IMG/VR virus record: IMGVR_UViG_3300018432_000002
Span: 1-64,000 of that record
Length of the DNA stretch: 64,000 nt
From: a virus
Direction: 5' to 3' (one strand)
Shown here: piece after piece, positions 1-64,000 of the stretch
How positions within the stretch are numbered: position 1 is the stretch's first letter
Layout of the letters: each line of letters opens with the position of its first letter
The notes under the pieces: generated by a model
Database searches by the model: none
The model's input: only the letters and a program-made list of their open reading frames with translations
What the model was told of the DNA's origin: nothing
Position numbers and translations under genes: made by a program

Positions 1-99
1 AACTTCCAGTACTTCGTCCACATGCTGCGCGTGGTGGAGGGATTGAGCGCCGGCCTGAACACCGTGCTCTCCCGCCCCGTGACCTTGAAGGAGAACTGA
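1..99 (+). CDS. 3' end of an upstream CDS (partial; ...NFQYFVHMLRVVEGLSAGLNTVLSRPVTLKEN*)
   Basis: Frame is open from the window edge to TGA 97-99, with GC-rich third positions. Confidence 0.4.
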   Translation, partial: NFQYFVHMLRVVEGLSAGLNTVLSRPVTLKEN

Positions 100-100
100 C

Positions 101-1198
101 ATGGCGATCATCGGTTTGCAGCTGTCCCAGGCGGAATCGGGCCGGATCCGGCTCGGCATGAAGGTCGCGTCGGGCCGCGGTACCCGGCCGGCGAAACTCG
201 ACCGGTTCCGTTTCACCTCTCCCCGGAAGAACCTGATCGAGAAGATCGCCGAGCTGTACGGCGGGGCGGTCGAGGAGTGGCAGCCGCCGCGTGGTGCCGG
301 GCAGTGGCAGGTGATCACGAACGCCACGGACATTCCGGTGGTGGTGCCGCCGCAGGACCCGGCGGAGTCGCAGTGGCTTGAGCTGTGGTCGGCGGGTGGC
401 TGCCAGCGTCGCTGTGACGGGCAGACGGAGAAGATTTCCGGGCAGGCCTGCATGTGCGACCCGGACCCCGCGCGGCGGGACTGCAAGATGCACACCCGGC
501 TGCGAGTGATGCTCGAGGACGTTCCCGGTCTGGGGGCGTGGCGGGTCGACACCGGCTCCTACTACGCGGCGACCGAACTGCCGGGTATCGCGCAGCTCCT
601 CGCCCAGGCGCAGGGCGCCATCCCCGGCCGGCTGGTACTGGATCAGCGGACGGTGGTGCGGGACGGCAAGACCAAAAACTTCGTGGTGCCGGTCTTGGAC
701 TGCACTGAGCTCACCCCGAAGGAGTTAATGTCCGGCCGGGTGCAGGAGTTGATGGCGGCCCGCGCGCAGGTCGCGATCGACGGGCGGCTCCAGCAGGCGG
801 CGATCACCGCTGGTGCAACGAAGGACTATCCGTCGCTGATCGATGCGGCGAAGACCCGTGAGGCGCTGGTGGACCTGCACAAGCAGGCACAGCAGGACTT
901 CCAGGGTCAGGTCCCGGAGGCTCTGCTGGCGCTGTTCACCAGCCGTGCCGAGGCGATCAAGCAGCCCGAGCCGTCGCAGCCGGCCGCGTCACCTGTTCCC
1001 GTTCCGGCAACCTCGGACGACCCGATCGGGGAGCTGTGGACGCAGATCCTCGAGGAGTCGCCATGGGACAACGCGGAGCAGCTTGAGCAGCACTTCTGTG
1101 AGCTGGTCGGCCATTCGTCGGATGAGGCGTCGGAGCAGGACATGCGCAAGTTCCTGGACGCGATCCGGCAGGCCAAGACCGCGGGGGTGGCGGCATGA
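101..1198 (+). CDS. phage early-region protein, function unknown (globular N-domain with Cys cluster CQRRCDG..CMCD..C, Q/A/E-rich linker, acidic C-terminus)
   Basis: 365-aa ORF with a GGAG RBS upstream and an ATGA overlap with the next gene; composition is not low-complexity. Confidence 0.75.
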   Translation: MAIIGLQLSQAESGRIRLGMKVASGRGTRPAKLDRFRFTSPRKNLIEKIAELYGGAVEEWQPPRGAGQWQVITNATDIPVVVPPQDPAESQWLELWSAGGCQRRCDGQTEKISGQACMCDPDPARRDCKMHTRLRVMLEDVPGLGAWRVDTGSYYAATELPGIAQLLAQAQGAIPGRLVLDQRTVVRDGKTKNFVVPVLDCTELTPKELMSGRVQELMAARAQVAIDGRLQQAAITAGATKDYPSLIDAAKTREALVDLHKQAQQDFQGQVPEALLALFTSRAEAIKQPEPSQPAASPVPVPATSDDPIGELWTQILEESPWDNAEQLEQHFCELVGHSSDEASEQDMRKFLDAIRQAKTAGVAA

Positions 1199-1413
1199 CC
1201 GCCGGTTTTGGTCCGCCGTCGGAGCAGCGTCCCGAGGATTTCCTCACCGTCACCGACTCGCACGGCGCGTCCATCGTCTTCGAGCGTGACCCGGACGACG
1301 GCGTGGTGAGCGTGTGGATCGCGCCGCCCGGCGAGAGCGACGGCTACTCGGTGCTCCTTGGCGAGGGCTCCCGTGAGCAGATCGCCGGGTTCCTGGCGGG
1401 CGGCAACCGATGA
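1195..1413 (+). CDS. hypothetical protein
   Basis: ATGA coupling at both ends, high GC3. Confidence 0.6.
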   Translation: MTAGFGPPSEQRPEDFLTVTDSHGASIVFERDPDDGVVSVWIAPPGESDGYSVLLGEGSREQIAGFLAGGNR

Positions 1414-1778
1414 CTGACCAGTTGGATCCGCAGGTCGACAACCCGGTCTCGGCGGAGCAGCGCATCCAGTTCTGCATCGACAACATCGAGAAGGCGCCGT
1501 GGGTCATCAAGGAACGCTTGAAGGCGTACCAGGAGGCGAAGCGGATCCTCGACCAGAAAATGGCCCGCACTGCGGCCGGCACCGAGGGTTCGGATGCGGC
1601 GAAGCGCCGGGCGGCAATCCTGGCGTGCGCGGACGAGCAGCAAGAACGCGACGACGCGTACGAGGCGTTGCAGTACGCGAAGGAGCGGTTCAAGGCGTTG
1701 CGTGAGGAACTGTCCGGGTTGCAGACGATCAACCGGTCGGTGTCGGACGCGTACAACACGGCTGGGCGGCGCTGGTGA
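1410..1778 (+). CDS. hypothetical protein, predicted helical/coiled-coil
   Basis: 122-aa ORF, translationally coupled, charged heptad-like sequence. Confidence 0.65.
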   Translation: MTDQLDPQVDNPVSAEQRIQFCIDNIEKAPWVIKERLKAYQEAKRILDQKMARTAAGTEGSDAAKRRAAILACADEQQERDDAYEALQYAKERFKALREELSGLQTINRSVSDAYNTAGRRW

Positions 1779-2293
1779 AGAGGTCGCCGGCTCCGAAGAG
1801 GAAGACGTCGCTCAAGACCCTTCCCAGCCTTGAGCGGAAGGTGGGTTGGAGCGTGCCGGAGCGGGCGCGTTCCACCCTCCACAACCAGGCTGCACGGCAG
1901 TCCCGGACGAAGCGCCCGACGGCTTCCCGCCCGACGATCCCGGCCACCGTCCGGGCTGCTCTGGCCGCCCGGTCCGATGGTATCTGCGAGATGGCGCTGC
2001 CTGCCTGCACCGGCCTGGCCGTTGACCCGGCTCACCGGATCCGGACGGGCATGGGTGGCCGTAAGCGTGAGGCGAAGATCGCCCATGACGTGCTCTCCAA
2101 CTTGATCCACTCGTGTCGTTCTTGCCACAGATGGACGCATTCCGAGCCGACCGCGTCCGACGGTATGGGCCTGATCGTCCGCGACGGTTCGGACCCGCTG
2201 AAGCGGCCCGTCTTGTACCGCGGTTCCTGGCGCCTGCTCGACGACTGCGGCTCCGTGACCCCCACCGACAAGCCTGAGGAGGCTGCTGCATGA
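1775..2293 (+). CDS. HNH endonuclease
   Basis: C-terminal motif HRIRTG...N.IHSCRSCHRWTH (His-Asn-His with Cys pairs); GTGA overlap start. Confidence 0.8.
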   Translation: MKRSPAPKRKTSLKTLPSLERKVGWSVPERARSTLHNQAARQSRTKRPTASRPTIPATVRAALAARSDGICEMALPACTGLAVDPAHRIRTGMGGRKREAKIAHDVLSNLIHSCRSCHRWTHSEPTASDGMGLIVRDGSDPLKRPVLYRGSWRLLDDCGSVTPTDKPEEAAA

Positions 2294-2436
2294 CCACGCC
2301 CGTGATTCCCCTGCTCGCCGACGAAGACGTGCAGCTGGTCGACGTCGACACTGCTCTGATCCTCGACACCGTCCTTGACCTGCAGCCCGTGGACTGGAAC
2401 GACGAGGACCAGTACGACCGGGACGGGGCTGCCTGA
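2290..2436 (+). CDS. small acidic hypothetical protein (48 aa, below ORF-track cutoff)
   Basis: ATG 2290 overlaps the previous stop (ATGA); its TGA overlaps the next ATG (TGATG); high GC3. Confidence 0.4.
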   Translation: MTTPVIPLLADEDVQLVDVDTALILDTVLDLQPVDWNDEDQYDRDGAA

Positions 2437-2789
2437 TGGGCTACCTGAACCCCCACACCCACAACCTGGATGGCCACCGCCCGCTGGTGGTGACGATCTG
2501 CGGCTCAACCCGCTTCCGCACCGAGATGGCCGAGGCCAACCGGGTGCTGACCCTGGCCGGCCACATCGTGCTGGCGCCGGGCGTGTTCGCCCACGACGGC
2601 GATGAGATCACCGAGGAGCAGAAGCGCGAGCTGGACGACCTGCACTTCGCCAAGATCCGCATGTCGGACGGCGTCTACATCGTCAACGTCGGCGGCTACG
2701 TGGGCGAGTCGACCGGTCGGGAGATCGAGTATGCCCGGCAGCTGGGCAAGCTGATCACGCATCTGGTTCCGGTCGGGGCTGCGGCGTGA
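2436..2789 (+). CDS. nucleoside 2-deoxyribosyltransferase-like (Rossmann-like) protein
   Basis: Pattern ICGSTRF...LHxxKIxxSDxVYIVNxxGYxGxSTxxEIxYA is typical of the NDT-like phage family; the family call is from memory. Confidence 0.55.
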   Translation: MGYLNPHTHNLDGHRPLVVTICGSTRFRTEMAEANRVLTLAGHIVLAPGVFAHDGDEITEEQKRELDDLHFAKIRMSDGVYIVNVGGYVGESTGREIEYARQLGKLITHLVPVGAAA

Positions 2790-2965
2790 TGGGCGACTTC
2801 CTGATCCGGCTCATGTGGGCCGCCGTCGTCGCCCTGGTCGTGAAGGGTGGGGTGGCGCTGCTCGGCAGCACAGCCCCGTGGTGGCTCGCCGCTGGGCTCG
2901 GCGGGGTGCTGCTGTTCCTGATCGTTCCGTGGTGGAGTCGCAGCGCTGGGGCAGGCGTCCGGTGA
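2789..2965 (+). CDS. small membrane protein (58 aa, two hydrophobic segments)
   Basis: TGATG coupling with the previous gene; sequence MGDFLIRLMWAAVVALVV...LLFLIVPWW; ends 5 nt before the rusA start. Confidence 0.45.
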   Translation: MGDFLIRLMWAAVVALVVKGGVALLGSTAPWWLAAGLGGVLLFLIVPWWSRSAGAGVR

Positions 2966-2970
2966 CAGCC

Positions 2971-3372
2971 ATGACCATCACCCGAAGCTGGCAGCTCACC
3001 ATTCCCGCCCCGGCGATCTGGCTGAACGCGAACCAGCGCACCGACCTGCGACGGCAGACCCCGGACCGTCGGGCGTGGCGTGACGCCGGCCGGGTGTATG
3101 CGATGCAGGCGAAGCTACCCAAGCTTCAGCGGGCGCACATCCTCGCCGAGTTGTGCTTTGCGGATGCGCGCCGCCGGGATGTCCACAACCTGTATCCGAC
3201 GATCAAAGCGCTGGTCGACGGCCTGATCGATTTCGGGCTCCTCCCCGATGACGACCACCTGCACCTGGTCGGCCCGGACCTGCGTTATGGGCCGCGGATC
3301 GCCAAGCGGGTGGGTGGCGTGTCCGGTGAGGTTCGTCTGACCGTCACTGACCTGAGCGGTGAGCAGCCATGA
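2971..3372 (+). CDS. rusA: RusA-family Holliday junction resolvase
   Basis: Motif RRRDVHNLYPTIKALVDGLIDFGLLPDDD (D-x2-N...K..D.L...DD). Start moved to ATG 2971 within ORF 2815..3372. Confidence 0.85.
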   Translation: MTITRSWQLTIPAPAIWLNANQRTDLRRQTPDRRAWRDAGRVYAMQAKLPKLQRAHILAELCFADARRRDVHNLYPTIKALVDGLIDFGLLPDDDHLHLVGPDLRYGPRIAKRVGGVSGEVRLTVTDLSGEQP

Positions 3373-3800
3373 CTGGCCTGCTGTGTCGCTCGGTGCCCGC
3401 CGAGTACTTCGACACGGGCGACGCCGGCAACAGTCTCGCGGTGCGGATCTGTGCCCGCTGCACAGGCTGCCCCGACGACGACCCGGAACCGCACGGTGTG
3501 ATCCGCCACGGCGTGGCCTACTCGGACGCGGGCAAGCCGCTGCCGCCGTGCTCGAACTGCGGCAACCCGAACGTCACGTTCAGCGGCGGAGACCCGTCCA
3601 CGAAACGGTGCGCCAACTGCGCGGACCCGCAGATCAGCATTCCGGACGCGCGCCTGTCGCGGCAGCGGTGGGTCGGGAAGCTAGCCCGGCGCGGGTTCAC
3701 CACTGAACAGATCGCCGCCGAGGCCGGTGTGGGGGTGCGCAACGCCGAACGGCTGCGTGCCGCCGCTAACCGGGCCGCACTGCTGGGAGCGGCGGCATGA
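3369..3800 (+). CDS. Cys-rich (CxxCxxC + CxxC-x16-CxxC zinc-ribbon) protein with C-terminal HTH
   Basis: Cys spacing read from the translation; C-terminal segment GFTTEQIAAEAGVGVRNAERL looks like an HTH. Confidence 0.6.
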   Translation: MTGLLCRSVPAEYFDTGDAGNSLAVRICARCTGCPDDDPEPHGVIRHGVAYSDAGKPLPPCSNCGNPNVTFSGGDPSTKRCANCADPQISIPDARLSRQRWVGKLARRGFTTEQIAAEAGVGVRNAERLRAAANRAALLGAAA

Positions 3801-4645
3801 GACTCCTGACCGCGCATGTCCCGTACGGCACTGACTTGGGTCGCCTCGACGCCACCTGCCCTGCCGACAAGCACGGCACCTATACCGCGTACGCCCGCGG
3901 ATGTCGCTGTCCGCACGCCCGCGAAGCGGAACGTCTGTACCGCAAGCGCCGTCGGTTCGGTGTGCAGCCGGCTGGCCTGGTCGATGCTTGCGGCACCCGC
4001 CGCCGGATCGAGGCGTTACACGCGATTGGGCACACCGGGGCGGACATCGCCGCGAAAATGGGCCCGCCTTACGACGCGGCTTGGCTGCGTAAGGTCCGCA
4101 GCCGCAACTCGTCGGTGACGATCCGTTCGCATCATGCGGTGAAGGCGGCGTACGCCACGCTGGCGTCGGTGCCGGGTAGCTCTGCGGTCACTCGCAGGCG
4201 AGCGGCGGCGAGTGGTTTCCCGACTCCCGGCCAGTGGGGTGCCGACATCGACGACCCGAAGGCTGTTCCGGATCTGGGTGAACCTGACCTGTTGGACCCG
4301 GCGGACCTGTCGGTGGTTGACGAGCAGGTGGTGGAACGTGCCCTTGCCGGGGAGCGGGTTTTCCTGACGGACGTCGAGTTGGTCGTCGCCCTGCGCATGG
4401 GCACGGCCCGCGGCGGTTCAGTGTCGGCGGTGTCTGCCCTGCTCGGCTTGAACCATGTGGCGGCGAAGCGGCTGCTGGCGGGCGAGTCCACGCCGAGCCG
4501 GGCGCGGTGGTCGCTGATCGCCGCCGAGTTATGCCGGGACCCAAACGTGCAGGCCGGCGCTTTAGCTGCCCGTCTCGGTGTCCGTGTTTCCGCTGTCGCC
4601 GGCGTGCGTGACCGGCTGCGTTCCCGTCTGTCTTTGGCCAGTTAG
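3797..4645 (+). CDS. DNA-binding protein (HGTxxAYxxGCRCxxxR motif, HTH-like segments)
   Basis: HGTYTAYARGCRCPHAREAE motif is common in actinophage HTH proteins; 282-aa coupled ORF. Confidence 0.6.
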   Translation: MRLLTAHVPYGTDLGRLDATCPADKHGTYTAYARGCRCPHAREAERLYRKRRRFGVQPAGLVDACGTRRRIEALHAIGHTGADIAAKMGPPYDAAWLRKVRSRNSSVTIRSHHAVKAAYATLASVPGSSAVTRRRAAASGFPTPGQWGADIDDPKAVPDLGEPDLLDPADLSVVDEQVVERALAGERVFLTDVELVVALRMGTARGGSVSAVSALLGLNHVAAKRLLAGESTPSRARWSLIAAELCRDPNVQAGALAARLGVRVSAVAGVRDRLRSRLSLAS

Positions 4646-4693
4646 TTGCGGGCGCGGCTGCCGGGTCGCGCCCGCCCAACCCTTGGAGGGTCC

Positions 4694-4897
4694 ATGTCTC
4701 ACGTTCAAGTCGTGTTTGACGTGTCGTTGCGGTTCAACGTCCACGACCAGGGTGCTGCTGCCGACCTTGCGGCGAAGTTGGCCCGGATCGCGGTCGGGTT
4801 TGCGGGTGAGCCTGGCGTGTTGGGTTCGACGATCGACGTGGACACGTACGAGCAGGTGTGTCACCACGAGCACGAGCATGACGGGGTTGAGCCGTGA
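4694..4897 (+). CDS. hypothetical protein
   Basis: ATG 4694 preceded by GGAGGG RBS (4685-4690); within ORF 4646..4897. Confidence 0.55.
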   Translation: MSHVQVVFDVSLRFNVHDQGAAADLAAKLARIAVGFAGEPGVLGSTIDVDTYEQVCHHEHEHDGVEP

Positions 4898-5082
4898 CCG
4901 GCCGCTGCCCGATCGACCCCGACTGCGACCGGCATGTCTTCCCCGCGCCGCCGCCTGAGGCTCGGTTGCGGGAGTTCGTGGAGTTGGTGGCCCGCCTGGA
5001 CGAGCCGGGTGTGCCGCCGTTCGGCGACCGGGGCATCACCTCGCATGATCTGGCTGCCGCGGCGCGGGAGGTTCTCGGATGA
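4894..5082 (+). CDS. hypothetical protein
   Basis: GTGA/ATGA coupling, high GC3. Confidence 0.5.
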   Translation: MTGRCPIDPDCDRHVFPAPPPEARLREFVELVARLDEPGVPPFGDRGITSHDLAAAAREVLG

Positions 5083-5864
5083 GGACCTTCAACCTGTTGG
5101 CTGAACCGCGCCGGATCGCCTTCGCCGGCGACTGGCACATGAACGTCCGCTGGGCCGAGCGTGCGATCCGGTGCGCCGTAGACCAAGACGCTGACGTGAT
5201 CGTTCACGTCGGCGACTACGGCTACGACTTCCATCCCGGCTTCGTGCGCAAGGTTGAGGAGGCGCTGACCCGGGCCGGTATTCCGCTGCTGTTCGTCGAC
5301 GGCAACCACGAGGACTTCACCCTGCTGCTTCAGCAGCCGGTCGGCGGGGACGGTCTGCGCCGGATCAGCGGGCATGTGGCGCACTTGCCGCGCGGTTTCC
5401 GCTGGGAGTGGGCTGGCGTGCACTTCCTCGCCATGGGCGGTGCGCATTCGGTTGACCGGCCGTACCGGGTGCCTGGTGTGTCGTGGTGGCCGGAGGAGAC
5501 GATCACGGCCCGGCAGGTGTATGAGGCCGCGGAGCCCGGCACCACGGATGTTCTGATCTCGCACGACTGCCCGCACGGTGTTGTCATCCCCGGCATCGAC
5601 GACCGCACCAGCCCGCCACCGTTCTCGCCGGCCGAGATCGAACGGTCCAACGAGCATCGGAAGTTGCTGCGGGTGCTGGTGGAGCAGGTGCAGCCGTCGG
5701 TGATCTGGCACGGCCACTACCACGTCGGCTATCAGGCGGTCGCTGACCTCGGGTACGGCCCGGTTGTGGTGAACGGCCTGGACTGTGACGAGACGACGCT
5801 GGACGCGAACGTCCGGGTAGTTGATGTGGCTGACCTACTGGTACGCCCGGGAGGTGGGCTGTGA
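5079..5864 (+). CDS. calcineurin-like metallophosphoesterase
   Basis: Motifs GDWH, HVGDYG, DGNHED, GGAH, SHD, GHYH in canonical order. Confidence 0.85.
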   Translation: MRTFNLLAEPRRIAFAGDWHMNVRWAERAIRCAVDQDADVIVHVGDYGYDFHPGFVRKVEEALTRAGIPLLFVDGNHEDFTLLLQQPVGGDGLRRISGHVAHLPRGFRWEWAGVHFLAMGGAHSVDRPYRVPGVSWWPEETITARQVYEAAEPGTTDVLISHDCPHGVVIPGIDDRTSPPPFSPAEIERSNEHRKLLRVLVEQVQPSVIWHGHYHVGYQAVADLGYGPVVVNGLDCDETTLDANVRVVDVADLLVRPGGGL

Positions 5865-6151
5865 CCGCCCTCGGCCCAAACGACCTTCAGGCCTGCCCGT
5901 CGCTGGGCCGCCTGAAGTCGCACCGCGCCCATGGGATCACGTGCTTCGAGTGTGAGCCGGATTTGCGGCAGGACGTGCGCTGCCCGCTGTGCCTGGACAT
6001 GGTGCCCGCGGTCGGTGCGGTGATCGAGCCGCACGACGTTGAAGGGCGCGGGCGCGGGTTTCCGGGTTTCGAGTGCCCCGGTTCGGGTGCGGTCGTGGAG
6101 CTGCCGGTCCCGGTCGAGCAGCCGTTGCGCCTGTCGAGGGCCGCCGCATGA
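5861..6151 (+). CDS. hypothetical protein with CxxC..CxxC zinc-finger-like motif
   Basis: CFECEPDLRQDVRCPLCLD; coupled start and stop. Confidence 0.55.
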   Translation: MTALGPNDLQACPSLGRLKSHRAHGITCFECEPDLRQDVRCPLCLDMVPAVGAVIEPHDVEGRGRGFPGFECPGSGAVVELPVPVEQPLRLSRAAA

Positions 6152-6203
6152 TCGTCCGCACTCTCGATGAGATCCGCGCCGAGCGTCCACCGTTGGTGAT
6201 CCG

Positions 6204-6404
6204 GTGACCGCCCGCCAACTCGCCCAGGCATGGCATGACGAGCAGACCGTCGCGGATGCCGTGCATGCGGAGGCGTATTCGTCGTGCTGGTGTTGCTGTA
6301 CGGCCTGCGACCCAGATTGGGTTGAGGGTGGCGGCAACCCGCATTTCGTGGCCGCCTCGGCGGAGGATGTGTCCGGTCAGCCGGGTTCGGGGTCGGCCTC
6401 GTGA
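6204..6404 (+). CDS. hypothetical protein (Cys-rich: CWCCCTAC)
   Basis: GTG start overlapping the stop of a 19-codon micro-ORF (6148..6207); coupled to the next gene. Confidence 0.45.
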   Translation: MTARQLAQAWHDEQTVADAVHAEAYSSCWCCCTACDPDWVEGGGNPHFVAASAEDVSGQPGSGSAS

Positions 6405-6760
6405 GCCAGATTCCTTACGGCTGGGCCGCCGACGTGGACTTCGAGTGCTGCATCGTGTCGCCCACCAACGCGCATCGCATGCTGTGCGGCCGGTGGGTGG
6501 CGTACGCGCCGACGGTGCCGCCGCAGTTCCCGCACGCCGTGCACGACGAGTGCCGGCGCCTGTGGACGGAAGGCGGGCACAAGCCGGTTGAGGTGCTGGA
6601 TGTGTACGGCATCTGCCCGGACTGCGCAGGTGAGACGCCGCTAAAGGGCGGCCTGGTCGGGGCACATGCGGCGTGGCGGATGGGCAGGCATGGGCTGTAT
6701 CCGTCGGCGGAGGCGTGTACCGGTGAGGGCAAGGCACCGGAGCCGGAGGGCGAGCGGTGA
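6401..6760 (+). CDS. hypothetical Cys/His-rich protein
   Basis: 119-aa ORF, GTGA coupling, high GC3. Confidence 0.55.
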   Translation: MSQIPYGWAADVDFECCIVSPTNAHRMLCGRWVAYAPTVPPQFPHAVHDECRRLWTEGGHKPVEVLDVYGICPDCAGETPLKGGLVGAHAAWRMGRHGLYPSAEACTGEGKAPEPEGER

Positions 6761-6765
6761 GGCGG

Positions 6766-7047
6766 CTACTCGGCCGTGTCCCCGGCCTTCTCGACGAGCG
6801 AAGCGACGTACTCGCGTGTGTATCCGGCTCGGCGCCCGACTTCGGACTTCGACATGCCTGACCGTACGGCTGCCACGATCGCGGCGTGCAGCGCAGCCCG
6901 CTGCTTTTCGAGCTGGGCTTCGACGCGTTGGAAGGACTTCGCCGCTTCGTCGAGGGAGAGCGCCTCGGGGGTTTTGGTGAGGCGTGGAGTCCTGGGCATG
7001 GTCGGGATTGTCGCATGACGGTGATCGCGAAGCGAGGTAGCGGACAT
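6766..7047 (-). CDS. small HTH transcriptional regulator (the only reverse-strand gene in the early region)
   Basis: HTH-like MSKSEVGRRAGYTREYVASLV; GGAAGG RBS upstream of ATG 7047; convergent with the 6401..6760 gene and divergent from 7156. Confidence 0.65.
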   Translation of the reverse strand: MSATSLRDHRHATIPTMPRTPRLTKTPEALSLDEAAKSFQRVEAQLEKQRAALHAAIVAAVRSGMSKSEVGRRAGYTREYVASLVEKAGDTAE

Positions 7048-7068
7048 GGTTATCGGCCTTCCGGGGAC

Positions 7069-7097
7069 TTGATAGTGAGAACTGACTCCGCAATACT
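7069..7097 (+). promoter_or_regulatory. candidate sigma70-type promoter (TTGATA-17 nt-AATACT) for the operon starting at 7156
   Basis: Hexamers read directly in the A/T-richer 108-nt intergenic region. Confidence 0.3.
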
Positions 7098-7155
7098 AGT
7101 TCGCGTACCTAGCTGACGTGAAGAGACCGTCGGCACCTCTTCAAAGGAGTTCCAG

Positions 7156-7356
7156 ATGCCCAAGCACGCAGACGACGAGCTGGTCCTGTTCGGCTACAGC
7201 AGCGACTTCAATGTCGGCTTCGAGGATCGCCACGGCGATGACCGGGGGGTGACTTGGGGCGAGTGGCGTCAGATGAACTCGACCGAACGCGAACGGGTCA
7301 TGCAGGAGTACGTCAACGAGCTGGTTGAGGTCTTCGTCGTGGACGGAGAGAACTGA
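7156..7356 (+). CDS. hypothetical acidic protein
   Basis: AAAGGAG RBS upstream; TGATG coupling with the next gene. Confidence 0.6.
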   Translation: MPKHADDELVLFGYSSDFNVGFEDRHGDDRGVTWGEWRQMNSTERERVMQEYVNELVEVFVVDGEN

Positions 7357-8138
7357 TGAGCACCACCAGCAAGATCGAATGGACCGAGAAGACGTGGAAC
7401 CCCACCACCGGATGTGACCGCATCTCCCCCGGGTGCGACAACTGCTACGCCCTCACCCTCGCCAAGCGACTCAAGGGCATGGGCCAGGCCAAATACCAGA
7501 ACGACGGAGACCCGCGAACCTCCGGCCCTGGCTTCGGCCTGAGCGTCCACCCCGACTCCCTGAGCGAGCCGCTGCGCTGGCGCAAGCCCACCGTCGTGTT
7601 CGTCAACTCCATGTCCGACCTGTTCCACGCCCGAGTCCCCCGCGAGTTCATCGCGCAGGTCTGGGACGTCATGGCCCGAACGCCGCAGCACACCTACCAG
7701 GTGCTCACGAAACGGCCCGAGCGCTTGCCCCGAGTGCTCGCTGACCTGCCCGAGCTACCGAACGTGTGGCTCGGCACGTCGATCGAGTCCGACGATTTCA
7801 CCCGTCGCGCAGACTCCCTTCGTGCTGCGCCGGCCGCCGTCCGGTTCATCTCCGCCGAACCGCTGCTCGGCCCGCTCCCGTCGCTCGACCTGAGTGGGAT
7901 CGACTGGCTGATCCTCGGCGGCGAGTCCGGCCCCGGCTCCCGGCCGCTCGACCTGGGCTGGTTCCGCGAGCTAATCGCTATGGCCCGAGATTCGGGTACC
8001 GCCGTGTTCGTCAAGCAACTCGGCTCTGTCTGGGGGCGTGGCGCTGGCGCCGACAACAAGGGCGGCAACTGGTCCCTGTGGTCTGACTGGCTCCGAGTCC
8101 GGGAGTACCCGCGCATTGCCGAGGCGGTGGCCCGATGA
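7356..8138 (+). CDS. phage Gp37/Gp68 family protein (DUF5131)
   Basis: N-terminal IEWTEKTWNPTTGCDRISPGCDNCYA and FVNSMSDLFH / ISAEPLLGP / LILGGESG blocks are characteristic of this family. Confidence 0.85.
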   Translation: MSTTSKIEWTEKTWNPTTGCDRISPGCDNCYALTLAKRLKGMGQAKYQNDGDPRTSGPGFGLSVHPDSLSEPLRWRKPTVVFVNSMSDLFHARVPREFIAQVWDVMARTPQHTYQVLTKRPERLPRVLADLPELPNVWLGTSIESDDFTRRADSLRAAPAAVRFISAEPLLGPLPSLDLSGIDWLILGGESGPGSRPLDLGWFRELIAMARDSGTAVFVKQLGSVWGRGAGADNKGGNWSLWSDWLRVREYPRIAEAVAR

Positions 8139-8359
8139 CTCACTTCCACGCCTGCGACGCGACCTGCGCGATCCAGTCCGACGTCGTCGACAAGGCCGAG
8201 TTCGACGCCTGGGTGAACAACCTGCTGAAGCGCACCCCTGAGTCGTGGGACGGCGACGCGAGCGCCGAGTACATCGTCGGCGAATACCTGCACGAGCTTG
8301 AGCGACGCGTCCTTGCTTTCGGCGGCTCGCTTGAGAAGCACCCTGAGGACGCATCGTGA
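8135..8359 (+). CDS. hypothetical protein
   Basis: Coupled ATGA start, high GC3. Confidence 0.55.
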   Translation: MTHFHACDATCAIQSDVVDKAEFDAWVNNLLKRTPESWDGDASAEYIVGEYLHELERRVLAFGGSLEKHPEDAS

Positions 8360-8553
8360 CCGGTTGGGGCGAGCTGGAACGCGGTGACCTCGCTGCCGGG
8401 GTCACCCGCCACCCGCTGCGCAAAAGCATCGCCGTGACAGTCCGTCGTGGCACAACCGTCTACACCGCCGCGTACTGCCGCAACGAGGAAGAAGCTGACC
8501 GACTGTGGGCGGCCCTGGTCGAGCTGTCCGGCGCCGAACGGGAGGTGTCGTGA
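8356..8553 (+). CDS. hypothetical protein
   Basis: GTGA-coupled ORF. Confidence 0.5.
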   Translation: MTGWGELERGDLAAGVTRHPLRKSIAVTVRRGTTVYTAAYCRNEEEADRLWAALVELSGAEREVS

Positions 8554-8780
8554 CCGCCCCTGACGTCCGAACCACCCCTGACGGCCTGTGCAAGGGCGGT
8601 GAGTGGGTGTGGGCAGGTGACCGGAAACTCGGGCGGATCTTCCCCCGGATCGTGGCCGCCCCGTCCGGTGAGTGGTGGGGCAAACGGTTCGGGGTGGACG
8701 CCCACAAATGCGACAGCCGGCAGGAAGCACTCGACTTCGTGACCAGGACAGCCCGACTCGCATCCGGAGAGACGACATGA
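8550..8780 (+). CDS. hypothetical protein
   Basis: GTG 8550 overlaps the previous TGA; GGGAGG RBS; within ORF 8505..8780. Confidence 0.5.
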   Translation: MTAPDVRTTPDGLCKGGEWVWAGDRKLGRIFPRIVAAPSGEWWGKRFGVDAHKCDSRQEALDFVTRTARLASGETT

Positions 8781-9016
8781 CCACCGAATGGCCGCTCGAA
8801 TCCAAGCGCCTCGAAGCGCTCAAGGAAGCCGTCCGGTACGCCAAGCAGCGCGCCGATGATCTGCACGTCAGTGACCCGGAGGATGCCGCCGAGTGGGCGA
8901 TGGTCGCCGACATCGTCAGCACCGAGGGAGGCGCGATTCAGGGCCGTGACCTGTGGCCGACAATCCGCGACCACCACGCCCGCCTCGCCGCCCAGAACGA
9001 CACGGAGGACTCCTGA
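8777..9016 (+). CDS. hypothetical protein
   Basis: ATGA coupling at 8777; within ORF 8672..9016. Confidence 0.5.
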   Translation: MTTEWPLESKRLEALKEAVRYAKQRADDLHVSDPEDAAEWAMVADIVSTEGGAIQGRDLWPTIRDHHARLAAQNDTEDS

Positions 9017-9017
9017 C

Positions 9018-9221
9018 ATGGCCGACACCGCCGCGATCGTCCGGCTCATGACCCACGCAGCCGACCGCCTCGCCGAAGAGGAACCGCACGACATCGTCCC
9101 GCCCGGCGCGCGCATCGACTACCGGGAACGCGCCGTGTCCGCTGCCGCTGCCATGACCTACGCCGAGGCCATCCTGCGGACTGTCGCGGCCGTGCTCAGC
9201 GAGACCGAGGAGCAGCCGTGA
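9018..9221 (+). CDS. hypothetical protein
   Basis: ATG 9018 lies 2 nt after the previous stop; within ORF 8856..9221. Confidence 0.5.
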   Translation: MADTAAIVRLMTHAADRLAEEEPHDIVPPGARIDYRERAVSAAAAMTYAEAILRTVAAVLSETEEQP

Positions 9222-9517
9222 CCCGCTACCGAGTCGGCGGCAGTTGGCGCCGGCACACGATCGTCCTCGAAGGCGCCCAGTCAGCCGACGAGAATGGGCG
9301 CCGCGCTGACGACCAGGTGGTGGCGTTCGTGGACAGCGCAGCACCCGAAGGGCTCGCCGCACGGATCTGCGACCTGCTCAATGACAGCGTCGGGCCCTGC
9401 TCGTCGTCGCTGCCGCATCTCCACGACAGCGAATTCGGCACCTTCTGCGAGCTGCGCCACGGTCACGCCGGCGACCACGAGGCAGGCCCGACGCGCTGGC
9501 GGGAGGTCCAGCCGTGA
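9218..9517 (+). CDS. hypothetical protein
   Basis: GTGA-coupled 99-aa ORF. Confidence 0.55.
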   Translation: MTRYRVGGSWRRHTIVLEGAQSADENGRRADDQVVAFVDSAAPEGLAARICDLLNDSVGPCSSSLPHLHDSEFGTFCELRHGHAGDHEAGPTRWREVQP

Positions 9518-9768
9518 CCGACCTGCGCGACCAGATCCCCACGGATAACTGCGTGATCCGCATCGTCAACGGCAACCACCTCGGCCCTGCCCTGCGTGAC
9601 ATCCGCCGGGGTGCCGGCCTCACCCAGGCAGACCTCAGTGCGCTCGCCGGCATCAAGCAGCCCAGCGTCAGCGCCCACGAGCGCAGCTGCACCACACCCG
9701 ACGTTCGGACACTGCTGCGGGTGGTCAACGCCCTCGGCTACGACCTGGCCCTGGTGAAAAAGCGGTGA
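9514..9768 (+). CDS. XRE-family helix-turn-helix protein
   Basis: LRDIRRGAGLTQADLSALAGIKQPSVSAHE is a classic XRE/Cro-type HTH. Confidence 0.75.
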   Translation: MTDLRDQIPTDNCVIRIVNGNHLGPALRDIRRGAGLTQADLSALAGIKQPSVSAHERSCTTPDVRTLLRVVNALGYDLALVKKR

Positions 9769-10001
9769 CCGCGGCAAGGATCGCCGTCCATCCGTCGACG
9801 CTGACCGTCGAGTTCGACTGCGAACGCGGCTGCCAGGTCGAGCTGGACCTGTCCGACATGCACATCCGGATGACGCTCGGGATGATGCAGCAGCGTGCGG
9901 AGCATGCGCATAAGGCCGCCCATGAGGCGGAGCCGGTGAAGGTGTTTGCCTTCCGGTCGGGTGTCAACTGCTCGCTGGTCCGGGCGGGAGTGCTGCGGTG
10001 A
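9765..10001 (+). CDS. hypothetical protein
   Basis: Coupled ORF. Confidence 0.5.
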   Translation: MTAARIAVHPSTLTVEFDCERGCQVELDLSDMHIRMTLGMMQQRAEHAHKAAHEAEPVKVFAFRSGVNCSLVRAGVLR

Positions 10002-10198
10002 GCGGGGCCGACGACCTCTACGCCGAACTCCTCCGGGAACGGTTCGGCGCCGGCGTCCCCTACCGCGAACGCACCAACAAGCCGACCAGCGAACACCCCG
10101 AAGACAACGACCTCGTCAAGGCCCAACGCAGGCGCGAACTCAACGACGCGATGGAAGACGTGCACCCGCGCTACCGGCGCGGCTACCACGCTGCTTGA
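9998..10198 (+). CDS. hypothetical protein
   Basis: Coupled ORF. Confidence 0.5.
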   Translation: MSGADDLYAELLRERFGAGVPYRERTNKPTSEHPEDNDLVKAQRRRELNDAMEDVHPRYRRGYHAA

Positions 10199-10232
10199 CC
10201 CCCTGAACGACGACATAGAGCAGGAGGCACGG

Positions 10233-11270
10233 ATGCCTAGAGTGAGTGTTGGTAAGGCCGAACTTGAAACCCGGCCGCACATCCTCTACCGGTTCTACGA
10301 CCGGACCGGAGTGCTCCTGTACGTCGGCATCACCGTCGACCTGGCGGTTCGCATGGCGACCCACGCCAAGGAGAAGACCTGGTGGCTCCGAGTGGACCGT
10401 AGTGCCACTCGGATCGAGTACTACGACAGCCGGCGCGCAGCACTGGATGCCGAACGCGATGCGATCAAGACCGAGAAGCCGTTGGAGAACGACCAGCATA
10501 ACGAGTGGGCAGAAATTGAGCCCGATGGCGAGGGCGATCAAGCGCACGCGCTCGCACGAGAGATCATCTCGTTTCTTGAATCACGCGACCGAGAGGCGGT
10601 CTTGAAGCGAGCGTCCGTCGGCTGGGATGACGAGCCAATTTCCGACCGCGATCGCGACCTAGAAGCAGCCACGGGTGCCGTTTCACTGCTGTGGGGTAAG
10701 CGGTTCGACTTGGCGACGATGATCGATGAGTTGCTCGACCTGATTCCGGATGGTGAAGGGATGGCCTATCGCGATTATGCGCGCGCAGAGTACCGGGAGA
10801 GCGGACAGGCGGACGAATCCATCACGGCGATTTCCGAGCGTGCATTGCGAAAGTTGATTATGGCCAAGGCGGATGCTGTGTTGAGGGTGTTGCCCATCGA
10901 AGAAGCCAGAGAGTGGGTTGCGTCCGGTGCAGTCCTCCTCCCAGGTCAGGAGCACATCGACCACGTCGTCTTTGGAGCACGGTATTGCTCACTGTTCAAG
11001 CAACGTGGGGTCACCTTCCGCAGACTATGCAACGGTCCCGGCCGACATGTGGCTCGATGCGCGAGCAAGGCGAATGTCAAGACCTATTTCGAGCTTTGCG
11101 ACACGTGTCCTGCCGGGCATCCGTGTGAAGGGCATACGCGCTGGTGCTCTCGACACGCTGTTGAAGCTGAGCAGGGCAAGCTTTCCGTCGTAGACGGAAA
11201 CTCCGTTGCACTCCTTCCCATTGCTAGGTCAACCCCTCTCCCTTCCGACTCCGACCCTTGGCCGTTCTGA
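10233..11270 (+). CDS. GIY-YIG nuclease domain protein (N-terminal GIY-YIG, C-terminal Cys/His-rich domain)
   Basis: ILYRFYDRTGVLLYVGIT.DL..R...H ... R..A...E..AI..EKP..N; visibly more A/T-rich codons than its neighbours. Confidence 0.75.
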   Translation: MPRVSVGKAELETRPHILYRFYDRTGVLLYVGITVDLAVRMATHAKEKTWWLRVDRSATRIEYYDSRRAALDAERDAIKTEKPLENDQHNEWAEIEPDGEGDQAHALAREIISFLESRDREAVLKRASVGWDDEPISDRDRDLEAATGAVSLLWGKRFDLATMIDELLDLIPDGEGMAYRDYARAEYRESGQADESITAISERALRKLIMAKADAVLRVLPIEEAREWVASGAVLLPGQEHIDHVVFGARYCSLFKQRGVTFRRLCNGPGRHVARCASKANVKTYFELCDTCPAGHPCEGHTRWCSRHAVEAEQGKLSVVDGNSVALLPIARSTPLPSDSDPWPF

Positions 11271-12226
11271 TGGCCTGGGGACGCATGGACGACGGCTTCG
11301 ACGACCACCCAAAGGTGGTTGCGCTCCTCGACGAGGACGACTTGGTGACTGCCGGGGTGGCGATCGGCCTCTGGACGCTGTGCTGGACGTGGGCGCACCG
11401 CAACACCCGCAAGCGCGGCAAGACGCCCGGCCTGATTCCTGCTGGGCTGCCACGCCGTTTCTTTGGACCGGCCGGGAAGGACGCCGCGCAGCTACTCGTT
11501 AAGCACCGCTTGTGGGATTCGGCTGACGACGGCGGGTGGTTCATCCACGACTTCGAGGACTTCCTGCCGACCGAGGAGACCCGCGAGGCGCGCGCGGAGG
11601 CTGGCCGGCGTGGAGCCGCTAAGCGCTGGGCCGGTCACCAGAAAGCCGCAGAAGCGGACGAAGAGTCTGCCGAGGATGGCAATTTGCCATCGGCTTGCCA
11701 TGACGCTGATAGCAACGCGGTGGCAAGCGATGGCTCGCGCGCGCCGGCGCGCTGGGATTCCCACTCCCATACCCAATCCCAAACCCAAGAAGAAGATCTA
11801 CCTTCGGTAGATCTGTTTGGGGCGGCTGCGCCTGCCAAGAACGATACGAAGCAGAAGCCCGCAAAGGCGGCACCGAAGACGGCGACGCGTATCCCCGATG
11901 ACTTCTCTGTCTCGGAGCCGATGAAGGCTTGGGCGGCCGAGAATGCCAAGCTCGTCGACTGGCCTGCCGAGACTGAACACTTCGTCGACTATTGGCGGGC
12001 ACGGGCAAAGGACGACACTAAGAAAGACTGGGCAGCAGCGTGGCGTACTTGGCTGCGCAATGCCCAGAAGGACCTCGAAGGACGTGGCGTCACCCGGCGA
12101 TGGCAGGCCGGCACAGAAAACCAAGGACGCGCCGGCCCTGAATTGGGTCGCCGGTCCGGAGGCGTCCCGAGTCAGCACAAGCCCTTCAAGAACCCACCCA
12201 TCGACGCCTACCACGGAGAACTGTGA
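11270..12226 (+). CDS. replisome organiser / replication initiation protein (DnaD-like N-domain), tentative
   Basis: Sits directly upstream of the DnaC-like loader; N-domain WGRMDDGFDDHPK...GLWTLCWTWA...; ATG 11270 overlaps the previous TGA. Confidence 0.55.
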   Translation: MAWGRMDDGFDDHPKVVALLDEDDLVTAGVAIGLWTLCWTWAHRNTRKRGKTPGLIPAGLPRRFFGPAGKDAAQLLVKHRLWDSADDGGWFIHDFEDFLPTEETREARAEAGRRGAAKRWAGHQKAAEADEESAEDGNLPSACHDADSNAVASDGSRAPARWDSHSHTQSQTQEEDLPSVDLFGAAAPAKNDTKQKPAKAAPKTATRIPDDFSVSEPMKAWAAENAKLVDWPAETEHFVDYWRARAKDDTKKDWAAAWRTWLRNAQKDLEGRGVTRRWQAGTENQGRAGPELGRRSGGVPSQHKPFKNPPIDAYHGEL

Positions 12227-12966
12227 TGACCCACCCGACCAGTTTCAGCCGCGAGTTCGACCAGGTGATGTCTCCGCGTCAGCGCGCCGAGGCCGAGTTG
12301 GACTCAAGCTGCACCCGCCATCCGGAGCATGCGTTCGTCGGTTGTCCTCGGTGCAAGGTTGAAGAGCGCATCGAGGAGAAGCGGGAGATCGCCGCGGCTG
12401 CTGCGGAGAAGTGCCGGGAGCGTTTCCCGTTGCGCTACCGGGACGCCGAGGTGCAGAACTCGACGGTGGACGAGTGGGTGCGGCAGTTCCAGAACGATTA
12501 CCGGCATGCGCCGTCGCTGCTGCTGATGGGCCCGACGGGGACGGGGAAGACGCATGCTGGCTACGCGGCGCTGCGGATGGCGGTGTCGGTGGCGTGGGTG
12601 GCGCCGTCGGGTGCGATCCGGTCGCCGAATTGGCAGGCGATGACGTACGCGGACCTGTGCGCTTCGCTGCGCCCTCGGGGCCGTGACTACGACACGGAGG
12701 CGGTGCTTAAGACGTACCGGGACACGAGCCTGCTGTTCATCGACGACTTGGGTGCCGGGAAGGTGTCGGAGGCGGTGGAGGAGGTCACATACCGCCTGGT
12801 GAATGACCGGTACAACGACATGCGCCCGTCGATCTTCACCACGAACCTGTCGTTGCAGGCGCTCAAGGACGCAGTCGGCGACCGGATCGCGTCGCGGCTG
12901 GCGGAGACGTGCACGCGGGTTGTTCTCGACGGTCCTGACCGCCGCCGGCAGGTTCGAGCTGCCTGA
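12223..12966 (+). CDS. DnaC/IstB-like AAA+ helicase loader
   Basis: Walker A GPTGTGKTH, Walker B LLFIDDLG, NDRY...IFTTNL. Confidence 0.85.
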   Translation: MMTHPTSFSREFDQVMSPRQRAEAELDSSCTRHPEHAFVGCPRCKVEERIEEKREIAAAAAEKCRERFPLRYRDAEVQNSTVDEWVRQFQNDYRHAPSLLLMGPTGTGKTHAGYAALRMAVSVAWVAPSGAIRSPNWQAMTYADLCASLRPRGRDYDTEAVLKTYRDTSLLFIDDLGAGKVSEAVEEVTYRLVNDRYNDMRPSIFTTNLSLQALKDAVGDRIASRLAETCTRVVLDGPDRRRQVRAA

Positions 12967-13045
12967 CCTGCGCGGGGACCTGCCTGATCAAAGCAAGCAG
13001 GTCCCCGCGCCCCCATCCTGCCCCACTACCCGAACGGAGATCCAC

Positions 13046-13435
13046 ATGACTGGCGAGCCGATGGCCGTCGTCAAGTACGAGTACGCGATGCCTGGCGTCC
13101 CCGTAAGCCCCGAGCAGGATGCCTTGAACCGAGCGATCCGGGAGATCGGAAACCGGGCCGTCGCCGGAATCGGACGCTGGATGAACGCCACCCCTGAGCA
13201 GCGTGCCGAATGGGTGCGAGAACGCGAGCTGCGGGAGGCTGAAGCTGCCTGTGTACGCGCCGGAGAGCGCGCCGCTACCGCCACGGTGCCAGCGACCGTG
13301 GCGGCACTGATCGCGAAGATGGGCTGGTGTCGTGAGTACGCCGAGCACCTGGTGCAGCCGTACTGCGAATGCGGCGACGACATTGACGGGTGGTCGTACT
13401 GCGAACACGCGCAGGATCTGGGGCTGGCGCCGTGA
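13046..13435 (+). CDS. hypothetical protein
   Basis: ATG 13046 with GGAGA RBS; within ORF 12803..13435. Confidence 0.55.
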   Translation: MTGEPMAVVKYEYAMPGVPVSPEQDALNRAIREIGNRAVAGIGRWMNATPEQRAEWVRERELREAEAACVRAGERAATATVPATVAALIAKMGWCREYAEHLVQPYCECGDDIDGWSYCEHAQDLGLAP

Positions 13436-13761
13436 CTGACTGGAACCCGCAGCCCGGCGACTGGGTGACCATCACCGGCAAGATCGTGGAACTGCACCCG
13501 AACCAGATCGACTTGGGCGTCGAGGTGTTCTCGAAGACGGACCAGTACACGGCGTTCGTCCGCCGCGACCTGTGCGCGCCGACCGCGAAGCCGATTCCAG
13601 ATGAACCCGACGAAGGGTCGGTGGCCATGGTCAATGACGTCGCCCACCAGCGTCTCGGTGACGGCCACTGGTATTCGGCAGGCGAGGTAGGCCGTGCTGA
13701 TGGCCTGACGTGGGCCCAGCTGCACATGCTCGGCGACGTCGAGGTGATCCACCATGCCTGA
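13432..13761 (+). CDS. hypothetical protein
   Basis: GTGA coupling at 13432. Confidence 0.5.
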   Translation: MTDWNPQPGDWVTITGKIVELHPNQIDLGVEVFSKTDQYTAFVRRDLCAPTAKPIPDEPDEGSVAMVNDVAHQRLGDGHWYSAGEVGRADGLTWAQLHMLGDVEVIHHA

Positions 13762-14326
13762 CTTCGTGGTGGCCGGCACTGGCCCACGGAGCATCAAGAC
13801 CGCCGACGCCCGGACGCGCGGGCAGGCGTGGGATTTGCTCATCGACCGTTTGGACCACCTGCGCGCCGTCCACCGAGACGACCTGGTGGTGATGAGTGGC
13901 TTCGCGGAGGGCTGGGACGAGGCCGTCGCCAAGGCTGCGATCAAGCTGAACCTGCGCCTGTGGGCTGCTGTGCCGAATCGCGGCTACGGCCGCTGGTACT
14001 GGTCGGCCGAGCACAGCCAGACCCACACGAACCGCCTCGGGGGGTTCGCTGATCTTCTCGGCCGGGCGTGGCGGGTCACGTACGTCATGGAGGACGTGCA
14101 CCGCACCACCGCGCTGAAGCTGGGTGGCAAGCATGCGAACTCGTGGCGCAACGACTTCATGGTGACGGGCGGCTTGGACTTTCCCGGCGCCGATGACTTC
14201 GTCGTGCTCGGGCCGGTGAAGCCGGGCAGCGGCACCGCGCACTGCGTCGCGGCGATCCGGCGGGCCGGGAAGTGGCGCGACGACATGGTGCTGTCGGCCG
14301 CTTCGATTCAGACGGCGCTGCCGTGA
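13754..14326 (+). CDS. SLOG-fold protein (YpsA/DUF1273-like), tentative
   Basis: VVAGTGPRS...LVVMSGFAEGWDEAVAKAAIKLNLRLWAAVP resembles the GhR...G.A.G.D...P pattern of the YpsA-type SLOG family (from memory). Confidence 0.45.
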   Translation: MPDFVVAGTGPRSIKTADARTRGQAWDLLIDRLDHLRAVHRDDLVVMSGFAEGWDEAVAKAAIKLNLRLWAAVPNRGYGRWYWSAEHSQTHTNRLGGFADLLGRAWRVTYVMEDVHRTTALKLGGKHANSWRNDFMVTGGLDFPGADDFVVLGPVKPGSGTAHCVAAIRRAGKWRDDMVLSAASIQTALP

Positions 14327-14517
14327 CGGGCACGAACCAGGCGCCGGCCGACGAACTACAGCGCTGTTCTTCGCTCGTTCGTCTTGCTGCTGACCTGCAC
14401 TGGAGTGATCGTTGATGTTGCCGGGGTCGCCCGGTCCGCGGAAGCAATGGACCTCTCAAGGTGATCGTCCACCCACCGGCGGGCGGCCCGGCACACTCCG
14501 GGATACACCCTGGAACC

Positions 14518-14712
14518 ATGCCGCAGCCCGCTGAGAGCGCCGTACGCCGCCGATGTAGGCGTTGTCGTCGGTGGGTGCACCCCGACCGGTTGCGGGGCGG
14601 ATACGGCCCCGAATGCGCCCGGGTCCTCGGTCTTACCGGCAGCACCCTCGACATCGGCCACGAAGGCCCCGACCTCCTCGACCTGCTCGACACCACCCCC
14701 GAGATCCCCTAA
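14518..14712 (+). CDS. small CxxC...GYGPxC protein (DUF6011-like, tentative)
   Basis: RRCRRCRRWVHPDRLRGGYGPECARV; ATG 14518 within ORF 14461..14712; preceded by about 190 nt of non-coding DNA. Confidence 0.5.
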   Translation: MPQPAESAVRRRCRRCRRWVHPDRLRGGYGPECARVLGLTGSTLDIGHEGPDLLDLLDTTPEIP

Positions 14713-14761
14713 CGGGTGGCCGGACCTGCACAAACCCGACCCCGGCTGATACAACAACGCC

Positions 14762-14953
14762 GTGAGCATCGAAACCCTCGCCTGGCGCAAATCCAGCCGC
14801 TGCGGCTCAGCCACCTGCGTCGAAGTCGCCCCCGCCGGCGAACAGGTGCTGATGCGGGACTCCAAAAACCCCGACCAGCCGCCAATCGCCGTCAGCGCAG
14901 CCGACTGGGCCGGGTTCCTTGAGGCGGTACGCGCCGATGACTACCCCGCCTGA
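14762..14953 (+). CDS. DUF397 (BldB-like) domain protein
   Basis: WRKSSRCGSATCVEVA...MRDSKNPDQPPI...W..F is the DUF397 signature. Confidence 0.85.
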   Translation: MSIETLAWRKSSRCGSATCVEVAPAGEQVLMRDSKNPDQPPIAVSAADWAGFLEAVRADDYPA

Positions 14954-15131
14954 CCTGTCCTGGCATCGGTCCACGCGGTGCACCGCCAGCTCGTGTGTTG
15001 AAGTGGCCGCCACCCGCACAACGGTGTATGTCCGCGACACGAAAGACCCCGACCGGGAGCCGCTCGAATTCACCCACGACCAGTGGGAAGACTTCACCGA
15101 AGGCGTTCGTCGTGGGGACTTCCCCGACTGA
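14937..15131 (+). CDS. DUF397 (BldB-like) domain protein, second copy
   Basis: WHRSTRCTASSCVEVA...VRDTKDPDREPLEF..DQW..F; ATG 14937 overlaps the first copy by 17 nt. Confidence 0.85.
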   Translation: MTTPPDLSWHRSTRCTASSCVEVAATRTTVYVRDTKDPDREPLEFTHDQWEDFTEGVRRGDFPD

Positions 15132-15137
15132 GCAGAA

Positions 15138-15166
15138 GGGCGCCGAACCCCTCCGACCCGGCGCCC
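15138..15166 (+). terminator. stem-loop after the DUF397 pair (GGGCGCCG/CGGCGCCC, 13-nt loop)
   Basis: 8-bp perfect inverted repeat read directly; no clear U-tract. Confidence 0.4.
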
Positions 15167-15241
15167 CACCCCAACCGCGAACCCGCAGATCATCAACGGT
15201 CCGAGCCCGAGGTTAACCCACAGGCCGGAAGGTGATCCACC

Positions 15242-16039
15242 ATGCTGCCCGACACCACCCCAGACGGCTACTGCAACAGCGGGCCAGCATGCAAGTTGCA
15301 CGACGGCCGCACCGCGCACCCCACCACGGAACCGCTGTGCGAAACCTGCCTCGAACGAGCCGGCCAAGACATCCGGGCACTCACCTACGACTACCTCGAC
15401 CTCGCCCAGCTGCACGAGCCGGCCATGTCGCAGGCCATCAGCGAGAAAGCGTCCGGCAGCAAAGACAAGCCCATTCCGATCAACCAGCACGTCGAGGAAC
15501 TCCAAGCCGAAATCCTGCACGTCACCGCCGTCTGGGAGTACGAACTGCGGGTGGCCTGCCGACTGTCCGACCCGTACGTGTCCGCCCCGGTCGCCGACTG
15601 GCACACCACCCTGACCAAACCCACCCCGCTGGCCCTCGTCCGGCCCGGCGCCGCCGTCCAACGCGCGGTTGGGATCATCGGCAACCGGGTGCGGCACCTG
15701 TCCCGCATCCCCGCCACCAACGTCCTGCCCACCGGCGTTGAGGACGCCCCGCAAGACATGCACGGCTGGGAAGCGGTCCTGCAACTGTCTGCCCTGCACG
15801 GACGGGCCAGGGCGATGCTCGGGCGGACTACCCGCCGGTTCTGGATCCCCGGCGAGTGCTGGGCATGCAAAGCCCACCCTGTTCGCGGTGTCGACGGGCC
15901 GCTCTACCGGTCCGAGCCGCGCGACTTTGAAGACCCCATGCAGGTCAACTGCGACAAATGCTCGGCCTACCGGGCGTATCCCGAATACGAGACGTACATG
16001 GCCACCCTGCTATGGCCGGAACTCCAGGAGGCGGCGTGA
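15242..16039 (+). CDS. hypothetical phage protein
   Basis: 265-aa ORF, GGAAGG RBS, high GC3. Confidence 0.65.
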   Translation: MLPDTTPDGYCNSGPACKLHDGRTAHPTTEPLCETCLERAGQDIRALTYDYLDLAQLHEPAMSQAISEKASGSKDKPIPINQHVEELQAEILHVTAVWEYELRVACRLSDPYVSAPVADWHTTLTKPTPLALVRPGAAVQRAVGIIGNRVRHLSRIPATNVLPTGVEDAPQDMHGWEAVLQLSALHGRARAMLGRTTRRFWIPGECWACKAHPVRGVDGPLYRSEPRDFEDPMQVNCDKCSAYRAYPEYETYMATLLWPELQEAA

Positions 16040-16233
16040 GTGCAGGCGGAACACGCGAATGGTGGATGCACCGACTCACCTGGTCGGACGGTCGGGTTGA
16101 AAGATCCCGGCTCCGCGAGGGACGCCCCGGGCAGGCGTGCTTCGCTGGCGCCTCTCAACTGGTCGCCCGCAAGCGCGACCCCGGCGCCACCGTCGAGCAC
16201 GTCGTTTTCGCTCGCGTCGAGGTGGTGGCGTGA
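16036..16233 (+). CDS. hypothetical protein
   Basis: GTGA coupling at 16036. Confidence 0.45.
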   Translation: MSAGGTREWWMHRLTWSDGRVERSRLREGRPGQACFAGASQLVARKRDPGATVEHVVFARVEVVA

Positions 16234-16454
16234 ACGACCAGCCCTGCCCTACCTGCGAAGGTGCCACCCGCGAAACCACCGACATGATCTGCCGGACCTG
16301 TCTGCGCAGCTACAGCCCCGAATCGTGGGCATGGTGGTCCATCGCCGGCGACGAACTGATGAAACTGCTTTACCGGGTCCAGCGGGGCGAAGACCCCGGC
16401 CTCACCTACACCGAGGCGTACGTCAACTCCGACCACGAAGACCACTGGCTGTGA
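16230..16454 (+). CDS. zinc-ribbon protein (CPTC...CRTC)
   Basis: GTGA coupling at 16230; two CxxC pairs. Confidence 0.5.
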   Translation: MNDQPCPTCEGATRETTDMICRTCLRSYSPESWAWWSIAGDELMKLLYRVQRGEDPGLTYTEAYVNSDHEDHWL

Positions 16455-16870
16455 ACCCCGACCTCGACCGGCAACCCCGCCGCGGCGCCTGGCCCAACCC
16501 CGTCGACACCGCCCTCGACCGGGCACGCAGGATCGCCGGCATGTACCGCGCCCACCTGCGGATGCTCGACCGTGACGCCTGCAACACCCTCGACGACACC
16601 ATGACCGCGTTCGGGGAGACGTGGATGCTCGACAAGCCGGACCTTGTCGACGGCGACCGCGAGCTCACCACCCTCGAGGCCGCCGAACTGATCAACGTGC
16701 CGATCCGCAGGATCCGGGACTGGGCTCAAGCCACCCACCCCGAAGACCGAAACCGGCCACTACTGCCCCGCTTCAAGATGCGCGGACGGGAACGCACGTT
16801 CCTCGCTCAGCACGTCCTCGAGGCCGCCGCAGCGATGGCCCGATACCGACACGCCAACGGCGGTGGGTAG
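16451..16870 (+). CDS. HTH (MerR/excisionase-like) DNA-binding protein
   Basis: LTTLEAAELINVPIRRIRDWA; GTGA coupling at 16451 within ORF 16040..16870. Confidence 0.55.
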   Translation: MNPDLDRQPRRGAWPNPVDTALDRARRIAGMYRAHLRMLDRDACNTLDDTMTAFGETWMLDKPDLVDGDRELTTLEAAELINVPIRRIRDWAQATHPEDRNRPLLPRFKMRGRERTFLAQHVLEAAAAMARYRHANGGG

Positions 16871-16988
16871 CAGGACGTGACGGTCGGCTGCTATGTTCGC
16901 CGAGACGCAATGCGTCCACTGCCCGCTGAGCCTTCCGGCCTGGCGGGCTTTTCGCATGTCCGGAAGTGATCAGGCGAGGGCGGGCACG

Positions 16989-17222
16989 ATGTCCAGCCGG
17001 CGCCGCGTCCACATCCACCGGGCAGCAACCGTCGTCTGCGTCCTACTCGCCATTCCGGGCATTCTGTGGTGGAAGACAAGCATTCTCTTCGTGATCATGC
17101 TTTCTCTTGCGACCCAGGCCTACACCAGCTGGTCCAGCGCCGAGGCCGCCGACGATCGCGAACTCTGCGACCGCCTCGACCGCATCGAAGCCCTCCTCGA
17201 GCAGCGGGAGGTCGAGCGGTGA
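16989..17222 (+). CDS. small membrane protein (2 TM) with C-terminal helix
   Basis: ATG 16989 with GAGGG RBS; AATVVCVLLAIPGILWWKTSILFVIMLSLA. Confidence 0.5.
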   Translation: MSSRRRVHIHRAATVVCVLLAIPGILWWKTSILFVIMLSLATQAYTSWSSAEAADDRELCDRLDRIEALLEQREVER

Positions 17223-17410
17223 CCGACCAGGAAATGCCGTTCAGCCTCGAATGGCTGGTTGGTGCGGCGGGCCGGCCAGCGGAAGTGCTGTCGGTCTGTG
17301 ATGACGGGCATCTGGTCGTCCATGGCAGGACTCACTACCAACCGACCCGCCTCTCCGCCGATTTGCATGCGCTGTGGATGCGCTGGGTCGACCACCCTGA
17401 CGACGAGTAG
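17219..17410 (+). CDS. hypothetical protein
   Basis: GTGA coupling. Confidence 0.45.
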   Translation: MTDQEMPFSLEWLVGAAGRPAEVLSVCDDGHLVVHGRTHYQPTRLSADLHALWMRWVDHPDDE

Positions 17411-17425
17411 ACCGGGAGGTGTTCG

Positions 17426-17713
17426 ATGCCCGCGACGCCCCAGCACTTCACCCTCGCAGCGGACACCGAAAAGATCTTCACCTTGGACCGCAACTGCGGC
17501 ATGGTGCGTATCGTCGTCGTCGCCAACCCGGCCGTCATCTACTTCAACACCAAAAACACGGCCGTACCCGCCGTCGCCTCCTCCCAGGACGGCCACCAAG
17601 TCATCCCCGCAGTGATCACCGCCGTTGAGGTCGAAGACGAAACCTCCGGCACCGAAACCATCATCCGCATGCGCTCAGCCGGCACCCCCACCGTCATGGT
17701 CACCGGGTGGTGA
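17426..17713 (+). CDS. hypothetical protein
   Basis: GGGAGG RBS 7 nt upstream of the ATG. Confidence 0.6.
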   Translation: MPATPQHFTLAADTEKIFTLDRNCGMVRIVVVANPAVIYFNTKNTAVPAVASSQDGHQVIPAVITAVEVEDETSGTETIIRMRSAGTPTVMVTGW

Positions 17714-17717
17714 CCTG

Positions 17718-19070
17718 ATGGGCTACGAATTCCTCGCCGGCGGCATCACCGACCCCGCCACCCTCACCGGAAGTGCGGGCGGACCCGGACTCGGCCTGTA
17801 CCCGCCGCCGCGCATGGTGTTTCCCCGCCTCCAAGACAAAGTGATCTCCGCGTTTCAGGCCGCCCATGGCTGGACCCTGTCCGGCACTACCGGCACCACC
17901 TACGCCGACGACACCAGCGACTACCTGCTCGGCTCCCAGTCGATCCGGCTCACGACCGGCGGCACCGGCGGCACCCATGAGATCCGATCCCCCGCGCTGA
18001 GCCTCGACCTGAGCACGTCGAACCTGGTGTTCGCCGTGAAAATCGACGACTACGCGCGGTACTCGGACCTGCAAATCCGGCTGTCATCCAACGGGTTCAC
18101 CGACTTCGCCTACTGCAAGCCTTTGGCCACCGGCGTCTCGCAACGCTGGGTCGAAGCCGGCCAGTGGCAGATCATCACCATCTCCCGGGCTGAGATCGTC
18201 TCCGGGATCTCGTGGGGCAACGGCGGCATCCAATACTCCGGTGTCAAAGCCAACGTGAACTGGTCGGCGATCACCGGGATCAGGTTCAAAGTCACCGACG
18301 ACGCCGCCGGCCCCATCACCGTCCGGCTCAACCTGCTCGGCCATTTTCCGCAGCCGACGAAGCCACTCCTGTCGATCGTGTTCGACGACGGACGGTCCAC
18401 CCACTGGACTGTCGCCAAGGCATACATGGACCGGTATCGGCTGCCCGGCACGTCCGCGGTCATCGTTGACAGCCTCGACTCCGGCTCCCCGTACATGACC
18501 ACCGCCCAGGTCAAAGAGCTGCAGGACAAGTCGAAATGGTCGATCGTCTGCCACGCCAACGAAAACACTGTCGGCAGCCAAGCCCACCAGCTCGGCTATG
18601 ACGGCATCAGCTATCCCGCCGGTGAAGCGGACATCCTGCGGATCAAAAACTGGCTGCACCGCAACGGCCTGACCGGCGGGAACGGGCTGTGCTACCCGCA
18701 CGGCACCTACTCTGTTGGCGGCGTCAACACCAGTGTGGTGCCGATGGTCCGCAAATATTTTGACTGGGCCAGAACCACCTACGCGTCAACCCTCGAAACG
18801 TTCCCGCCGGCAGATCCGTGGCGGCTGCGGTCCTGGTCGGTCAGCAACACCGACACCGCCCAGCAGCTCCTTGACGTCGTCGACCAGGGCATCGCCTCCA
18901 AAGCGTGGACGATCATGCAGTGGCACAACCTGGTCAGCCCGGCCAGCAACAACTCAGACTCCACCCCTGCCGTGTTCCAGGCGTTCATCGACGGCGTCAA
19001 CACCCGCGTCCTGGCCGGCACCATCGCCGTGCGCACCATCCACGAAGTCATCCAGTACGGGGCGGTGTGA
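17718..19070 (+). CDS. polysaccharide deacetylase (NodB/CE4 domain) with N-terminal beta-sandwich-like domain
   Basis: LLSIVFDDGRSTHW...GTSAVIV...MTTAQVKELQ...IVCHAN matches the NodB motif order; ATG 17718 within ORF 17625..19070. Confidence 0.75.
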   Translation: MGYEFLAGGITDPATLTGSAGGPGLGLYPPPRMVFPRLQDKVISAFQAAHGWTLSGTTGTTYADDTSDYLLGSQSIRLTTGGTGGTHEIRSPALSLDLSTSNLVFAVKIDDYARYSDLQIRLSSNGFTDFAYCKPLATGVSQRWVEAGQWQIITISRAEIVSGISWGNGGIQYSGVKANVNWSAITGIRFKVTDDAAGPITVRLNLLGHFPQPTKPLLSIVFDDGRSTHWTVAKAYMDRYRLPGTSAVIVDSLDSGSPYMTTAQVKELQDKSKWSIVCHANENTVGSQAHQLGYDGISYPAGEADILRIKNWLHRNGLTGGNGLCYPHGTYSVGGVNTSVVPMVRKYFDWARTTYASTLETFPPADPWRLRSWSVSNTDTAQQLLDVVDQGIASKAWTIMQWHNLVSPASNNSDSTPAVFQAFIDGVNTRVLAGTIAVRTIHEVIQYGAV

Positions 19071-19071
19071 C

Positions 19072-19314
19072 GTGGACGTACAGCTCATCCCCGCCCCGAA
19101 CGCCTGCTGCAGCAACCTCTCCGGGGCAGACGCCTACATCGGCGCCACGGTGCACCACCGGGACCCGAACGACGACACCAGCCACGAACTGCACGTGTAC
19201 TGGCGCGACACCCCGCCAGGCAGGCAGACCGTCGACCTGGCGACGTTCGAACCGCTGGTCATCGACGGCGAGCTGGCCTGCCCGTGCGGTTGGACCGGCA
19301 CCATCCACGGCTGA
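19072..19314 (+). CDS. hypothetical protein
   Basis: GTG 19072 lies 1 nt after the previous stop; within ORF 18715..19314. Confidence 0.45.
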   Translation: MDVQLIPAPNACCSNLSGADAYIGATVHHRDPNDDTSHELHVYWRDTPPGRQTVDLATFEPLVIDGELACPCGWTGTIHG

Positions 19315-19334
19315 CCGGTGCGGCAACCCCACCC

Positions 19335-19865
19335 GTGAGCACCGCAGTCACCCTCGCGTTCGCCGCCCTGTTCGCGCTCGCCTTCACCGCCGCCTGGCCG
19401 CTCCTCGGCCACCTCGACAACCGGCTGGAGGAACCCATGACCAGCCTCAAGCAGCACCTGCGCACGTACCTCGGTATCGCGGGCCTGCACCACCACATTG
19501 ACGAACTGGAGAGCAACATGGCTGACTGGAACACCGTCCTCAACGGCCTCGTCGAGCAGACCACCGCTACGAGCGCCGCCCAGGCCACCTCGTTCAGCAA
19601 CCTGCAGAACGGCCTCAACGCGCAGGGCGACCAGATCCGCGAGCTGCGCCAGCTCCTGGACGACGCCATCGCGAATCAGGGAACCGTCACGCCGGAGATG
19701 CAGGCCAAGGTCGACGAAATCTCCCAGTCCCTGACCACCATGAAGGACGCCGCCGACTCCGCCGACAACGGCTTCGAGCCGGTCGAGCCGGTCGAGCCGG
19801 AGCAGCCCACCGTGCCGGTCACCCCGGACGACACCACCCCTGCCGGGAACACTTCCCGGCGCTGA
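19335..19865 (+). CDS. membrane-anchored coiled-coil protein
   Basis: N-terminal TM (AVTLAFAALFALAFTAAWPLLG), then heptad-like Q/N/L-rich region. Start is uncertain (GTG 19335 or ATG 19437). Confidence 0.5.
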   Translation: MSTAVTLAFAALFALAFTAAWPLLGHLDNRLEEPMTSLKQHLRTYLGIAGLHHHIDELESNMADWNTVLNGLVEQTTATSAAQATSFSNLQNGLNAQGDQIRELRQLLDDAIANQGTVTPEMQAKVDEISQSLTTMKDAADSADNGFEPVEPVEPEQPTVPVTPDDTTPAGNTSRR

Positions 19866-19874
19866 CGCGTGCGT

Positions 19875-19907
19875 GGGCCGCGTGGGGTTCGACTCCCTGC
19901 GCGGCCC
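19875..19907 (+). other. tRNA-like minihelix / terminator hairpin (8-bp acceptor-like stem stacked on a 5-bp stem with loop TTCGACT)
   Basis: GGGCCGCG-TGGGG-TTCGACT-CCCTG-CGCGGCCC read directly. It contains the GGTTCGAnTCC T-arm consensus but has no D or anticodon arms. Confidence 0.5.
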
Positions 19908-19997
19908 GACTTCAACACAGAGTAATCACTGATGATCTTCAAGCCCGGCCTGAGACCGCCATTGTGACAATGCGTAGATGATCGGCGGTGAAAGCGT

Positions 19998-20477
19998 GTG
20001 CCTCCTCGCCTACCCGACGACAAACGCGCCGCGATCCTCGCCGACATCCAGGCAGCCCGAAAGAGCCGCGCCCAGATCGGACGCGACCACGGCGTAAGCG
20101 CCTGGACGGTCGGCAACATCGCCAAGGAAGCGCAGATCGATGGTGCGTTCTCTCGGGAGAAGACCCAAAACGCGACCGCCGCGGCGGTGGCTGACAGTCG
20201 GGCGATGCGAGCGGCCGAGGCGATGGCGGCAATGGCCGCCGCGCCGCAACTGCGTTTGAATGTGCTGGCGTCGGAGACTGGGCGCGACGCTCAAGGTTGG
20301 GCAGTCGCTTACGGAATCATGATCGACAAGCACGCGATGCTGGAGAAGCACGACTCCGGCAGCAGTGACGCGGCGACTTCGCTGCTTGACGCTGTTGCGA
20401 ATGGGTTGCAGGCCGCGTTCGACGCAACCACGGCCGCAAGTGATCAAGGCGCGGAAAAGGTAGAATCAGAGCAATAA
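19998..20477 (+). CDS. terS: terminase small subunit (HTH type)
   Basis: Position upstream of TerL; N-terminal HTH RAQIGRDHGVSAWTVGNIAK; follows a 130-nt non-coding region. Confidence 0.65.
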   Translation: MPPRLPDDKRAAILADIQAARKSRAQIGRDHGVSAWTVGNIAKEAQIDGAFSREKTQNATAAAVADSRAMRAAEAMAAMAAAPQLRLNVLASETGRDAQGWAVAYGIMIDKHAMLEKHDSGSSDAATSLLDAVANGLQAAFDATTAASDQGAEKVESEQ

Positions 20478-20538
20478 AGGGCCCGGCGGGTGCGCTAACA
20501 CCCCCGGGCTGTGGCCGATCCTCTTCAGAAGGAACGAC

Positions 20539-21279
20539 GTGCCTGACGATACCTGCTGCGTGCAGGAATGTACGCGACCCATCAAGGTCAAGAGCCGCAA
20601 ACTCTGCGGCATGCACGACATGCGCCGACGCCGTACTGGCGATCTTCAACCCAACCGGCCATGCCGCCACGACCGCCGCGCGGACGGGCACCTCTGGTGT
20701 TCACGCTGCGAGACCCACAAGGAACCCAGCGGCTTCTACCGCAACCGGGCAACCAAGACGGGCCACGACGGTGTTTGCATTGCATGCACCGTCCAGCGAC
20801 GGGCCGAAACTTCGGTTGGCCGCTCCGTCACTCGGAAGGCATGGCTGAGTCGGCCAGGCGTGCATGATCGAGTTAAGGCCAACAAACGGCGCTACTACCA
20901 GTCGGCGGACCGGGAACGTTCGACTGAGATCAAGCGCATGTGGCGGAAGAACAACCCCGAGCGCCTGAGACTTCAGATTCGTGCCCAGAACGCCGCTCGA
21001 TACGCCCGGTTCAAAAACGCACCGGGCAGGGCCAATGCGACCCAGATCGCGGCCCGATGGGACTACTACGGCGGGCGGTGCTGGATATGCGGCGCCTCAG
21101 CCACCGACACGGACCACGTCAAGCCGCTCGCGGCGGGTGGCTCGAACTGGCCTGCGAACCTGCGTCCCTCGTGCAGTCCATGCAATCGCAGCAAGTCGGA
21201 TGCATGGCCCTATGAACCCCGCACCCACGCTCGCGCTCTCGCCGAAGCAGATCGCCTCGATTGTCCAGTCGCGGCATAG
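20539..21279 (+). CDS. HNH endonuclease (terminase-associated)
   Basis: C-terminal DTDHVKPLAAGGSNWPANLRPSCSPCNRSK; several CxxC pairs; lies between terS and terL. Confidence 0.85.
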   Translation: MPDDTCCVQECTRPIKVKSRKLCGMHDMRRRRTGDLQPNRPCRHDRRADGHLWCSRCETHKEPSGFYRNRATKTGHDGVCIACTVQRRAETSVGRSVTRKAWLSRPGVHDRVKANKRRYYQSADRERSTEIKRMWRKNNPERLRLQIRAQNAARYARFKNAPGRANATQIAARWDYYGGRCWICGASATDTDHVKPLAAGGSNWPANLRPSCSPCNRSKSDAWPYEPRTHARALAEADRLDCPVAA

Positions 21280-22527
21280 CCGCATTGCCCTGTGGTCTGG
21301 GGCAGTCCGCTCGGGAAAACGATCGCCTCTCTGATCGCCTTCGTGCTTGCGGTCAGAGAGGCCCCCCACTCGGGCCTGATCATCATTGCGGGGAGAACCC
21401 TGCAGACGATCGAGCGAAACCTGCTTGACCCGCTTCAGGACCTCGCGCTGTTCGGCGCTGTCGCAGACACGGTCCAGCACACCCGAGGATCGAACGTTGC
21501 CGTCATCCTCGGCCGCACCGTGCACCTCATCGGCGCGAACGACTCGCGTAGCGAAGGCCGTCTTCGAGGACTCACTGCCTGCCTCGGCATGATTGACGAG
21601 GCCACGCTGGTACCGAAGGCCTTCTTCACGCAGTTCCTGGCCCGGCTCTCCGTTCCCGGTGCACGCCTACTCCTTACAACCAACCCTGATTCACCTGCGC
21701 ATTGGCTGCGCAAGGAATTCATCCAGCGGGCCGGCGAACTCGACCTTGCCCACTTCCACTTCACTCTCGACGACAACCCGTCCCTGGCCCCTGAGTACGT
21801 CGCCGCCATCAAGGCCGAGTTCACCGGCATGTGGTTCAAGCGAATGGTCCTTGGACTCTGGGTTTCCGCCGAGGGCGCCGTCTACGACATGTGGGATTCG
21901 GACCGCCACGTCATCGACATCATCCCGCCGATCTGGCGGTGGATCTGCGCCTCCGTCGACTATGGGACGTCAAATCCGCTGCATGCGCTCCTGCTCGGCA
22001 TCGACGCCTCCCAGACGATCTACGTGGCGTCGGAGTGGCGCCACAGTGCTCGGGATACCCGGCGTTCCCTGACGGACGCCGAATACTCGGCCGAACTGAA
22101 GAAGTGGCTCGCCGACTACCGGCAGCCCGGACTTCAGGCGACCGGAGTGACGCCCGAGGCGATCGTGGTGGACCCGTCCGCCGCATCGTTCATCGAGCAA
22201 CTGTGGCGCGACCGGATGACCCCCACGCCAGCCGACAACAGCGTGGCCGACGGCATCCGCCTCGTCTCCTCGGTGCTCGGCGCCGGGAAGTTGAAAGTCC
22301 ACCGCTCATGCAAGGCGCTCATCGATGAGTTCCCCGGCTACTCGTGGGACGACAAGAAGGCGCTGCGCGGCGTGGACGCGCCGATCAAGGTTGATGACCA
22401 CGGGCTGGACGCGCTGAGGTACGGCGTAAAGACCACCGAGAGTGCCTGGCGCCGACCGAACGGCTTCCAGATGCCACATACGCCCCGCCCGTTCGACGAG
22501 GTCGACCTTATGGGCGCCGCTATGTAG
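21212..22527 (+). CDS. terL: terminase large subunit. It reads intact only with a -1 shift at 21313-21319 (frame A 21212..21319, frame B 21319..22527)
   Basis: Frame A gives MNPAPTLALSPKQ...LWSGAVRSGK and frame B continues TIASLIAF...; together they form Walker A GAVRSGKT and a protein of about 438 aa. Confidence 0.8.
21313..21362 (+). promoter_or_regulatory. candidate -1 programmed ribosomal frameshift signal (G_GGA_AAA + 5-nt spacer + 10-bp stem-loop)
   Basis: The heptamer is in the correct 0-frame phase; GCCTCTCTGA (21325-21334) pairs with TCAGAGAGGC (21353-21362); 0-frame TGA at 21332-21334. Confidence 0.55.
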
Positions 22528-22545
22528 TCGAGGCGGTGGTCTTCC

Positions 22546-23979
22546 GTGACCGCACCGACCTCCGTCAAGGGCTATGTCGACCCGTATGCGCTGGGCAACA
22601 GTTGGGGTTCGCTGTACAGCGATCTGCTCGAGCATGTCCCAGACCTGACGTTCCCCATGTCCATTCCGGTGTATTCGCGGATGCGGCGTGACCCGAAACT
22701 GTCCTCGATCAATCAGGGCTGGACGCTCAACCTGCGGCGCTGCCAGTGGCAGCTAGATCCGGCCGGCTGCCGGCCCGAGGTCGTGGGCCTGGTCGCTGAC
22801 GGCATGGGCCTGGCGATCAAGGGTGCGGACAAGCCCGGCGCTGCCCGCCTGCGTGGTGTCTCCTGGGGTGACCATCTCGCTGCGGCGCTGCGGATGGTGC
22901 CGTTCGGCTTCGCCGCGTTCGAGATCGAAGCTGAGGCCGGCGACAAGGCTCAACTGTCCGGGCTGTGGGAGCGCCCGCAGTGGACGATCTCCCACCTGCA
23001 CGTCAACGGGAAGACCGGCCTGCTTGAAGGCGTCACCCAGGATCAGGCGGGCAAGCTTGAATCGCCGCAGATCCTGGCGAAGAACATGGCGTTCTACGTG
23101 CGGGAGCGCGAAGGCAGTAACTGGGCGGGTACAAGCCTGCTGCGAGCTTCATATGCTTCCTGGCTGATCAAGGAAGAGGTCCGGCGAGCCTACGGGGTCG
23201 CAAACGTCCGCTGGTCTGCCGGTGTGCCGGTAATGGAAGCACTGCCCGGGACCAACCCGACACCCGCCCAGATGGGTGAGGCTGCGCAGATGGCGCAGGC
23301 CTCCCGGGCGGGAATCGCCGCGGGTGCCGCATCGCCGCCAGGATTCACTCTGCGGATCAAAGGCATCGAGGGTGGCCTGCCGAACTCGCAGGAGTTTCTT
23401 CGCTACCTCGATCAGCAGATGACAGCGTCCACGCTGATGGGCGCATTCGACCTGGGTGATACCCCGAACGGGTCGCGGGCGCTCGGGCAAGTGTTCATGG
23501 ACTCGTTCCTGCTTGCCCTGGAGTCCGAGGCCGAACTGGTCGCCGACGTCGCTACCCGGCAGATCGCTGCCCGAATCGTGGACTGGAACTACGGCGAAGA
23601 CGAACCTGTCCCGCGTGTGGTGGCGTCCGGTGTCGGTTCTCGCCGTGAGGTGACCGCCGAGTCCCTGCAGCTGCTCCTGTCATCTGGGGCTCTCGCGGCC
23701 GACCCTCGCCTTGAGGCGTGGGTGCGCCGCGAATACCGGCTACCCGAACGTGACGGTATGGCTTTGCCGAAGGTGACCGCTCCGGGAGTTGAGCTCAAGC
23801 CCGACGAAGACGAGCCGGCCACCGACACGGACCCGGACGACCTGCCTGCTGATGTCGCAGCACGGCAGGCCGACCTGGACTGGGGCCTGTTCGGCGGGGC
23901 CAAAGCCGACCAGCCGGAACAGCCGTCACTGTTCGACGACGACGAAGCCGTTGATCTCGGGGCCTTCGCCCCGGCCTGA
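22546..23979 (+). CDS. portal protein
   Basis: 477 aa immediately after TerL; acidic C-terminus; the sequence pattern recalls Mu gp29/DUF935-type portals. Confidence 0.8.
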   Translation: MTAPTSVKGYVDPYALGNSWGSLYSDLLEHVPDLTFPMSIPVYSRMRRDPKLSSINQGWTLNLRRCQWQLDPAGCRPEVVGLVADGMGLAIKGADKPGAARLRGVSWGDHLAAALRMVPFGFAAFEIEAEAGDKAQLSGLWERPQWTISHLHVNGKTGLLEGVTQDQAGKLESPQILAKNMAFYVREREGSNWAGTSLLRASYASWLIKEEVRRAYGVANVRWSAGVPVMEALPGTNPTPAQMGEAAQMAQASRAGIAAGAASPPGFTLRIKGIEGGLPNSQEFLRYLDQQMTASTLMGAFDLGDTPNGSRALGQVFMDSFLLALESEAELVADVATRQIAARIVDWNYGEDEPVPRVVASGVGSRREVTAESLQLLLSSGALAADPRLEAWVRREYRLPERDGMALPKVTAPGVELKPDEDEPATDTDPDDLPADVAARQADLDWGLFGGAKADQPEQPSLFDDDEAVDLGAFAPA

Positions 23980-23994
23980 CCGTGCGGGGGTGCT

Positions 23995-26325
23995 GTGGCC
24001 GCCCGCAAGTTCGACCCGGCACGACACCCGAGGGACCGGTTCGGCCGCTTCACAAAATCCCGGACGGTCAAAGCGTCGGCGAAGGACAAGGCCGCGGCCC
24101 GGGAGGTTGCCGAAGGCTTCCAGCCGCAGGCGGTCGGCCGCCAGGAACGTGCCGCCTACCTGCAGCGGATTGCCGGCAGTCAGCCCACCGACGCGTTCGG
24201 GGATGTGCTCGAGGCGAACAAGGCGCTGCGTTCGGGTAAGGACTCGGACGCTGCCGAACGGCTCAAGGCCGCTGCGGTTGAACTTCCGGACGACATGCTG
24301 CTGTCCCGGGCGGTCCCCCTGTCGGTGTTTGGTCGCACTGACCCGCAGTCGCTGCAGGGCATGAAGGTCCGCGACGCAGGGTTCGCACCGGCGCAGCTCG
24401 GCACCGTCCGGCCCGTCGCCGACCACGTGCGCATGCACATGGCGGTTCCTGCGGGCACGCGTGCCGTGGTGAACCCGGAGACAGGCGAGATTGCCCTCGA
24501 CCACGACACCGAGATGGTCGTGGCGAAGGTCGCGGTAAACGATGCAGGCGGCGTCGACATGTGGCTGACTGTCCTGCCGAAGCAAAGCGTGCAGCGATCC
24601 GAGGACGACGGTGAGGGAGGCGACAAAACCAGCCCCACCGCAGACGGTGAGGCTGTCGAAGCGGACGACGCAGGACGCGCCGAGCTGATGAAGCTGAAGT
24701 TGCCTGAGCTGCGTGAACGGATGCGGGAACGTGGGCTGAAGCCGGGCCGTATGCGTAAATCCCAGATGGTCGACGCGCTCGTAGCTGACGAAACTGGCAA
24801 CGACGAGCCGGCAGGCGACACGCCCCCAGAACCCGAACCGCAGGCCGCACCGGATCCGGGGCCGGCCTCGGTCCCGGGCGACCAGACCGCAGCGCCGGCC
24901 ACGGATGCCCGATCGTTCGACGAACGAATCAAAGCCGCCGCCAAGGGCCGTAAAGCCCTCGACGCGATGCCGCTGTCGCTGCTACCCCGCAGCCGCGGCA
25001 ACCCGGACCTGACACCGGAACGCGCGAAGATCCTCCGGAGTCACCTGGTCGGTGAGACCGGGGATATCGACAGGGCACTCCAGAAGGGCGGCGACACCCC
25101 GAAGGCCACCGCCGACCGTGTCGCCGTTTTCGACGGCATCATGCAGGCATCGCCGCTCGGGCAGGACGCCGTCTACTACCGGGGCGCATCCACAACCCGC
25201 GGCATCTTCGGCGACGCAGCGACAGGGGATCTGACCGGCCACGAGTGGGTGGAGCACCGCTTCGCCGAGGTTTCCCCCTCTGACCAGACAGCACAAAACA
25301 TGGCCGGGGGGCGCGGAGCGGTCCTGCGGATCCTCGCCCCTCAGGGCACTGGTGCTGCCGCCATTTCCGGTGGCGCTTCCCAGGAAGTGCTGCTGGACCG
25401 CGGGCACACATGGCGGGTCGTCAAGGATTCGGGGCCCCGACAGAACGCGCCGCGCCTGATCGACGTGGAAATCGTCCCGAAGACCGGTGATGAACCAGCC
25501 CGGATCAAGCCGGTCGAAGTCGAGGTCACCACGGCCGACAATCCACTGTCGGCAGAGCAGGTGGCGGCACTGCCGGACACCCCGCTAGGCCGCAGTATCG
25601 CCTCTGGTGTCGCTTCGTCGAAGACCCTGTCGGGTGGCGCCGTCGGTGATGTGCGGCTGGTGACGTTCGGCGACGGCAGTAAAGCCATCCAAAAGATCGC
25701 CAAGGCCGACTTTGCCGGCTCGTCGCAAACCGACCTGACCGACGGTGAAGTTCTCGCAGGTCGGCTGGGGCGGGCAATCGGCGCCCCCGTGCCGGAGGTT
25801 GTTCACACCCGCCAGTACGAGATTTTCATGGAGTACGTGCCGGCCGCGAAACCCGGCATGGCCGTCCTGAACAGGTACACGGACCTGGTGGAGCGTGCCG
25901 GCAAGTGGGAAGAGTTCGTCGACTCCCGCGACGGACGGCTGCTCGGTGTCCTCGACCTGGTCACGGCGAACGCTGACCGGCATGCCGGTAACTGGCTGGT
26001 CCGTAAGGACGGCACGATCACCGGTATCGACCACGGCCTGGTGTGGTCGAAGCGGCTGACTGGTGCTCCGGATGTGCGCTCCTCCAACCCGGAGTTCGAC
26101 AGCCCGTTCGCCGGAAGGTTCTTCGGCGACAACTTCTCGGAGCGGCGCGGCTGGCAACCGAACGATCTGAGCCCGGCGGACGTTTTGTGGATGCGCCGGC
26201 AGGCCGAAGGGTTGCGGGAAGAGTTTGACCGGCGTGGGCGTGGCGACTGGCTGGACTTCACCCTGACCCGCATTGATCAGCTCGGCGAGTATGCGCGCGG
26301 AACGACGGACAGGGTGGCGACGTGA
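23995..26325 (+). CDS. multi-domain putative virion-associated effector: ART-like domain, SAP/Rho_N-like motif, second ART domain (R, SxS, E present), C-terminal PI3/PI4-kinase-like domain
   Basis: N-terminal HPRDRFGRF motif; ANKALRSG...LSRAV...GEIALD; LKLPELRERMRERGL; ILRSHL...VYYRGAS...VSPSD...SQEVLLDRG; KAIQK...DRHAGNWLV...GIDHG. Confidence 0.7.
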   Translation: MAARKFDPARHPRDRFGRFTKSRTVKASAKDKAAAREVAEGFQPQAVGRQERAAYLQRIAGSQPTDAFGDVLEANKALRSGKDSDAAERLKAAAVELPDDMLLSRAVPLSVFGRTDPQSLQGMKVRDAGFAPAQLGTVRPVADHVRMHMAVPAGTRAVVNPETGEIALDHDTEMVVAKVAVNDAGGVDMWLTVLPKQSVQRSEDDGEGGDKTSPTADGEAVEADDAGRAELMKLKLPELRERMRERGLKPGRMRKSQMVDALVADETGNDEPAGDTPPEPEPQAAPDPGPASVPGDQTAAPATDARSFDERIKAAAKGRKALDAMPLSLLPRSRGNPDLTPERAKILRSHLVGETGDIDRALQKGGDTPKATADRVAVFDGIMQASPLGQDAVYYRGASTTRGIFGDAATGDLTGHEWVEHRFAEVSPSDQTAQNMAGGRGAVLRILAPQGTGAAAISGGASQEVLLDRGHTWRVVKDSGPRQNAPRLIDVEIVPKTGDEPARIKPVEVEVTTADNPLSAEQVAALPDTPLGRSIASGVASSKTLSGGAVGDVRLVTFGDGSKAIQKIAKADFAGSSQTDLTDGEVLAGRLGRAIGAPVPEVVHTRQYEIFMEYVPAAKPGMAVLNRYTDLVERAGKWEEFVDSRDGRLLGVLDLVTANADRHAGNWLVRKDGTITGIDHGLVWSKRLTGAPDVRSSNPEFDSPFAGRFFGDNFSERRGWQPNDLSPADVLWMRRQAEGLREEFDRRGRGDWLDFTLTRIDQLGEYARGTTDRVAT

Positions 26326-27269
26326 ACGGCCGGTTCGAGCTGGTTGACGCCGAAACGGGCGATGTCCTGGACCTGGTGACGTTCACCGACGGTGAGGTTA
26401 CCTACGAGTCGGGGCTGGCCGAGTCGATTGTCGGCACCCGCCGCCGGCTCATCCCTGCCACCGGTGAGCTGCTGGCGTCGTTTGACGGCTGGTCCAACGG
26501 CTACCTGATCACCCGCCTTATTGGCGGTGAAGTTCAGGCAGCTGCGGGCGACACGGACGCCGAACGGATTCAGGCGCAGTGGGATGCGGCGAAAGCCCGT
26601 CTGCTGCGGCGCTGGCCGAAACTCGCGAAGCCGATGGTCGACGAACTCGCATCGCAAGCGGAAGGCCTGGTCGAGACGGGGGATCTGGCCCGGCTCGGTG
26701 AGCTGCAGGCCTCCGCCGGCGTGGTCGCCGCGGTTGCCGTGCCACTACGTCAGTCCGGCACGGACCTTGCAGCCGAGGCGGCTGCGGGCGTGGTGGAGGA
26801 AGCCGCCGTGCAAGACGTGTCGATCGCCGCCCCGGACGCGCCTGGTGTTGAGCGGGTGCGGCAGCACGCCGACGTGGTCGCCCGGATCATCGCGAACGGC
26901 TACGCCTCGGGTGCGGCACGAACGGCCCTGCAGCTGTCGGGCGCCGGGCCGCAGGAAGTCCGCGACGAGGTCGAACGGCACCTGACCGAACTCGGGCAGT
27001 CCACGAACGGTCTCGTCGGTACCGAGATCGGCGGGCTGCTGTCGGCGGCCCAGCACGCCGGACGGCTCGCGGTGCTCGAGCAAGAACCCGGTAACACCGT
27101 GCAGGCGATAGAGATCAACGACCTCAATCGGTGTGAACCCTGCAGCGAGGACTCGAACCGCGTCTTCCCTGATCTACGAGCCGCACTTCAGGTGTACGTC
27201 GTGGCCGGCAACCGGCATTGTCTCGGAAGATCGCGTTGTCGCGGGTACCTCCGCATGATCTGGCGCTGA
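26322..27269 (+). CDS. MuF-like head morphogenesis / minor capsid protein (tentative)
   Basis: Position after the portal; C-terminal D..NRCEPC....V....H.C....RCRG resembles the Mu F/SPP1 gp7 C-terminal motif. Confidence 0.55.
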   Translation: MNGRFELVDAETGDVLDLVTFTDGEVTYESGLAESIVGTRRRLIPATGELLASFDGWSNGYLITRLIGGEVQAAAGDTDAERIQAQWDAAKARLLRRWPKLAKPMVDELASQAEGLVETGDLARLGELQASAGVVAAVAVPLRQSGTDLAAEAAAGVVEEAAVQDVSIAAPDAPGVERVRQHADVVARIIANGYASGAARTALQLSGAGPQEVRDEVERHLTELGQSTNGLVGTEIGGLLSAAQHAGRLAVLEQEPGNTVQAIEINDLNRCEPCSEDSNRVFPDLRAALQVYVVAGNRHCLGRSRCRGYLRMIWR

Positions 27270-27303
27270 TCTGAGCGCTCCCTCGACCCGAAAGGAGGTC
27301 GAG

Positions 27304-27597
27304 GTGGAGCAGAAGCCCAGCGTCGGCCGCATCGTTCGATACGTCGGCAAGCACGGAGTGAACGCCGTACGGCCCGCCATCGTCACCGTCGACACCAGCA
27401 CCTACGTCGAGCACGACGAGGGCGTACCTCTCGACTCCGACCAGCACGTGCACCTGTGGGTGTTCACCACCAAGACCCGCACCGTCCACGAGGTGCACGG
27501 CAACGCGGACCCCGGACTGCCCGGCTTCCACGAAATGAACATCCCGCACGACGCTGACAAGGCACCCGGCACGTGGCATTGGCCGGCACGGTCGTGA
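27304..27597 (+). CDS. hypothetical protein
   Basis: GTG start with AAAGGAGG RBS. Confidence 0.55.
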   Translation: MEQKPSVGRIVRYVGKHGVNAVRPAIVTVDTSTYVEHDEGVPLDSDQHVHLWVFTTKTRTVHEVHGNADPGLPGFHEMNIPHDADKAPGTWHWPARS

Positions 27598-27609
27598 GGC
27601 GGGTGAGCG

Positions 27610-29364
27610 ATGCCTGACGTCGAACTCGCGCGCCGTGAAGGCGTAGAGCTTGTGAACTCCGGTTCGTGGCAGCTCCTCTCCGGCAGCTGGAACCCGAACA
27701 GCAAAGACATCGCCGACGCTGTTGAAGCGTCCAAATGCCCCGCCGTACGCCGTCCCCGACTCAAACTGGGACACCTGGACGAGCGGTTCAATCCCGCAGA
27801 CAATGCGGTCCTCGACGGCACACCGGCGCTCGGTTGGTTCGACAACCTGCGCGCCAGCGCCGACGGCAACACCCTTGTCGGGGATCAGGTGGCGCTGCCA
27901 TGGCTGTCAGCCGTCCAGCCTGCCGCATGGCCCGACCGGTCGATTGAGGGCAAGTATCAGTCGCAGTGCGCTTTGGGCCATACCCACCCGTTTGTGGTGA
28001 CGGCGGTGTCGCTGCTAGGTGAAACCCCGCCGGGCATCCCGACACTGAAGTCCATCAAGACTCTCGACGATCTGCCCGCCGCCCTTGGTGTGGCGGCCTC
28101 CGGCGAAGCGTCCGAGGGCGGCGAAAGCGTCCAGGCGATCATCCGTGCTTCCGTCGAGGTGCACACCGGCACGATGGTGGCGCTGATCCCCACCGCCGAG
28201 GATGCGGCACGGCTAGCGGTCGGCGGGGGCGAGCCGGCCGACGAGCTGCACTGCACCTTGGCCTACCTGGGTGACGCCGCAGCCCTGGGCGCCGGTGGCC
28301 GCCAGGATGTCCTCGACGGCGTGACCCGTGCGGCGAACGGCCTGCCCGAGATCGAGGCGGACGCTTTCAGCCTGAACGTTTTCAACCCCGGAACGGCCAG
28401 CGACCGGGACACGTGCATTGTGCTCGGCCTGTCCGGCGATCCGATCGACGCCGTTCACGATCTGGTGTCGGAGGCGCTGCGGGAAGCCCTGTGGGATCGG
28501 CTGCTGGAACTGCCGCCCCCGCACCGCCCTTGGCACGCGCACATGACCTTGGAGTACACCGAGGACCTGGCGCGTCTGACCGCCCTCACCGACCGGATCG
28601 GCCCGGTCCGGTTCGACCGGATCCGGATCGCGTTCGGCGGTGAACGCATCGACATTCCGCTGATCCCGCCCAGCGAGGACGAGACGGTGGCCGCGTCGGC
28701 TGCCATCCGGGACCGCATCGCACCGATCCGCGAGCGACTGGCCCGGCTCGAAACCGTCGCCGCTGCGGCAAGCCCCACCTCTGATCTCCCGGCCGCCGAG
28801 CCGGAGCAAGAAATCAACCCCGAACCGATTGAGGAGGACTTTGTGTCCACCGAACTGAGCGGTCTCCGCTCACGGCTCGGCCTGCCCGACGACGCCGACC
28901 TTGCCGCCATTGAGGCGAAGGTCGACGCGATCAAGGCGGACGCCGAGAAGACCCCCGAGCCGACCCCCGAGATGGTCGCTGCTTCCGCCGCCGCCGTCGA
29001 GCAGGCCACCAAGGCTGAGGCGGAGAAGGACGAGCTCCGCAAGGAAGTCCAGGTCCTTGCCTCGCAGATGCAGCAGGTCACCACGGAGCTGTCCGCGGCG
29101 AAGGCAGCCCAGGCTGCCACCGTCAAGGCCAGCGTGTTCGACGCTGCGATCAAGGACGGCAAGCTGAAGCCCGCCGACCGCGAGCAGTGGGAGAAGGACT
29201 ACGACGAGGCGCCGGGCGCGATCACCCGCGTCCTGGCGTCCATCGCTGTCGGCACCGCCGTTCCGGTGATGGCGTCCGGCACCGTCGGTGACCCGGAGCC
29301 GCAAGGCTCCGACGACGACTGGGACGCCATCGTTTCCCGCCTCGACAGCCCGAAGGCGGTCTGA
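27610..29364 (+). CDS. Mu gpI-like protease/scaffolding protein with an embedded 2H phosphoesterase (LigT-like) domain
   Basis: N-domain LGH...ALGWFDNL...DGNTL...SIEG...AVSLLGETPPGIP; two HxT motifs, HCTLAY (nt 28249) and HMTLEY (nt 28540); C-terminal coiled coil ...AAIKDGKLKPADREQWEKDY. Confidence 0.7.
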   Translation: MPDVELARREGVELVNSGSWQLLSGSWNPNSKDIADAVEASKCPAVRRPRLKLGHLDERFNPADNAVLDGTPALGWFDNLRASADGNTLVGDQVALPWLSAVQPAAWPDRSIEGKYQSQCALGHTHPFVVTAVSLLGETPPGIPTLKSIKTLDDLPAALGVAASGEASEGGESVQAIIRASVEVHTGTMVALIPTAEDAARLAVGGGEPADELHCTLAYLGDAAALGAGGRQDVLDGVTRAANGLPEIEADAFSLNVFNPGTASDRDTCIVLGLSGDPIDAVHDLVSEALREALWDRLLELPPPHRPWHAHMTLEYTEDLARLTALTDRIGPVRFDRIRIAFGGERIDIPLIPPSEDETVAASAAIRDRIAPIRERLARLETVAAAASPTSDLPAAEPEQEINPEPIEEDFVSTELSGLRSRLGLPDDADLAAIEAKVDAIKADAEKTPEPTPEMVAASAAAVEQATKAEAEKDELRKEVQVLASQMQQVTTELSAAKAAQAATVKASVFDAAIKDGKLKPADREQWEKDYDEAPGAITRVLASIAVGTAVPVMASGTVGDPEPQGSDDDWDAIVSRLDSPKAV

Positions 29365-29366
29365 TC

Positions 29367-29726
29367 ATGGGTGCCTACGAACCGCAGTTCCTGTACGGCG
29401 ATGTCATCACCGGCACCGCCTCGGCGACGATCGTCGGCGGGCAGACCCTGATCGTGTCCGGCAACGGCACCGTCGGCCCCGCCACGGCCACTTCCCCGGC
29501 CGTCATCGGTGTCGCCGCGTATGACGCCGCGAACACCGAGGACGTGTCGTACTTCCCCCGCGGGAAAGTCCACATCTCCACCGCGTCGGGCTCCATCACC
29601 GCTGGTGCCCGCGTCGACTCCGGTGCCGCCGGCACGGTCGCCTCGGGCGCGGCGTCGGTGAACAACATCGGGATCGCCCTGACCACCGCCGCGGACACCG
29701 CGCTGGTGACGTGGATGGAGATCTGA
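29367..29726 (+). CDS. DUF2190-type head decoration-like protein
   Basis: 119 aa, Gly/Ala/Val-rich beta pattern (VIGVAAYDA...GKVHI...IGIALT); lies between scaffold and capsid. Confidence 0.6.
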   Translation: MGAYEPQFLYGDVITGTASATIVGGQTLIVSGNGTVGPATATSPAVIGVAAYDAANTEDVSYFPRGKVHISTASGSITAGARVDSGAAGTVASGAASVNNIGIALTTAADTALVTWMEI

Positions 29727-29740
29727 CCCGCACCACCGTG

Positions 29741-29778
29741 GCGGCGCCCTTCCTGACGGGCGGGCGCCGCACTTTCTG
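29741..29778 (+). terminator. rho-independent terminator-like hairpin
   Basis: GCGGCGCCC (29741-49) pairs with GGGCGCCGC (29762-70), followed by ACTTTCTG. Confidence 0.6.
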
Positions 29779-29816
29779 AACATCGTCTTTCCAGGCCCCA
29801 CGCATCGCGTGCGGGT

Positions 29817-29834
29817 CTTTTCGTCATGCCCGGA
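29817..29834 (+). repeat. intergenic motif copy 1 (hairpin + CTTTTCGTCATGCCCGGA) upstream of the major capsid gene
   Basis: Shares the exact 16-mer TTTCGTCATGCCCGGA with copy 3. Confidence 0.7.
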
Positions 29835-29861
29835 TACCGGGCGCAAGAAAGGACTACCACC

Positions 29862-30797
29862 GTGCCCGGTGCCTACCCCCCAAGCGGCCCGTCGCTGACG
29901 GGTGACCTGCTCTCCGTCCACCGCCTCCTGCAGAACCCCACCTACCTGCAGCGCCGGCTGCGCGGCATCCCGGACCTGCGGTTCATCGCCGACCGTGTCC
30001 TGACGCAGCGGCTGCGGACCTCCGGCGGTGCGGTGGCGTACGAGATCGGTGAGCCGATCGTGAACGCCCGCCCGATCCGGGCGGTGTCGCCGGGTGCCGA
30101 GTACCCGCGTGACAGCCCGGCCGACGGCACTGCCGCCCTGGCGAAGGTGTCGAAGTGGGGCGAGGCGGTCCCGCTGACCGACGAGAAGCTGAAGCGGTCG
30201 GTGTACATGGGTGACGAGGTGAACCGCACCCTGCGCAAGGCGGCGAACACCATCATCAGCAAGGTCGACAAGCTGACCACGACCGCCGCGGCTTCGGCGA
30301 TCACGGCGACGTCGGCTGCGGCGCAGACGTGGGACAACGCGTCGGCGCTGCTGTTCCGTGACGTGGAGAAGGCCGCGGCGAAGATCGTCGACGCGAACCA
30401 GGGCTACCGCCCCAACACGATCATGATGTCGACGACGAAGTACGCGATGCTCGTCACCGACCCGGCGATCGCCGCCCTCCGCAAGCGGGAGGACTCGACG
30501 AACCCGATCTACGGCGGGTCGATCGAGTCTCTCGGCAAGTACAACATCGTGGCGACGGCGCTGGCGAACCTGCCCTCCGACGACGTGTGGATCTTCGACG
30601 ACAACGAGCTCGGCGGCATGGCCGACGAGAACGAGGTCGACCCGGGCTACGCGACGATGGACAACAACCTGCAGTTCAAGGTCATCCGGAAGGAGTCCCG
30701 CGATGCGTGGGACATCCAGTGCCGGCGGATCACCGTCCCGGTCGTGCTGGAGCCGGCCGCCGGTGTGAAGATCACCGGTACTGGGGCGCTGGGCTGA
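29862..30797 (+). CDS. major capsid protein (HK97-fold type)
   Basis: Position, size, and AAGAAAGGA RBS before GTG 29862 (the ORF-track ATG 29826 lies inside a repeated intergenic motif). Confidence 0.8.
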   Translation: MPGAYPPSGPSLTGDLLSVHRLLQNPTYLQRRLRGIPDLRFIADRVLTQRLRTSGGAVAYEIGEPIVNARPIRAVSPGAEYPRDSPADGTAALAKVSKWGEAVPLTDEKLKRSVYMGDEVNRTLRKAANTIISKVDKLTTTAAASAITATSAAAQTWDNASALLFRDVEKAAAKIVDANQGYRPNTIMMSTTKYAMLVTDPAIAALRKREDSTNPIYGGSIESLGKYNIVATALANLPSDDVWIFDDNELGGMADENEVDPGYATMDNNLQFKVIRKESRDAWDIQCRRITVPVVLEPAAGVKITGTGALG

Positions 30798-31285
30798 TGA
30801 GCGTCTACCAGGTGGTCGCTGAGTGCGCCCACGTCACCATGGATGGCCCGACTGGTCGGGCGGTGAACCTGCTGATGAAGGGTGCGCACGTCCCGGCGGA
30901 CGCCCCGGAACTGAAGCGGCTGCTGGCGGACAAGTTCGTTGCCGAGGTCGGTAAGGACGACACCGGTGGTGTGGACGCCTATGGAATCCCGGCGGGTGCT
31001 TACGGGGCGGATGTCCCGGCGAACCTGACGACGACTCCGCTGGAGAAGTCCGAGGAGCAGCGCAAGGCCGAGGCGGAAGCCGAGGCCAACTACCGCGCCG
31101 CCGCCGACCTGGCGGAGAAGCGTCAGGCGGCGAAGGCGAAGCTGCCCGAGGACGGTTCGGAGCCGGATGGCCGCGCCGGCCAGGACGTCTGGGTGGAGTA
31201 CCTCGTCGCCCGCGGAAGCATGTACGAGGACGTGAAGGACGCGTCGAAGGCTGATCTGCGGAAGCTCGCCGAGCAGCAGTCGTAG
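30797..31285 (+). CDS. hypothetical head-module protein (E/A/K-rich centre)
   Basis: TGATG coupling to the capsid gene; within ORF 30587..31285. Confidence 0.6.
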   Translation: MSVYQVVAECAHVTMDGPTGRAVNLLMKGAHVPADAPELKRLLADKFVAEVGKDDTGGVDAYGIPAGAYGADVPANLTTTPLEKSEEQRKAEAEAEANYRAAADLAEKRQAAKAKLPEDGSEPDGRAGQDVWVEYLVARGSMYEDVKDASKADLRKLAEQQS

Positions 31286-31375
31286 CAGTCGTGGGGGTGC
31301 CGGCTCCGGACGGCCGGCATCCCCGCCCACCTTCGGGGGTGTTGCGTGCAGCCTTCACGTCTGCAGGAGCAGGAC

Positions 31376-31522
31376 ATGATCGCCCGGCAGTTGGCGCAGC
31401 AGGCCAAGGACATGGCGGCGCAGAGTGTGGCGGGCATGGCTGCTGTCACCCCGTCGTTCGGGACGGCGCTGCTGGCTGTCGGCGCGGGCGCCGTCGTGCA
31501 GGTACTCGCGTTCCGGGTGTAG
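31376..31522 (+). CDS. small hydrophobic-tailed protein (48 aa; alternative GTG 31346)
   Basis: GGAG RBS before ATG 31376; high GC3; below the ORF-track cutoff. Confidence 0.35.
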   Translation: MIARQLAQQAKDMAAQSVAGMAAVTPSFGTALLAVGAGAVVQVLAFRV

Positions 31523-31550
31523 CCCGAGCCCCTTCTTTCCGTTTCGTGAA

Positions 31551-31586
31551 GCCGCTCCGGGCGGCCTTTTGCCATGCCCGAAGGAG
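31551..31586 (+). repeat. intergenic motif copy 2 (hairpin GCCGC/GCGGC + CTTTTGCCATGCCCGAAGGAG)
   Basis: Read directly upstream of ATG 31592. Confidence 0.6.
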
Positions 31587-31591
31587 CCGCG

Positions 31592-31909
31592 ATGCGCAGC
31601 CCGATCCTGCTCGAGCCACCCGTCACCCGATGGGAATGCGGCTCCTGCTCCTACAAGGACGTCACGCGCACCCACGGCCCTCACTCGCGCTTCCATCCGT
31701 GCGCCGGCCTGGGTGGGCTGACCGCGCCGATGGTCCCCGAAGGCGAAAGCCGGAAGGTCACCACGCTGGAGCGCGAGGACTACATCGGCGGTGAAGACGT
31801 CCAGTACGCCAACGGACGGCCTGTGATGCAAACCGTGACCGAGCACGACGACGGGCACACCGACGTGATCGTGTACGCGCCCACCGCGCATTCAAGGAGC
31901 GTGGGATGA
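31592..31909 (+). CDS. hypothetical protein
   Basis: GAAGGAG RBS before ATG 31592; within ORF 31574..31909. Confidence 0.55.
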   Translation: MRSPILLEPPVTRWECGSCSYKDVTRTHGPHSRFHPCAGLGGLTAPMVPEGESRKVTTLEREDYIGGEDVQYANGRPVMQTVTEHDDGHTDVIVYAPTAHSRSVG

Positions 31910-32175
31910 CCAGCAGCAACGGCGTCGGCGCATACAACGCGACCGTACGGGCAGCCGAACCGCACCACATCGTTCAGGCTGCCCGCGAGCAGCGGGTGAC
32001 AGACGCGGCGGCTGCGGTTACACACCTCGAAGAGAAGATCGCCTCCGTCGAAGCCGACTGTGAAGCGGACCCGAAGTGGCGTAAGACGCGACTGGCCGCA
32101 CTGAACACCAATCTTGAGACAGCTACGGCCGAGGCCGATAACGCGCGCTGCGAGGCGCAGGAAGGTGCGGAGTAA
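31906..32175 (+). CDS. hypothetical helical protein
   Basis: ATGA coupling. Confidence 0.5.
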   Translation: MTSSNGVGAYNATVRAAEPHHIVQAAREQRVTDAAAAVTHLEEKIASVEADCEADPKWRKTRLAALNTNLETATAEADNARCEAQEGAE

Positions 32176-32657
32176 TGGCATTCGGCAGCACTAGCTCGGT
32201 GTTCCGTGAGTGGAACGTCATGATGCTCAACAACTCGGGTACCTCGTACACCGGAATCGACAGTGACACGATCTTGGCGGCGTTGTTCAACAACTCCGTC
32301 ACTCCCGACAAAGACGCCGTGGTTGGCTCGACCGGCTACAACACCGGCACGTGGGTGACCGCCAACGAGCTGACGGACGCCAACTGGGCTGCGAAGGGCC
32401 GGGCGCTCGCGTCCAAGACGATCACCACCCCGACGACGGGTGTTGTCATGTTCGACGCGGCGGACACGGCCGGCGCGGGCAACGTCACCATCTCCAACGC
32501 GTACGGGGTGTTGGTTTTGGACGACAGCGTCACGGGAGGCAGCGTGGTGGATCAAGGGATCTGCTTCAACGCCTTCGGTGGTGCGGCATCGGTCACGGCC
32601 GGTTCGTTCACGGTGGCCTGGAATGCCAACGGCGTTGCTCGTTGGACCTCCTCCTGA
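32175..32657 (+). CDS. hypothetical structural protein (beta-rich)
   Basis: TAATG coupling; 160 aa. Confidence 0.6.
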   Translation: MAFGSTSSVFREWNVMMLNNSGTSYTGIDSDTILAALFNNSVTPDKDAVVGSTGYNTGTWVTANELTDANWAAKGRALASKTITTPTTGVVMFDAADTAGAGNVTISNAYGVLVLDDSVTGGSVVDQGICFNAFGGAASVTAGSFTVAWNANGVARWTSS

Positions 32658-32687
32658 TCAGCGGTTCCTACTGACGGGAGGTGAGCC

Positions 32688-33209
32688 ATGGCTACCGGAT
32701 CAATCTTGCTCACGCCTGGCGCCGCGATCCTGCCGGACGGGTCGGCGTCGAATGCGGCCCCCGGTCTCGCTCGAGTGAAGTCCTCGGCAACCGCGCCGGG
32801 TATCTACTTCCTGCATTTGCTGTTCGACACCACGACGGAAGAGTGGTGTACCTGGCAGTTCCGGATGCCCGCCGACTATGCGTCAGCCCCCGTGGCGGTG
32901 GTGCAGTACAAGATGGCGTCGGCCACATCGGGTGGCGTGGCGTGGGATGTGCGGGTCGCGGCGGTGTCGGATGGCGACAGTGTTGACGTGGACGCGAAGG
33001 GCTTCGGATCCGCGAACACCGGCACCGCAACAGTGCCGGGGACGGCGGGCTACCTCGACGAGGTGTCGGTGACTCTGTCTAACGCGGACAGTGTGGCAGC
33101 CGGGGACTTCGTGGTGATCCGGCTGGCGCGGGCGGTCGCGAACGGGGCCGACACGGCCTCCGGTGACGCCGAATGCGTAGGGATTTCCGTTCAGTACACG
33201 ACCACCTAG
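32688..33209 (+). CDS. hypothetical structural protein (beta-sandwich-like)
   Basis: GGGAGG RBS; 173 aa. Confidence 0.6.
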   Translation: MATGSILLTPGAAILPDGSASNAAPGLARVKSSATAPGIYFLHLLFDTTTEEWCTWQFRMPADYASAPVAVVQYKMASATSGGVAWDVRVAAVSDGDSVDVDAKGFGSANTGTATVPGTAGYLDEVSVTLSNADSVAAGDFVVIRLARAVANGADTASGDAECVGISVQYTTT

Positions 33210-33221
33210 CAGGGGGTCGGT

Positions 33222-35792
33222 GTGGCACGTAACTTCAACGGGTCCTCCTACCTCGACTTCTCGGCCGGCGGCGCACCGCCGAACAATCATTTCACTTGGG
33301 CGGCCCTGTACCGCCCTACCGTGGTCACCGGCACTAAGACTCTGCTCGCGATTGGCTTCTCCTCGCCAGGCGGAAACCTAAGAATTCTTTCCGGCGCTCT
33401 GACTGCATCCATCGGTGGCACTGCCATTGCGCCTGCGGTGTCCATTCCGATCACATTGTCGGACGGTTGGTGCATTGCCGCACTGACCAAGCCACTGTCC
33501 GGATCAGCCCCGTTCCGTTTCCACCTGTACAAGTACGACACTGACACGTGGCTGCGGGAAGACAGCGCGACGACCACGGGTGGATCGGGTGCCGCCCGCT
33601 CCGAGATTCGAATCGGCGACTCGACCAGCGGCGGCGAGCGGTTCACCGGCGACATGGCAGCCGTCGGAATGTTCGACACGGCCCTCAGTGATGACCAGCT
33701 CTCTACTCTGCCGTATTCGCTGAACGCTTGGCTGTCGGCTCGTCCGACCGTCATGTTCGTCTTCGACCAGCATGCGACCACGCAGACGGTCCGGGACTGG
33801 ACGGGTGGCGGAGCAAACCAGACTGGGATCACCGGAACCACGGTTTCGACCGTCAGTGTTCCGATCCTGACCTACGGCCACCCGGTCATCCTGCCCACCC
33901 GCACGGGTGGCGCACCGGCCGCAGTGCCCATCTCTACAGTGTCGGACAACTTCGACGACAACGCCGTTGACCCGACTCTGTGGTCGGGTGACTCCGGCAC
34001 TGTCGGCGAGTCCGGCGGCGTAGCGACGATCACCGCCGACACTGGCTACAACGCCAAGCGCACCGGGTCCGTCTACACGTTTGACGACGCCTACTCCAAG
34101 GTCAACCCGTTTCCGGCAGGCACCTCGACTGGTGCCGCCATGGACTGGGGTGTCGCTTCGGCTGCGGAGGCGGCCGGCACCGACCTGGTCTTCTACCTCG
34201 ACGTCGTCGCTGGAACCCTGTACTTCGCGAACCGGGTCGGCTACACCGACGGCGGCGCAACGTCGGTCACCTACAACTCGACCAGCCACGCGTGGTGGCG
34301 GCTCCAGCGCAGCGCCGGGAACGTACTCTGGCAGACCAGCCCGGACGGCGCCACCTGGACGACACAGCGCACCCTCACCGAGCCATCGTGGGTGTCGGCG
34401 AACCCGGCCGACATTTCGTTCCACTCGGAAGCGCACCGCAACGACGGCTCCGGCGGCGGCGCCACCCTCGACAACTTCAACGTTGCCCCGGCTGCAACGA
34501 CAGCGAATGCTGGCCAGGCTGCGGTCGGCGTTGACGCCCACAACGCAACGACCGCCACTGCGGTCACCGCCACGGCAGGCGTTGCGCAGGTCGGCGTCAA
34601 CGGCTACAACCCGGCGCCGGTTCTCACCTCCACGGCGACCGCCGGGCAGGCCGACGTCACGGCAACGGGGCATGACCCCGCTGCGGTCACGACTTCTCAG
34701 ACCACCGCCAACGCCGGTACCGCCGACGTGGGCGTGGACGCCTACAGCGCCAGCGCGGTCATCGCGGTCACTGCCGACGCCGGGCATGCGGCAGTCCAGG
34801 CCGACGGGCACAACCCGACGGCGGTCACCGTCCCCACGGTCGTCGCCGATGCGGGTGTCGCCCTCGTCGGGGTGGACGGCCTCAATCCGACGGCAACCAC
34901 TTCGGCCAGCGTCACAGCTGGAACCGCGGAGGTCACCGCTGCCGCCCACAGCGTCATGGCAGTCATGGCCGGAACGCCAGACGCCGGTACTGCTGCTGTC
35001 GGGGTCGACGCGTACAACCCGGCCGCCCTGGTCACCTACACCGCCGACGCCGGAACAGCCACGGTCGGAACGGACGCCCACAACGCGACCACCGCACTGG
35101 CCAGCATCGCCACGGCAGGTAACGCCCTAGTGGATGTGTCGGCCATCAACCCGACCGTCTCCACGTCCTCGTCGGTCACCGTCAACGTCGACGTTGCGTC
35201 GGTCGGGGTCAGCGCCGACAACCCGACGCAGGACATCACCCAGCCCGCCGGGCTGGCAGCAGTCGACAGCACGGCCTACAACGCCACCGCTGTCACCGTT
35301 GCCGCCGGGGTCGCCAACGCGGGCACCGCTGAAGTCGCCGCGACTGCCCACGACCCGGCGGCCCAGCCGGCGCTCACCGCCACAGCCGGGCAGGCCGCGG
35401 TCACGGCGGACGGCTACAACGCGTCGGTGTCCACGGAGGCCAGCTACACGGCACAGGCAGGTGTCGCCGAAGTCGGGGCCGACGGGCACAACCCGCAAGC
35501 CCTGACCATCCTGATTGCCGCACCCGGCGCCGCTGAAGTCGGGGCCGAGGCGTACGGGGCGACAGTCTCGACCGCAGCGGCAACCGAGGCTCAGGCACTC
35601 GAAGCACTCGCTGGGGCGCAAGCGTTCAACGCGCTCGTCATCATCGGCGTCAGCGCTGGAACCGCTGAGGTCACAGCTGCGGCGTTCGACGTGCCGAAGA
35701 AGCGGACACCCGGTGTTCTCGTTGCCGGCACCATCCGATCCCGGCTCACCGCAGGCACCATGCGCGGACCCACCTACATGAGCGGGGGCTGA
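33222..35792 (+). CDS. LamG/concanavalin-like domain protein with about 18 tandem 22-aa Ala/Thr/Gly-rich repeats
   Basis: N-terminal ARNFNGSSYLDF...FTWAALYRP...GDMAAVGMFDTALSDDQL (LamG-like); repeats such as A[ND]AG.A.VGVDA[HY]N. Confidence 0.75.
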   Translation: MARNFNGSSYLDFSAGGAPPNNHFTWAALYRPTVVTGTKTLLAIGFSSPGGNLRILSGALTASIGGTAIAPAVSIPITLSDGWCIAALTKPLSGSAPFRFHLYKYDTDTWLREDSATTTGGSGAARSEIRIGDSTSGGERFTGDMAAVGMFDTALSDDQLSTLPYSLNAWLSARPTVMFVFDQHATTQTVRDWTGGGANQTGITGTTVSTVSVPILTYGHPVILPTRTGGAPAAVPISTVSDNFDDNAVDPTLWSGDSGTVGESGGVATITADTGYNAKRTGSVYTFDDAYSKVNPFPAGTSTGAAMDWGVASAAEAAGTDLVFYLDVVAGTLYFANRVGYTDGGATSVTYNSTSHAWWRLQRSAGNVLWQTSPDGATWTTQRTLTEPSWVSANPADISFHSEAHRNDGSGGGATLDNFNVAPAATTANAGQAAVGVDAHNATTATAVTATAGVAQVGVNGYNPAPVLTSTATAGQADVTATGHDPAAVTTSQTTANAGTADVGVDAYSASAVIAVTADAGHAAVQADGHNPTAVTVPTVVADAGVALVGVDGLNPTATTSASVTAGTAEVTAAAHSVMAVMAGTPDAGTAAVGVDAYNPAALVTYTADAGTATVGTDAHNATTALASIATAGNALVDVSAINPTVSTSSSVTVNVDVASVGVSADNPTQDITQPAGLAAVDSTAYNATAVTVAAGVANAGTAEVAATAHDPAAQPALTATAGQAAVTADGYNASVSTEASYTAQAGVAEVGADGHNPQALTILIAAPGAAEVGAEAYGATVSTAAATEAQALEALAGAQAFNALVIIGVSAGTAEVTAAAFDVPKKRTPGVLVAGTIRSRLTAGTMRGPTYMSGG
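34503..35695 (+). repeat. in-frame degenerate tandem repeat (about 66-nt unit) inside CDS 33222..35792
   Basis: Recurrent ...AGTA.VGVDAYNP.A.T... units read in the translation. Confidence 0.8.
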
Positions 35793-35793
35793 G

Positions 35794-36561
35794 GTGGCTT
35801 CGGATCTGAGTCTGGGGGACGTCGAGACCCCGTTCATCGTGGTCTCCCCCGCCGACGCCGACACCCAAGTCACCCTCGAAGTCCGGCCACCCAACGCCGA
35901 CCCTTACCCGCTCGTCATGGCCGGCGGGGACCTCGAACCCATCGCCAACTCCAGCCCGCAGCAGTACAGCCAGCGGTGGGAAGCCGTCAGCCCCGTCACC
36001 TACGACGCGGCCAGCAAATGGGTGCTGCACTTCGACGTCACCGGCACCGGCGAAGGCGACGAAGACCTTGAGATCTACGTTGTTCCGTCGCCGGTTGCGG
36101 GCGGGCCAGCTTGGTGGCCGGGACGCAGTCGCGTGGCCGCATACGTTCCTCATCGCACTCTCGTCAGGTCCGTCGCCAGCACCATCAACTCCCAAGACGG
36201 CTACGCGATGACCTTCGACTCGACCACAGTGCCCGACGGCCTGACCGTTTCAAGGCTGATCGCCGACGGGGGCGCCTGGGTGGGCGCGCTGATCAGCCCG
36301 CTGCACGCCAAGAGCGAAGGACTGGCGAGCCTACTCGTTGCCCTCTGGGCTGCCATCGCTGTAGAACGCGGATATCCCGACGACGACCAGTCGCTGCAGC
36401 GGGCCAACGACATGGAGAAACAACTCAACACCATGCTCGGGCAGCTCACCGAAGCGAACAACGCCGCGAACGGGACTGATTCGTACGGCCTGGATCTGGC
36501 CTACCCGGTGTACAGCTTTCCGCCCGCCGACCTGCGCTACGACTACTCGACCTACTGGTGA
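35794..36561 (+). CDS. head-tail connector/adaptor candidate
   Basis: Position between the head genes and the gp10-like gene; GTG start 2 nt after the previous stop. Confidence 0.45.
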   Translation: MASDLSLGDVETPFIVVSPADADTQVTLEVRPPNADPYPLVMAGGDLEPIANSSPQQYSQRWEAVSPVTYDAASKWVLHFDVTGTGEGDEDLEIYVVPSPVAGGPAWWPGRSRVAAYVPHRTLVRSVASTINSQDGYAMTFDSTTVPDGLTVSRLIADGGAWVGALISPLHAKSEGLASLLVALWAAIAVERGYPDDDQSLQRANDMEKQLNTMLGQLTEANNAANGTDSYGLDLAYPVYSFPPADLRYDYSTYW

Positions 36562-36572
36562 GGCGGTGAGCC

Positions 36573-36962
36573 GTGGCGCAAGTCAAGGTCACTTTCCGTC
36601 CGAACCGGGCAGGCGTGAACGCCGCAGGTCGGTCGAACGCCGTTTACCGCGAGCTTGAGCGCCGCGCTGACAAGGTGATTGCGCTCGCCCAGGCCATCGC
36701 GCCTGTCGACACCGGCGTCTACCGGGCCAGTTTCGCCAAAGAACGAACCCGCGTCCGAGGCCAGGCCGCGGTACAGGTCACCAACACTGCCCCCTACGCG
36801 GCGGTGGTTGAGCACGGGTCGCGGCCCCACGTCATCGAGTCCACCGGGCCGTGGCCACTGCGTAACGCCAAGACCGGGCAGGTGTTCGGCCGCAAGGTCA
36901 ACCACCCCGGCACGCCCGCCTTCCATGTCCTGCGGCGTGCACTCCGGGCGGCCGGCCGGTGA
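36573..36962 (+). CDS. HK97 gp10-family head-tail joining protein
   Basis: APVDTGVYRASF...APYAAVVEHGS pattern. Confidence 0.7.
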   Translation: MAQVKVTFRPNRAGVNAAGRSNAVYRELERRADKVIALAQAIAPVDTGVYRASFAKERTRVRGQAAVQVTNTAPYAAVVEHGSRPHVIESTGPWPLRNAKTGQVFGRKVNHPGTPAFHVLRRALRAAGR

Positions 36963-37348
36963 CCGGATACGCCGACCCGGAACTGCTGATCACCGAGTGG
37001 ATGCGGGACACCATAGGCGGGAAGTTCTGGACCAGCTATCACCTGCCCCCGAACGAACGGTACGTCGCCCCGCTTACCCATGTGCTTCGCGACATCAGCC
37101 CGAACGATCTGCCGTTGACACTCGATGACGTGCTCCTAGACGCCAACACGTACGCGGCGGACGAGGACCGGTGCAAGGCCGTGTCCCTGGATATCTGGAA
37201 CGCGATGGTGTTCAAGCTTCCGGGCACGGTCTTCGGCAACGGCGTCCTGGTCAAGCATTGCCGGGCGACGCCGCCGATCTGGGCGCCTGACCCGTCTGTC
37301 TACCGACGCACCGCGGCCTACCGCGTGATCCTGCACGGCGTCATCTGA
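36959..37348 (+). CDS. tail terminator / tail completion candidate
   Basis: Position and size only; GTGA coupling. Confidence 0.45.
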   Translation: MTGYADPELLITEWMRDTIGGKFWTSYHLPPNERYVAPLTHVLRDISPNDLPLTLDDVLLDANTYAADEDRCKAVSLDIWNAMVFKLPGTVFGNGVLVKHCRATPPIWAPDPSVYRRTAAYRVILHGVI

Positions 37349-37366
37349 TCCCAGCTCACCCCTGCA

Positions 37367-37404
37367 CCCGGCGATAACCGCCGGGCTTTCGTCATGCCCG
37401 GAGG
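37367..37404 (+). repeat. intergenic motif copy 3 (hairpin CCCGGCG/CGCCGGG + CTTTCGTCATGCCCGGAGG)
   Basis: Read directly upstream of ATG 37410. Confidence 0.7.
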
Positions 37405-37409
37405 TTGCC

Positions 37410-37748
37410 ATGCCCCGCACTGCCCTGACCGCCGTCGAATCGTCCAAGGCGGGCACTGTGCTCGCCGCGGGCACTGCCGCTGATGTGGCGAACGGCAACA
37501 GCGTCGCCCACGACGGCCGGTCGGTCATCATCATCGCCACCAATGCTGGTGCGTCGCCACGCACGATCACGATCACGCCGACCGCGACGGTCGATGGCCT
37601 GGTTCCGGCAGCGCGAACGGTGTCGCTGGCCGCGAGCGCCGTGAAGGTGCTCGGCCCGTATGACCTAGCCAGCTATTCGAGCGTGCTGCAGATCTCCGGC
37701 GATCACGCCGACGTGAAGTTCCAGGTCATCCGGGTTCCCGGTATCTGA
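37410..37748 (+). CDS. hypothetical structural protein
   Basis: Preceded by a hairpin + CATGCCCGGAGG motif; 112 aa. Confidence 0.55.
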   Translation: MPRTALTAVESSKAGTVLAAGTAADVANGNSVAHDGRSVIIIATNAGASPRTITITPTATVDGLVPAARTVSLAASAVKVLGPYDLASYSSVLQISGDHADVKFQVIRVPGI

Positions 37749-37774
37749 CCGCCTCTTCTGGCTTTTCCCTCTCA

Positions 37775-37808
37775 CCCGGCGACCGCCGGGCCTTCACCAT
37801 GCAAGGAG
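37775..37808 (+). repeat. intergenic motif copy 4 (hairpin CCCGGC/GCCGGG + CCTTCACCATGCAAGGAG)
   Basis: Read directly upstream of the major tail gene ATG 37816. Confidence 0.6.
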
Positions 37809-37815
37809 ATGACCC

Positions 37816-38382
37816 ATGGCGGTCGATGTCACCAAGATCCGCGCCTATCAGAACGGGCTCGTCGCGGTTTCGGGGTTCGGTGTCACCAACCCTGTTTTGC
37901 CGACCGATCCAACCACGTCGATCAACTCGGCGATCTACTCCGAGGTTGGGGCGCTGACTGACGAAGGCGTGACTGACGCAACCTCGCAGGATTCGACGGA
38001 CATCTTCATGTGGCAGGGCAACGCTCTGGCCGCGTCGATCCCCGGCGAAGTCACCAAGACGTTCGCGTTCGGAGCCATGGAGACCAACCTGGTCACCCTC
38101 GGCATCCAGTACGCCGGCTCCACCATCACGCAGACCGCCTATGGCGTCTCCATCGCCGAAAAGGCGCCAGTCAAGGACGTGCGGACGTGGATCCTGCACG
38201 GCATTTCCGACTCCGGCAAGGCGCAGCGTGTCGTTGTGCCGCTCGGTCAGGTGTCGGAGCGCGGTGACGTCCTTTGGTCGTCACAGGAAACGACTGTGTA
38301 CGCCTGGACGATCAAGGCGTTCCCTGACGCCAGTAATAACGTGGCTTATAGGTACATTTTGGACAGTTCGCTCGCGGTCTGA
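37816..38382 (+). CDS. major tail protein
   Basis: Position upstream of the chaperones and tape measure; 188 aa; AAGGAG RBS; followed by a strong hairpin. Confidence 0.7.
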   Translation: MAVDVTKIRAYQNGLVAVSGFGVTNPVLPTDPTTSINSAIYSEVGALTDEGVTDATSQDSTDIFMWQGNALAASIPGEVTKTFAFGAMETNLVTLGIQYAGSTITQTAYGVSIAEKAPVKDVRTWILHGISDSGKAQRVVVPLGQVSERGDVLWSSQETTVYAWTIKAFPDASNNVAYRYILDSSLAV

Positions 38383-38399
38383 CCTGCCTACCCCTGAAC

Positions 38400-38436
38400 G
38401 ACGCAGCCGGCCCTCGGGCGGGTGGCCGGCTGCGTC
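38400..38436 (+). terminator. strong stem-loop after the major tail gene (13-bp stem)
   Basis: GACGCAGCCGGCC pairs with GGCCGGCTGCGTC, 11-nt loop. Confidence 0.6.
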
Positions 38437-38467
38437 TCTACCCGCCCACACCCGCCAAGGAGAAACC

Positions 38468-38983
38468 ATGAACAGCCCTTCCCGAGTGGAACTCGTACGC
38501 GTCGAAGAGTCCGCCGACCCCAGAACTGTCGCCGACCGCGAGTCCACGGTGCAGCGCCTCGCCGAGCTGGGCCACATCGACCCGGCAGCGGGTGAGGTCA
38601 ACACGGTGTCGGCCGGTAGTTGGCAAGCACGCATCAACGGCGGCACCCCTATCGAAGTCCAGGACTTCGCGGTCTCCCCCGACGGCGAAGGGGGCGTGGT
38701 CCTGAACCTCGTCATGCCGGTAGATGCGCTGACGATCGGCGATGCCTCGCTCGGCCAGGAAGCACCCAACGTGCGCCCCGCCGTTCCGGCGCAGCCGATC
38801 TCGATGTGGGGTGGCATTCCGCAGCCGGACGGGCTCGGCTCGCAGGTTGCCGCGAACGCGGAACAGAACACGCACGATCACACGCTTAAGCGGTGGACGT
38901 GCGGATGCGACCCGGTGCTGCTCGGCATTCAGGACGCTGCGGCGAAGACCGGCAACATCGACCTTCGGGTGGTGCAGTCGTGA
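38468..38983 (+). CDS. hypothetical tail-module protein
   Basis: AAGGAGA RBS before ATG 38468; within ORF 38141..38983. Confidence 0.55.
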   Translation: MNSPSRVELVRVEESADPRTVADRESTVQRLAELGHIDPAAGEVNTVSAGSWQARINGGTPIEVQDFAVSPDGEGGVVLNLVMPVDALTIGDASLGQEAPNVRPAVPAQPISMWGGIPQPDGLGSQVAANAEQNTHDHTLKRWTCGCDPVLLGIQDAAAKTGNIDLRVVQS

Positions 38984-39312
38984 CCACCGATGTGAGTGTG
39001 GATTGGGCGCCGGGAGACGACGGCGACCAGCTGCTCAACGCCCTGCGCGACATCATCCAGAAGCACTACCACGGCGATGTCCTCGCAGCGCTCGGTGGCC
39101 TGCCCGTCAGGCCGAAGCCCGCGCCTTGGTCGACGGAGGCCCTGCTGCTTGCGCGGGTCGAGCACCGCCTGGCGCGCATGGAGTGGACCCAGAATGGCCG
39201 GAAGGGCCCGGAGCCGAAGCTTCTGACTTCGGCGGACGATGCGGCTGAGCGTCTGCGTCGTATCGGTCTGCTGCCGGACGAAGACGAAGGCACGACGGGG
39301 GTGACGGCATGA
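38980..39312 (+). CDS. hypothetical protein
   Basis: GTGA coupling at 38980. Confidence 0.5.
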   Translation: MTTDVSVDWAPGDDGDQLLNALRDIIQKHYHGDVLAALGGLPVRPKPAPWSTEALLLARVEHRLARMEWTQNGRKGPEPKLLTSADDAAERLRRIGLLPDEDEGTTGVTA

Positions 39313-39893
39313 GCGAGACCCCAGAGGACGAGACCATCCAGGGTGTCCCGGTCCTGAAGCCCGCCAAGGCCAACCCCAAACCGAGCCCCGTCCTTGGTCG
39401 CACCGTCGCCGACGATCTGGATGCCGCCTACGCGGAGATCCGCCGCGAGCCGTATTTCTTCACCTGGTCTGGCCGTGAGTGGTCCCTGCCGCACATCGGC
39501 GACCTGGACTACCGCGTGCTGGCCGAGATCGAGTCGATGGACGCCATCGACACCGAGCAGGTCCTCAGCCTTTTCTCCCGCATGTTCACCGCCGACCAGG
39601 TTGCGGCGTGGGCCGAAGTGCAGGTCCCCACCCCCGTCCTGTTCATGCTGTTCGAGCGGTGGGTGGCGCACGGCGGCGGCAAGTTGGGGGAAGCGCCGGC
39701 CTCGAGCGGCTCCTCCGGGAGCATTGGAAAGAGCTCGAGGCGGACTTCCGGTTCAAGTACGGTCTCCGCCTCTCGGAAGTCGTCTTCGGCCAAACCGAAG
39801 AAGGCCGCGGCGAAGCGCACACCGCGCAAGGCTGCCGCGGCACCTGCGGTTGTGGAACTGGCCGACTCCCCGCCAGGGAGCTCCTCAACCTGA
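39309..39893 (+). CDS. tail assembly chaperone (G-like, 0-frame product)
   Basis: Position before the tape measure; WSLPHIGDLDYRVLAEI... Confidence 0.7.
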   Translation: MSETPEDETIQGVPVLKPAKANPKPSPVLGRTVADDLDAAYAEIRREPYFFTWSGREWSLPHIGDLDYRVLAEIESMDAIDTEQVLSLFSRMFTADQVAAWAEVQVPTPVLFMLFERWVAHGGGKLGEAPASSGSSGSIGKSSRRTSGSSTVSASRKSSSAKPKKAAAKRTPRKAAAAPAVVELADSPPGSSST

Positions 39894-40174
39894 TCCAAGG
39901 GTTGGCCGGGTACGAGGATTCACTGCTGCACAAGAAGCTGCGCGGACCGATGGCGTCGTGGGACATGACCGCCCTACTGCTGCGGCAGATCGACCTGCGG
40001 CTTGCCGGTGCGAACTGGCAGCGGGCGGGCGGCAAAGGACAGAAGCCCAAGCCGATCGATCTGCCGTCTACGACGAGCCGCGGCAACCAGCCGGCCAGAG
40101 GCAAGCCGTCGGGTGACGACCTCGCCCAGCGGCTGCGGAACCTGAACCTGATCCCTCCCGGAGCCTCTGACTGA
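39309..40174 (+). CDS. tail assembly chaperone GT-like fusion via -1 frameshift at G_GGG_GAA (39686-39692)
   Basis: The -1 frame continues ...GGSAGLERLLREHWKELEADFRFKYGL...WDMTALLLRQIDLRLAGANW (T-like) and ends at TGA 40172-40174, 20 nt before the tape measure gene. Confidence 0.7.
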
Positions 40175-40194
40175 TTGCGGCCGGGGGTGTCTTC

Positions 40195-43100
40195 GTGACC
40201 TCTCCGACGAGCGTTGGCCAGGTCAGTGTCGAGGTGGTCGCCGAACTGCGATCCCTCGTGAAGGACATCCGCAAGCGCGTCGAGGAAGGCCTCCGGAACC
40301 TCGACGTTGGCAGGCGGATCCGCGACTCCATCGGCCAGGACCCCATCTCGGTGCCGGTTGAGATGGACGTCGACACCAGCGCCATCAACCAGCAGCTGCG
40401 CAACCTGAACGGCCTGCGCGTGCCGGTCGAGGTCGAACCGGAGACTGGTAGCTTCGCCGGCCGGTTGCGGTCGCAGTTGGCGCGCGTGACGTCGCAGGTG
40501 CGGTCAGCCGTCACCGTCGATGTCGACGTTGACCAGAACCGGTCGTCGTCAAGGCTCGGAAGTCTTCTGCAGGGCGCTGTCGGTGCTGCAGGCGCGGTGG
40601 GTGGGGCACTGACCGGGGCGGCGGGTGCCGCAGGTTCACTGCTGGGCGCACTCGGCCCGGTGGTCGGTGTTGTCGGCGCGATCGCTGCCGGCCTGACGTT
40701 GCTGCCGCCTCTGCTGGCAGCGGCGGCAGGTGCGGCGGCGGCGATTCCCGGTGCAATGGCCGGCATCGGTGCGGCGGTCGGCACCCTGGCGCTCGGATTC
40801 AAAGGCATCTCCGAAGCATTCAAGCCGTCCGCAGGTGGCGGCGGCGGCGGCGGTGGTGGGGCGGCCGGCCAGGCGGCGAACCAGGCCCGCCAGATCGCGT
40901 CCGCGTCCCGGCAGGTGGAGGCAGCGCGGCGGGGTATCGCCGCGGCGAACCGCCAGTATTTGGCGTCGCTGCGGTCGGTGGCCGCCGCAGAGCGTGGCCT
41001 GGTGGCGGCGCAACGCGCTGTCGGCGAGTCGCAGGACACGCTCATCGAAGCCCAGCAGCGCGCCATCCGTAGCCAGGAGGCCGTGAATCGGGCCCGCCGT
41101 GAGGCCCGCGAGGACATTGAAGACCTCGGCCGGGCGTTGCGCGGGGCGGTCATCTCCGAGGCGGAGGCGGCTCAGGCCGTCAACGATGCCTTGTTCGCCT
41201 TGAACGAGGCGAAACTGACCGGCGACCTGAAAGCGATCGCCCGCGCGTCGAACGCCTACGACCGTTCGGTGTTGTCGTTGGAGGATGCCAAGGATTCCGT
41301 CGAGGATTTGACGGAGGAGTCGCAGGAGTTCGCGGCGAAGGGCGTCGAGGGCAGCGACAAGGTTCAGGGCGCCCTTGAGGACCAGGTATCGGCGTGGGAT
41401 GCGGTCAAGGACGCGCAGCAGGGTGTTCGGGACGCACAGAACGGTGTCATTGACGCCACCGACTCTCTGATCTCCGCGCAGGACGGCGTCAAGTCGGCCC
41501 TGGACGGCCAGAAGTCCGCCACGGATGGGCTGATCGCGGCGCAGGAGTCGCTGGCGGCGGCGCAGCAGAAAGTTGCTGCCGGTTCTGGCGGGGTGGCCAA
41601 AGAGGTCATCAAGCTCGCCCCGGCGGCGCAGAGGTTCGTCAACGCGATCAAGGCACTCAAGCCGGCGTTCGAGAACCTGCGACTTGATGTGCAGCAGAGG
41701 CTGTTCGAGGGCCTTGACAAGACGGTGACCCGGGTAGGTGAGGCGTGGATTCCGCGGCTGCGGGAGACGCTGGGCAGCTACGCGGACACGTTCAACGGAT
41801 TTTTCAAAAACCTCGGCAAGAGCATCACCACGCCGAAGTTCATGGACGATATCCAGGCCGGCGCGGAGGGGTTCCGGCAGCTGCTGGACAAGCTCGGCGC
41901 GTCGATCACTACCAGTCTGGTACCGGCGTTCGGTGCCCTGTCGAAGGCGGCCGGGCCGTTCCTGTCGAAGCTCGGCGACGAACTGGCCGGGATCGTCACC
42001 GAGTTCTCGAACTGGGTGCTTCAGGGCGAGAAGACCGGCGGCCTGGAATCGTTTTTCGACAAGGCCGCGAAGGCGATGCACGACATCTTCGACATTGGCA
42101 GGTCCGTCGGGTCGATCATCGCCAGCCTGTTCGAGATCATCACCGGGGACAACACGAACACCGGCAAGACCCCACTGGAGTCCTTCAAGCAGGCGCTCGA
42201 CAAGGTCGCCGTGTGGCTGAAGGACCCTGACAATCAGCAGCGCATCCGCCAGCTGATCGACGACGTAAAAGAGGCAGGCCAGCAGTTCCTGGAGTTCGCC
42301 AACACGGTCCGTCGTGCCTTCGACCGCGTCCAGGAAGCGTTCTTCCGCCTCCAAACCTTCATCTACCAGCTGTCCGACATTTTCGGCCTGAGCGGTTCGG
42401 CCGGCGGCGAGGTCGGCAAAGCGATCAGCGGTGCCGTGACCGGCAACGACGGTGGCAGCCTGGTCGAGCAGTTCCGCGAGGGCGGCCGGAACATCATTGA
42501 TGGCCTGATCGAAGGCATCGAGGAACGTCTCGGCCAGTTCTCGATCGCCGGCCTGCTGTGGGAGGGCCCTGATTCTCTGCTGGGCCGGATCCGGGCCGGG
42601 TTCGGGATCGCGTCGCCGTCAACGGTCATGGCTGAGGTCGGCCGGAACCTGATTGACGGGCTTGTCCTCGGAATTGGGGAGAAGTTCGGGCAGCTGGTGG
42701 ACAAGGTGCGGGAGATCCCGGACCGGGTCCGGGGCGCCCTTTCCGGTGCCGGTACGTGGCTTCAGCAGCATGGTCAGAGTGCGATCAACGGCCTGAGCTC
42801 GGGTGTCTCGTCGAGGATGGCGGACCTGCGTAGTCGTGCCGGCCAGGCCCGAACAACAGTGCAGAACGCCCTGTCGAATGCGGGCACGTGGCTCTCCACC
42901 CATGGGCGCAACGCGATTATCGGCCTTGCCAACGGCATGACCTCCTGGTTCGGGAACCTGCGCGCCTACGCGGGCAACGCCCGGGTGACGGTGCAGAACG
43001 CTCTGGCCAACGCCGGGTCGTGGCTGGTGAATCATGGACGCGCCGTGATTTCCGGCCTTATGCAAGGCATTTCGTCGATGTTCAACACGCTCGGCTCGTT

Positions 43101-43458
43101 CCTCGGCGGGGTCGGCCGGTTCATTCAGGCCAACAAGGGGCCGATCGAGAAGGACCGGGTACTGCTCCGCCCGGCTGGTGCCGCGATCATGTCTGGCTTG
43201 ATCACCGGGATTGCGGACCGGAAATCCGCGCTGGCTGCGGAACTGAGCGACGTGACCTCGATCGTCGCAGGGACGAACCTGCCGGCGCTCGGCGCCGACA
43301 TGGACGCGTCGATCCGGTCCAGCCTGTCGGTGGCGGACAACAAGACGATCACCGCGGAGTGGAAGACCGGCAGCTCGGGAGACCCGGTGCTTGACTCGCT
43401 GCGGGACATGATCGGGTTCCGGTTCCGGGGAGACCCCGTCGCGGCGCTGTCGAGCTGA
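40195..43458 (+). CDS. tape measure protein
   Basis: 1087 aa, extended coiled-coil A/Q/E-rich segments, hydrophobic Gly/Ala-rich region, poly-Gly; canonical position. Confidence 0.9.
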   Translation: MTSPTSVGQVSVEVVAELRSLVKDIRKRVEEGLRNLDVGRRIRDSIGQDPISVPVEMDVDTSAINQQLRNLNGLRVPVEVEPETGSFAGRLRSQLARVTSQVRSAVTVDVDVDQNRSSSRLGSLLQGAVGAAGAVGGALTGAAGAAGSLLGALGPVVGVVGAIAAGLTLLPPLLAAAAGAAAAIPGAMAGIGAAVGTLALGFKGISEAFKPSAGGGGGGGGGAAGQAANQARQIASASRQVEAARRGIAAANRQYLASLRSVAAAERGLVAAQRAVGESQDTLIEAQQRAIRSQEAVNRARREAREDIEDLGRALRGAVISEAEAAQAVNDALFALNEAKLTGDLKAIARASNAYDRSVLSLEDAKDSVEDLTEESQEFAAKGVEGSDKVQGALEDQVSAWDAVKDAQQGVRDAQNGVIDATDSLISAQDGVKSALDGQKSATDGLIAAQESLAAAQQKVAAGSGGVAKEVIKLAPAAQRFVNAIKALKPAFENLRLDVQQRLFEGLDKTVTRVGEAWIPRLRETLGSYADTFNGFFKNLGKSITTPKFMDDIQAGAEGFRQLLDKLGASITTSLVPAFGALSKAAGPFLSKLGDELAGIVTEFSNWVLQGEKTGGLESFFDKAAKAMHDIFDIGRSVGSIIASLFEIITGDNTNTGKTPLESFKQALDKVAVWLKDPDNQQRIRQLIDDVKEAGQQFLEFANTVRRAFDRVQEAFFRLQTFIYQLSDIFGLSGSAGGEVGKAISGAVTGNDGGSLVEQFREGGRNIIDGLIEGIEERLGQFSIAGLLWEGPDSLLGRIRAGFGIASPSTVMAEVGRNLIDGLVLGIGEKFGQLVDKVREIPDRVRGALSGAGTWLQQHGQSAINGLSSGVSSRMADLRSRAGQARTTVQNALSNAGTWLSTHGRNAIIGLANGMTSWFGNLRAYAGNARVTVQNALANAGSWLVNHGRAVISGLMQGISSMFNTLGSFLGGVGRFIQANKGPIEKDRVLLRPAGAAIMSGLITGIADRKSALAAELSDVTSIVAGTNLPALGADMDASIRSSLSVADNKTITAEWKTGSSGDPVLDSLRDMIGFRFRGDPVAALSS

Positions 43459-43469
43459 AAGGCGGACTG

Positions 43470-43643
43470 ATGTCGATCGTCCACGTTCTCCCGGTCAACG
43501 ACCTCATCGAGCATGAGGACGAAGGCGAAGACTGCCCGTGCGGGGTCCGTACCGAGCCGGTCAAGGACGAGGAGACCGGGGCGGTCGGCTGGCTGGTCGT
43601 GCACAGTTCGCTCGACGGCCGGGAGCGATTCGAGAAGGCGTAG
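43470..43643 (+). CDS. small conserved-looking protein (57 aa; HVLPVNDLIEH...CPCG...VVHSSLDGRE)
   Basis: ATG 43470 lies 11 nt after the TMP stop; high GC3; below the ORF-track cutoff. Confidence 0.5.
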   Translation: MSIVHVLPVNDLIEHEDEGEDCPCGVRTEPVKDEETGAVGWLVVHSSLDGRERFEKA

Positions 43644-43644
43644 A

Positions 43645-43682
43645 GCAGGGCGGGTGCGGCCTCGCGGCGACACCCGCCCTGC
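43645..43682. terminator. bidirectional terminator hairpin between convergent genes
   Basis: GCAGGGCGGGTG pairs with CACCCGCCCTGC, 12-bp perfect stem. Confidence 0.6.
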
Positions 43683-43701
43683 AGCCACCGGAAGTCGACT
43701 C

Positions 43702-44043
43702 CTACTGGCCAAGCCAAGACGGCTCGGTCAGGTCGACTACAAGCGGGTTCCCATCAAACGGATCGCGGGTCTTGCGGGACGGCGGCGGGGTTTCCTGCCG
43801 CAGTCGATCAACCCGATCCGCAGCCTCAAGCCGCATGAGCTCCTCCACCTCGTCGAGAAACGACCAGTCGGCGGACTTCACGGCGCGCCCGTCGGCAAAC
43901 TGGATACCGAGCGGTACGCCCTGACTGTCGTCGCGGAGACAGACAGCGAACCGGGCCGCCTCCTCCTCGGTGGCACACAGTTCGTATTCGATGTTGTAGT
44001 AGCGCATGTACCAGACAGCGCAGGTGTACGACGGGTCGGTCAT
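43702..44043 (-). CDS. hypothetical protein (reverse-strand cassette gene 2)
   Basis: GAGGAGAA RBS; 113 aa; more A/T-rich than its flanks. Confidence 0.6.
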   Translation of the reverse strand: MTDPSYTCAVWYMRYYNIEYELCATEEEAARFAVCLRDDSQGVPLGIQFADGRAVKSADWSFLDEVEELMRLEAADRVDRLRQETPPPSRKTRDPFDGNPLVVDLTEPSWLGQ

Positions 44044-44079
44044 TCGCTTCTCCTCGGTGCATCTTTGAGCTTCAACTAC

Positions 44080-44763
44080 TCATCGGTATGCCTTGCCGTT
44101 GTAGTACGGCAGAGGTTGAGCGGATCGAAGCAACAGGTCTTCCGCCACGTAGGCCGCCTCGCGATCGACGTGCGGTTCGGCCATCCAGGATTCGAAGATC
44201 TTCCCGTCGTCCTTGTGCCACTTCAGCCGATCACGCAGGTTGCCGCTGCTTCCGATATAGCAGCAAGCCCCAGATCCGTCATAGAGGTAGTAGACAACGG
44301 CTTGGCGGGCGGCGGGGAGTGACAGGCCAGAGTAAAGCGGCCAAGGCCCGCGCCACCTCCCGTCCGAGTCGGGCTCGTTGTACATCTGCCCGATCACAAG
44401 ACTCGACTTGAACGAAACGGTCTCATCCCAGCGAGCGCTGTGCCCTGGACGGGCAAGTGGTCGGTATCCCTCGTAGATCTGACGAAGGTCGCGCTGGGTG
44501 AACCTGCCCGACCGGTACCCGGCTTCCACGTCTTTCAGGAAGCGGCGCTCAGCGTGATCGAGAAGACGCTCCGCCTCGGCTAAATCGTTGACCATGCGCT
44601 CAGGGTCGAGACCCATCGGCGCAAGTCGTGCAATAGCCGCCTCGGCGGGAAGAACAACCAGCGCGGGCGGGCGCCGAGGATCCGGGGGCTCCTGCACGGT
44701 GTGCTTGGGCTCAAAGCCAGGTGCGCAGACTGTTTGCCGAAACTCGGCGATAGCATTACCCAT
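44080..44763 (-). CDS. protein with C-terminal GIY-YIG nuclease domain (reverse-strand cassette gene 1)
   Basis: VVYYLYDGSGACCYIGSSGNLRDRLKWH...REAAYVAEDLLL...YYN; GGAGGG RBS. Confidence 0.7.
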   Translation of the reverse strand: MGNAIAEFRQTVCAPGFEPKHTVQEPPDPRRPPALVVLPAEAAIARLAPMGLDPERMVNDLAEAERLLDHAERRFLKDVEAGYRSGRFTQRDLRQIYEGYRPLARPGHSARWDETVSFKSSLVIGQMYNEPDSDGRWRGPWPLYSGLSLPAARQAVVYYLYDGSGACCYIGSSGNLRDRLKWHKDDGKIFESWMAEPHVDREAAYVAEDLLLRSAQPLPYYNGKAYR

Positions 44764-44909
44764 TGGGTCGCCCTCCGTTGGCGATCAAGAGCCCGGCACG
44801 GCGGTGTAGGAGTCGCCATGTCGGGCTCGTTTCTGCTCTCTATTGTCTCATTCCTGAATGATCAATAGAGCTGCGGATTGCCTCCCGAACTAGTGAAAGG
44901 GAGGCGGCA

Positions 44910-46721
44910 ATGGCGCGTTCTTCATACGGCGGCGGCGCCGACGATGTGATCGTCTCCGAAGTCACCATCTCCGGCCAGCAAGTCGCCGGACTCCCCGCAG
45001 CACAAACCTTCCAAGTCTGGAACCTCGCGAACACCGTCCAGCTCACCGGCATTGTCGACGGCGTCGGTTCGGCCCTCCCGTCGAACCTGGTCACCTCCAC
45101 CACGCTCGGGCAGATCCCCGTCTTCCAAGGCCCCGACGGGTTCATCGGCTCCCTACGCCTGAAACACGTCGGCACGGGCGTGTCCTGGATTCTCGACCCC
45201 CACGACAACGGCATCAGCGCCTCCGGCATGGTCAACGTCCGGGCGTTCGGTGCCCGCGGTGACGGCACCACCGACGACGCGGCAGCGATCAACGCCGCCA
45301 TCACCTACGCGGCAGCGTTGGGCGCATCCGGGACCGGCTCGGCAGGCCAGAGCCTGACCGGCGGGACCGTGTTCTTCCCGGCCGGCGTGTACCTGCACTC
45401 GCAGACCATCGCCCTGAAGTCGCAGGTCCGGCTGATGGGCGCGTCCCGCGAAGCCGTCACACTGCGCCGCACCGCCAACGTCGTGTCGTTGGGTATCTAC
45501 GGCACCGGCTCGGCTGATGTGAACCGCAACTGGTACGCGTCGGTGGAGCACCTGACGATCGACGGCGACGGCGAAACCGCGACCGGCGTCGACATGGTGT
45601 ACGCCTCCCAGGTCGTGTTCAACTCGGTGTTCATCTTCAACGTGTCCGGCATTGGCATGGACCTCGTCGAAGTCTGGGACTCCCAGTTCTACAGCCTGTG
45701 GATGCAGTACTGCTCCGGTATCGGCGTCACCGAACAACCAGCCCTGTACGTCCGCTCCAAGCGGGCCAGTTCCGGGTTCGGCTCATCGGTCGACAGCTCG
45801 AATGAAATCGTCTTCACGGGCTTGCACATCGAGCATTTCCGGGCGGGCGCGGTCCGGATCGGGCCGGGTTTCGCGGGGTACAGCAACGGCCCGAACGGCA
45901 TCTACATCCAGAAGCTGAAGACCGAGTCGCCGTTCATCTCCTTCGGCGAACCCGTCGTGATGATCGAAGCGAACACGGAACGGATCCACCTTGAACGGCA
46001 TTACGCGTTCTGCGCGGACCTGTCCGACGGCGGGCCGGTCACGGTCATCCAGAACAACAGCTTGGGCATGACGAGCCTGCGGGACATTTTCGTCGCCAAC
46101 GCCGGCGTGGACACCATCTCGACGGCGGTCACCCTGTCCTGCGATGACGGGTATCCGATCGTCGACGGGGTGTACGGCAACTACGGCACCGCCCCGTCGA
46201 CTGCGCATGTGCAGGTCGATTCCCTGTTCGCGGGCTCGATCACGAACCTGCGCACCAACCTGGGCACGCTGATCGCCAACCATGAGCAGGCGTCACACTC
46301 CCGCGGTAAAGCGCTGACGTCGGACTTGACGACCACGTCGACGACGACGGCGAACATCACCGGTCTAACGTTCAACGACGTCCCACCGGGCACCTACCGG
46401 GTGTCCTTGGAGGGCCTGTTCCAGTCGTCGTCGACCACGAACGGACCGCGGTTCGGGGTGGGCGGTAGCGCGACGACCACGGTCAACTCGGGTTTCGTGA
46501 CCATGTGGACGTCCCCGACCGCATCCACCACCACGGCGATGACCGCCTGGAACACGGCGGTGGGTACAAGCCCGGCTGCGACCGCGACCAGCTACCGCGT
46601 TGACCTTGTATTCGTCATGACGGTCACCGCGATCGGCACGGCCGGGATCCGCTGGAACGTCAACGCGTCGGCCACCGGCACCCTGAAAGCCGGGGCGGTC
46701 GCCACCCTCACCCGCCTCTAA
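44910..46721 (+). CDS. tailspike / depolymerase with pectate-lyase-like right-handed beta-helix
   Basis: VNVRAFGARGDGTTDDAAAINAAI...GGTVFFPAGVY signature of the Pectate_lyase_3-type domain; GGGAGG RBS. Confidence 0.75.
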   Translation: MARSSYGGGADDVIVSEVTISGQQVAGLPAAQTFQVWNLANTVQLTGIVDGVGSALPSNLVTSTTLGQIPVFQGPDGFIGSLRLKHVGTGVSWILDPHDNGISASGMVNVRAFGARGDGTTDDAAAINAAITYAAALGASGTGSAGQSLTGGTVFFPAGVYLHSQTIALKSQVRLMGASREAVTLRRTANVVSLGIYGTGSADVNRNWYASVEHLTIDGDGETATGVDMVYASQVVFNSVFIFNVSGIGMDLVEVWDSQFYSLWMQYCSGIGVTEQPALYVRSKRASSGFGSSVDSSNEIVFTGLHIEHFRAGAVRIGPGFAGYSNGPNGIYIQKLKTESPFISFGEPVVMIEANTERIHLERHYAFCADLSDGGPVTVIQNNSLGMTSLRDIFVANAGVDTISTAVTLSCDDGYPIVDGVYGNYGTAPSTAHVQVDSLFAGSITNLRTNLGTLIANHEQASHSRGKALTSDLTTTSTTTANITGLTFNDVPPGTYRVSLEGLFQSSSTTNGPRFGVGGSATTTVNSGFVTMWTSPTASTTTAMTAWNTAVGTSPAATATSYRVDLVFVMTVTAIGTAGIRWNVNASATGTLKAGAVATLTRL

Positions 46722-46764
46722 CTCACCGCCCTGAGCTCGCTCCTACGAGTCGCGGGGGTGGACT

Positions 46765-49635
46765 GTGCCGATCCTCATCCCAGGCCTCCTGTCGAGCACA
46801 CCGGGGGTGGACATGCCGTCTTTCGTCGACGGCGGCGACCTCGAAATGACGTTGGAGCTGGCGTTCGGCGCCGACCTCAACGCGTCCCCCGCCAGCTGGG
46901 ATTTCGTCGACTTCTCCGACCGCATCACCACCGTCTCCCCCATCCAGATTTCCCGTGGTGTGACCGTCGGGGCGGGCACCCGCAAAACCGCCTCCTGCAC
47001 CGGGTTGACGCTGCTCAACGACGACGGCGCTTTGACGCCGGAACTGGTCACCTCCCCGTACTGGCCGTACGTCGACCTCGGGGTGCCCGCCCGGCTGTCC
47101 ATCCGCACCGACGCCAGCGTGTGGCTGTCCGACACGTTCACCCGGACTGTCGCCTCCGGCTGGGGCACCGCCGACGTCGGCGGTGCGTGGGCGGGAATCA
47201 CCGGCACATCCGTGTCCGCCGGCGCCGGAAAGCTGGCGTTCTCGGCAACCAACCAGATCCGGCTGATGCGCGCCGGTATCCCGCACCGCGACGTCGACCT
47301 GACGTTTGATTCGTCGGTTGCGGCTGTGACGACGGGCGCCCCGATCACCGTCGGCCCGGCCCTGCGATCCAGCATGACCATGAGCGACTTCGTGTGGCCG
47401 ATGGTCGAATTCGATCCGGCCGGCACCATCCGGATCGGCCTGTGGCGGCGAACCGGCGGCACCTACTCGCAGATCACCTCCATCGTCCAGCCCGGCCTCA
47501 CCTACACCGGCGGCACCGCCATCCGCTGCCGGATCCTGCACGTCGGCAACCGGCTGCGGGCGAAAGCATGGCTAGCGGCGGGCACCGAGCCCGACAACTG
47601 GCTGTTCGACCTGGTCGTGGACACGCACACCACCGGCACCGACTATCTCGGGGTGGCGTCGTGGTGCCTGCCCGGCAACACCAACGTCACACCCGTCGTG
47701 TCCGTCGACAATGTGACGGCGCAGCAGCCCCGCTACCCACGCATCGAAGGATTCATCGCCGACATCCGGGCGACGTTCCGGCCGATCGGTGACGGCACCA
47801 CCCACAGCCTTGTACAGCTCGACATCGGCGGGGTGTCGACCCGCCTGGAACGGCGCACCGCCGACGCGATTTCACCACTGCGGCGGTCGATGGAGAAAGC
47901 ACCGATCCCGCCGATCGCCTACTGGCCACTCGAAGACAAAGCGCAGTCCACGTCGGCCGCCTCGGCGTTCCCGGATCAGCCGCCGATGGTGCCCACCGGC
48001 CCCGTCGGATTCGCCTTCGACCTTGGCGTGCCCGACGACACCATCATCAGCCAGTTCGGATCCAGCGCCCTCGTCTCCCTCGCGGCCGGTGCCCGCCTGT
48101 CCGGGCCGGTACCGCTGTCCGCGACCGGCGAATGGACAGTGTCTGCGGAACTGCAAACCCTCGCCCCACTGGCGGGCGGCGGCATCACCGAAATCCGCAC
48201 CATGGAATGGTCAACCCCGTCCGGCACCCACCAGCGCTGGGCTTTGGTCAACACGGCTACGGGTTTCCAGGTGCGCGCCTACAACGACACCACCGCCACG
48301 GTCACCAACGTCGTCACCTACGGAACCCTGTTTTCCAGCCTGGTCAACTATTCGGTGACGGCGGAACAAAACGGCGCCAACATCGACGTCGTCCTGTACG
48401 GCAATGCCTCCTCCCTCGCCGTCGGGTCGGTGGCGGGCACCCTCGGCGCGGTAGGCCGGCTGAACCTGAACCCGGACCAGAAGAACACCACCGCGTCGGT
48501 GGACCCGTTCGGTATCCGCTTCCTGGCCGGGCATGCCACCGTCCACGACCAGGTCGCCACCGCCCTGCCGTTCTACTACGACGGGTTGCTCGCGGTCCGC
48601 GCGGACCGGGGGTGGGCGTACGAGCGGCTGCACATGCGGGCGGCGCGGCTGGCCGATGAGGAGAATGTGCCGCTCCGGTGGGTCGGTGACGTCGAGCAGG
48701 TGACGTCGTTGAATGCCCAGCCGGAGGGTGCGTTCATCGATTTGATGACGGCCACCGTCGACTCCGGCAGCGGATCGTTGCTGTGGGAGGCGGAGTTCGG
48801 GTACCTGTACCGGGACCGCACCGACCGGTACAACCAAGACCCGGCGTTGGTTGTCGACTTGGGGGCGTTCGCCCATTCCGGGTCAGTGGATCCAGCGGAC
48901 GTGCTCGTCCCGAAGTTGAATGTCGGCAGCCCCAACTTCTGGACGGTAGAACGCCGCAACGGGTCTGCCTCGACTGCCGCCGCGGCCAAGGAGTTCCGGG
49001 ACCGCAGAGGGACCGTCGCCGACAAAGCCACCCTGGACGTGCTGTACGACGCCGACACCGGCCCGCACGCCCAATGGCGGGTCCACACCTCCGTTGACGG
49101 TAAAGGCGCCCACTACCCCGCCTTTACCGTCGAACTGCACGCCAATCCGGATCTGATCGACGACTGGCTGCTGTGCGACATCGGCTCCCGCGCCCAATGG
49201 CCGAACGCACCCACCATCGCCGGGCTGTCCACGATCGACCAGATCGTTGACGGGATCACCGAACGGTTCAGCGCCCGGCAGTCGGGTGACGGCATCACCT
49301 GGACCGCAGGCTTGGACACGTCGCCCGCTTCGGTGTGGGACGTAGGGGTGTGGGACGGCGACTCGGTGTGGGAGCCCTCCAACACCGTCCTGTCGTCGGG
49401 TGTGATCAGCTCCGCGACGTCGTGGTCGATGAACTCCAACGGCGAACCCTGGACCACCGGCGCGGTGAGCCTGCGGGCGCAGCTCGGCAAAGAAGAAGTC
49501 CTCATCACCAACATCTCCGGCTCCGGGTCGGCGTGGACGTTCACCGTCACCCGGGCCGTCAACGGCGTCTCGACCGCACACACGGCGGGCGCCGACAAGG
49601 TGACCCTGCTCGACGCCGGCGCCTGGGCGCTATGA
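46765..49635 (+). CDS. minor tail protein (Dit-like N-terminus fused to a large distal domain)
   Basis: N-terminal ...WDFVDFSDRITTVSPIQISRG...LTLLNDDGALTP... resembles a siphovirus distal tail protein. Start is GTG 46765 or ATG 46810. Confidence 0.7.
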   Translation: MPILIPGLLSSTPGVDMPSFVDGGDLEMTLELAFGADLNASPASWDFVDFSDRITTVSPIQISRGVTVGAGTRKTASCTGLTLLNDDGALTPELVTSPYWPYVDLGVPARLSIRTDASVWLSDTFTRTVASGWGTADVGGAWAGITGTSVSAGAGKLAFSATNQIRLMRAGIPHRDVDLTFDSSVAAVTTGAPITVGPALRSSMTMSDFVWPMVEFDPAGTIRIGLWRRTGGTYSQITSIVQPGLTYTGGTAIRCRILHVGNRLRAKAWLAAGTEPDNWLFDLVVDTHTTGTDYLGVASWCLPGNTNVTPVVSVDNVTAQQPRYPRIEGFIADIRATFRPIGDGTTHSLVQLDIGGVSTRLERRTADAISPLRRSMEKAPIPPIAYWPLEDKAQSTSAASAFPDQPPMVPTGPVGFAFDLGVPDDTIISQFGSSALVSLAAGARLSGPVPLSATGEWTVSAELQTLAPLAGGGITEIRTMEWSTPSGTHQRWALVNTATGFQVRAYNDTTATVTNVVTYGTLFSSLVNYSVTAEQNGANIDVVLYGNASSLAVGSVAGTLGAVGRLNLNPDQKNTTASVDPFGIRFLAGHATVHDQVATALPFYYDGLLAVRADRGWAYERLHMRAARLADEENVPLRWVGDVEQVTSLNAQPEGAFIDLMTATVDSGSGSLLWEAEFGYLYRDRTDRYNQDPALVVDLGAFAHSGSVDPADVLVPKLNVGSPNFWTVERRNGSASTAAAAKEFRDRRGTVADKATLDVLYDADTGPHAQWRVHTSVDGKGAHYPAFTVELHANPDLIDDWLLCDIGSRAQWPNAPTIAGLSTIDQIVDGITERFSARQSGDGITWTAGLDTSPASVWDVGVWDGDSVWEPSNTVLSSGVISSATSWSMNSNGEPWTTGAVSLRAQLGKEEVLITNISGSGSAWTFTVTRAVNGVSTAHTAGADKVTLLDAGAWAL

Positions 49636-49648
49636 ACGGAGGTATCCG

Positions 49649-50167
49649 GTGACGGCACCTGTGGCCGGCGGGAAGACGTTCCTCGCCAACCTGATGTCGG
49701 TGATCGCCGGGACGACGGCGAAACCGCTCGTCCGGTTGAAACAGTCGGCGGCGCAGACCGGCATCGCCAACAACACGGCGACGACCATCCTGTTCGACAC
49801 CGAAGACTTCGACACCCACGGCTACCACTCCACGTCGAGCAATACGGGCCGGATCACCCCGTTGAAGGCCGGCTACTACCGGGTGGCGGGCACCGTGATC
49901 TGGCAGAACCGCACGGACTGGCAACTGCTGTATTGCTTCCTGCGGTTGAACGGGTCGACGCAGATCCCGCCCGGCGGCCGTAATCCGGGTACGACCCAGT
50001 CGTTCGCGCATGCCGTGTCCTGCACCGCACTGATCGCGTTCAACGGCACCACCGACTACGTCGAACTGATGGGCCAGGCGGCCATCCTCGCCGGTGGCAC
50101 CCATTCGACGGTGGTGGGTGGCGCCCAGAACTCGGTCCTCGAACTCGAGTTTGTCCGCGACCTCTGA
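49649..50167 (+). CDS. minor tail / receptor-binding candidate (jelly-roll-like)
   Basis: Position; 172 aa, beta-rich. Confidence 0.5.
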   Translation: MTAPVAGGKTFLANLMSVIAGTTAKPLVRLKQSAAQTGIANNTATTILFDTEDFDTHGYHSTSSNTGRITPLKAGYYRVAGTVIWQNRTDWQLLYCFLRLNGSTQIPPGGRNPGTTQSFAHAVSCTALIAFNGTTDYVELMGQAAILAGGTHSTVVGGAQNSVLELEFVRDL

Positions 50168-50299
50168 GTCGCCCCTGTTCGGGGTGTTCCGGGCGTGGTT
50201 CTCTTCGTGCCCCCACGATGCGCGCCGGCCCTGCGAAGTCACGGTCTTCGGGCCGTCCGGAACACCCTCTTCAACCCGCCTGATCGAAAGACCAAGGTC

Positions 50300-50434
50300 A
50301 TGAACGACGTCTTCAGTACGGACGGCTGGACCGTCATCGGCTGTCACGAGGCCCATCCGGGACAGAGCTGCTCCGAATATGAGGCGTGGCTTGACCGGAT
50401 TGAGAAGGAAGGCGAGGCCGACGATGCAGCTTGA
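50300..50434 (+). CDS. small hypothetical protein (44 aa)
   Basis: AAGG RBS before ATG 50300; within ORF 50195..50434. Confidence 0.35.
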   Translation: MNDVFSTDGWTVIGCHEAHPGQSCSEYEAWLDRIEKEGEADDAA

Positions 50435-50624
50435 CAGTGACGACCTGATCGCACGGTTCCGGCAGCAGTACCCGGTCGAGTTTGAATTGTGCCGCCTCTC
50501 CCTTCTGGCCGAGGTGCAGGCCGCCCGCATCCAGGAACTCGAGGCTCTCCTGCCGACCAGCTACTCGGCGTCCACGGCCCGCCCGTACGTGACCGCCCAC
50601 GAGCAGGACCACCGCCATGAGTGA
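50424..50624 (+). CDS. hypothetical protein
   Basis: ATG 50424 within ORF 50379..50624. Confidence 0.4.
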   Translation: MQLDSDDLIARFRQQYPVEFELCRLSLLAEVQAARIQELEALLPTSYSASTARPYVTAHEQDHRHE

Positions 50625-50937
50625 GGCTGTGACCGCCTGGTGCGAGGAGGGCCCGCTCAACGGCAAGCAGGTTACGGTCACCTCACCGGATGGGTTCATC
50701 GCCACCGACCGCGCCGCCGGCAAGGCGTGGATCTACAAGCGCAGCAGCTCAGACCGGTTCACGCTTTGCTTCGATCATGACAACTCGCTGGTCTACCCGC
50801 AGGGCGTGGACACCGGTGAGCGTCGCATCGACTGGGACCGGCTGCCGCTGGCCACCGACCCGATGAACGAGATCAAGCTGGGCGACAGTGCTGAAGCCCT
50901 GTCTGGGGATCCGGTCGACGACGGCTGGGGGCAATGA
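50617..50937 (+). CDS. hypothetical protein
   Basis: Overlapping-coupled 106-aa ORF. Confidence 0.5.
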   Translation: MSEAVTAWCEEGPLNGKQVTVTSPDGFIATDRAAGKAWIYKRSSSDRFTLCFDHDNSLVYPQGVDTGERRIDWDRLPLATDPMNEIKLGDSAEALSGDPVDDGWGQ

Positions 50938-51494
50938 CCATGCGCTACTTCTACGACTGCGAATTCCTCGAGGACGGCAAGACGATCGAGCTGATCTCGA
51001 TCGGCATTGTCGCTGAGGACGGCCGGGAGCTGTACCTGGTTAGCCGGGACGCCCCGTGGAAGCGGATCAAGAAGGACGAGTGGCTGATGGCCAACGTCGT
51101 GCCGAAGCTCCCGCAGCCGCATGGCGACCGGCGCAACCAGGTGCCGAAGAGCTGGCTGATCGACTTCCACGACCCGGCCGTCCGCGAGCGGGAAGCCATT
51201 GCCAACCGGGTGGCCGCCTTCCTGCTCGGCAACGACCTGGAGACCTACACCGACCTGGAGCTGTGGGCGGACTACGGCGCTTATGACCACGTCGTGCTCT
51301 GCCAACTCTTCGGGCCGATGGTCGCCCTGCCGTCCGGCATCCCGATGTTCACCCACGACTTCCAGCAGGCGCTGCGAGCGGCAGGCAATCCGCCGATCCC
51401 GGAGCAGGCCGCCGGGCAGCACAACGCGCTGGACGACGCACGGCACCTGCGCGCTTGCTTCAACGCTTTGCATGCGACGGCAAGCCATGGCTAG
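50934..51494 (+). CDS. DEDDh 3'-5' exonuclease (DnaQ-like/exoribonuclease-like)
   Basis: YDCEFLEDG (DxE), YGAYDHVVL (D), HNALDDAR (H-x4-D). Confidence 0.8.
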   Translation: MTMRYFYDCEFLEDGKTIELISIGIVAEDGRELYLVSRDAPWKRIKKDEWLMANVVPKLPQPHGDRRNQVPKSWLIDFHDPAVREREAIANRVAAFLLGNDLETYTDLELWADYGAYDHVVLCQLFGPMVALPSGIPMFTHDFQQALRAAGNPPIPEQAAGQHNALDDARHLRACFNALHATASHG

Positions 51495-52314
51495 CTGGTC
51501 GCTTGTGCCATGCCTGGTAGCGCTGCGGTCCGAGGTCAACACCCTCGCGCCGGGGCGAGACAAAGGCAGCGACGGAGCCGTCGGCGATCTTCGGCACCAG
51601 GCGACGAAGTCAGACCACAACCCGGACTCCCGTGGCTGGGTACACGCTCTGGACCTTGACAAAGACCTTCGCAAGCCGGGCTGGCCGATGGACCGGATCG
51701 TGCAGATCCTTGTCACCCGCTGTCGAGCCGGTCTCGAAGATCGCATCCAGTACATCATCTGGAACGGCCGGATCTGGTCACGCTCGTGGGGCTGGACCGC
51801 CCGCACCTACACCGGACCGAACCCGCACGACAAGCATGCACACGTGTCTGCCCGTGACCTGGTCGCGCTCGAACAGAACACCCGCCCGTGGGGGCTGCTG
51901 GCCGCCGCACCCGCCAAGCAGGAGGACGACGACATGACCACCAAGGCCGAGTTCACGACCTGGCTCAAAGACCCCGATGTCCGCAAAGCCCTCTGCTCCG
52001 CCGTCCTCGGCACCGACGGCGTCCTCGCCGCACCCGGCAAACCCGCACCGGGCAAGAACGCGGACGGCTCCGAGGTCAACACACATTGGGCTGGGGTGTC
52101 GTGGCTCGAACAGATCTACGCCCACGTGCTGGTGCTGCGGCAGTACGCCGGCCTCGAAGCCGCCGAAGTCCCGCCCAGCGCCGCGCAGAACGCCGCCGCG
52201 GTCATCGAAGCCCTCGGCGCAGGCGATCGGACGCCCGTGCAGATCGCTGACGCTCTGCGGGCCGCGCTCGGCACGAAAGCAGCCGACGTGGGGCGCATCC
52301 TCGCCTCCATCTAG
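51487..52314 (+). CDS. endolysin candidate: LAS-type zinc peptidase (M15-like) N-domain + C-terminal domain
   Basis: KSDHNPDSRGWVHALDLD and NPHDKHAHVS (H-x-D...H-x-H arrangement); sits upstream of the holin-like genes. Confidence 0.6.
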   Translation: MASWSLVPCLVALRSEVNTLAPGRDKGSDGAVGDLRHQATKSDHNPDSRGWVHALDLDKDLRKPGWPMDRIVQILVTRCRAGLEDRIQYIIWNGRIWSRSWGWTARTYTGPNPHDKHAHVSARDLVALEQNTRPWGLLAAAPAKQEDDDMTTKAEFTTWLKDPDVRKALCSAVLGTDGVLAAPGKPAPGKNADGSEVNTHWAGVSWLEQIYAHVLVLRQYAGLEAAEVPPSAAQNAAAVIEALGAGDRTPVQIADALRAALGTKAADVGRILASI

Positions 52315-52350
52315 CTCCAGCAGAACACTGCGCCATCACGGGGGACGGCC

Positions 52351-52875
52351 ATGCATGATCCAGGTGAACTCCAGCATGACCTCGACAACCTGCGGCACAG
52401 CCTCGCATCAGTCGGCCGAGACCTGACCGACCTGACCGAGCATCAGCGCCGCTCCACCACCGGCAGGCTGTCGCTGCTGCACATCCACGCCATCACCGCT
52501 GTGCTCGTCGGCGGCGCGGTTATTGCGAACGGGCCGGCCGGCATCGCAACACCTGCGTACGCCGGCATCCGGATAGTGCCGGGCGCCCCGTTCACCGTCG
52601 GTGCCGTCTTGGTCATCCTCGGCCTGGTGCTGGGTGTCGCAACGTGGCGGCGCCACGTCCAGACGGAGATGGTTGCCGCCGCAGGCATCGTGATCTGGTA
52701 TTTGATGTTCGCGACCAGCTTTGCCGGAGCCATGATCGCCTGGCAGATAAATCCGGACGGCCAGAAGCCGTCTTGGCAGGGCATGTTTTCGTACTACGGA
52801 TGGGCGGCACTACTTATCGCCCACCTGCGCATCCTCACCTGGGTGCGCGCCACCCGGGTTCGGGTAAAGAAGTGA
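52351..52875 (+). CDS. holin candidate (4 TM membrane protein)
   Basis: Four hydrophobic segments, basic C-terminus, position after the lysin. Confidence 0.55.
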   Translation: MHDPGELQHDLDNLRHSLASVGRDLTDLTEHQRRSTTGRLSLLHIHAITAVLVGGAVIANGPAGIATPAYAGIRIVPGAPFTVGAVLVILGLVLGVATWRRHVQTEMVAAAGIVIWYLMFATSFAGAMIAWQINPDGQKPSWQGMFSYYGWAALLIAHLRILTWVRATRVRVKK

Positions 52876-53450
52876 CAGCAGCACCAGCGCTGGAAAGCAC
52901 CGTCTGGATTCCAGCGCTGATCGTTCTGGCCGGCACCATCATCACAGCGGGGTTGGGTTTCTTGGGCACAGTGCTGGTGAAGCGGATGTCCCGCTCGAGT
53001 GAGACGGCGACGGCCCGCCGCATGGAGGCGGAGGCCCGCAAGCTCGAGGTGGAGGCGGGGGTGTTGACGGAGCGGGAACGCGACGACGACGCCGACCGGG
53101 ACCTGGCCCGCATGCAGAAAACCCTCGCGTTCGCGTTCGACACGCTGGACCGGCTGACGCAGCAGGTCGCCGCCCAGTCGGCTGCCTACGACCAGCTGGT
53201 GGCACAGGAACGCGCGGACCGGACGGCGCAGTTCGCGGCGCATGTGGAGTCCGCGGACCAGCGGATCAGTGCGTTGCAGGAGCAGGCGGACCGGCGGTTC
53301 GAGTTCATGCGTTCCGAGGTGCAGGAGCTGCGCGAGGAACTCGGGGCGACCCGGACCAGGATCCGCGGGCATAGGCCCTGGGACGAGAAGGTCGCGAAGA
53401 TGGTCCGCGACAACTTGGACCACGAGTTCCCCGACCCACCTGACCTGTAG
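52872..53450 (+). CDS. N-terminally anchored coiled-coil protein (lysis accessory candidate)
   Basis: GTGA coupling; TM WIPALIVLAGTIITAGLGFLGTVLV, then charged coiled coil. Confidence 0.5.
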   Translation: MTAAPALESTVWIPALIVLAGTIITAGLGFLGTVLVKRMSRSSETATARRMEAEARKLEVEAGVLTERERDDDADRDLARMQKTLAFAFDTLDRLTQQVAAQSAAYDQLVAQERADRTAQFAAHVESADQRISALQEQADRRFEFMRSEVQELREELGATRTRIRGHRPWDEKVAKMVRDNLDHEFPDPPDL

Positions 53451-53461
53451 GGGGTGCGGTC

Positions 53462-53698
53462 GTGGGCATCCAGTTTGAGGAGCATCTGGCTGGCCTGGTC
53501 GGTCCGGGCCATTCGACGTCCAGCCATTACCTGCTGGGCTGGTGCGCGAAGTGCCCCGGCTACTCCCACGTGCAGGAATGCGATGCGTGGCGCAGGTGGG
53601 CGATCAGGAACGTGCCTGAAGTGATGGATCTGATCGGGCCTGGTGTTCGGCTGCCTGCTTCAACTCCTGCCACATCCCTGGTCCGCCCCGGCGCCTGA
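53462..53698 (+). CDS. hypothetical protein (uncertain)
   Basis: GTG start with G-rich RBS. GC3 is high only in the first two thirds; the 3' end overlaps the reverse gene. Confidence 0.35.
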   Translation: MGIQFEEHLAGLVGPGHSTSSHYLLGWCAKCPGYSHVQECDAWRRWAIRNVPEVMDLIGPGVRLPASTPATSLVRPGA

Positions 53699-53903
53699 TC
53701 CATGACGTGACGGCGTCGCAGGCCTGCCGTTCACTGTGCGCCGCCCATGCCTGGTTGCGGCCATGCTCGGCGCGGGCGGCGAACCATGTGCCGTCGATGG
53801 TTTGGCCGAGCCCGATGGCGGCATGGCCGATCTCGCCGGGTTGGCCTCTGATCCACCAGCGGTGAACAACGTGTTCGACGGACCCCAGGTCGATGCGCTG
53901 CAT
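53604..53903 (-). CDS. hypothetical protein
   Basis: High GC3 across the reverse frame; ATG 53903 within ORF 53604..53960. Confidence 0.5.
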   Translation of the reverse strand: MQRIDLGSVEHVVHRWWIRGQPGEIGHAAIGLGQTIDGTWFAARAEHGRNQAWAAHSERQACDAVTSWIRRRGGPGMWQELKQAAEHQARSDPSLQARS

Positions 53904-54085
53904 GCCCGCATTCTGGCGGCGGGGTCTGACATCTTTCCGGCCTAACCTTTCTTTGATCATGGCCGGATGGAACCTTACGGCCGATCCTTTTGATCCACAT
54001 GAAATCCGGCAGCTGAATCTCTCGCCAAAGCCGACCTACTTCAAAACCGCCCTTGCGGCGGCACTCAACCCTGCAAGGAGCACCC

Positions 54086-54457
54086 ATGGACTCGATCGTC
54101 TTTCCCACGTTGCCGACCTACCTGTTCGAGCCGTCGCTGGCCGGCGTCCTCAGCCTCGCGCTGACCGTGATCCTGCCGCTGCTCGCCGCCGTGCTGATGC
54201 GCTCCAACTGGGGCAGCTTCAAGAAGGGGCTCGTGCTTCTGGCGATGGCTGCAGTGAAGGCATTCCTCGAGGCGTGGATCGGCTCCGTCGAATCCGGCGA
54301 GTTCTTCGACTTCGCTCGCACCGCCTACAGCGTCCTCATCAACTTCGGCATCGCGGTGATCTTCTACTTCGGCATCCTCAAGGGATCCGACATCCAGAAG
54401 TCGGCGCTCAACTCCGGCGTCCAGCCCAAGACCATCGACGGTCACGTCGTCAACTAA
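54086..54457 (+). CDS. integral membrane protein (3-4 TM)
   Basis: AAGGAG RBS before ATG 54086; hydrophobic segments LAGVLSLALTVILPLLAAVL, LVLLAMAAV, VLINFGIAVIFYFGIL. Confidence 0.6.
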   Translation: MDSIVFPTLPTYLFEPSLAGVLSLALTVILPLLAAVLMRSNWGSFKKGLVLLAMAAVKAFLEAWIGSVESGEFFDFARTAYSVLINFGIAVIFYFGILKGSDIQKSALNSGVQPKTIDGHVVN

Positions 54458-54472
54458 CCGGAAAGGCTCCCG

Positions 54473-54793
54473 TTGAGCTTCGACAACTGCGCCCAGGCAT
54501 ACGACGCCGGCCAGTCACACATCAAGAAGACCAGCCCGCTGTACGCCAAGCATCTCGACCGCGACCGGGACGGGATCGCCTGCGACAACCCGCCCGAAGG
54601 GTTCGTCGCCAAGCCTGCTGTGACGAAGACCGCGAAGCCGCAGCCGACCGCCACCACCACAGCGCAGGCCGGTGTCGGCACCGCGGACCGGCTGCCGGTG
54701 ACCGGGCCTGGCGAGGTCGGGGGTGTCGCTGCGCTGCTGCTGGTTATCGGCGTTGCTGTTCTTGCGGTGACCCGGCGCCGCCGTCGTTCCTGA
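54473..54793 (+). CDS. Excalibur calcium-binding domain protein with LPXTG cell-wall sorting signal
   Basis: FDNCAQAYDAG...LDRDRDGIACD (Excalibur); LPVTG + hydrophobic stretch + RRRRRS; TTG start with GAAAGG RBS. Confidence 0.75.
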   Translation: MSFDNCAQAYDAGQSHIKKTSPLYAKHLDRDRDGIACDNPPEGFVAKPAVTKTAKPQPTATTTAQAGVGTADRLPVTGPGEVGGVAALLLVIGVAVLAVTRRRRRS

Positions 54794-54863
54794 TCCACCG
54801 CACCACCCATGATCACGCCGGTCGGCGTTTTCGTCCCCAGCGTCCCGCCGACCGGCGTCTAGC

Positions 54864-54907
54864 AGCCCGTCCTCCGCCTCACGCGGAGGACGGGCTCTTT
54901 TTGTTTG
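54864..54907 (+). terminator. rho-independent terminator
   Basis: 14-bp stem AGCCCGTCCTCCGC/GCGGAGGACGGGCT, 5-nt loop, then CTTTTTGTTTG. Confidence 0.85.
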
Positions 54908-55030
54908 TGCGTTTCGGGGCCGCTTGGGCGACCCCTATCTAGCGACTATTCGGAAAGAGGCGATAGCCCTACGTTTGTGTCGTTGCCGAGGAAACAGCTC
55001 GGACCACCACCTAATAGGAGAACCATTCTT

Positions 55031-55606
55031 ATGTCGCTGTACCAGGACGAGACCGCATTCATCGCCGCGAAGACCGCCGAGGCCGAGAAGATCGCTGCCG
55101 GCGCCGCGAAGAAGAAGTCCCGCAAGATCTGGGCGTTCGCCGCCGTCGGCACCGTTTTCGCAGGTGGCGCCGCGTTCGCCGCCGTGCAGCTGTTCGGCTT
55201 CGGCACCCTCGACCAGGGCCCGGCCACCATGAAGAACCTCGCAGTCGCCAGCCCGAAGCTCACCGGGTCGCTGGTTCCCGGCCAGTCTGTCGGCGGTTCG
55301 GTCGACGTCGGCAACGAGAACGACTTCCCCGTCAAGGTCACCGGTGTGATCATCCAGGACTCGAGCCTGCAGGTCAGCGGTGACGGCTGCGACCCGGCCA
55401 GCCTCAGCCTCAACGGCAGCGCGGCCACCTACCCGGGTCAGAACGGTGGACCCGGTCACCAGATCAACCTGACCACCCCGATCACCCTGAACCCGGGCGA
55501 GGGCAAGACCATCACCGTGCAGAACGTGGTGTCGCAGAACGCCGGTGCGACCAAGCTGTGTGGCGTCAAGGCCAACTTCGCGGTCGTCGCGTCCGTGGGA
55601 AACTGA
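55031..55606 (+). CDS. signal-anchored/secreted beta-sandwich protein
   Basis: AGGAGA RBS; TM IWAFAAVGTVFAGGAAFAAVQLF, then a beta-rich domain with a Cys pair. Confidence 0.65.
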   Translation: MSLYQDETAFIAAKTAEAEKIAAGAAKKKSRKIWAFAAVGTVFAGGAAFAAVQLFGFGTLDQGPATMKNLAVASPKLTGSLVPGQSVGGSVDVGNENDFPVKVTGVIIQDSSLQVSGDGCDPASLSLNGSAATYPGQNGGPGHQINLTTPITLNPGEGKTITVQNVVSQNAGATKLCGVKANFAVVASVGN

Positions 55607-55720
55607 CCCGGCCTGCCGCACTTGCTTTAACCGGCGGACGCCCGTCGCTCCTTCTGGGGGCGGCGGGCGTCGCCGTCGTTGTGGCGGACCTACTCCTGTA
55701 CCGAACACCCCGGAAACGGC

Positions 55721-55756
55721 GATGAGCGCCAGTCCCGGGACCTGGACTGGCGCTCA
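55721..55756. other. 14-bp perfect inverted repeat (hairpin/operator candidate)
   Basis: ATGAGCGCCAGTCC-8 nt-GGACTGGCGCTCAT read directly, in the intergenic region upstream of the PadR-like gene. Confidence 0.6.
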
Positions 55757-55860
55757 TCTGTGCCGTTCAAACCATCCACCTGCTACAAGCGTAGGCAGCA
55801 ACCAAGCGAACCGGTGTCGGTCGTGCGGGCGACCCCGACTGGGTGCCTACGGGAGGCCTC

Positions 55861-56256
55861 GTGTCTGAGATCAAGTTGACGCCGTCAACCCAGGCGGTTC
55901 TGCAGGCCATCTGGGGCGGCTACAACTGGGGCGTCGCCATCATCAAAGAGTCCGGGGTGTCCATGACCACCGTCTACGACACCCTCCGGCGCCTACGCAA
56001 GGCAGGCTGGGTGACCGAACAGCTCGAACCCGTCGAACTGATGCACGAACTCGGCCGGCCGCGGCGGCGCATCTACCACCTGTCCCCCACCGCCCTCGAG
56101 GCACTGGGCTGGACTGAGAACGTCGCCCTACCTGCTGGCGTTGCTACGCCGCCGCCCCACATCGATCAGCCAACGGCGGAGCTGGACTTCATCCTCGACG
56201 CTCAAGTCTACGAGACCACCGGCGGCGTTGATCCAGACGGTTCCGCCGGGTCGTAG
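55861..56256 (+). CDS. PadR-like winged-helix transcriptional regulator
   Basis: ...VYDTLRRLRKAGWVTEQ...GRPRRRIYHLSPTALEAL; GGGAGG RBS before GTG 55861. Confidence 0.65.
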   Translation: MSEIKLTPSTQAVLQAIWGGYNWGVAIIKESGVSMTTVYDTLRRLRKAGWVTEQLEPVELMHELGRPRRRIYHLSPTALEALGWTENVALPAGVATPPPHIDQPTAELDFILDAQVYETTGGVDPDGSAGS

Positions 56257-56336
56257 CCCTGCACGCAGCTGCCCGCCGTCAACCGGGTCACCCACGACCA
56301 GTTCCCGCGGCGAGTGCCGCTCATTCGTCGGCCGGG

Positions 56337-57143
56337 TCACCGGACGCCGCCAAGCATGGACGCTGCCGCAAACCCGATCGCGGCCATCAAAGCGACCACC
56401 ACGGTCTCGGTGCGAGATCCGGTGCGGAACCGCAGCCACCTCGGAGCTCCCACCCGGGCCCAGCGGCAGCCACGGATCCGAGCCGGCCAGAGTAGCGGCA
56501 CTCGCGAATAGGTGAGCGCGTCGCCGAGGCTGTGTGCCAGGCATCCCCAGCCGACGGCCAACCCGAGCCACCAGCCGATCTGCTGGTCGGCGACCAGGGC
56601 GACAGCGAGCAGCCCGACGAGGGCGGCGCCGACGGCCGCGGTGAACCGGAAAGCCGTCCTGTTGAGCCGCCGGAACTTGCCCGGCAGGATCAGGTCGCCG
56701 AGCTGGGCGCGAACTTTGGAACTGAGGGCGGTGTGGGCGAGCAGCCACACCGCGAACCCGATCACCGCGAGGGCGAACCCGCGGCCGGCCAGCAGGACGC
56801 CTGCCGTGACGGCGAGACCGGTCGTCAGCGCACCTGCAGCGGTGTGGGTCAACCCGCGGTGCCCGCCCGATTCGGGATCTCGGCCGCAGTGGGTGCAGGA
56901 CACCTGCTGGCTTTGTCGGGCCACCCACACCACCGCTGCCGACAATCCTCGGGTGATCGGGCCGAGCGTGCGTGACACGGTCGAGCCGGGGTGGTCAAGG
57001 TCGGGCAGCAGCGCCAGCCCGGCGGACACTGCGGCACCCATCCAGACGGTGGCCGGTTCGAGGTCGACGCCGCAGGTGGTGAGCACTGCCGAGCCGGCCA
57101 GCCAACCGACCGCCCCGGACAGGGCATGAGATTTCCCCATCAC
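56337..57143 (-). CDS. YdjM-family membrane-bound metal-dependent hydrolase (DUF457)
   Basis: SHALSG...LLPDLDHPGS...HRGLTHT...HSLGDALT motifs and multiple TM segments. Confidence 0.75.
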   Translation of the reverse strand: MMGKSHALSGAVGWLAGSAVLTTCGVDLEPATVWMGAAVSAGLALLPDLDHPGSTVSRTLGPITRGLSAAVVWVARQSQQVSCTHCGRDPESGGHRGLTHTAAGALTTGLAVTAGVLLAGRGFALAVIGFAVWLLAHTALSSKVRAQLGDLILPGKFRRLNRTAFRFTAAVGAALVGLLAVALVADQQIGWWLGLAVGWGCLAHSLGDALTYSRVPLLWPARIRGCRWARVGAPRWLRFRTGSRTETVVVALMAAIGFAAASMLGGVR

Positions 57144-57172
57144 CGGGCATCACCGCGCAGATCGTCATTCAG

Positions 57173-57185
57173 CGAACGAGCGTTT
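57173..57185. promoter_or_regulatory. weak LexA/SOS-box-like element CGAAC-GAGC-GTTT upstream of the YdjM-like gene
   Basis: Partial match to the Gram-positive CGAAC-N4-GTTCG consensus, 30 nt upstream of start 57143. Confidence 0.2.
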
Positions 57186-57196
57186 ACCCTGATCGC

Positions 57197-57457
57197 ATGG
57201 TCACGGTGCAGCTGCGCGACGAATCCAACCCGGAACGGCTCCTGATCGACCACATCATGCTGCCGTTCGAACCGAAACTCGGCACCCCGATCTACGTCTT
57301 CGACCGGTTCGAGCAGGCCAAACTGAGCTTCTTCAGCTTCCGCAGCAAAGGTAAACAGCGCTGCTACATCGCCACCGAAGTGCTGCAGTACGAGATCTCC
57401 CTCGACGACCCTGCCCAGTCCGGGATCGTCTACCTGGCCCGCGAAGTTAAGCCGTAG
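57197..57457 (+). CDS. hypothetical protein
   Basis: 86-aa ORF, convergent with the translocase gene (stops 1 nt apart); somewhat A/T-richer. Confidence 0.45.
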   Translation: MVTVQLRDESNPERLLIDHIMLPFEPKLGTPIYVFDRFEQAKLSFFSFRSKGKQRCYIATEVLQYEISLDDPAQSGIVYLAREVKP

Positions 57458-57458
57458 C

Positions 57459-59504
57459 TCACGCATCCGCGTCCACCTCGACCAGCACATACGCGCCGTG
57501 CCCGTCACGCTTCACCGCACCGAACTCGTCCATCAGCTCGTCAAGGATCTGATGGACTCGCCGCACCGAATAGCTGGTGGCCTCAGCGATCGGGGTCGGT
57601 GATGTGATGCCCACCTTCACCGCGTCGAGGACTTTGCGATGCCCGTCGTGCATCTGCCGGGCCTGCACCTTCTGCGTCGCCGGATTCCACACCGGGAACT
57701 CCGCCACCGCAGGCAGGTCCCCCAGCCCGGCGGCGCCGTCTGTGCCCCTGGCCGCTGCGAAGATCCGGTCAGTGTCACCACCGATGTAAGTACCGTTGCG
57801 CCGTTCCTTGACTCGGCGCCGGATCTCCTCACGGGCCATCTCCGCGAGTTGCGCGCGCATCAGGTACACCACGCCGGCGGCGTTGCCGGAGCCGGTGTCC
57901 AGCGACCGCCACCGGATCTTCGCGGGCCACTCCTTGCGCTGATCGTTGGTCAGTTCGTACGCCCGGAACGGCGCGTCCCGCCCGCCGGAGTCGCCGGCCA
58001 CGAACCGGCCGTAGCCGGGCAGCTCGGGGAACTGCGACGGGTCGTCGTCGACTTTGAACACCTGCCGGGCGTTCGCGTCCATCGAACGCATCATGATCCC
58101 GTTGCCCATGAGCAGGTTCGAACGGATCATCTCGGCGGCGTTGCCTGCCCCACCGAACGCACCCAGCGTGGACTCCTGCGTCTCGAGGATCTCGGCGACG
58201 CCGACCTTCTGCCCCTCACGGGCGATCTGCATGATGATTTTCTGGAGACCTTCCCACATCTCTGGGTTCTCGGCCTTCATCAGCGGCTTGTGGCACTCCG
58301 AAAGGATCAGCAGGAGACCAGGCCGGTCCTCACGTGGCGTGAACCCGATCAGCTCCTCAAGACCGTTCTCGTCCTGCCGCAACTCCATCACCAGCTGCGC
58401 CGCGGCGAACTGGGTGCAGATCTGCTCGTGGGTCTGCGCACCCCAATCGGAGTACTTCATCAGCGTCGGGCTCGACGAGTTGCCCTGCCCGTCGCCGTAC
58501 CAGACCACCGTCGGATAGTCCTCCGACGCGGCCACACTCATGGCGATGATCTCGATCAGGCGGGTCTTCCCGGCGTTGCTACCGCCTTGGACGAAACCGC
58601 CCTTCATCCGCTGATGCTCGAGGTTGTACACCGTCCACGAGGCGGTGCCCTCACCGTCGACGTACGGGCCGAGCCGCACCTTCCCGTCGACGAACACCGA
58701 CGGACCGGGCCACTGGTGCGAGTCCTTGATCTGAGGTTTCGTCACCACGGTCAGCAGAACCGCAGGCTCCTCGAGAACGGGGTGCCGTTCGGCGATGACG
58801 TCCTGCTCGATGGTCAGGCCCAGCCCGCCGCGGACAAGGATCATCACCGACATAAGGGCGGCGATGGACTGCTTGCCGGGGACGAGGCGCAGCACGTACC
58901 GCCAGCCGGCTTTGACCTGTTCCGGCGATTCGAGCCGCGAACCTGCGAGGGTGCCGTTCGGGCAGCCGAGGTACTTGTCCCAGCGGGCGGTGTACCGGTC
59001 CACGGTCGGCTCAGCCTGGCTTTCCGCGACGGGGGTGGCCGGGGTGCTGTTGGGGATGCGGTGCTTGCGCCACCAGTGCAACGACAGCGCCGACCCGAGA
59101 GCGGTCAGGATGCCGACGGCGTTCCAGGACAGCCCCCACGCCGTGGTGGTGGTCAGCCACGTCGCGGCGACTGCTACGAACGCGAGGCCACGGTGCAGGC
59201 TTTTGCGGTCATCGAGGCGCTTACGCATCTGGTGCGCGGCGACAACGGCGACCACCACGCACACCGCGGCGGTCCCGCCGAGGATCTCCGCGTCATTGGT
59301 GCTCGCGGTCTTCGCCGCGTTCAGGGCGGCCGACGCCAGTACGAGCAGGCCCATGCCGGCGAACGGCGCGACCTGCTTCTGCACGCCACGGGTGTGGGTG
59401 TGGGCGGTCTGCGCGTAAGCCCGGTAGCGGACGGCACGCTGCCGGTACGTCTCGGGAGGCTGCGGCGTCGCCTGAGTCTTCGAGTTGGTCTGCTTGGTCG
59501 GCAT
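57459..59504 (-). CDS. FtsK/SpoIIIE-family DNA translocase (TraB-like)
   Basis: N-terminal TM helices, Walker A GGSNAGKT, Walker B LLLILSECH, C-terminal wHTH-like region. Confidence 0.9.
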   Translation of the reverse strand: MPTKQTNSKTQATPQPPETYRQRAVRYRAYAQTAHTHTRGVQKQVAPFAGMGLLVLASAALNAAKTASTNDAEILGGTAAVCVVVAVVAAHQMRKRLDDRKSLHRGLAFVAVAATWLTTTTAWGLSWNAVGILTALGSALSLHWWRKHRIPNSTPATPVAESQAEPTVDRYTARWDKYLGCPNGTLAGSRLESPEQVKAGWRYVLRLVPGKQSIAALMSVMILVRGGLGLTIEQDVIAERHPVLEEPAVLLTVVTKPQIKDSHQWPGPSVFVDGKVRLGPYVDGEGTASWTVYNLEHQRMKGGFVQGGSNAGKTRLIEIIAMSVAASEDYPTVVWYGDGQGNSSSPTLMKYSDWGAQTHEQICTQFAAAQLVMELRQDENGLEELIGFTPREDRPGLLLILSECHKPLMKAENPEMWEGLQKIIMQIAREGQKVGVAEILETQESTLGAFGGAGNAAEMIRSNLLMGNGIMMRSMDANARQVFKVDDDPSQFPELPGYGRFVAGDSGGRDAPFRAYELTNDQRKEWPAKIRWRSLDTGSGNAAGVVYLMRAQLAEMAREEIRRRVKERRNGTYIGGDTDRIFAAARGTDGAAGLGDLPAVAEFPVWNPATQKVQARQMHDGHRKVLDAVKVGITSPTPIAEATSYSVRRVHQILDELMDEFGAVKRDGHGAYVLVEVDADA

Positions 59505-59583
59505 CGCTGCCTCCCTCCTTCACATGGTGAGGCCCGGCCCTCGGAGGCTCAGGGGGTGAGGGCCGGGCCGGTACAGGGTTGGG

Positions 59584-59913
59584 TTACTCGTTGGTGTTGG
59601 CGTGCTTGTTCGCCGCGTTCGGGCTGGCCGAGTACGCCTCGGCGACGGGCATGTTGTTCTGCCGCACCCCGTCCGCGGTCATCTGCCACCAGTCACCGGC
59701 CGCCTGCGACTGCGCCATGGCCTGCTGCACCAGATCGACGTCGGACTGGCCGACCTCCATCGTGTTCAGCGACCCGGCGAACCCTTCGTTGCCGGCGACC
59801 TGACGGTTCTGGTTGGCGACACCCTCGAGGTAGGCGATCAAACCCCGAACACTGGTGATCTCGTCGTTGGACTGGGTGGCGGGCTGCGTCATCGAGGTCT
59901 CCTCGCTGCTCAT
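59584..59913 (-). CDS. hypothetical helical protein, paralogous to the C-terminus of the upstream gene product
   Basis: ATGA coupling at 59913 (alternative ATG 59892); shared ending V.EAY.A.P.AA.K. Confidence 0.55.
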   Translation of the reverse strand: MSSEETSMTQPATQSNDEITSVRGLIAYLEGVANQNRQVAGNEGFAGSLNTMEVGQSDVDLVQQAMAQSQAAGDWWQMTADGVRQNNMPVAEAYSASPNAANKHANTNE

Positions 59914-61295
59914 TCGGCGGTCTGGTACTGCTTCTCGGCGGCACCCGGCGCGGCACCGTACGCCTCCCGCACACCCTGGTTGTGCAGCTCGATCGCGTCG
60001 GCGGCCGTCTCCCACGCGGCGGCGGCCTTCTCGGACGCCTCCTTCGCGGTGGCCAGGTTGTTCTCGTCGCTGCCGGTGACCGTCATCTTCTGCATGGCGT
60101 GGCCGGCCTGTTCGGCACTGGCGGCGTGGGTGCGGTGGATCGCCGCGACCTGCCGCATGTAGTGGATCGCGGACGGGATACCGGTGACTTCACCGGACAT
60201 GGCTGCGGTCATGTCGTCTCCTCGGGTGATCGTGTCGAGCGGGTTGGCCGGGTAGCCGGGCGCCGGGTCGTAGTTGACGCCGAACAGTTCCTGAACGTGT
60301 TGCGGGTCGACCGGTGCGGTGGCGGTTGCTTCGTCCCAGCAGGCCTGATCGGCGGGGCAGGCGAACGGCGGATGTTGGGTGCCGCACAGGTCGCAGATGC
60401 TGTGGCGCGGCCCTTGGCACAGCCCGGCATGGACTTTCTCCGCCGCGGCTGCGTCGGCCGGGTGCTGCAGGTACTGGAACGTCCGATCACACTTCGGGCA
60501 GTGGAAGCCGAAGTTCGGCGACGGGCCGTTGGCTGGGTTCTTCGGGCAGTCCCGTTCATGCCGGTCGACGCCGACCTTCGCGCTGACCGGATGGGTGGAG
60601 GTGACCGGGTGTCCGCAGAACTGGCAGTTCAGCGTGGTGGTCAGCGACTGCAGCGGCTTCCGGGGCTCCGCGGGAACTGGCTTGCGGTGGGCCTTCGGGC
60701 AGTTGCTGCCCGCTGGGTGCTCCCAGGCGCCTTCGGGCAGCGTGACGCCGCACTCGTCGCACGCAATGACCGGCTCGTCAGGCTTGGGCCGGTCATCCAA
60801 GTCAAGGTCTAGCCCCATCGGACCGTCGACACTGTCGGCCTTGTCGGCCGGCTGCGGTTCTTTCTTCTCCCCCACCGGCCGGACCAGGGCGTTGTCGAGC
60901 AGCCACTGCCATATGGCCCTCTTCTCCGACTTCACCGTCGGCTTCGCGGGCGGCGCCGTGCCCTCGGCGACGGCTTTCGCCTTGTCGGCCATGTACTGCT
61001 CATGCCGGGCTTTGTGGTCGGCGGCGAGGCCTTCCCACAGCGCCCGCCAGCGCTGCCACGCGTAAGCCCACATGCCCGGCTTGGCGACCTTCGCCGACGC
61101 GGGGGCCTTCCCCCGCGCTTTGCGGCCTTCCAGCCACTTCTCGACCAGGCCGTACGAGGCGGGCGGCTTCCCTTGCTTCGCCAGCTCCCGGTCGACGGTT
61201 GCCACCTTCAACCCGGTGGTGATCGCCGCGGACATGAGCAAGACCGCACCGAGGAGCGGATTGGCGAGGAACACCAGCGCCGAGATACCCCACAT
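59910..61295 (-). CDS. membrane-anchored protein with four zinc-ribbon/C2HC-like repeats
   Basis: N-terminal TM hairpin; ACDECG...NCPKAH, NCQFCGH...HERDCP, HCPKCDR...HAGLC, ICDLCG...ACP. Confidence 0.7.
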   Translation of the reverse strand: MWGISALVFLANPLLGAVLLMSAAITTGLKVATVDRELAKQGKPPASYGLVEKWLEGRKARGKAPASAKVAKPGMWAYAWQRWRALWEGLAADHKARHEQYMADKAKAVAEGTAPPAKPTVKSEKRAIWQWLLDNALVRPVGEKKEPQPADKADSVDGPMGLDLDLDDRPKPDEPVIACDECGVTLPEGAWEHPAGSNCPKAHRKPVPAEPRKPLQSLTTTLNCQFCGHPVTSTHPVSAKVGVDRHERDCPKNPANGPSPNFGFHCPKCDRTFQYLQHPADAAAAEKVHAGLCQGPRHSICDLCGTQHPPFACPADQACWDEATATAPVDPQHVQELFGVNYDPAPGYPANPLDTITRGDDMTAAMSGEVTGIPSAIHYMRQVAAIHRTHAASAEQAGHAMQKMTVTGSDENNLATAKEASEKAAAAWETAADAIELHNQGVREAYGAAPGAAEKQYQTAE

Positions 61296-61804
61296 CAGCG
61301 GCCACCCCCGCCCTGTGCTTTCGCCGCAGACTGCTTCGCCAGAACCCGCTTGGCGGTGACAGTCGCGATCAGGATGCAGATGATGCCCAACCCGGACGCG
61401 CCGATGTCACCGATCCAGGCGGCCAACTGACCGCCGACCTTGCCTTGCAGCGCCGTTGACCAGCCCTCAACCCTGTCGGCAAGCTTCGCCGGGTGCGGAC
61501 CGTTGTTGACGATCACCGCGATGATCGGTGCGAGGATCGCGGAGCTGACGGCTCCCTGGTTGGGTGTCATGTCGCCGACCAAGTCGAGGAATGTGACGAC
61601 GAAGCCGACTGCGAGCAGGGCGTGCGGCAGGTAGTCCCACGGCACGATGCCGAGAATGAAGCCGACGGTGTCGCCGATCCACGTGCTTGCGGCGAACGTG
61701 CCGCCGACGATGGCGAGGCCGAAGGACATCCAGCCGAGAATGTAGATCCCGGCTTCCTGCTTCTGCTTGACGCCCTGGCGCTCGGTGAGGAGGTTGCGGC
61801 CCAC
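61295..61804 (-). CDS. polytopic membrane protein (Spd-like candidate)
   Basis: GTG 61804 with AAAGGA RBS after the upstream stop; four hydrophobic segments. Confidence 0.6.
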   Translation of the reverse strand: MGRNLLTERQGVKQKQEAGIYILGWMSFGLAIVGGTFAASTWIGDTVGFILGIVPWDYLPHALLAVGFVVTFLDLVGDMTPNQGAVSSAILAPIIAVIVNNGPHPAKLADRVEGWSTALQGKVGGQLAAWIGDIGASGLGIICILIATVTAKRVLAKQSAAKAQGGGGR

Positions 61805-61818
61805 AGCGGTGGTCCTTT

Positions 61819-62397
61819 CTAGAGGAGGATGTGGCCCGCGATGCGCGCGGCCGGGTAGACGATGTGGTCGACGACCCAGATGCCTGGGCCGGTCAGGGAG
61901 AACACTTTGATGCCGCCAGCCAGGGCGGCGAGGCGCAGCGGGCGCTGCACCAGCCACTCCCGGTAGCGGGAGATGACGGTGTAGGGGATGGCGACGGTGT
62001 GCTGGTAGCCGACACCGGCTTTGCGGAGGATCCCGGCCTGCTGGTGGGTCCACGGCGCGTGGCGGGCGTATACGGCGAGGTCAGTGAGGGCGGGCGGCCG
62101 TTCGGTGAAGATGGCCGGCGGGGTCCAGTAGGCCCGGCTGGCGGCCCGGAACTCTGCAATCCGCGACCGTACGGGGGCCGGGATTGCACTATCTGCGGTT
62201 CCCGGCACATCGCTGACCTGCGAATCTTCACTGCGGGGGGTGTTCTTGGCGGCTGCAGTTTCAGGTTGCAGAGTCGGCTCGGGCACAACGTGCAGGTGGG
62301 CCGAGTCCGGGCGTGACTGACCCGCCGGCCGGGGACGCGGGCTGGGCCGGTACACCCCGGCAGTAGCAGCGGTTTCAGTCACAGCGGACTCCTTCAT
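61819..62397 (-). CDS. hypothetical protein (P/A/S-rich N-terminus)
   Basis: 192-aa ORF co-oriented in the operon. Confidence 0.55.
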   Translation of the reverse strand: MKESAVTETAATAGVYRPSPRPRPAGQSRPDSAHLHVVPEPTLQPETAAAKNTPRSEDSQVSDVPGTADSAIPAPVRSRIAEFRAASRAYWTPPAIFTERPPALTDLAVYARHAPWTHQQAGILRKAGVGYQHTVAIPYTVISRYREWLVQRPLRLAALAGGIKVFSLTGPGIWVVDHIVYPAARIAGHILL

Positions 62398-62413
62398 CAG
62401 ATGTTTCCGCAGG

Positions 62414-62602
62414 TCAGACGCTCGACAGCAGGAAGCCGGCGAAGAACACGGCCAGCAGGATCAACACGAACGCGGTCAGCGCCCCGCCGAGGGTCGGACC
62501 ACCGCGGACAGCGCGGTACCGGCCGTCGATCGTGCGGCCGTCATCGGCGGCGGGCAGGGTGGTCACGTTGGCGGGCCGCTTGCGGGCCAGCTCGCGGGGC
62601 AT
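62414..62602 (-). CDS. small tail-anchored membrane protein
   Basis: ATG 62602; C-terminal TM LGGALTAFVLILLAVFFAGFLL. Confidence 0.45.
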   Translation of the reverse strand: MPRELARKRPANVTTLPAADDGRTIDGRYRAVRGGPTLGGALTAFVLILLAVFFAGFLLSSV

Positions 62603-62607
62603 GGTGG

Positions 62608-62808
62608 TCACAGGACTTCCTTCCGCTGGTAGGCGACGTACTGGTTGACCAGCAAGGCTCCTGCCGCGACGAACCCGTCGAACAGGCCGAAGATGGCGAA
62701 TGACGCGTTGCTGCCGAAGAAGGCGACGATGAGCAAAAGGCACGCCGCGACGATCAGGCCGGCGGCAACACTGCGCAGATCAAAAGGGCCGAAGTGGGTG
62801 GTGGCCAT
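62608..62808 (-). CDS. small 2-TM membrane protein
   Basis: GAGGAG RBS before ATG 62808; two hydrophobic segments. Confidence 0.5.
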   Translation of the reverse strand: MATTHFGPFDLRSVAAGLIVAACLLLIVAFFGSNASFAIFGLFDGFVAAGALLVNQYVAYQRKEVL

Positions 62809-62852
62809 GAGTGCTCCTCGGAGGGGGTTCGGGTGGGTCTCTGGCGTGCTGC

Positions 62853-64000
62853 TCACTGGTTCACCGCGCGGTCTTCGGAGGCGTCCTCCGCGGTGAGGTT
62901 TCGCTGCGCCTCCGTGACGGCCTCCAAGAGCCGGGGTGCCCTCGACCAGCCCACCGGGAGGGTGTCGACGATGGCCTGCTGTGACCATTCGCGGACGTCG
63001 CCGGAGGGCAGGTTTCTGACCGGGTCGGGGGGCGCCTCCAACAGGCGCTGAACTGCTTCTTCGTCGGTGAGGCGGGCACGGTTGGAGGGCTTGAGGTTGG
63101 CCCTCCCGGTGGTGGCCCTCCGCCCGCCGGAGATGTTCGGGATCTTCGCCTCGGCCTTGGCTTTGCGGAGGGCGTCCGTGTGCTCTTTGGCGGTGTCGCG
63201 GAGGCGCTCCTCCAACCCGCCGACCTTGGTGGTCAGAGAGGCCACTTCGGAGGTGCGCTCCTTCAGGTCGGAGGTGGCCTCCGACAGTCGTTCGGTGGCG
63301 GTGTCGAGCTTGCTCTGGAGGTCCCCCAGCGTCCCCTCCGCGGCGGTGAGCCGGGTGGTCGTGGAGGACACCTCCGAGCGGAGGTCCTCAAGCTCGCGGA
63401 GGTGCTCTTCCCGTTCGGCGGAGAGGGTTGCCACGGAGGCGTCGGCCGCCTCGAGGAGGTGCGCGGCGGATGCCAGCTCCGCCCGGTTCTGATCGAGCGC
63501 GGAGGTCGCCTCGGCCAGCCGCGTCTCCAGGTCGGTGATGCGGGAGGCCTGCCCGGCGTTGATGGTGCGCTGCTCGGTGAGCCCGGCGGTCAACTGCCGG
63601 ACCCGGGCGACCGGGTTGACCCGCATCCACCAGCCGGGTGTGTCGACGCTGCGCGCCCACCGCTGCCGCAGCTCCGCGTTGTAGCCCTCCCACGCCTGCT
63701 TGGGGTCGGTGACGTAGTTGTCGATGGACCAGCGGCGGGCGGCGTAGGCACGGAACGGGAACGAGCGGACCCGCTCGCCGGAGAACGTGGCGCCGGTGGC
63801 GTCGACGACGCCTTCTTTGCGCAGCTGCACGTGCTGCATGCGCCGGGTGTGCAGCCCCCACAGCCACGGGGACAGCAGGGACAGCAGCCCGAACGCGAGG
63901 GACGCGGCGGTGAGGCCGAGCCGGTTGTCGTCGGCGGGGTTGGCGAAGTGGGCGTAGTTGATGCCGGCGACGAGCGCGGCGATGACGTAGGAGGCGCGGC
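62853..64000 (-). CDS. membrane + long coiled-coil protein (5' end outside the window; possibly DUF2637-like N-domain)
   Basis: The reading frame stays open upstream of the ORF-track Met (…YAHFANPADDNRLGLTAASLAFGLLSLLSPWLWGLHTRRMQHV…); central heptad-rich region. Confidence 0.65.
   Translation of the reverse strand, partial: RASYVIAALVAGINYAHFANPADDNRLGLTAASLAFGLLSLLSPWLWGLHTRRMQHVQLRKEGVVDATGATFSGERVRSFPFRAYAARRWSIDNYVTDPKQAWEGYNAELRQRWARSVDTPGWWMRVNPVARVRQLTAGLTEQRTINAGQASRITDLETRLAEATSALDQNRAELASAAHLLEAADASVATLSAEREEHLRELEDLRSEVSSTTTRLTAAEGTLGDLQSKLDTATERLSEATSDLKERTSEVASLTTKVGGLEERLRDTAKEHTDALRKAKAEAKIPNISGGRRATTGRANLKPSNRARLTDEEAVQRLLEAPPDPVRNLPSGDVREWSQQAIVDTLPVGWSRAPRLLEAVTEAQRNLTAEDASEDRAVNQ

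What the first reader, a model, noticed from the sequence alone, without database searches (positions are those of the whole stretch)
57459..64000. FtsK/TraB-type DNA translocase operon with Spd-like membrane proteins contiguous with a complete virion module
A minus-strand operon of at least eight genes begins at the window edge. In transcription order it encodes a TM + coiled-coil protein (62853..>64000), two tiny membrane proteins, a P-rich protein, a 4-TM protein, a Zn-ribbon membrane protein and its small paralogue. The last gene is a 681-aa FtsK/SpoIIIE ATPase with N-terminal TM helices, Walker A GGSNAGKT, Walker B LLLILSECH and a C-terminal wHTH. In Streptomyces plasmids and AICEs, a single TraB-type FtsK homologue plus small Spd membrane proteins mediates dsDNA conjugation and intramycelial spread. 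FtsK-like genes are also annotated in some actinophages. So there are two readings. The window may cross the junction between a prophage and a neighbouring integrative conjugative element, with candidate boundary zone 53.6-57.5 kb (strong terminator 54864-54907, palindrome 55721-55756). Or one element may carry both a capsid route and a TraB-type mycelial transfer route. The second reading would be notable.
Basis: partly seen in the sequence, partly recalled or inferred. Interest (0 to 1): 0.65.

Follow-up and report, generated by a model that had tools for sequence, protein, structure and literature searches.

The report
Tailed phage carrying plasmid conjugation operon
The window is part of one closed circular 112-kb phage-like element of a mycelial actinomycete that carries, beside a full set of virion genes, an operon built around a Streptomyces-plasmid-type (Tra/TraB) DNA pump. 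The same DNA may therefore spread both as virus particles and by hypha-to-hypha transfer; this combination has one experimental precedent (pZL12) but is undescribed for this widespread lineage.

Summary
Eight co-oriented minus-strand genes (57459 to beyond 64000; the first gene ends at 64418) end in a 681-aa membrane-anchored FtsK-fold ATPase with a C-terminal wHTH.

Pfam, PHROGs and NCBIfam miss this protein. A family profile aligns to pIJ101 Tra (97.7%, E 1.4e-12), and the AlphaFold model matches TcpA and FtsK motors (E about 1e-14).

The prophage/ICE junction reading is rejected. The window lies on a 112,470-bp contig with an exact 30-bp terminal overlap and an ORF across the join. It holds no host genes and one integrase (a serine recombinase). 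Virion module and tra operon are therefore on one circle.

The same operon lies convergent with tail genes in at least 14 diverged relatives at 31-66% TraB identity: two chromosomal prophages, several IMG/VR viral contigs and the 59-kb circular PhiNon1. It also occurs on phage-free actinomycete plasmids.

An element-specific short DNA motif is enriched in the 3' half of the first operon gene in the five elements tested. It is a candidate clt, unproven.

Transfer function is inferred, not shown. pZL12 is the precedent, so I rate this a new variant of a known kind, interest about 0.6.

The parts
57459..59504 (-). g8: 681-aa Tra/TraB-like dsDNA translocase. It has an N-terminal membrane anchor (2-4 helices, residues ~45-147), an FtsK-type alpha/beta motor (Walker A 307-314; Walker B 397-405 with Ser402 in place of the family's Asp) and a C-terminal wHTH (620-675).
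   Evidence: hhalign to pIJ101 Tra: 97.7%, E 1.4e-12. Foldseek: TcpA and FtsK at E 1e-14 to 1e-13.
59531..59569 (-). GC-rich hairpin (12-bp perfect stem, no T-run) between g7 and g8, just upstream of the g8 ribosome-binding site. Role unknown (mRNA processing or attenuation?).
59584..59892 (-). g7: 102-aa soluble helical protein, paralogue of the C-terminal ~95 residues of g6.
59910..61295 (-). g6: 461-aa protein with an N-terminal TM segment, several Cys-rich zinc-ribbon-like repeats (recurring C-P-K) and a C-terminal g7-like domain. Conserved in the closer relatives.
   Evidence: (weak zinc-ribbon hits).
61295..61804 (-). g5: 169-aa protein with four hydrophobic segments. It co-occurs with g8 in most related loci (invariant D74, D78, P81, N82).
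   Evidence: No similarity to pIJ101 SpdB or KilB.
61819..62382 (-). g4: 187-aa protein with a Pro-rich N-terminus and a conserved C-terminal ~105-residue domain. It is the most widely conserved partner of g8 and is also found on the Saccharothrix plasmid (and, weakly, in PhiNon1).
62414..62602 (-). g3: 62-aa protein with one C-terminal TM segment.
62608..62808 (-). g2: 66-aa protein with two TM segments.
62853..64000 (-). g1: first gene of the operon, cut by the window edge. The full gene is 62853-64418 (521 aa), with ~3 N-terminal TM segments and a long coiled coil. It occupies the position that a DUF2637 protein holds in relatives and in Streptomyces plasmids.
62876..63507 (.). Candidate clt: a cluster of CGGAGG(TG)/(CA)CCTCCG copies inside the 3' half of g1. 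It has 16 hexamer copies against 3.2 expected, on both strands and in all three frames.
   Evidence: It is the outlier among 46 gene chunks of the window (z 6.5, next 3.7). Element-specific motifs sit at the same place in L003, L005, L006, L014 and plasmid L012.
57197..57457 (+). 86-aa ORF convergent with g8. Strong coding signal; conserved next to g8 in L003, L005 and L014.
56337..57143 (-). YdjM-family membrane hydrolase, a conserved neighbour downstream of g8 in several relatives.
53600..56256 (+). Accessory block between the lysis genes and the tra operon: a membrane protein, an Excalibur-domain protein, an intrinsic terminator (54864-54907), a TM protein, a palindrome (55721-55758) and a TrmB/PadR-type wHTH regulator. 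It is internal to the element, not an att junction.
20539..53450 (+). Virion and lysis module of the same circle: HNH endonuclease, TerL (21292-22527), portal (22546-23979), protease/scaffold (27610-29364), major capsid protein (29826-30797), tape measure (40195-43458), tail proteins (44910-49635) and downstream genes.

Best explanation
The window is 57% of a single closed circular element of 112,440 bp: a temperate siphophage-like genome, or phage-plasmid, of a mycelial actinomycete. The nearest named relatives are in Actinoplanes and Micromonospora.

Besides the virion and lysis module it carries a large serine recombinase with a divergent repressor, a D5-type primase next to an iteron array, and the eight-gene tra operon.

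The last operon gene encodes a true relative of the Streptomyces plasmid transfer protein Tra/TraB. It is a membrane-anchored FtsK-type ring ATPase whose C-terminal wHTH should recognise short repeats on the element's own DNA. The seven upstream products, mostly small membrane proteins, would form the envelope or septum-crossing apparatus, as Spd proteins do by analogy.

Inferred mechanism: when the element is a free double-stranded circle, TraB loads at a clt and pumps the unprocessed dsDNA into a neighbouring hypha or across septal cross-walls. My candidate for the clt is the CGGAGG(TG) repeat cluster inside g1. This would give the phage genome a virion-independent route of spread alongside packaging.

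Expression is probably gated by the divergent HTH_3 regulator, through the operator-like palindrome at window coordinates 64440-64467, and/or by the KorA-like GntR/UTRA protein.

Shown: the anatomy, the homology, the fold, the single-circle topology and the conserved linkage to tail genes.

Inferred: DNA transfer itself, the clt, the regulation, and that the whole 112 kb is packaged.
For: One element:
- The rebuilt contig has an exact 30-bp terminal overlap (k-1 of a k=31 assembly), and a 328-codon open frame reads through the join.
- An independent JGI assembly gives 112,563 bp.
- All called genes outside the window are small phage-like ORFs, regulators or a primase, with no housekeeping genes.
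- There is only one integrase, and tblastn with the plasmid queries I had finds no tyrosine integrase and no ParAB.

Tra identity:
- tblastn hits 'transfer protein' genes of Streptomyces plasmids.
- The family profile hits EccC, HerA and FtsK in the PDB.
- The AF2 model has pLDDT 84, and Foldseek matches TcpA and FtsK at E 1e-14 to 1e-13.
- hhalign to pIJ101 Tra gives 97.7%, E 1.4e-12, colinear through the ATPase domain and wHTH. hhalign to pZL12.71c gives 89%.
- Walker A, Glu403 and Gln443 are invariant in 61 homologues.

Plasmid origin of the module: the same TraB-like gene behind a similarly arranged set of upstream genes sits on phage-free plasmids of Nocardiopsis (with NUDIX, GntR/UTRA and ParA), Saccharothrix and Streptomyces; sequence homology beyond g8 was detected only for g4 on the Saccharothrix plasmid.

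Stable linkage to virions:
- The operon is convergent with lysis, tail or tape-measure genes in L003, L004, L005, L006, L014-L019, L024, L027, L030 and L036.
- 16 IMG/VR viral contigs encode a relative of g8.
- PhiNon1 (59,257 bp, circular) was shown by PCR to exist both as a circle and integrated (PMC5431353).

Candidate clt.

No defence-system match.
Against: - No experiment shows transfer, virions or host.
- Pfam, PHROGs, NCBIfam and PADLOC give nothing for seven of the eight proteins; g1 gets only coiled-coil matches.
- The one accessory family tested (g5, 4 TM) has no detectable similarity to pIJ101 SpdB or KilB.
- The Walker B aspartate is Ser in this protein and its four closest relatives, which could mean altered or lower ATPase activity.
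- The candidate clt lies in a coiled-coil coding region, so peptide repeats may explain part of the signal. The recognition helix of the window protein and of L005 are almost identical although their enriched motifs differ.
- This element has no NUDIX (Pif) gene and no ParAB.
- The segment from the integrase to the lysis genes is about 62.5 kb, the size of an ordinary temperate phage. A prophage nested in a plasmid is therefore not excluded for this particular circle.
Confidence: 0.6

Rival explanations
1. Nested elements: a ~62-kb serine-integrase prophage (from the integrase at window -9074 to the lysis genes at about 53.5 kb) has inserted into a ~50-kb TraB-type conjugative plasmid. The circle would then hold two separable elements, and the tra operon would belong to the plasmid only.
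For: - The integrase/repressor, early, virion and lysis order is that of a canonical integrated prophage.
- The rest of the circle holds the primase with iterons, GntR regulators and the tra operon.
- There are two replication modules: a DnaC-like loader in the phage part and the D5 primase outside it.
Against: - The adjacency of the tra operon to the tail end of the virion module recurs in at least 14 loci at 31-66% TraB identity, with different tail-gene families. It is seen in 26-62 kb viral contigs where the operon lies within 2-8 kb of the contig end.
- The adjacency also holds in PhiNon1, which excises and integrates as one 59-kb unit (PMC5431353).
- Seven or more homologue-bearing contigs are 97-112 kb long at 46-66% identity, a conserved size more typical of a packaged genome.
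- The ~100 tiny co-directional ORFs that flank the integrase on both sides look like phage genes.
- No split gene was found at the putative ends.
Confidence: 0.12
2. The operon is part of the phage but does not transfer the phage genome. Alternatives are segregation of the extrachromosomal prophage into spores or compartments (an FtsK/SffA-like role), superinfection exclusion or defence by pumping out or blocking incoming DNA, or mobilisation of host DNA.
For: - FtsK/HerA-fold ATPases serve in segregation and in defence systems; HerA complexes are among the fold hits.
- Related elements carry developmental genes: SsgA in PhiNon1, and SsgA plus WhiB on the Nocardiopsis plasmid.
- Genes at this position of temperate phages are often lysogeny-expressed accessory genes.
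- FtsK-like genes of other Streptomyces phages have been assumed to act in replication (PMC11536984).
Against: - The best sequence relative with a known function is the conjugative Tra of pIJ101, with the same domain order including the wHTH.
- A TraB-like gene in a similar gene arrangement is present on small plasmids that carry the conjugation hallmarks NUDIX and GntR.
- No PADLOC model matches the ATPase or the small proteins.
- pZL12 shows experimentally that a plasmid-phage uses such a tra locus for conjugal transfer (cited in PMC3583192).
Confidence: 0.2
3. One reading: the window crosses a chromosomal junction between a prophage and a neighbouring integrative conjugative element that has its own integrase.
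For: A terminator and a palindrome lie between the lysis genes and the operon. In Micromonospora WMMA1363 the operon abuts host genes and a tRNA-His, with GntR and NUDIX genes as in AICEs.
Against: The contig is a closed circle with no host genes, no second integrase and no tRNA (and the gene lists).
Confidence: 0.03

Closest known systems
pZL12 / phage ZL12 of Streptomyces (GQ919031; Zhong et al. 2010 J Bacteriol 192:3747)
   Same: It is a circular ~90-kb element with a full tailed-virion module and, right beside it, an FtsK/SpoIIIE-like tra gene (pZL12.71c) with adjacent genes and a GntR regulator. Its conjugal transfer needs a major tra gene plus two neighbours (PMC3583192). pZL12.71c is a remote homologue of g8 (hhalign 89%, E 2e-6).
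   Different: - The relationship is only remote; no tblastn hit.
- pZL12 has ParAB and a tyrosine-type integrase/recombinase. This element has a serine recombinase, a D5 primase with iterons, and no ParAB.
- Here the operon has eight genes in a different order and lies at the tail end of the virion module.
- Relatives of this element also occur as chromosomal prophages.
- I could not read the primary paper, so details of its biology are from citing papers and my own knowledge.
PhiNon1 of Nonomuraea gerenzanensis (NZ_LT559120.1; PMC5431353)
   Same: It is a 59-kb self-replicating 'plasmid-phage' that is both circular and integrated at a tRNA-Val. It carries a similar gene arrangement (DUF2637 protein, small proteins, a 396-aa protein, a 654-aa TraB-like ATPase; only g8 and, weakly, g4 match by sequence) convergent with endolysin and tail genes, plus a PP2C gene as in this element.
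   Different: The TraB-like protein is only 23% identical. The element is half the size. The paper does not mention a TraB or tra function.
Tra (KilA) with SpdA/SpdB/KilB and KorA of pIJ101, and TraB with Spd proteins of pSVH1 (PMC4447253)
   Same: The domain order is the same: membrane anchor, FtsK-type ATPase, C-terminal wHTH. hhalign to pIJ101 Tra gives 97.7%. The gene is co-operonic with small membrane proteins. A GntR-type regulator resembling KorA is encoded on the element.
   Different: - Identity to Tra is about 21%, and Pfam FtsK_SpoIIIE does not score g8 although it does score pIJ101 Tra.
- No homology of the tested g5 family to SpdB or KilB.
- The regulator next to the operon is HTH_3, not GntR.
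- The carrier is a tailed phage genome, not a small plasmid.
AICEs such as pSAM2 and SLP1 (PMC2440964, PMC3218068)
   Same: They have an integrase, an FtsK-like Tra, small Spd-like membrane proteins and GntR regulation. Relatives of the operon sit next to NUDIX (Pif-like) and GntR genes at a tRNA.
   Different: AICEs are 9-24 kb and have no virion genes. This element has no NUDIX gene and no RepSA/RepAM-type Rep recognised.
TcpA of pCW3 (Clostridium perfringens) and the FtsK motor domain
   Same: These are the best structural matches to the g8 model (E 1e-14 to 1e-13, target TM-score 0.63-0.72).
   Different: Sequence identity is 10-14%. TcpA works with a relaxase-type system.

Membership tests
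Actinomycete Tra/TraB conjugative dsDNA translocases (pIJ101 Tra, pSVH1 TraB) | FtsK/HerA-type P-loop motor with Walker A and Walker B | tested here: met
   Profile against the PDB hits EccC at E 4e-5 and HerA/FtsK. The AF2 model against the PDB matches TcpA and FtsK at E 1e-14. Walker A G307/G312/K313 and Glu403 are invariant. The Walker B Asp is Ser402 in this clade.
Actinomycete Tra/TraB conjugative dsDNA translocases (pIJ101 Tra, pSVH1 TraB) | Sequence homology to an experimentally characterised Tra over the motor and the C-terminus | tested here: met
   hhalign of the 61-sequence profile against pIJ101 Tra: 97.7%, E 1.4e-12, 415 columns, residues 174-677 against 201-642.
Actinomycete Tra/TraB conjugative dsDNA translocases (pIJ101 Tra, pSVH1 TraB) | N-terminal membrane association | tested here: met
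   Four long helices at residues 20-147 in the model. Two of them pass a Kyte-Doolittle cut-off of 1.5 (residues 45-64 and 70-93). This is prediction only.
Actinomycete Tra/TraB conjugative dsDNA translocases (pIJ101 Tra, pSVH1 TraB) | C-terminal winged helix-turn-helix for sequence-specific DNA recognition | tested here: met
   Residues 620-675 fold as H-H-H-E-E with pLDDT above 90. There are weak profile hits to ArsR/MarR-type wHTH proteins. The region aligns to the MarR_2-positive C-terminus of pIJ101 Tra.
Actinomycete Tra/TraB conjugative dsDNA translocases (pIJ101 Tra, pSVH1 TraB) | A cis-acting clt made of short (about 8-bp) repeats recognised by the wHTH | tested here: inconclusive
   No non-coding repeat cluster lies near g8. 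A significant element-specific motif cluster lies in the 3' half of g1 here and in four relatives (L003, L005, L006, L012); L014 shows a 6-7-mer enrichment in the matching region. It sits in a coiled-coil coding region, and binding is untested.
Actinomycete Tra/TraB conjugative dsDNA translocases (pIJ101 Tra, pSVH1 TraB) | Hexameric pore, ATP-driven dsDNA translocation, peptidoglycan binding, pock formation and transfer | not testable with these tools
   These need biochemistry and mating assays.
Spd (spread) proteins of Streptomyces plasmids | Small membrane proteins co-transcribed with tra | tested here: met
   g1, g2, g3, g5 and g6 have hydrophobic segments and are co-oriented with overlapping or short spacers.
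Spd (spread) proteins of Streptomyces plasmids | Sequence homology to a named Spd protein | tested here: not met
   The g5-family profile against pIJ101 SpdB and KilB gives probability 0.1%. tblastn of g1-g7 finds no hit in Streptomyces plasmid L012. The Spd families themselves have no Pfam model.
Phage-plasmid / plasmid-phage (pZL12 type) | A complete tailed-virion module and a plasmid-type transfer locus on one replicon | tested here: met
   Virion genes, the tra operon, and circular closure without host DNA.
Phage-plasmid / plasmid-phage (pZL12 type) | Plasmid maintenance functions (replication initiator with iterons; partition) | tested here: inconclusive
   A D5_N/DUF5906 primase is followed by about 8-10 ATTGCCACC(C) iterons. 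No ParA or ParB was found. A serine integrase is present, so the lysogenic state may be integrated.
Phage-plasmid / plasmid-phage (pZL12 type) | Infectious virions and stable extrachromosomal lysogeny | not testable with these tools
   The source is a metagenome or SRA assembly only.
AICE (pSAM2/SLP1 type) | Int + Rep + FtsK-like Tra + NUDIX Pif + GntR Kor in a 9-24 kb element without virion genes | tested here: not met
   The element is 112 kb with a virion module. tblastn finds no NUDIX gene. GntR genes and a serine integrase are present.
Type VII secretion EccC/EssC ATPases | Two to three tandem FtsK-like ATPase domains, no DNA-binding domain | tested here: not met
   The model has a single ATPase domain plus a wHTH.
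Known anti-phage defence systems (PADLOC) | A match of any operon protein to a defence-system model | tested here: not met
   No hits except coiled-coil noise for g1.

The most novel reading that the evidence does not exclude
A widespread, undescribed lineage of tailed temperate phages and phage-plasmids of mycelial actinomycetes keeps a plasmid-derived TraB machine as a core accessory module. The lineage spans Micromonosporaceae and Streptosporangiales, with elements from about 40 kb up to a conserved class of about 100-112 kb.

These phages would use the machine to move their own double-stranded genome between hyphae and across septa without virions. The clt would be written into the coding sequence of the first operon gene. 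They would be true phage-AICE hybrids with two transmission routes.
Probability: 0.4. Interest if true: 0.8.

Novelty: new variant of a known kind. Interest (0 to 1): 0.6.

Why it matters
Phages and conjugative elements are usually treated as separate vehicles of gene flow. In filamentous actinomycetes a virion reaches one compartment, whereas TraB/Spd machines spread DNA through the mycelium.

A phage lineage that stably keeps such a machine would change several things:
- how lysogeny, plaque and pock formation and host range are understood in these antibiotic-producing bacteria;
- what explains why pZL12 was not a curiosity;
- what large-capacity transfer tools are available for genera that are hard to manipulate genetically, such as Micromonospora, Actinoplanes, Salinispora and Nonomuraea.

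The work also defines a large TraB-like protein family that current domain libraries miss: 437 clusters (50%-identity representatives) at E<=1e-30 and 1,782 at E<=1e-3. Surveys of conjugative elements and phage-plasmids therefore probably under-count such hybrids.

Tried and rejected
- Pfam, PHROGs and NCBIfam on the operon proteins gave nothing for g2-g8 and only coiled-coil noise for g1. PADLOC gave the same.
- tblastn of g8 against 50,697 phage records found no match, so it is not a common actinophage gene.
- Single-sequence scans of genomes and IMG/VR for close relatives found none. The profile was needed.
- phmmer of g8 against the PDB gave nothing meaningful.
- No att direct repeats were sought. 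The question became moot once the contig closed into a circle. No tRNA lies in the element.
- Exact 7-9-mer cluster scans near g8 found only coding repeats: the C-P-K motif of g6 and the g1 cluster.
- Co-variation of the wHTH recognition helix with the enriched motif is not supported. The window protein and L005 share the helix but not the motif.
- The g5-family profile against pIJ101 SpdB and KilB shows no similarity.
- PHROG scans of ten larger proteins from the non-virion half matched only the primase and an AcrVA2-like protein, which does not discriminate phage from plasmid.
- tblastn for a tyrosine integrase, ParA/ParB, NUDIX and DnaB in the circle found none.
- The pZL12 primary paper (PMC2897331) is not held. 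pSVH1 is not in the plasmid collection under the accession I tried.
- One look-up of a window protein failed because the window differs from the Logan contig by one SNP at 11050.

Full report
**Observation.** The window is about 67% G+C. A third-position G+C frame plot, an ORF list and the gene calls stored with the source contig agree on eight co-oriented minus-strand genes:
- g8: 57459-59504, 681 aa
- g7: 59584-59892, 102 aa
- g6: 59910-61295, 461 aa
- g5: 61295-61804, 169 aa
- g4: 61819-62382, 187 aa
- g3: 62414-62602, 62 aa
- g2: 62608-62808, 66 aa
- g1: 62853-64418, 521 aa, cut by the window edge

Hydrophobicity gives about 3 TM segments plus a coiled coil for g1, 2 TM for g2, 1 for g3, 4 for g5 and an N-terminal TM for g6. 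g7 is a paralogue of the g6 C-terminus. The virion module is real: TerL, Mu-type portal, protease/scaffold, major capsid protein, tape measure and tail proteins. The portal is 39% identical to portals of Gordonia phages.

**What g8 is.** No curated library recognises it, and phmmer against the PDB gives nothing meaningful. tblastn finds 22-29% identical genes on actinomycete plasmids. These are annotated 'transfer protein' (Streptomyces), 'type IV secretory system conjugative DNA transfer family protein' (Nocardiopsis) or, because of the wHTH, 'sigma-70'.

A database search gave 103 full-length homologues, the named ones all from Micromonosporaceae. An exhaustive profile search gave 437 representative clusters at E<=1e-30 and 1,782 at E<=1e-3.

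A 61-sequence profile hits EccC, HerA and FtsK chains. The AlphaFold2 model (pLDDT 83.9) matches the conjugation coupling protein TcpA and the FtsK motor at E 1e-14 to 1e-13. It also matches phage 'FtsK' proteins in BFVD.

Most directly, the profile aligns to the archetypal transfer protein Tra of pIJ101 with 97.7% probability (E 1.4e-12). The alignment covers 415 columns, colinear through the ATPase domain and the C-terminal wHTH. pIJ101 Tra itself carries the Pfam FtsK_SpoIIIE and MarR_2 domains. The tra gene of the plasmid-phage pZL12 and a Streptomyces plasmid 'transfer protein' also escape Pfam, so a Pfam-negative result says little.

Walker A, Glu403 and Gln443 are invariant. The Walker B Asp is Ser in this protein and its four closest relatives.

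**One element or two.** Exact look-ups placed the window on Logan contig SRR6958552_25768 (112,470 bp; window coordinate = record coordinate - 24,930). I rebuilt the whole contig from six loci. It differs from the window by one base.

Its first and last 30 bases are identical, which is what a circle gives in a k=31 assembly (that k is from my own knowledge of Logan). A 328-codon open frame reads through the join. A separate JGI assembly holds the same proteins on a 112,563-bp contig.

Outside the window the circle holds about 100 small tightly packed ORFs without Pfam hits, plus:
- a D5_N/DUF5906 primase followed by about 8-10 ATTGCCACC(C) iterons;
- a short GntR protein, a large serine recombinase and a divergent HTH repressor;
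- an HTH_3 gene divergent from g1, an AcrVA2-like protein, PP2C, and GntR/UTRA and HTH_31/DUF5753 regulators.

There are no housekeeping genes and no tRNA. tblastn with the queries I had finds no second integrase and no ParAB, NUDIX or DnaB. The virion module and the tra operon are therefore on one closed replicon. The proposed boundary zone at 53.6-57.5 kb is internal.

**Is the linkage accidental?** The same gene set (g4, g5, usually g6/g7, and g8) lies convergent with lysis and tail genes in:
- an Actinoplanes chromosome (L003);
- a Micromonospora chromosome (L004), where it abuts a tRNA-His and host genes and is preceded by GntR and NUDIX genes;
- two ~110-kb metagenome contigs (L005, L006).

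A profile scan found 16 IMG/VR viral contigs and 10 genome loci from Micromonospora, Salinispora, Planosporangium, Actinomadura and Actinoallomurus. g4 and g5 accompany g8 in nearly all of them. Tape-measure, minor-tail or other phage-family (PHROG) genes follow within 4-8 kb in the loci I checked.

PhiNon1 of Nonomuraea is a complete 59,257-bp circular record. It is described as a self-replicating plasmid-phage that is also found integrated at a tRNA-Val (PMC5431353). It has a DUF2637 protein, small proteins, a 396-aa protein and a 654-aa TraB-like protein, convergent with its endolysin and tail genes.

Conversely, a TraB-like gene preceded by a similarly arranged set of genes sits on plasmids without phage genes. 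These are a 29-kb Nocardiopsis plasmid with NUDIX, GntR/UTRA, ParA and DnaB, an 84-kb Saccharothrix plasmid and a 26-kb Streptomyces plasmid with a DUF2637 protein. Only g8, and g4 on the Saccharothrix plasmid, match by sequence.

The module is thus a plasmid-type transfer module that a phage lineage has kept over long divergence (31-66% TraB identity).

This argues against the remaining structural rival, a 62-kb prophage nested in a 50-kb plasmid. I cannot exclude that rival for this one circle.

**Candidate clt.** Streptomyces Tra/TraB proteins act on a clt made of short repeats. pJV1, for example, has nine 9-bp repeats (PMC3583192). I found no such cluster in non-coding DNA.

Allowing one mismatch, the strongest 8-mer cluster in 53-66 kb is CGGAGGTG/CACCTCCG inside the 3' half of g1. 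Against codon-shuffled versions of that segment there are 17 copies against 10.2 +/- 1.1, and CGGAGG occurs 16 times against 3.2 expected. Among 46 equal-sized gene chunks of the window this one is the outlier (z 6.5; next 3.7; the tape-measure gene is unremarkable).

The copies lie on both strands and in all three frames. The same region of the first operon gene carries an equally strong but different motif in relatives:
- TGACGC(A) in L003
- CGGTGAG in L005
- CGGAGC(A) in L006
- CGTGAAC in the Streptomyces plasmid L012

That pattern is what a plasmid-specific clt would look like. However, it lies in a coiled-coil coding region. In L006 most copies share one frame. And the wHTH recognition helices of the window protein and of L005 are nearly identical although their motifs differ. 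I treat it as a lead.

**Accessory proteins and regulation.** The g5 family shows no similarity to pIJ101 SpdB or KilB. 'Spd-like' is therefore an analogy of position and membrane character, not membership.

A 70-bp spacer between g1 and the divergent HTH_3 gene holds TTGTCGAT-N9-ATCGACAA, a plausible operator. The 267-aa GntR/UTRA protein resembles pIJ101 KorA (26% over 240 aa). A GC-rich hairpin precedes g8.

**Comparison with what is known.** pZL12 (phage ZL12, GQ919031) is a 90-kb circular Streptomyces plasmid-phage. Its FtsK/SpoIIIE-like gene pZL12.71c, with two neighbours and a GntR gene, lies beside the virion module. [quoted passage not shown]

So the idea of 'one element, capsid route plus Tra route' is not new. 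The new points are:
- this distinct and apparently widespread lineage;
- its presence in integrated prophages as well as large circles;
- the conserved eight-gene architecture shared with phage-free plasmids;
- the unannotated TraB-like family;
- the possible clt inside a gene.

Searches of the held literature for TraB or conjugation in prophages of these genera, or for conjugative phage-plasmids in actinomycetes, found no description.

**Verdict.** The second reading is supported at the level of genome structure (about 0.85). The transfer function is inferred (overall 0.6). Novelty: new variant of a known kind. Interest: 0.6.

Noticed in passing
L011:5328-5615 (record coordinates; window coordinate about -19600, outside the window): An array of about 8-10 ATTGCCACC(C) iterons in both orientations lies directly downstream of a 507-aa D5_N/DUF5906 primase gene. 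It is probably the replication origin of the element. Analogous iterons (GGGAACAGGT, 5-6 copies) sit next to an AAA_25 gene in the Actinoplanes relative (L003:3488-3621).
   Followed up: partly
L010 end / L011 start (record 112441-112470 equals record 1-30): The source contig has an exact 30-bp terminal overlap, and a 328-codon open frame (no family match) reads across the join. The element is a closed 112,440-bp circle or a circularly permuted genome. Several homologue-bearing contigs from other samples are 97-112 kb long.
   Followed up: partly
window 58297-58299 (codon for residue 402 of the 681-aa protein): The Walker B aspartate, present in 56 of 61 homologues, is serine in this protein and its four closest relatives. 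The following glutamate is invariant.
   Followed up: partly
L001:6829-6856 (window coordinates 64440-64467, just beyond the window): An operator-like inverted repeat, TTGTCGAT-N9-ATCGACAA, lies in the unusually A+T-rich 70-bp spacer between the first tra-operon gene and a divergent HTH_3 regulator gene.
   Followed up: no
window 23995-26325: A 776-aa protein directly after the portal gene has a C-terminal hit to the PI3/PI4-kinase catalytic domain (Pfam E 1e-7, above the gathering score). That is an odd domain for a head-module protein.
   Followed up: no
window 27610-29364: The 584-aa head maturation protease/scaffold protein carries an inserted domain resembling 2'-5' RNA ligase / 2H phosphoesterase (residues ~175-350).
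   Followed up: no
window 17625-19070: A 481-aa ORF upstream of the packaging genes has a weak polysaccharide-deacetylase hit just below the Pfam cut-off and unusually low first-position G+C (0.57).
   Followed up: no
window 50952-51021: The only nucleotide-level match of 45-64 kb to any deposited phage is 70 nt at 88.6% identity to Gordonia phage Ruthy. It lies inside a DnaQ/Rv2179c-like exonuclease gene (50934-51494).
   Followed up: no
L003:19460-19550: ARAGORN predicts a tRNA with anticodon CTA (reported as tRNA-Pyl, that is, an amber-reading tRNA) among the lysis and tail genes of the related Actinoplanes prophage.
   Followed up: no
window 10233-11270 and 20539-21279: A GIY-YIG nuclease gene lies in the early region, and an HNH endonuclease gene lies immediately upstream of TerL. 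A DnaC/IstB-like helicase loader is at 12223-12966.
   Followed up: no
window 11050: There is a single-base difference (T in the window, G in the Logan contig) between two assemblies of the same element. It blocked an exact-protein look-up.
   Followed up: yes
L004:12789-13028: A dense tandem repeat (GGGACCAGCTC-like, 14-15 copies) lies inside a 419-aa gene just downstream of the TraB-like gene of the Micromonospora WMMA1363 prophage. It is probably a collagen-like or Pro/Thr-rich repeat protein.
   Followed up: no
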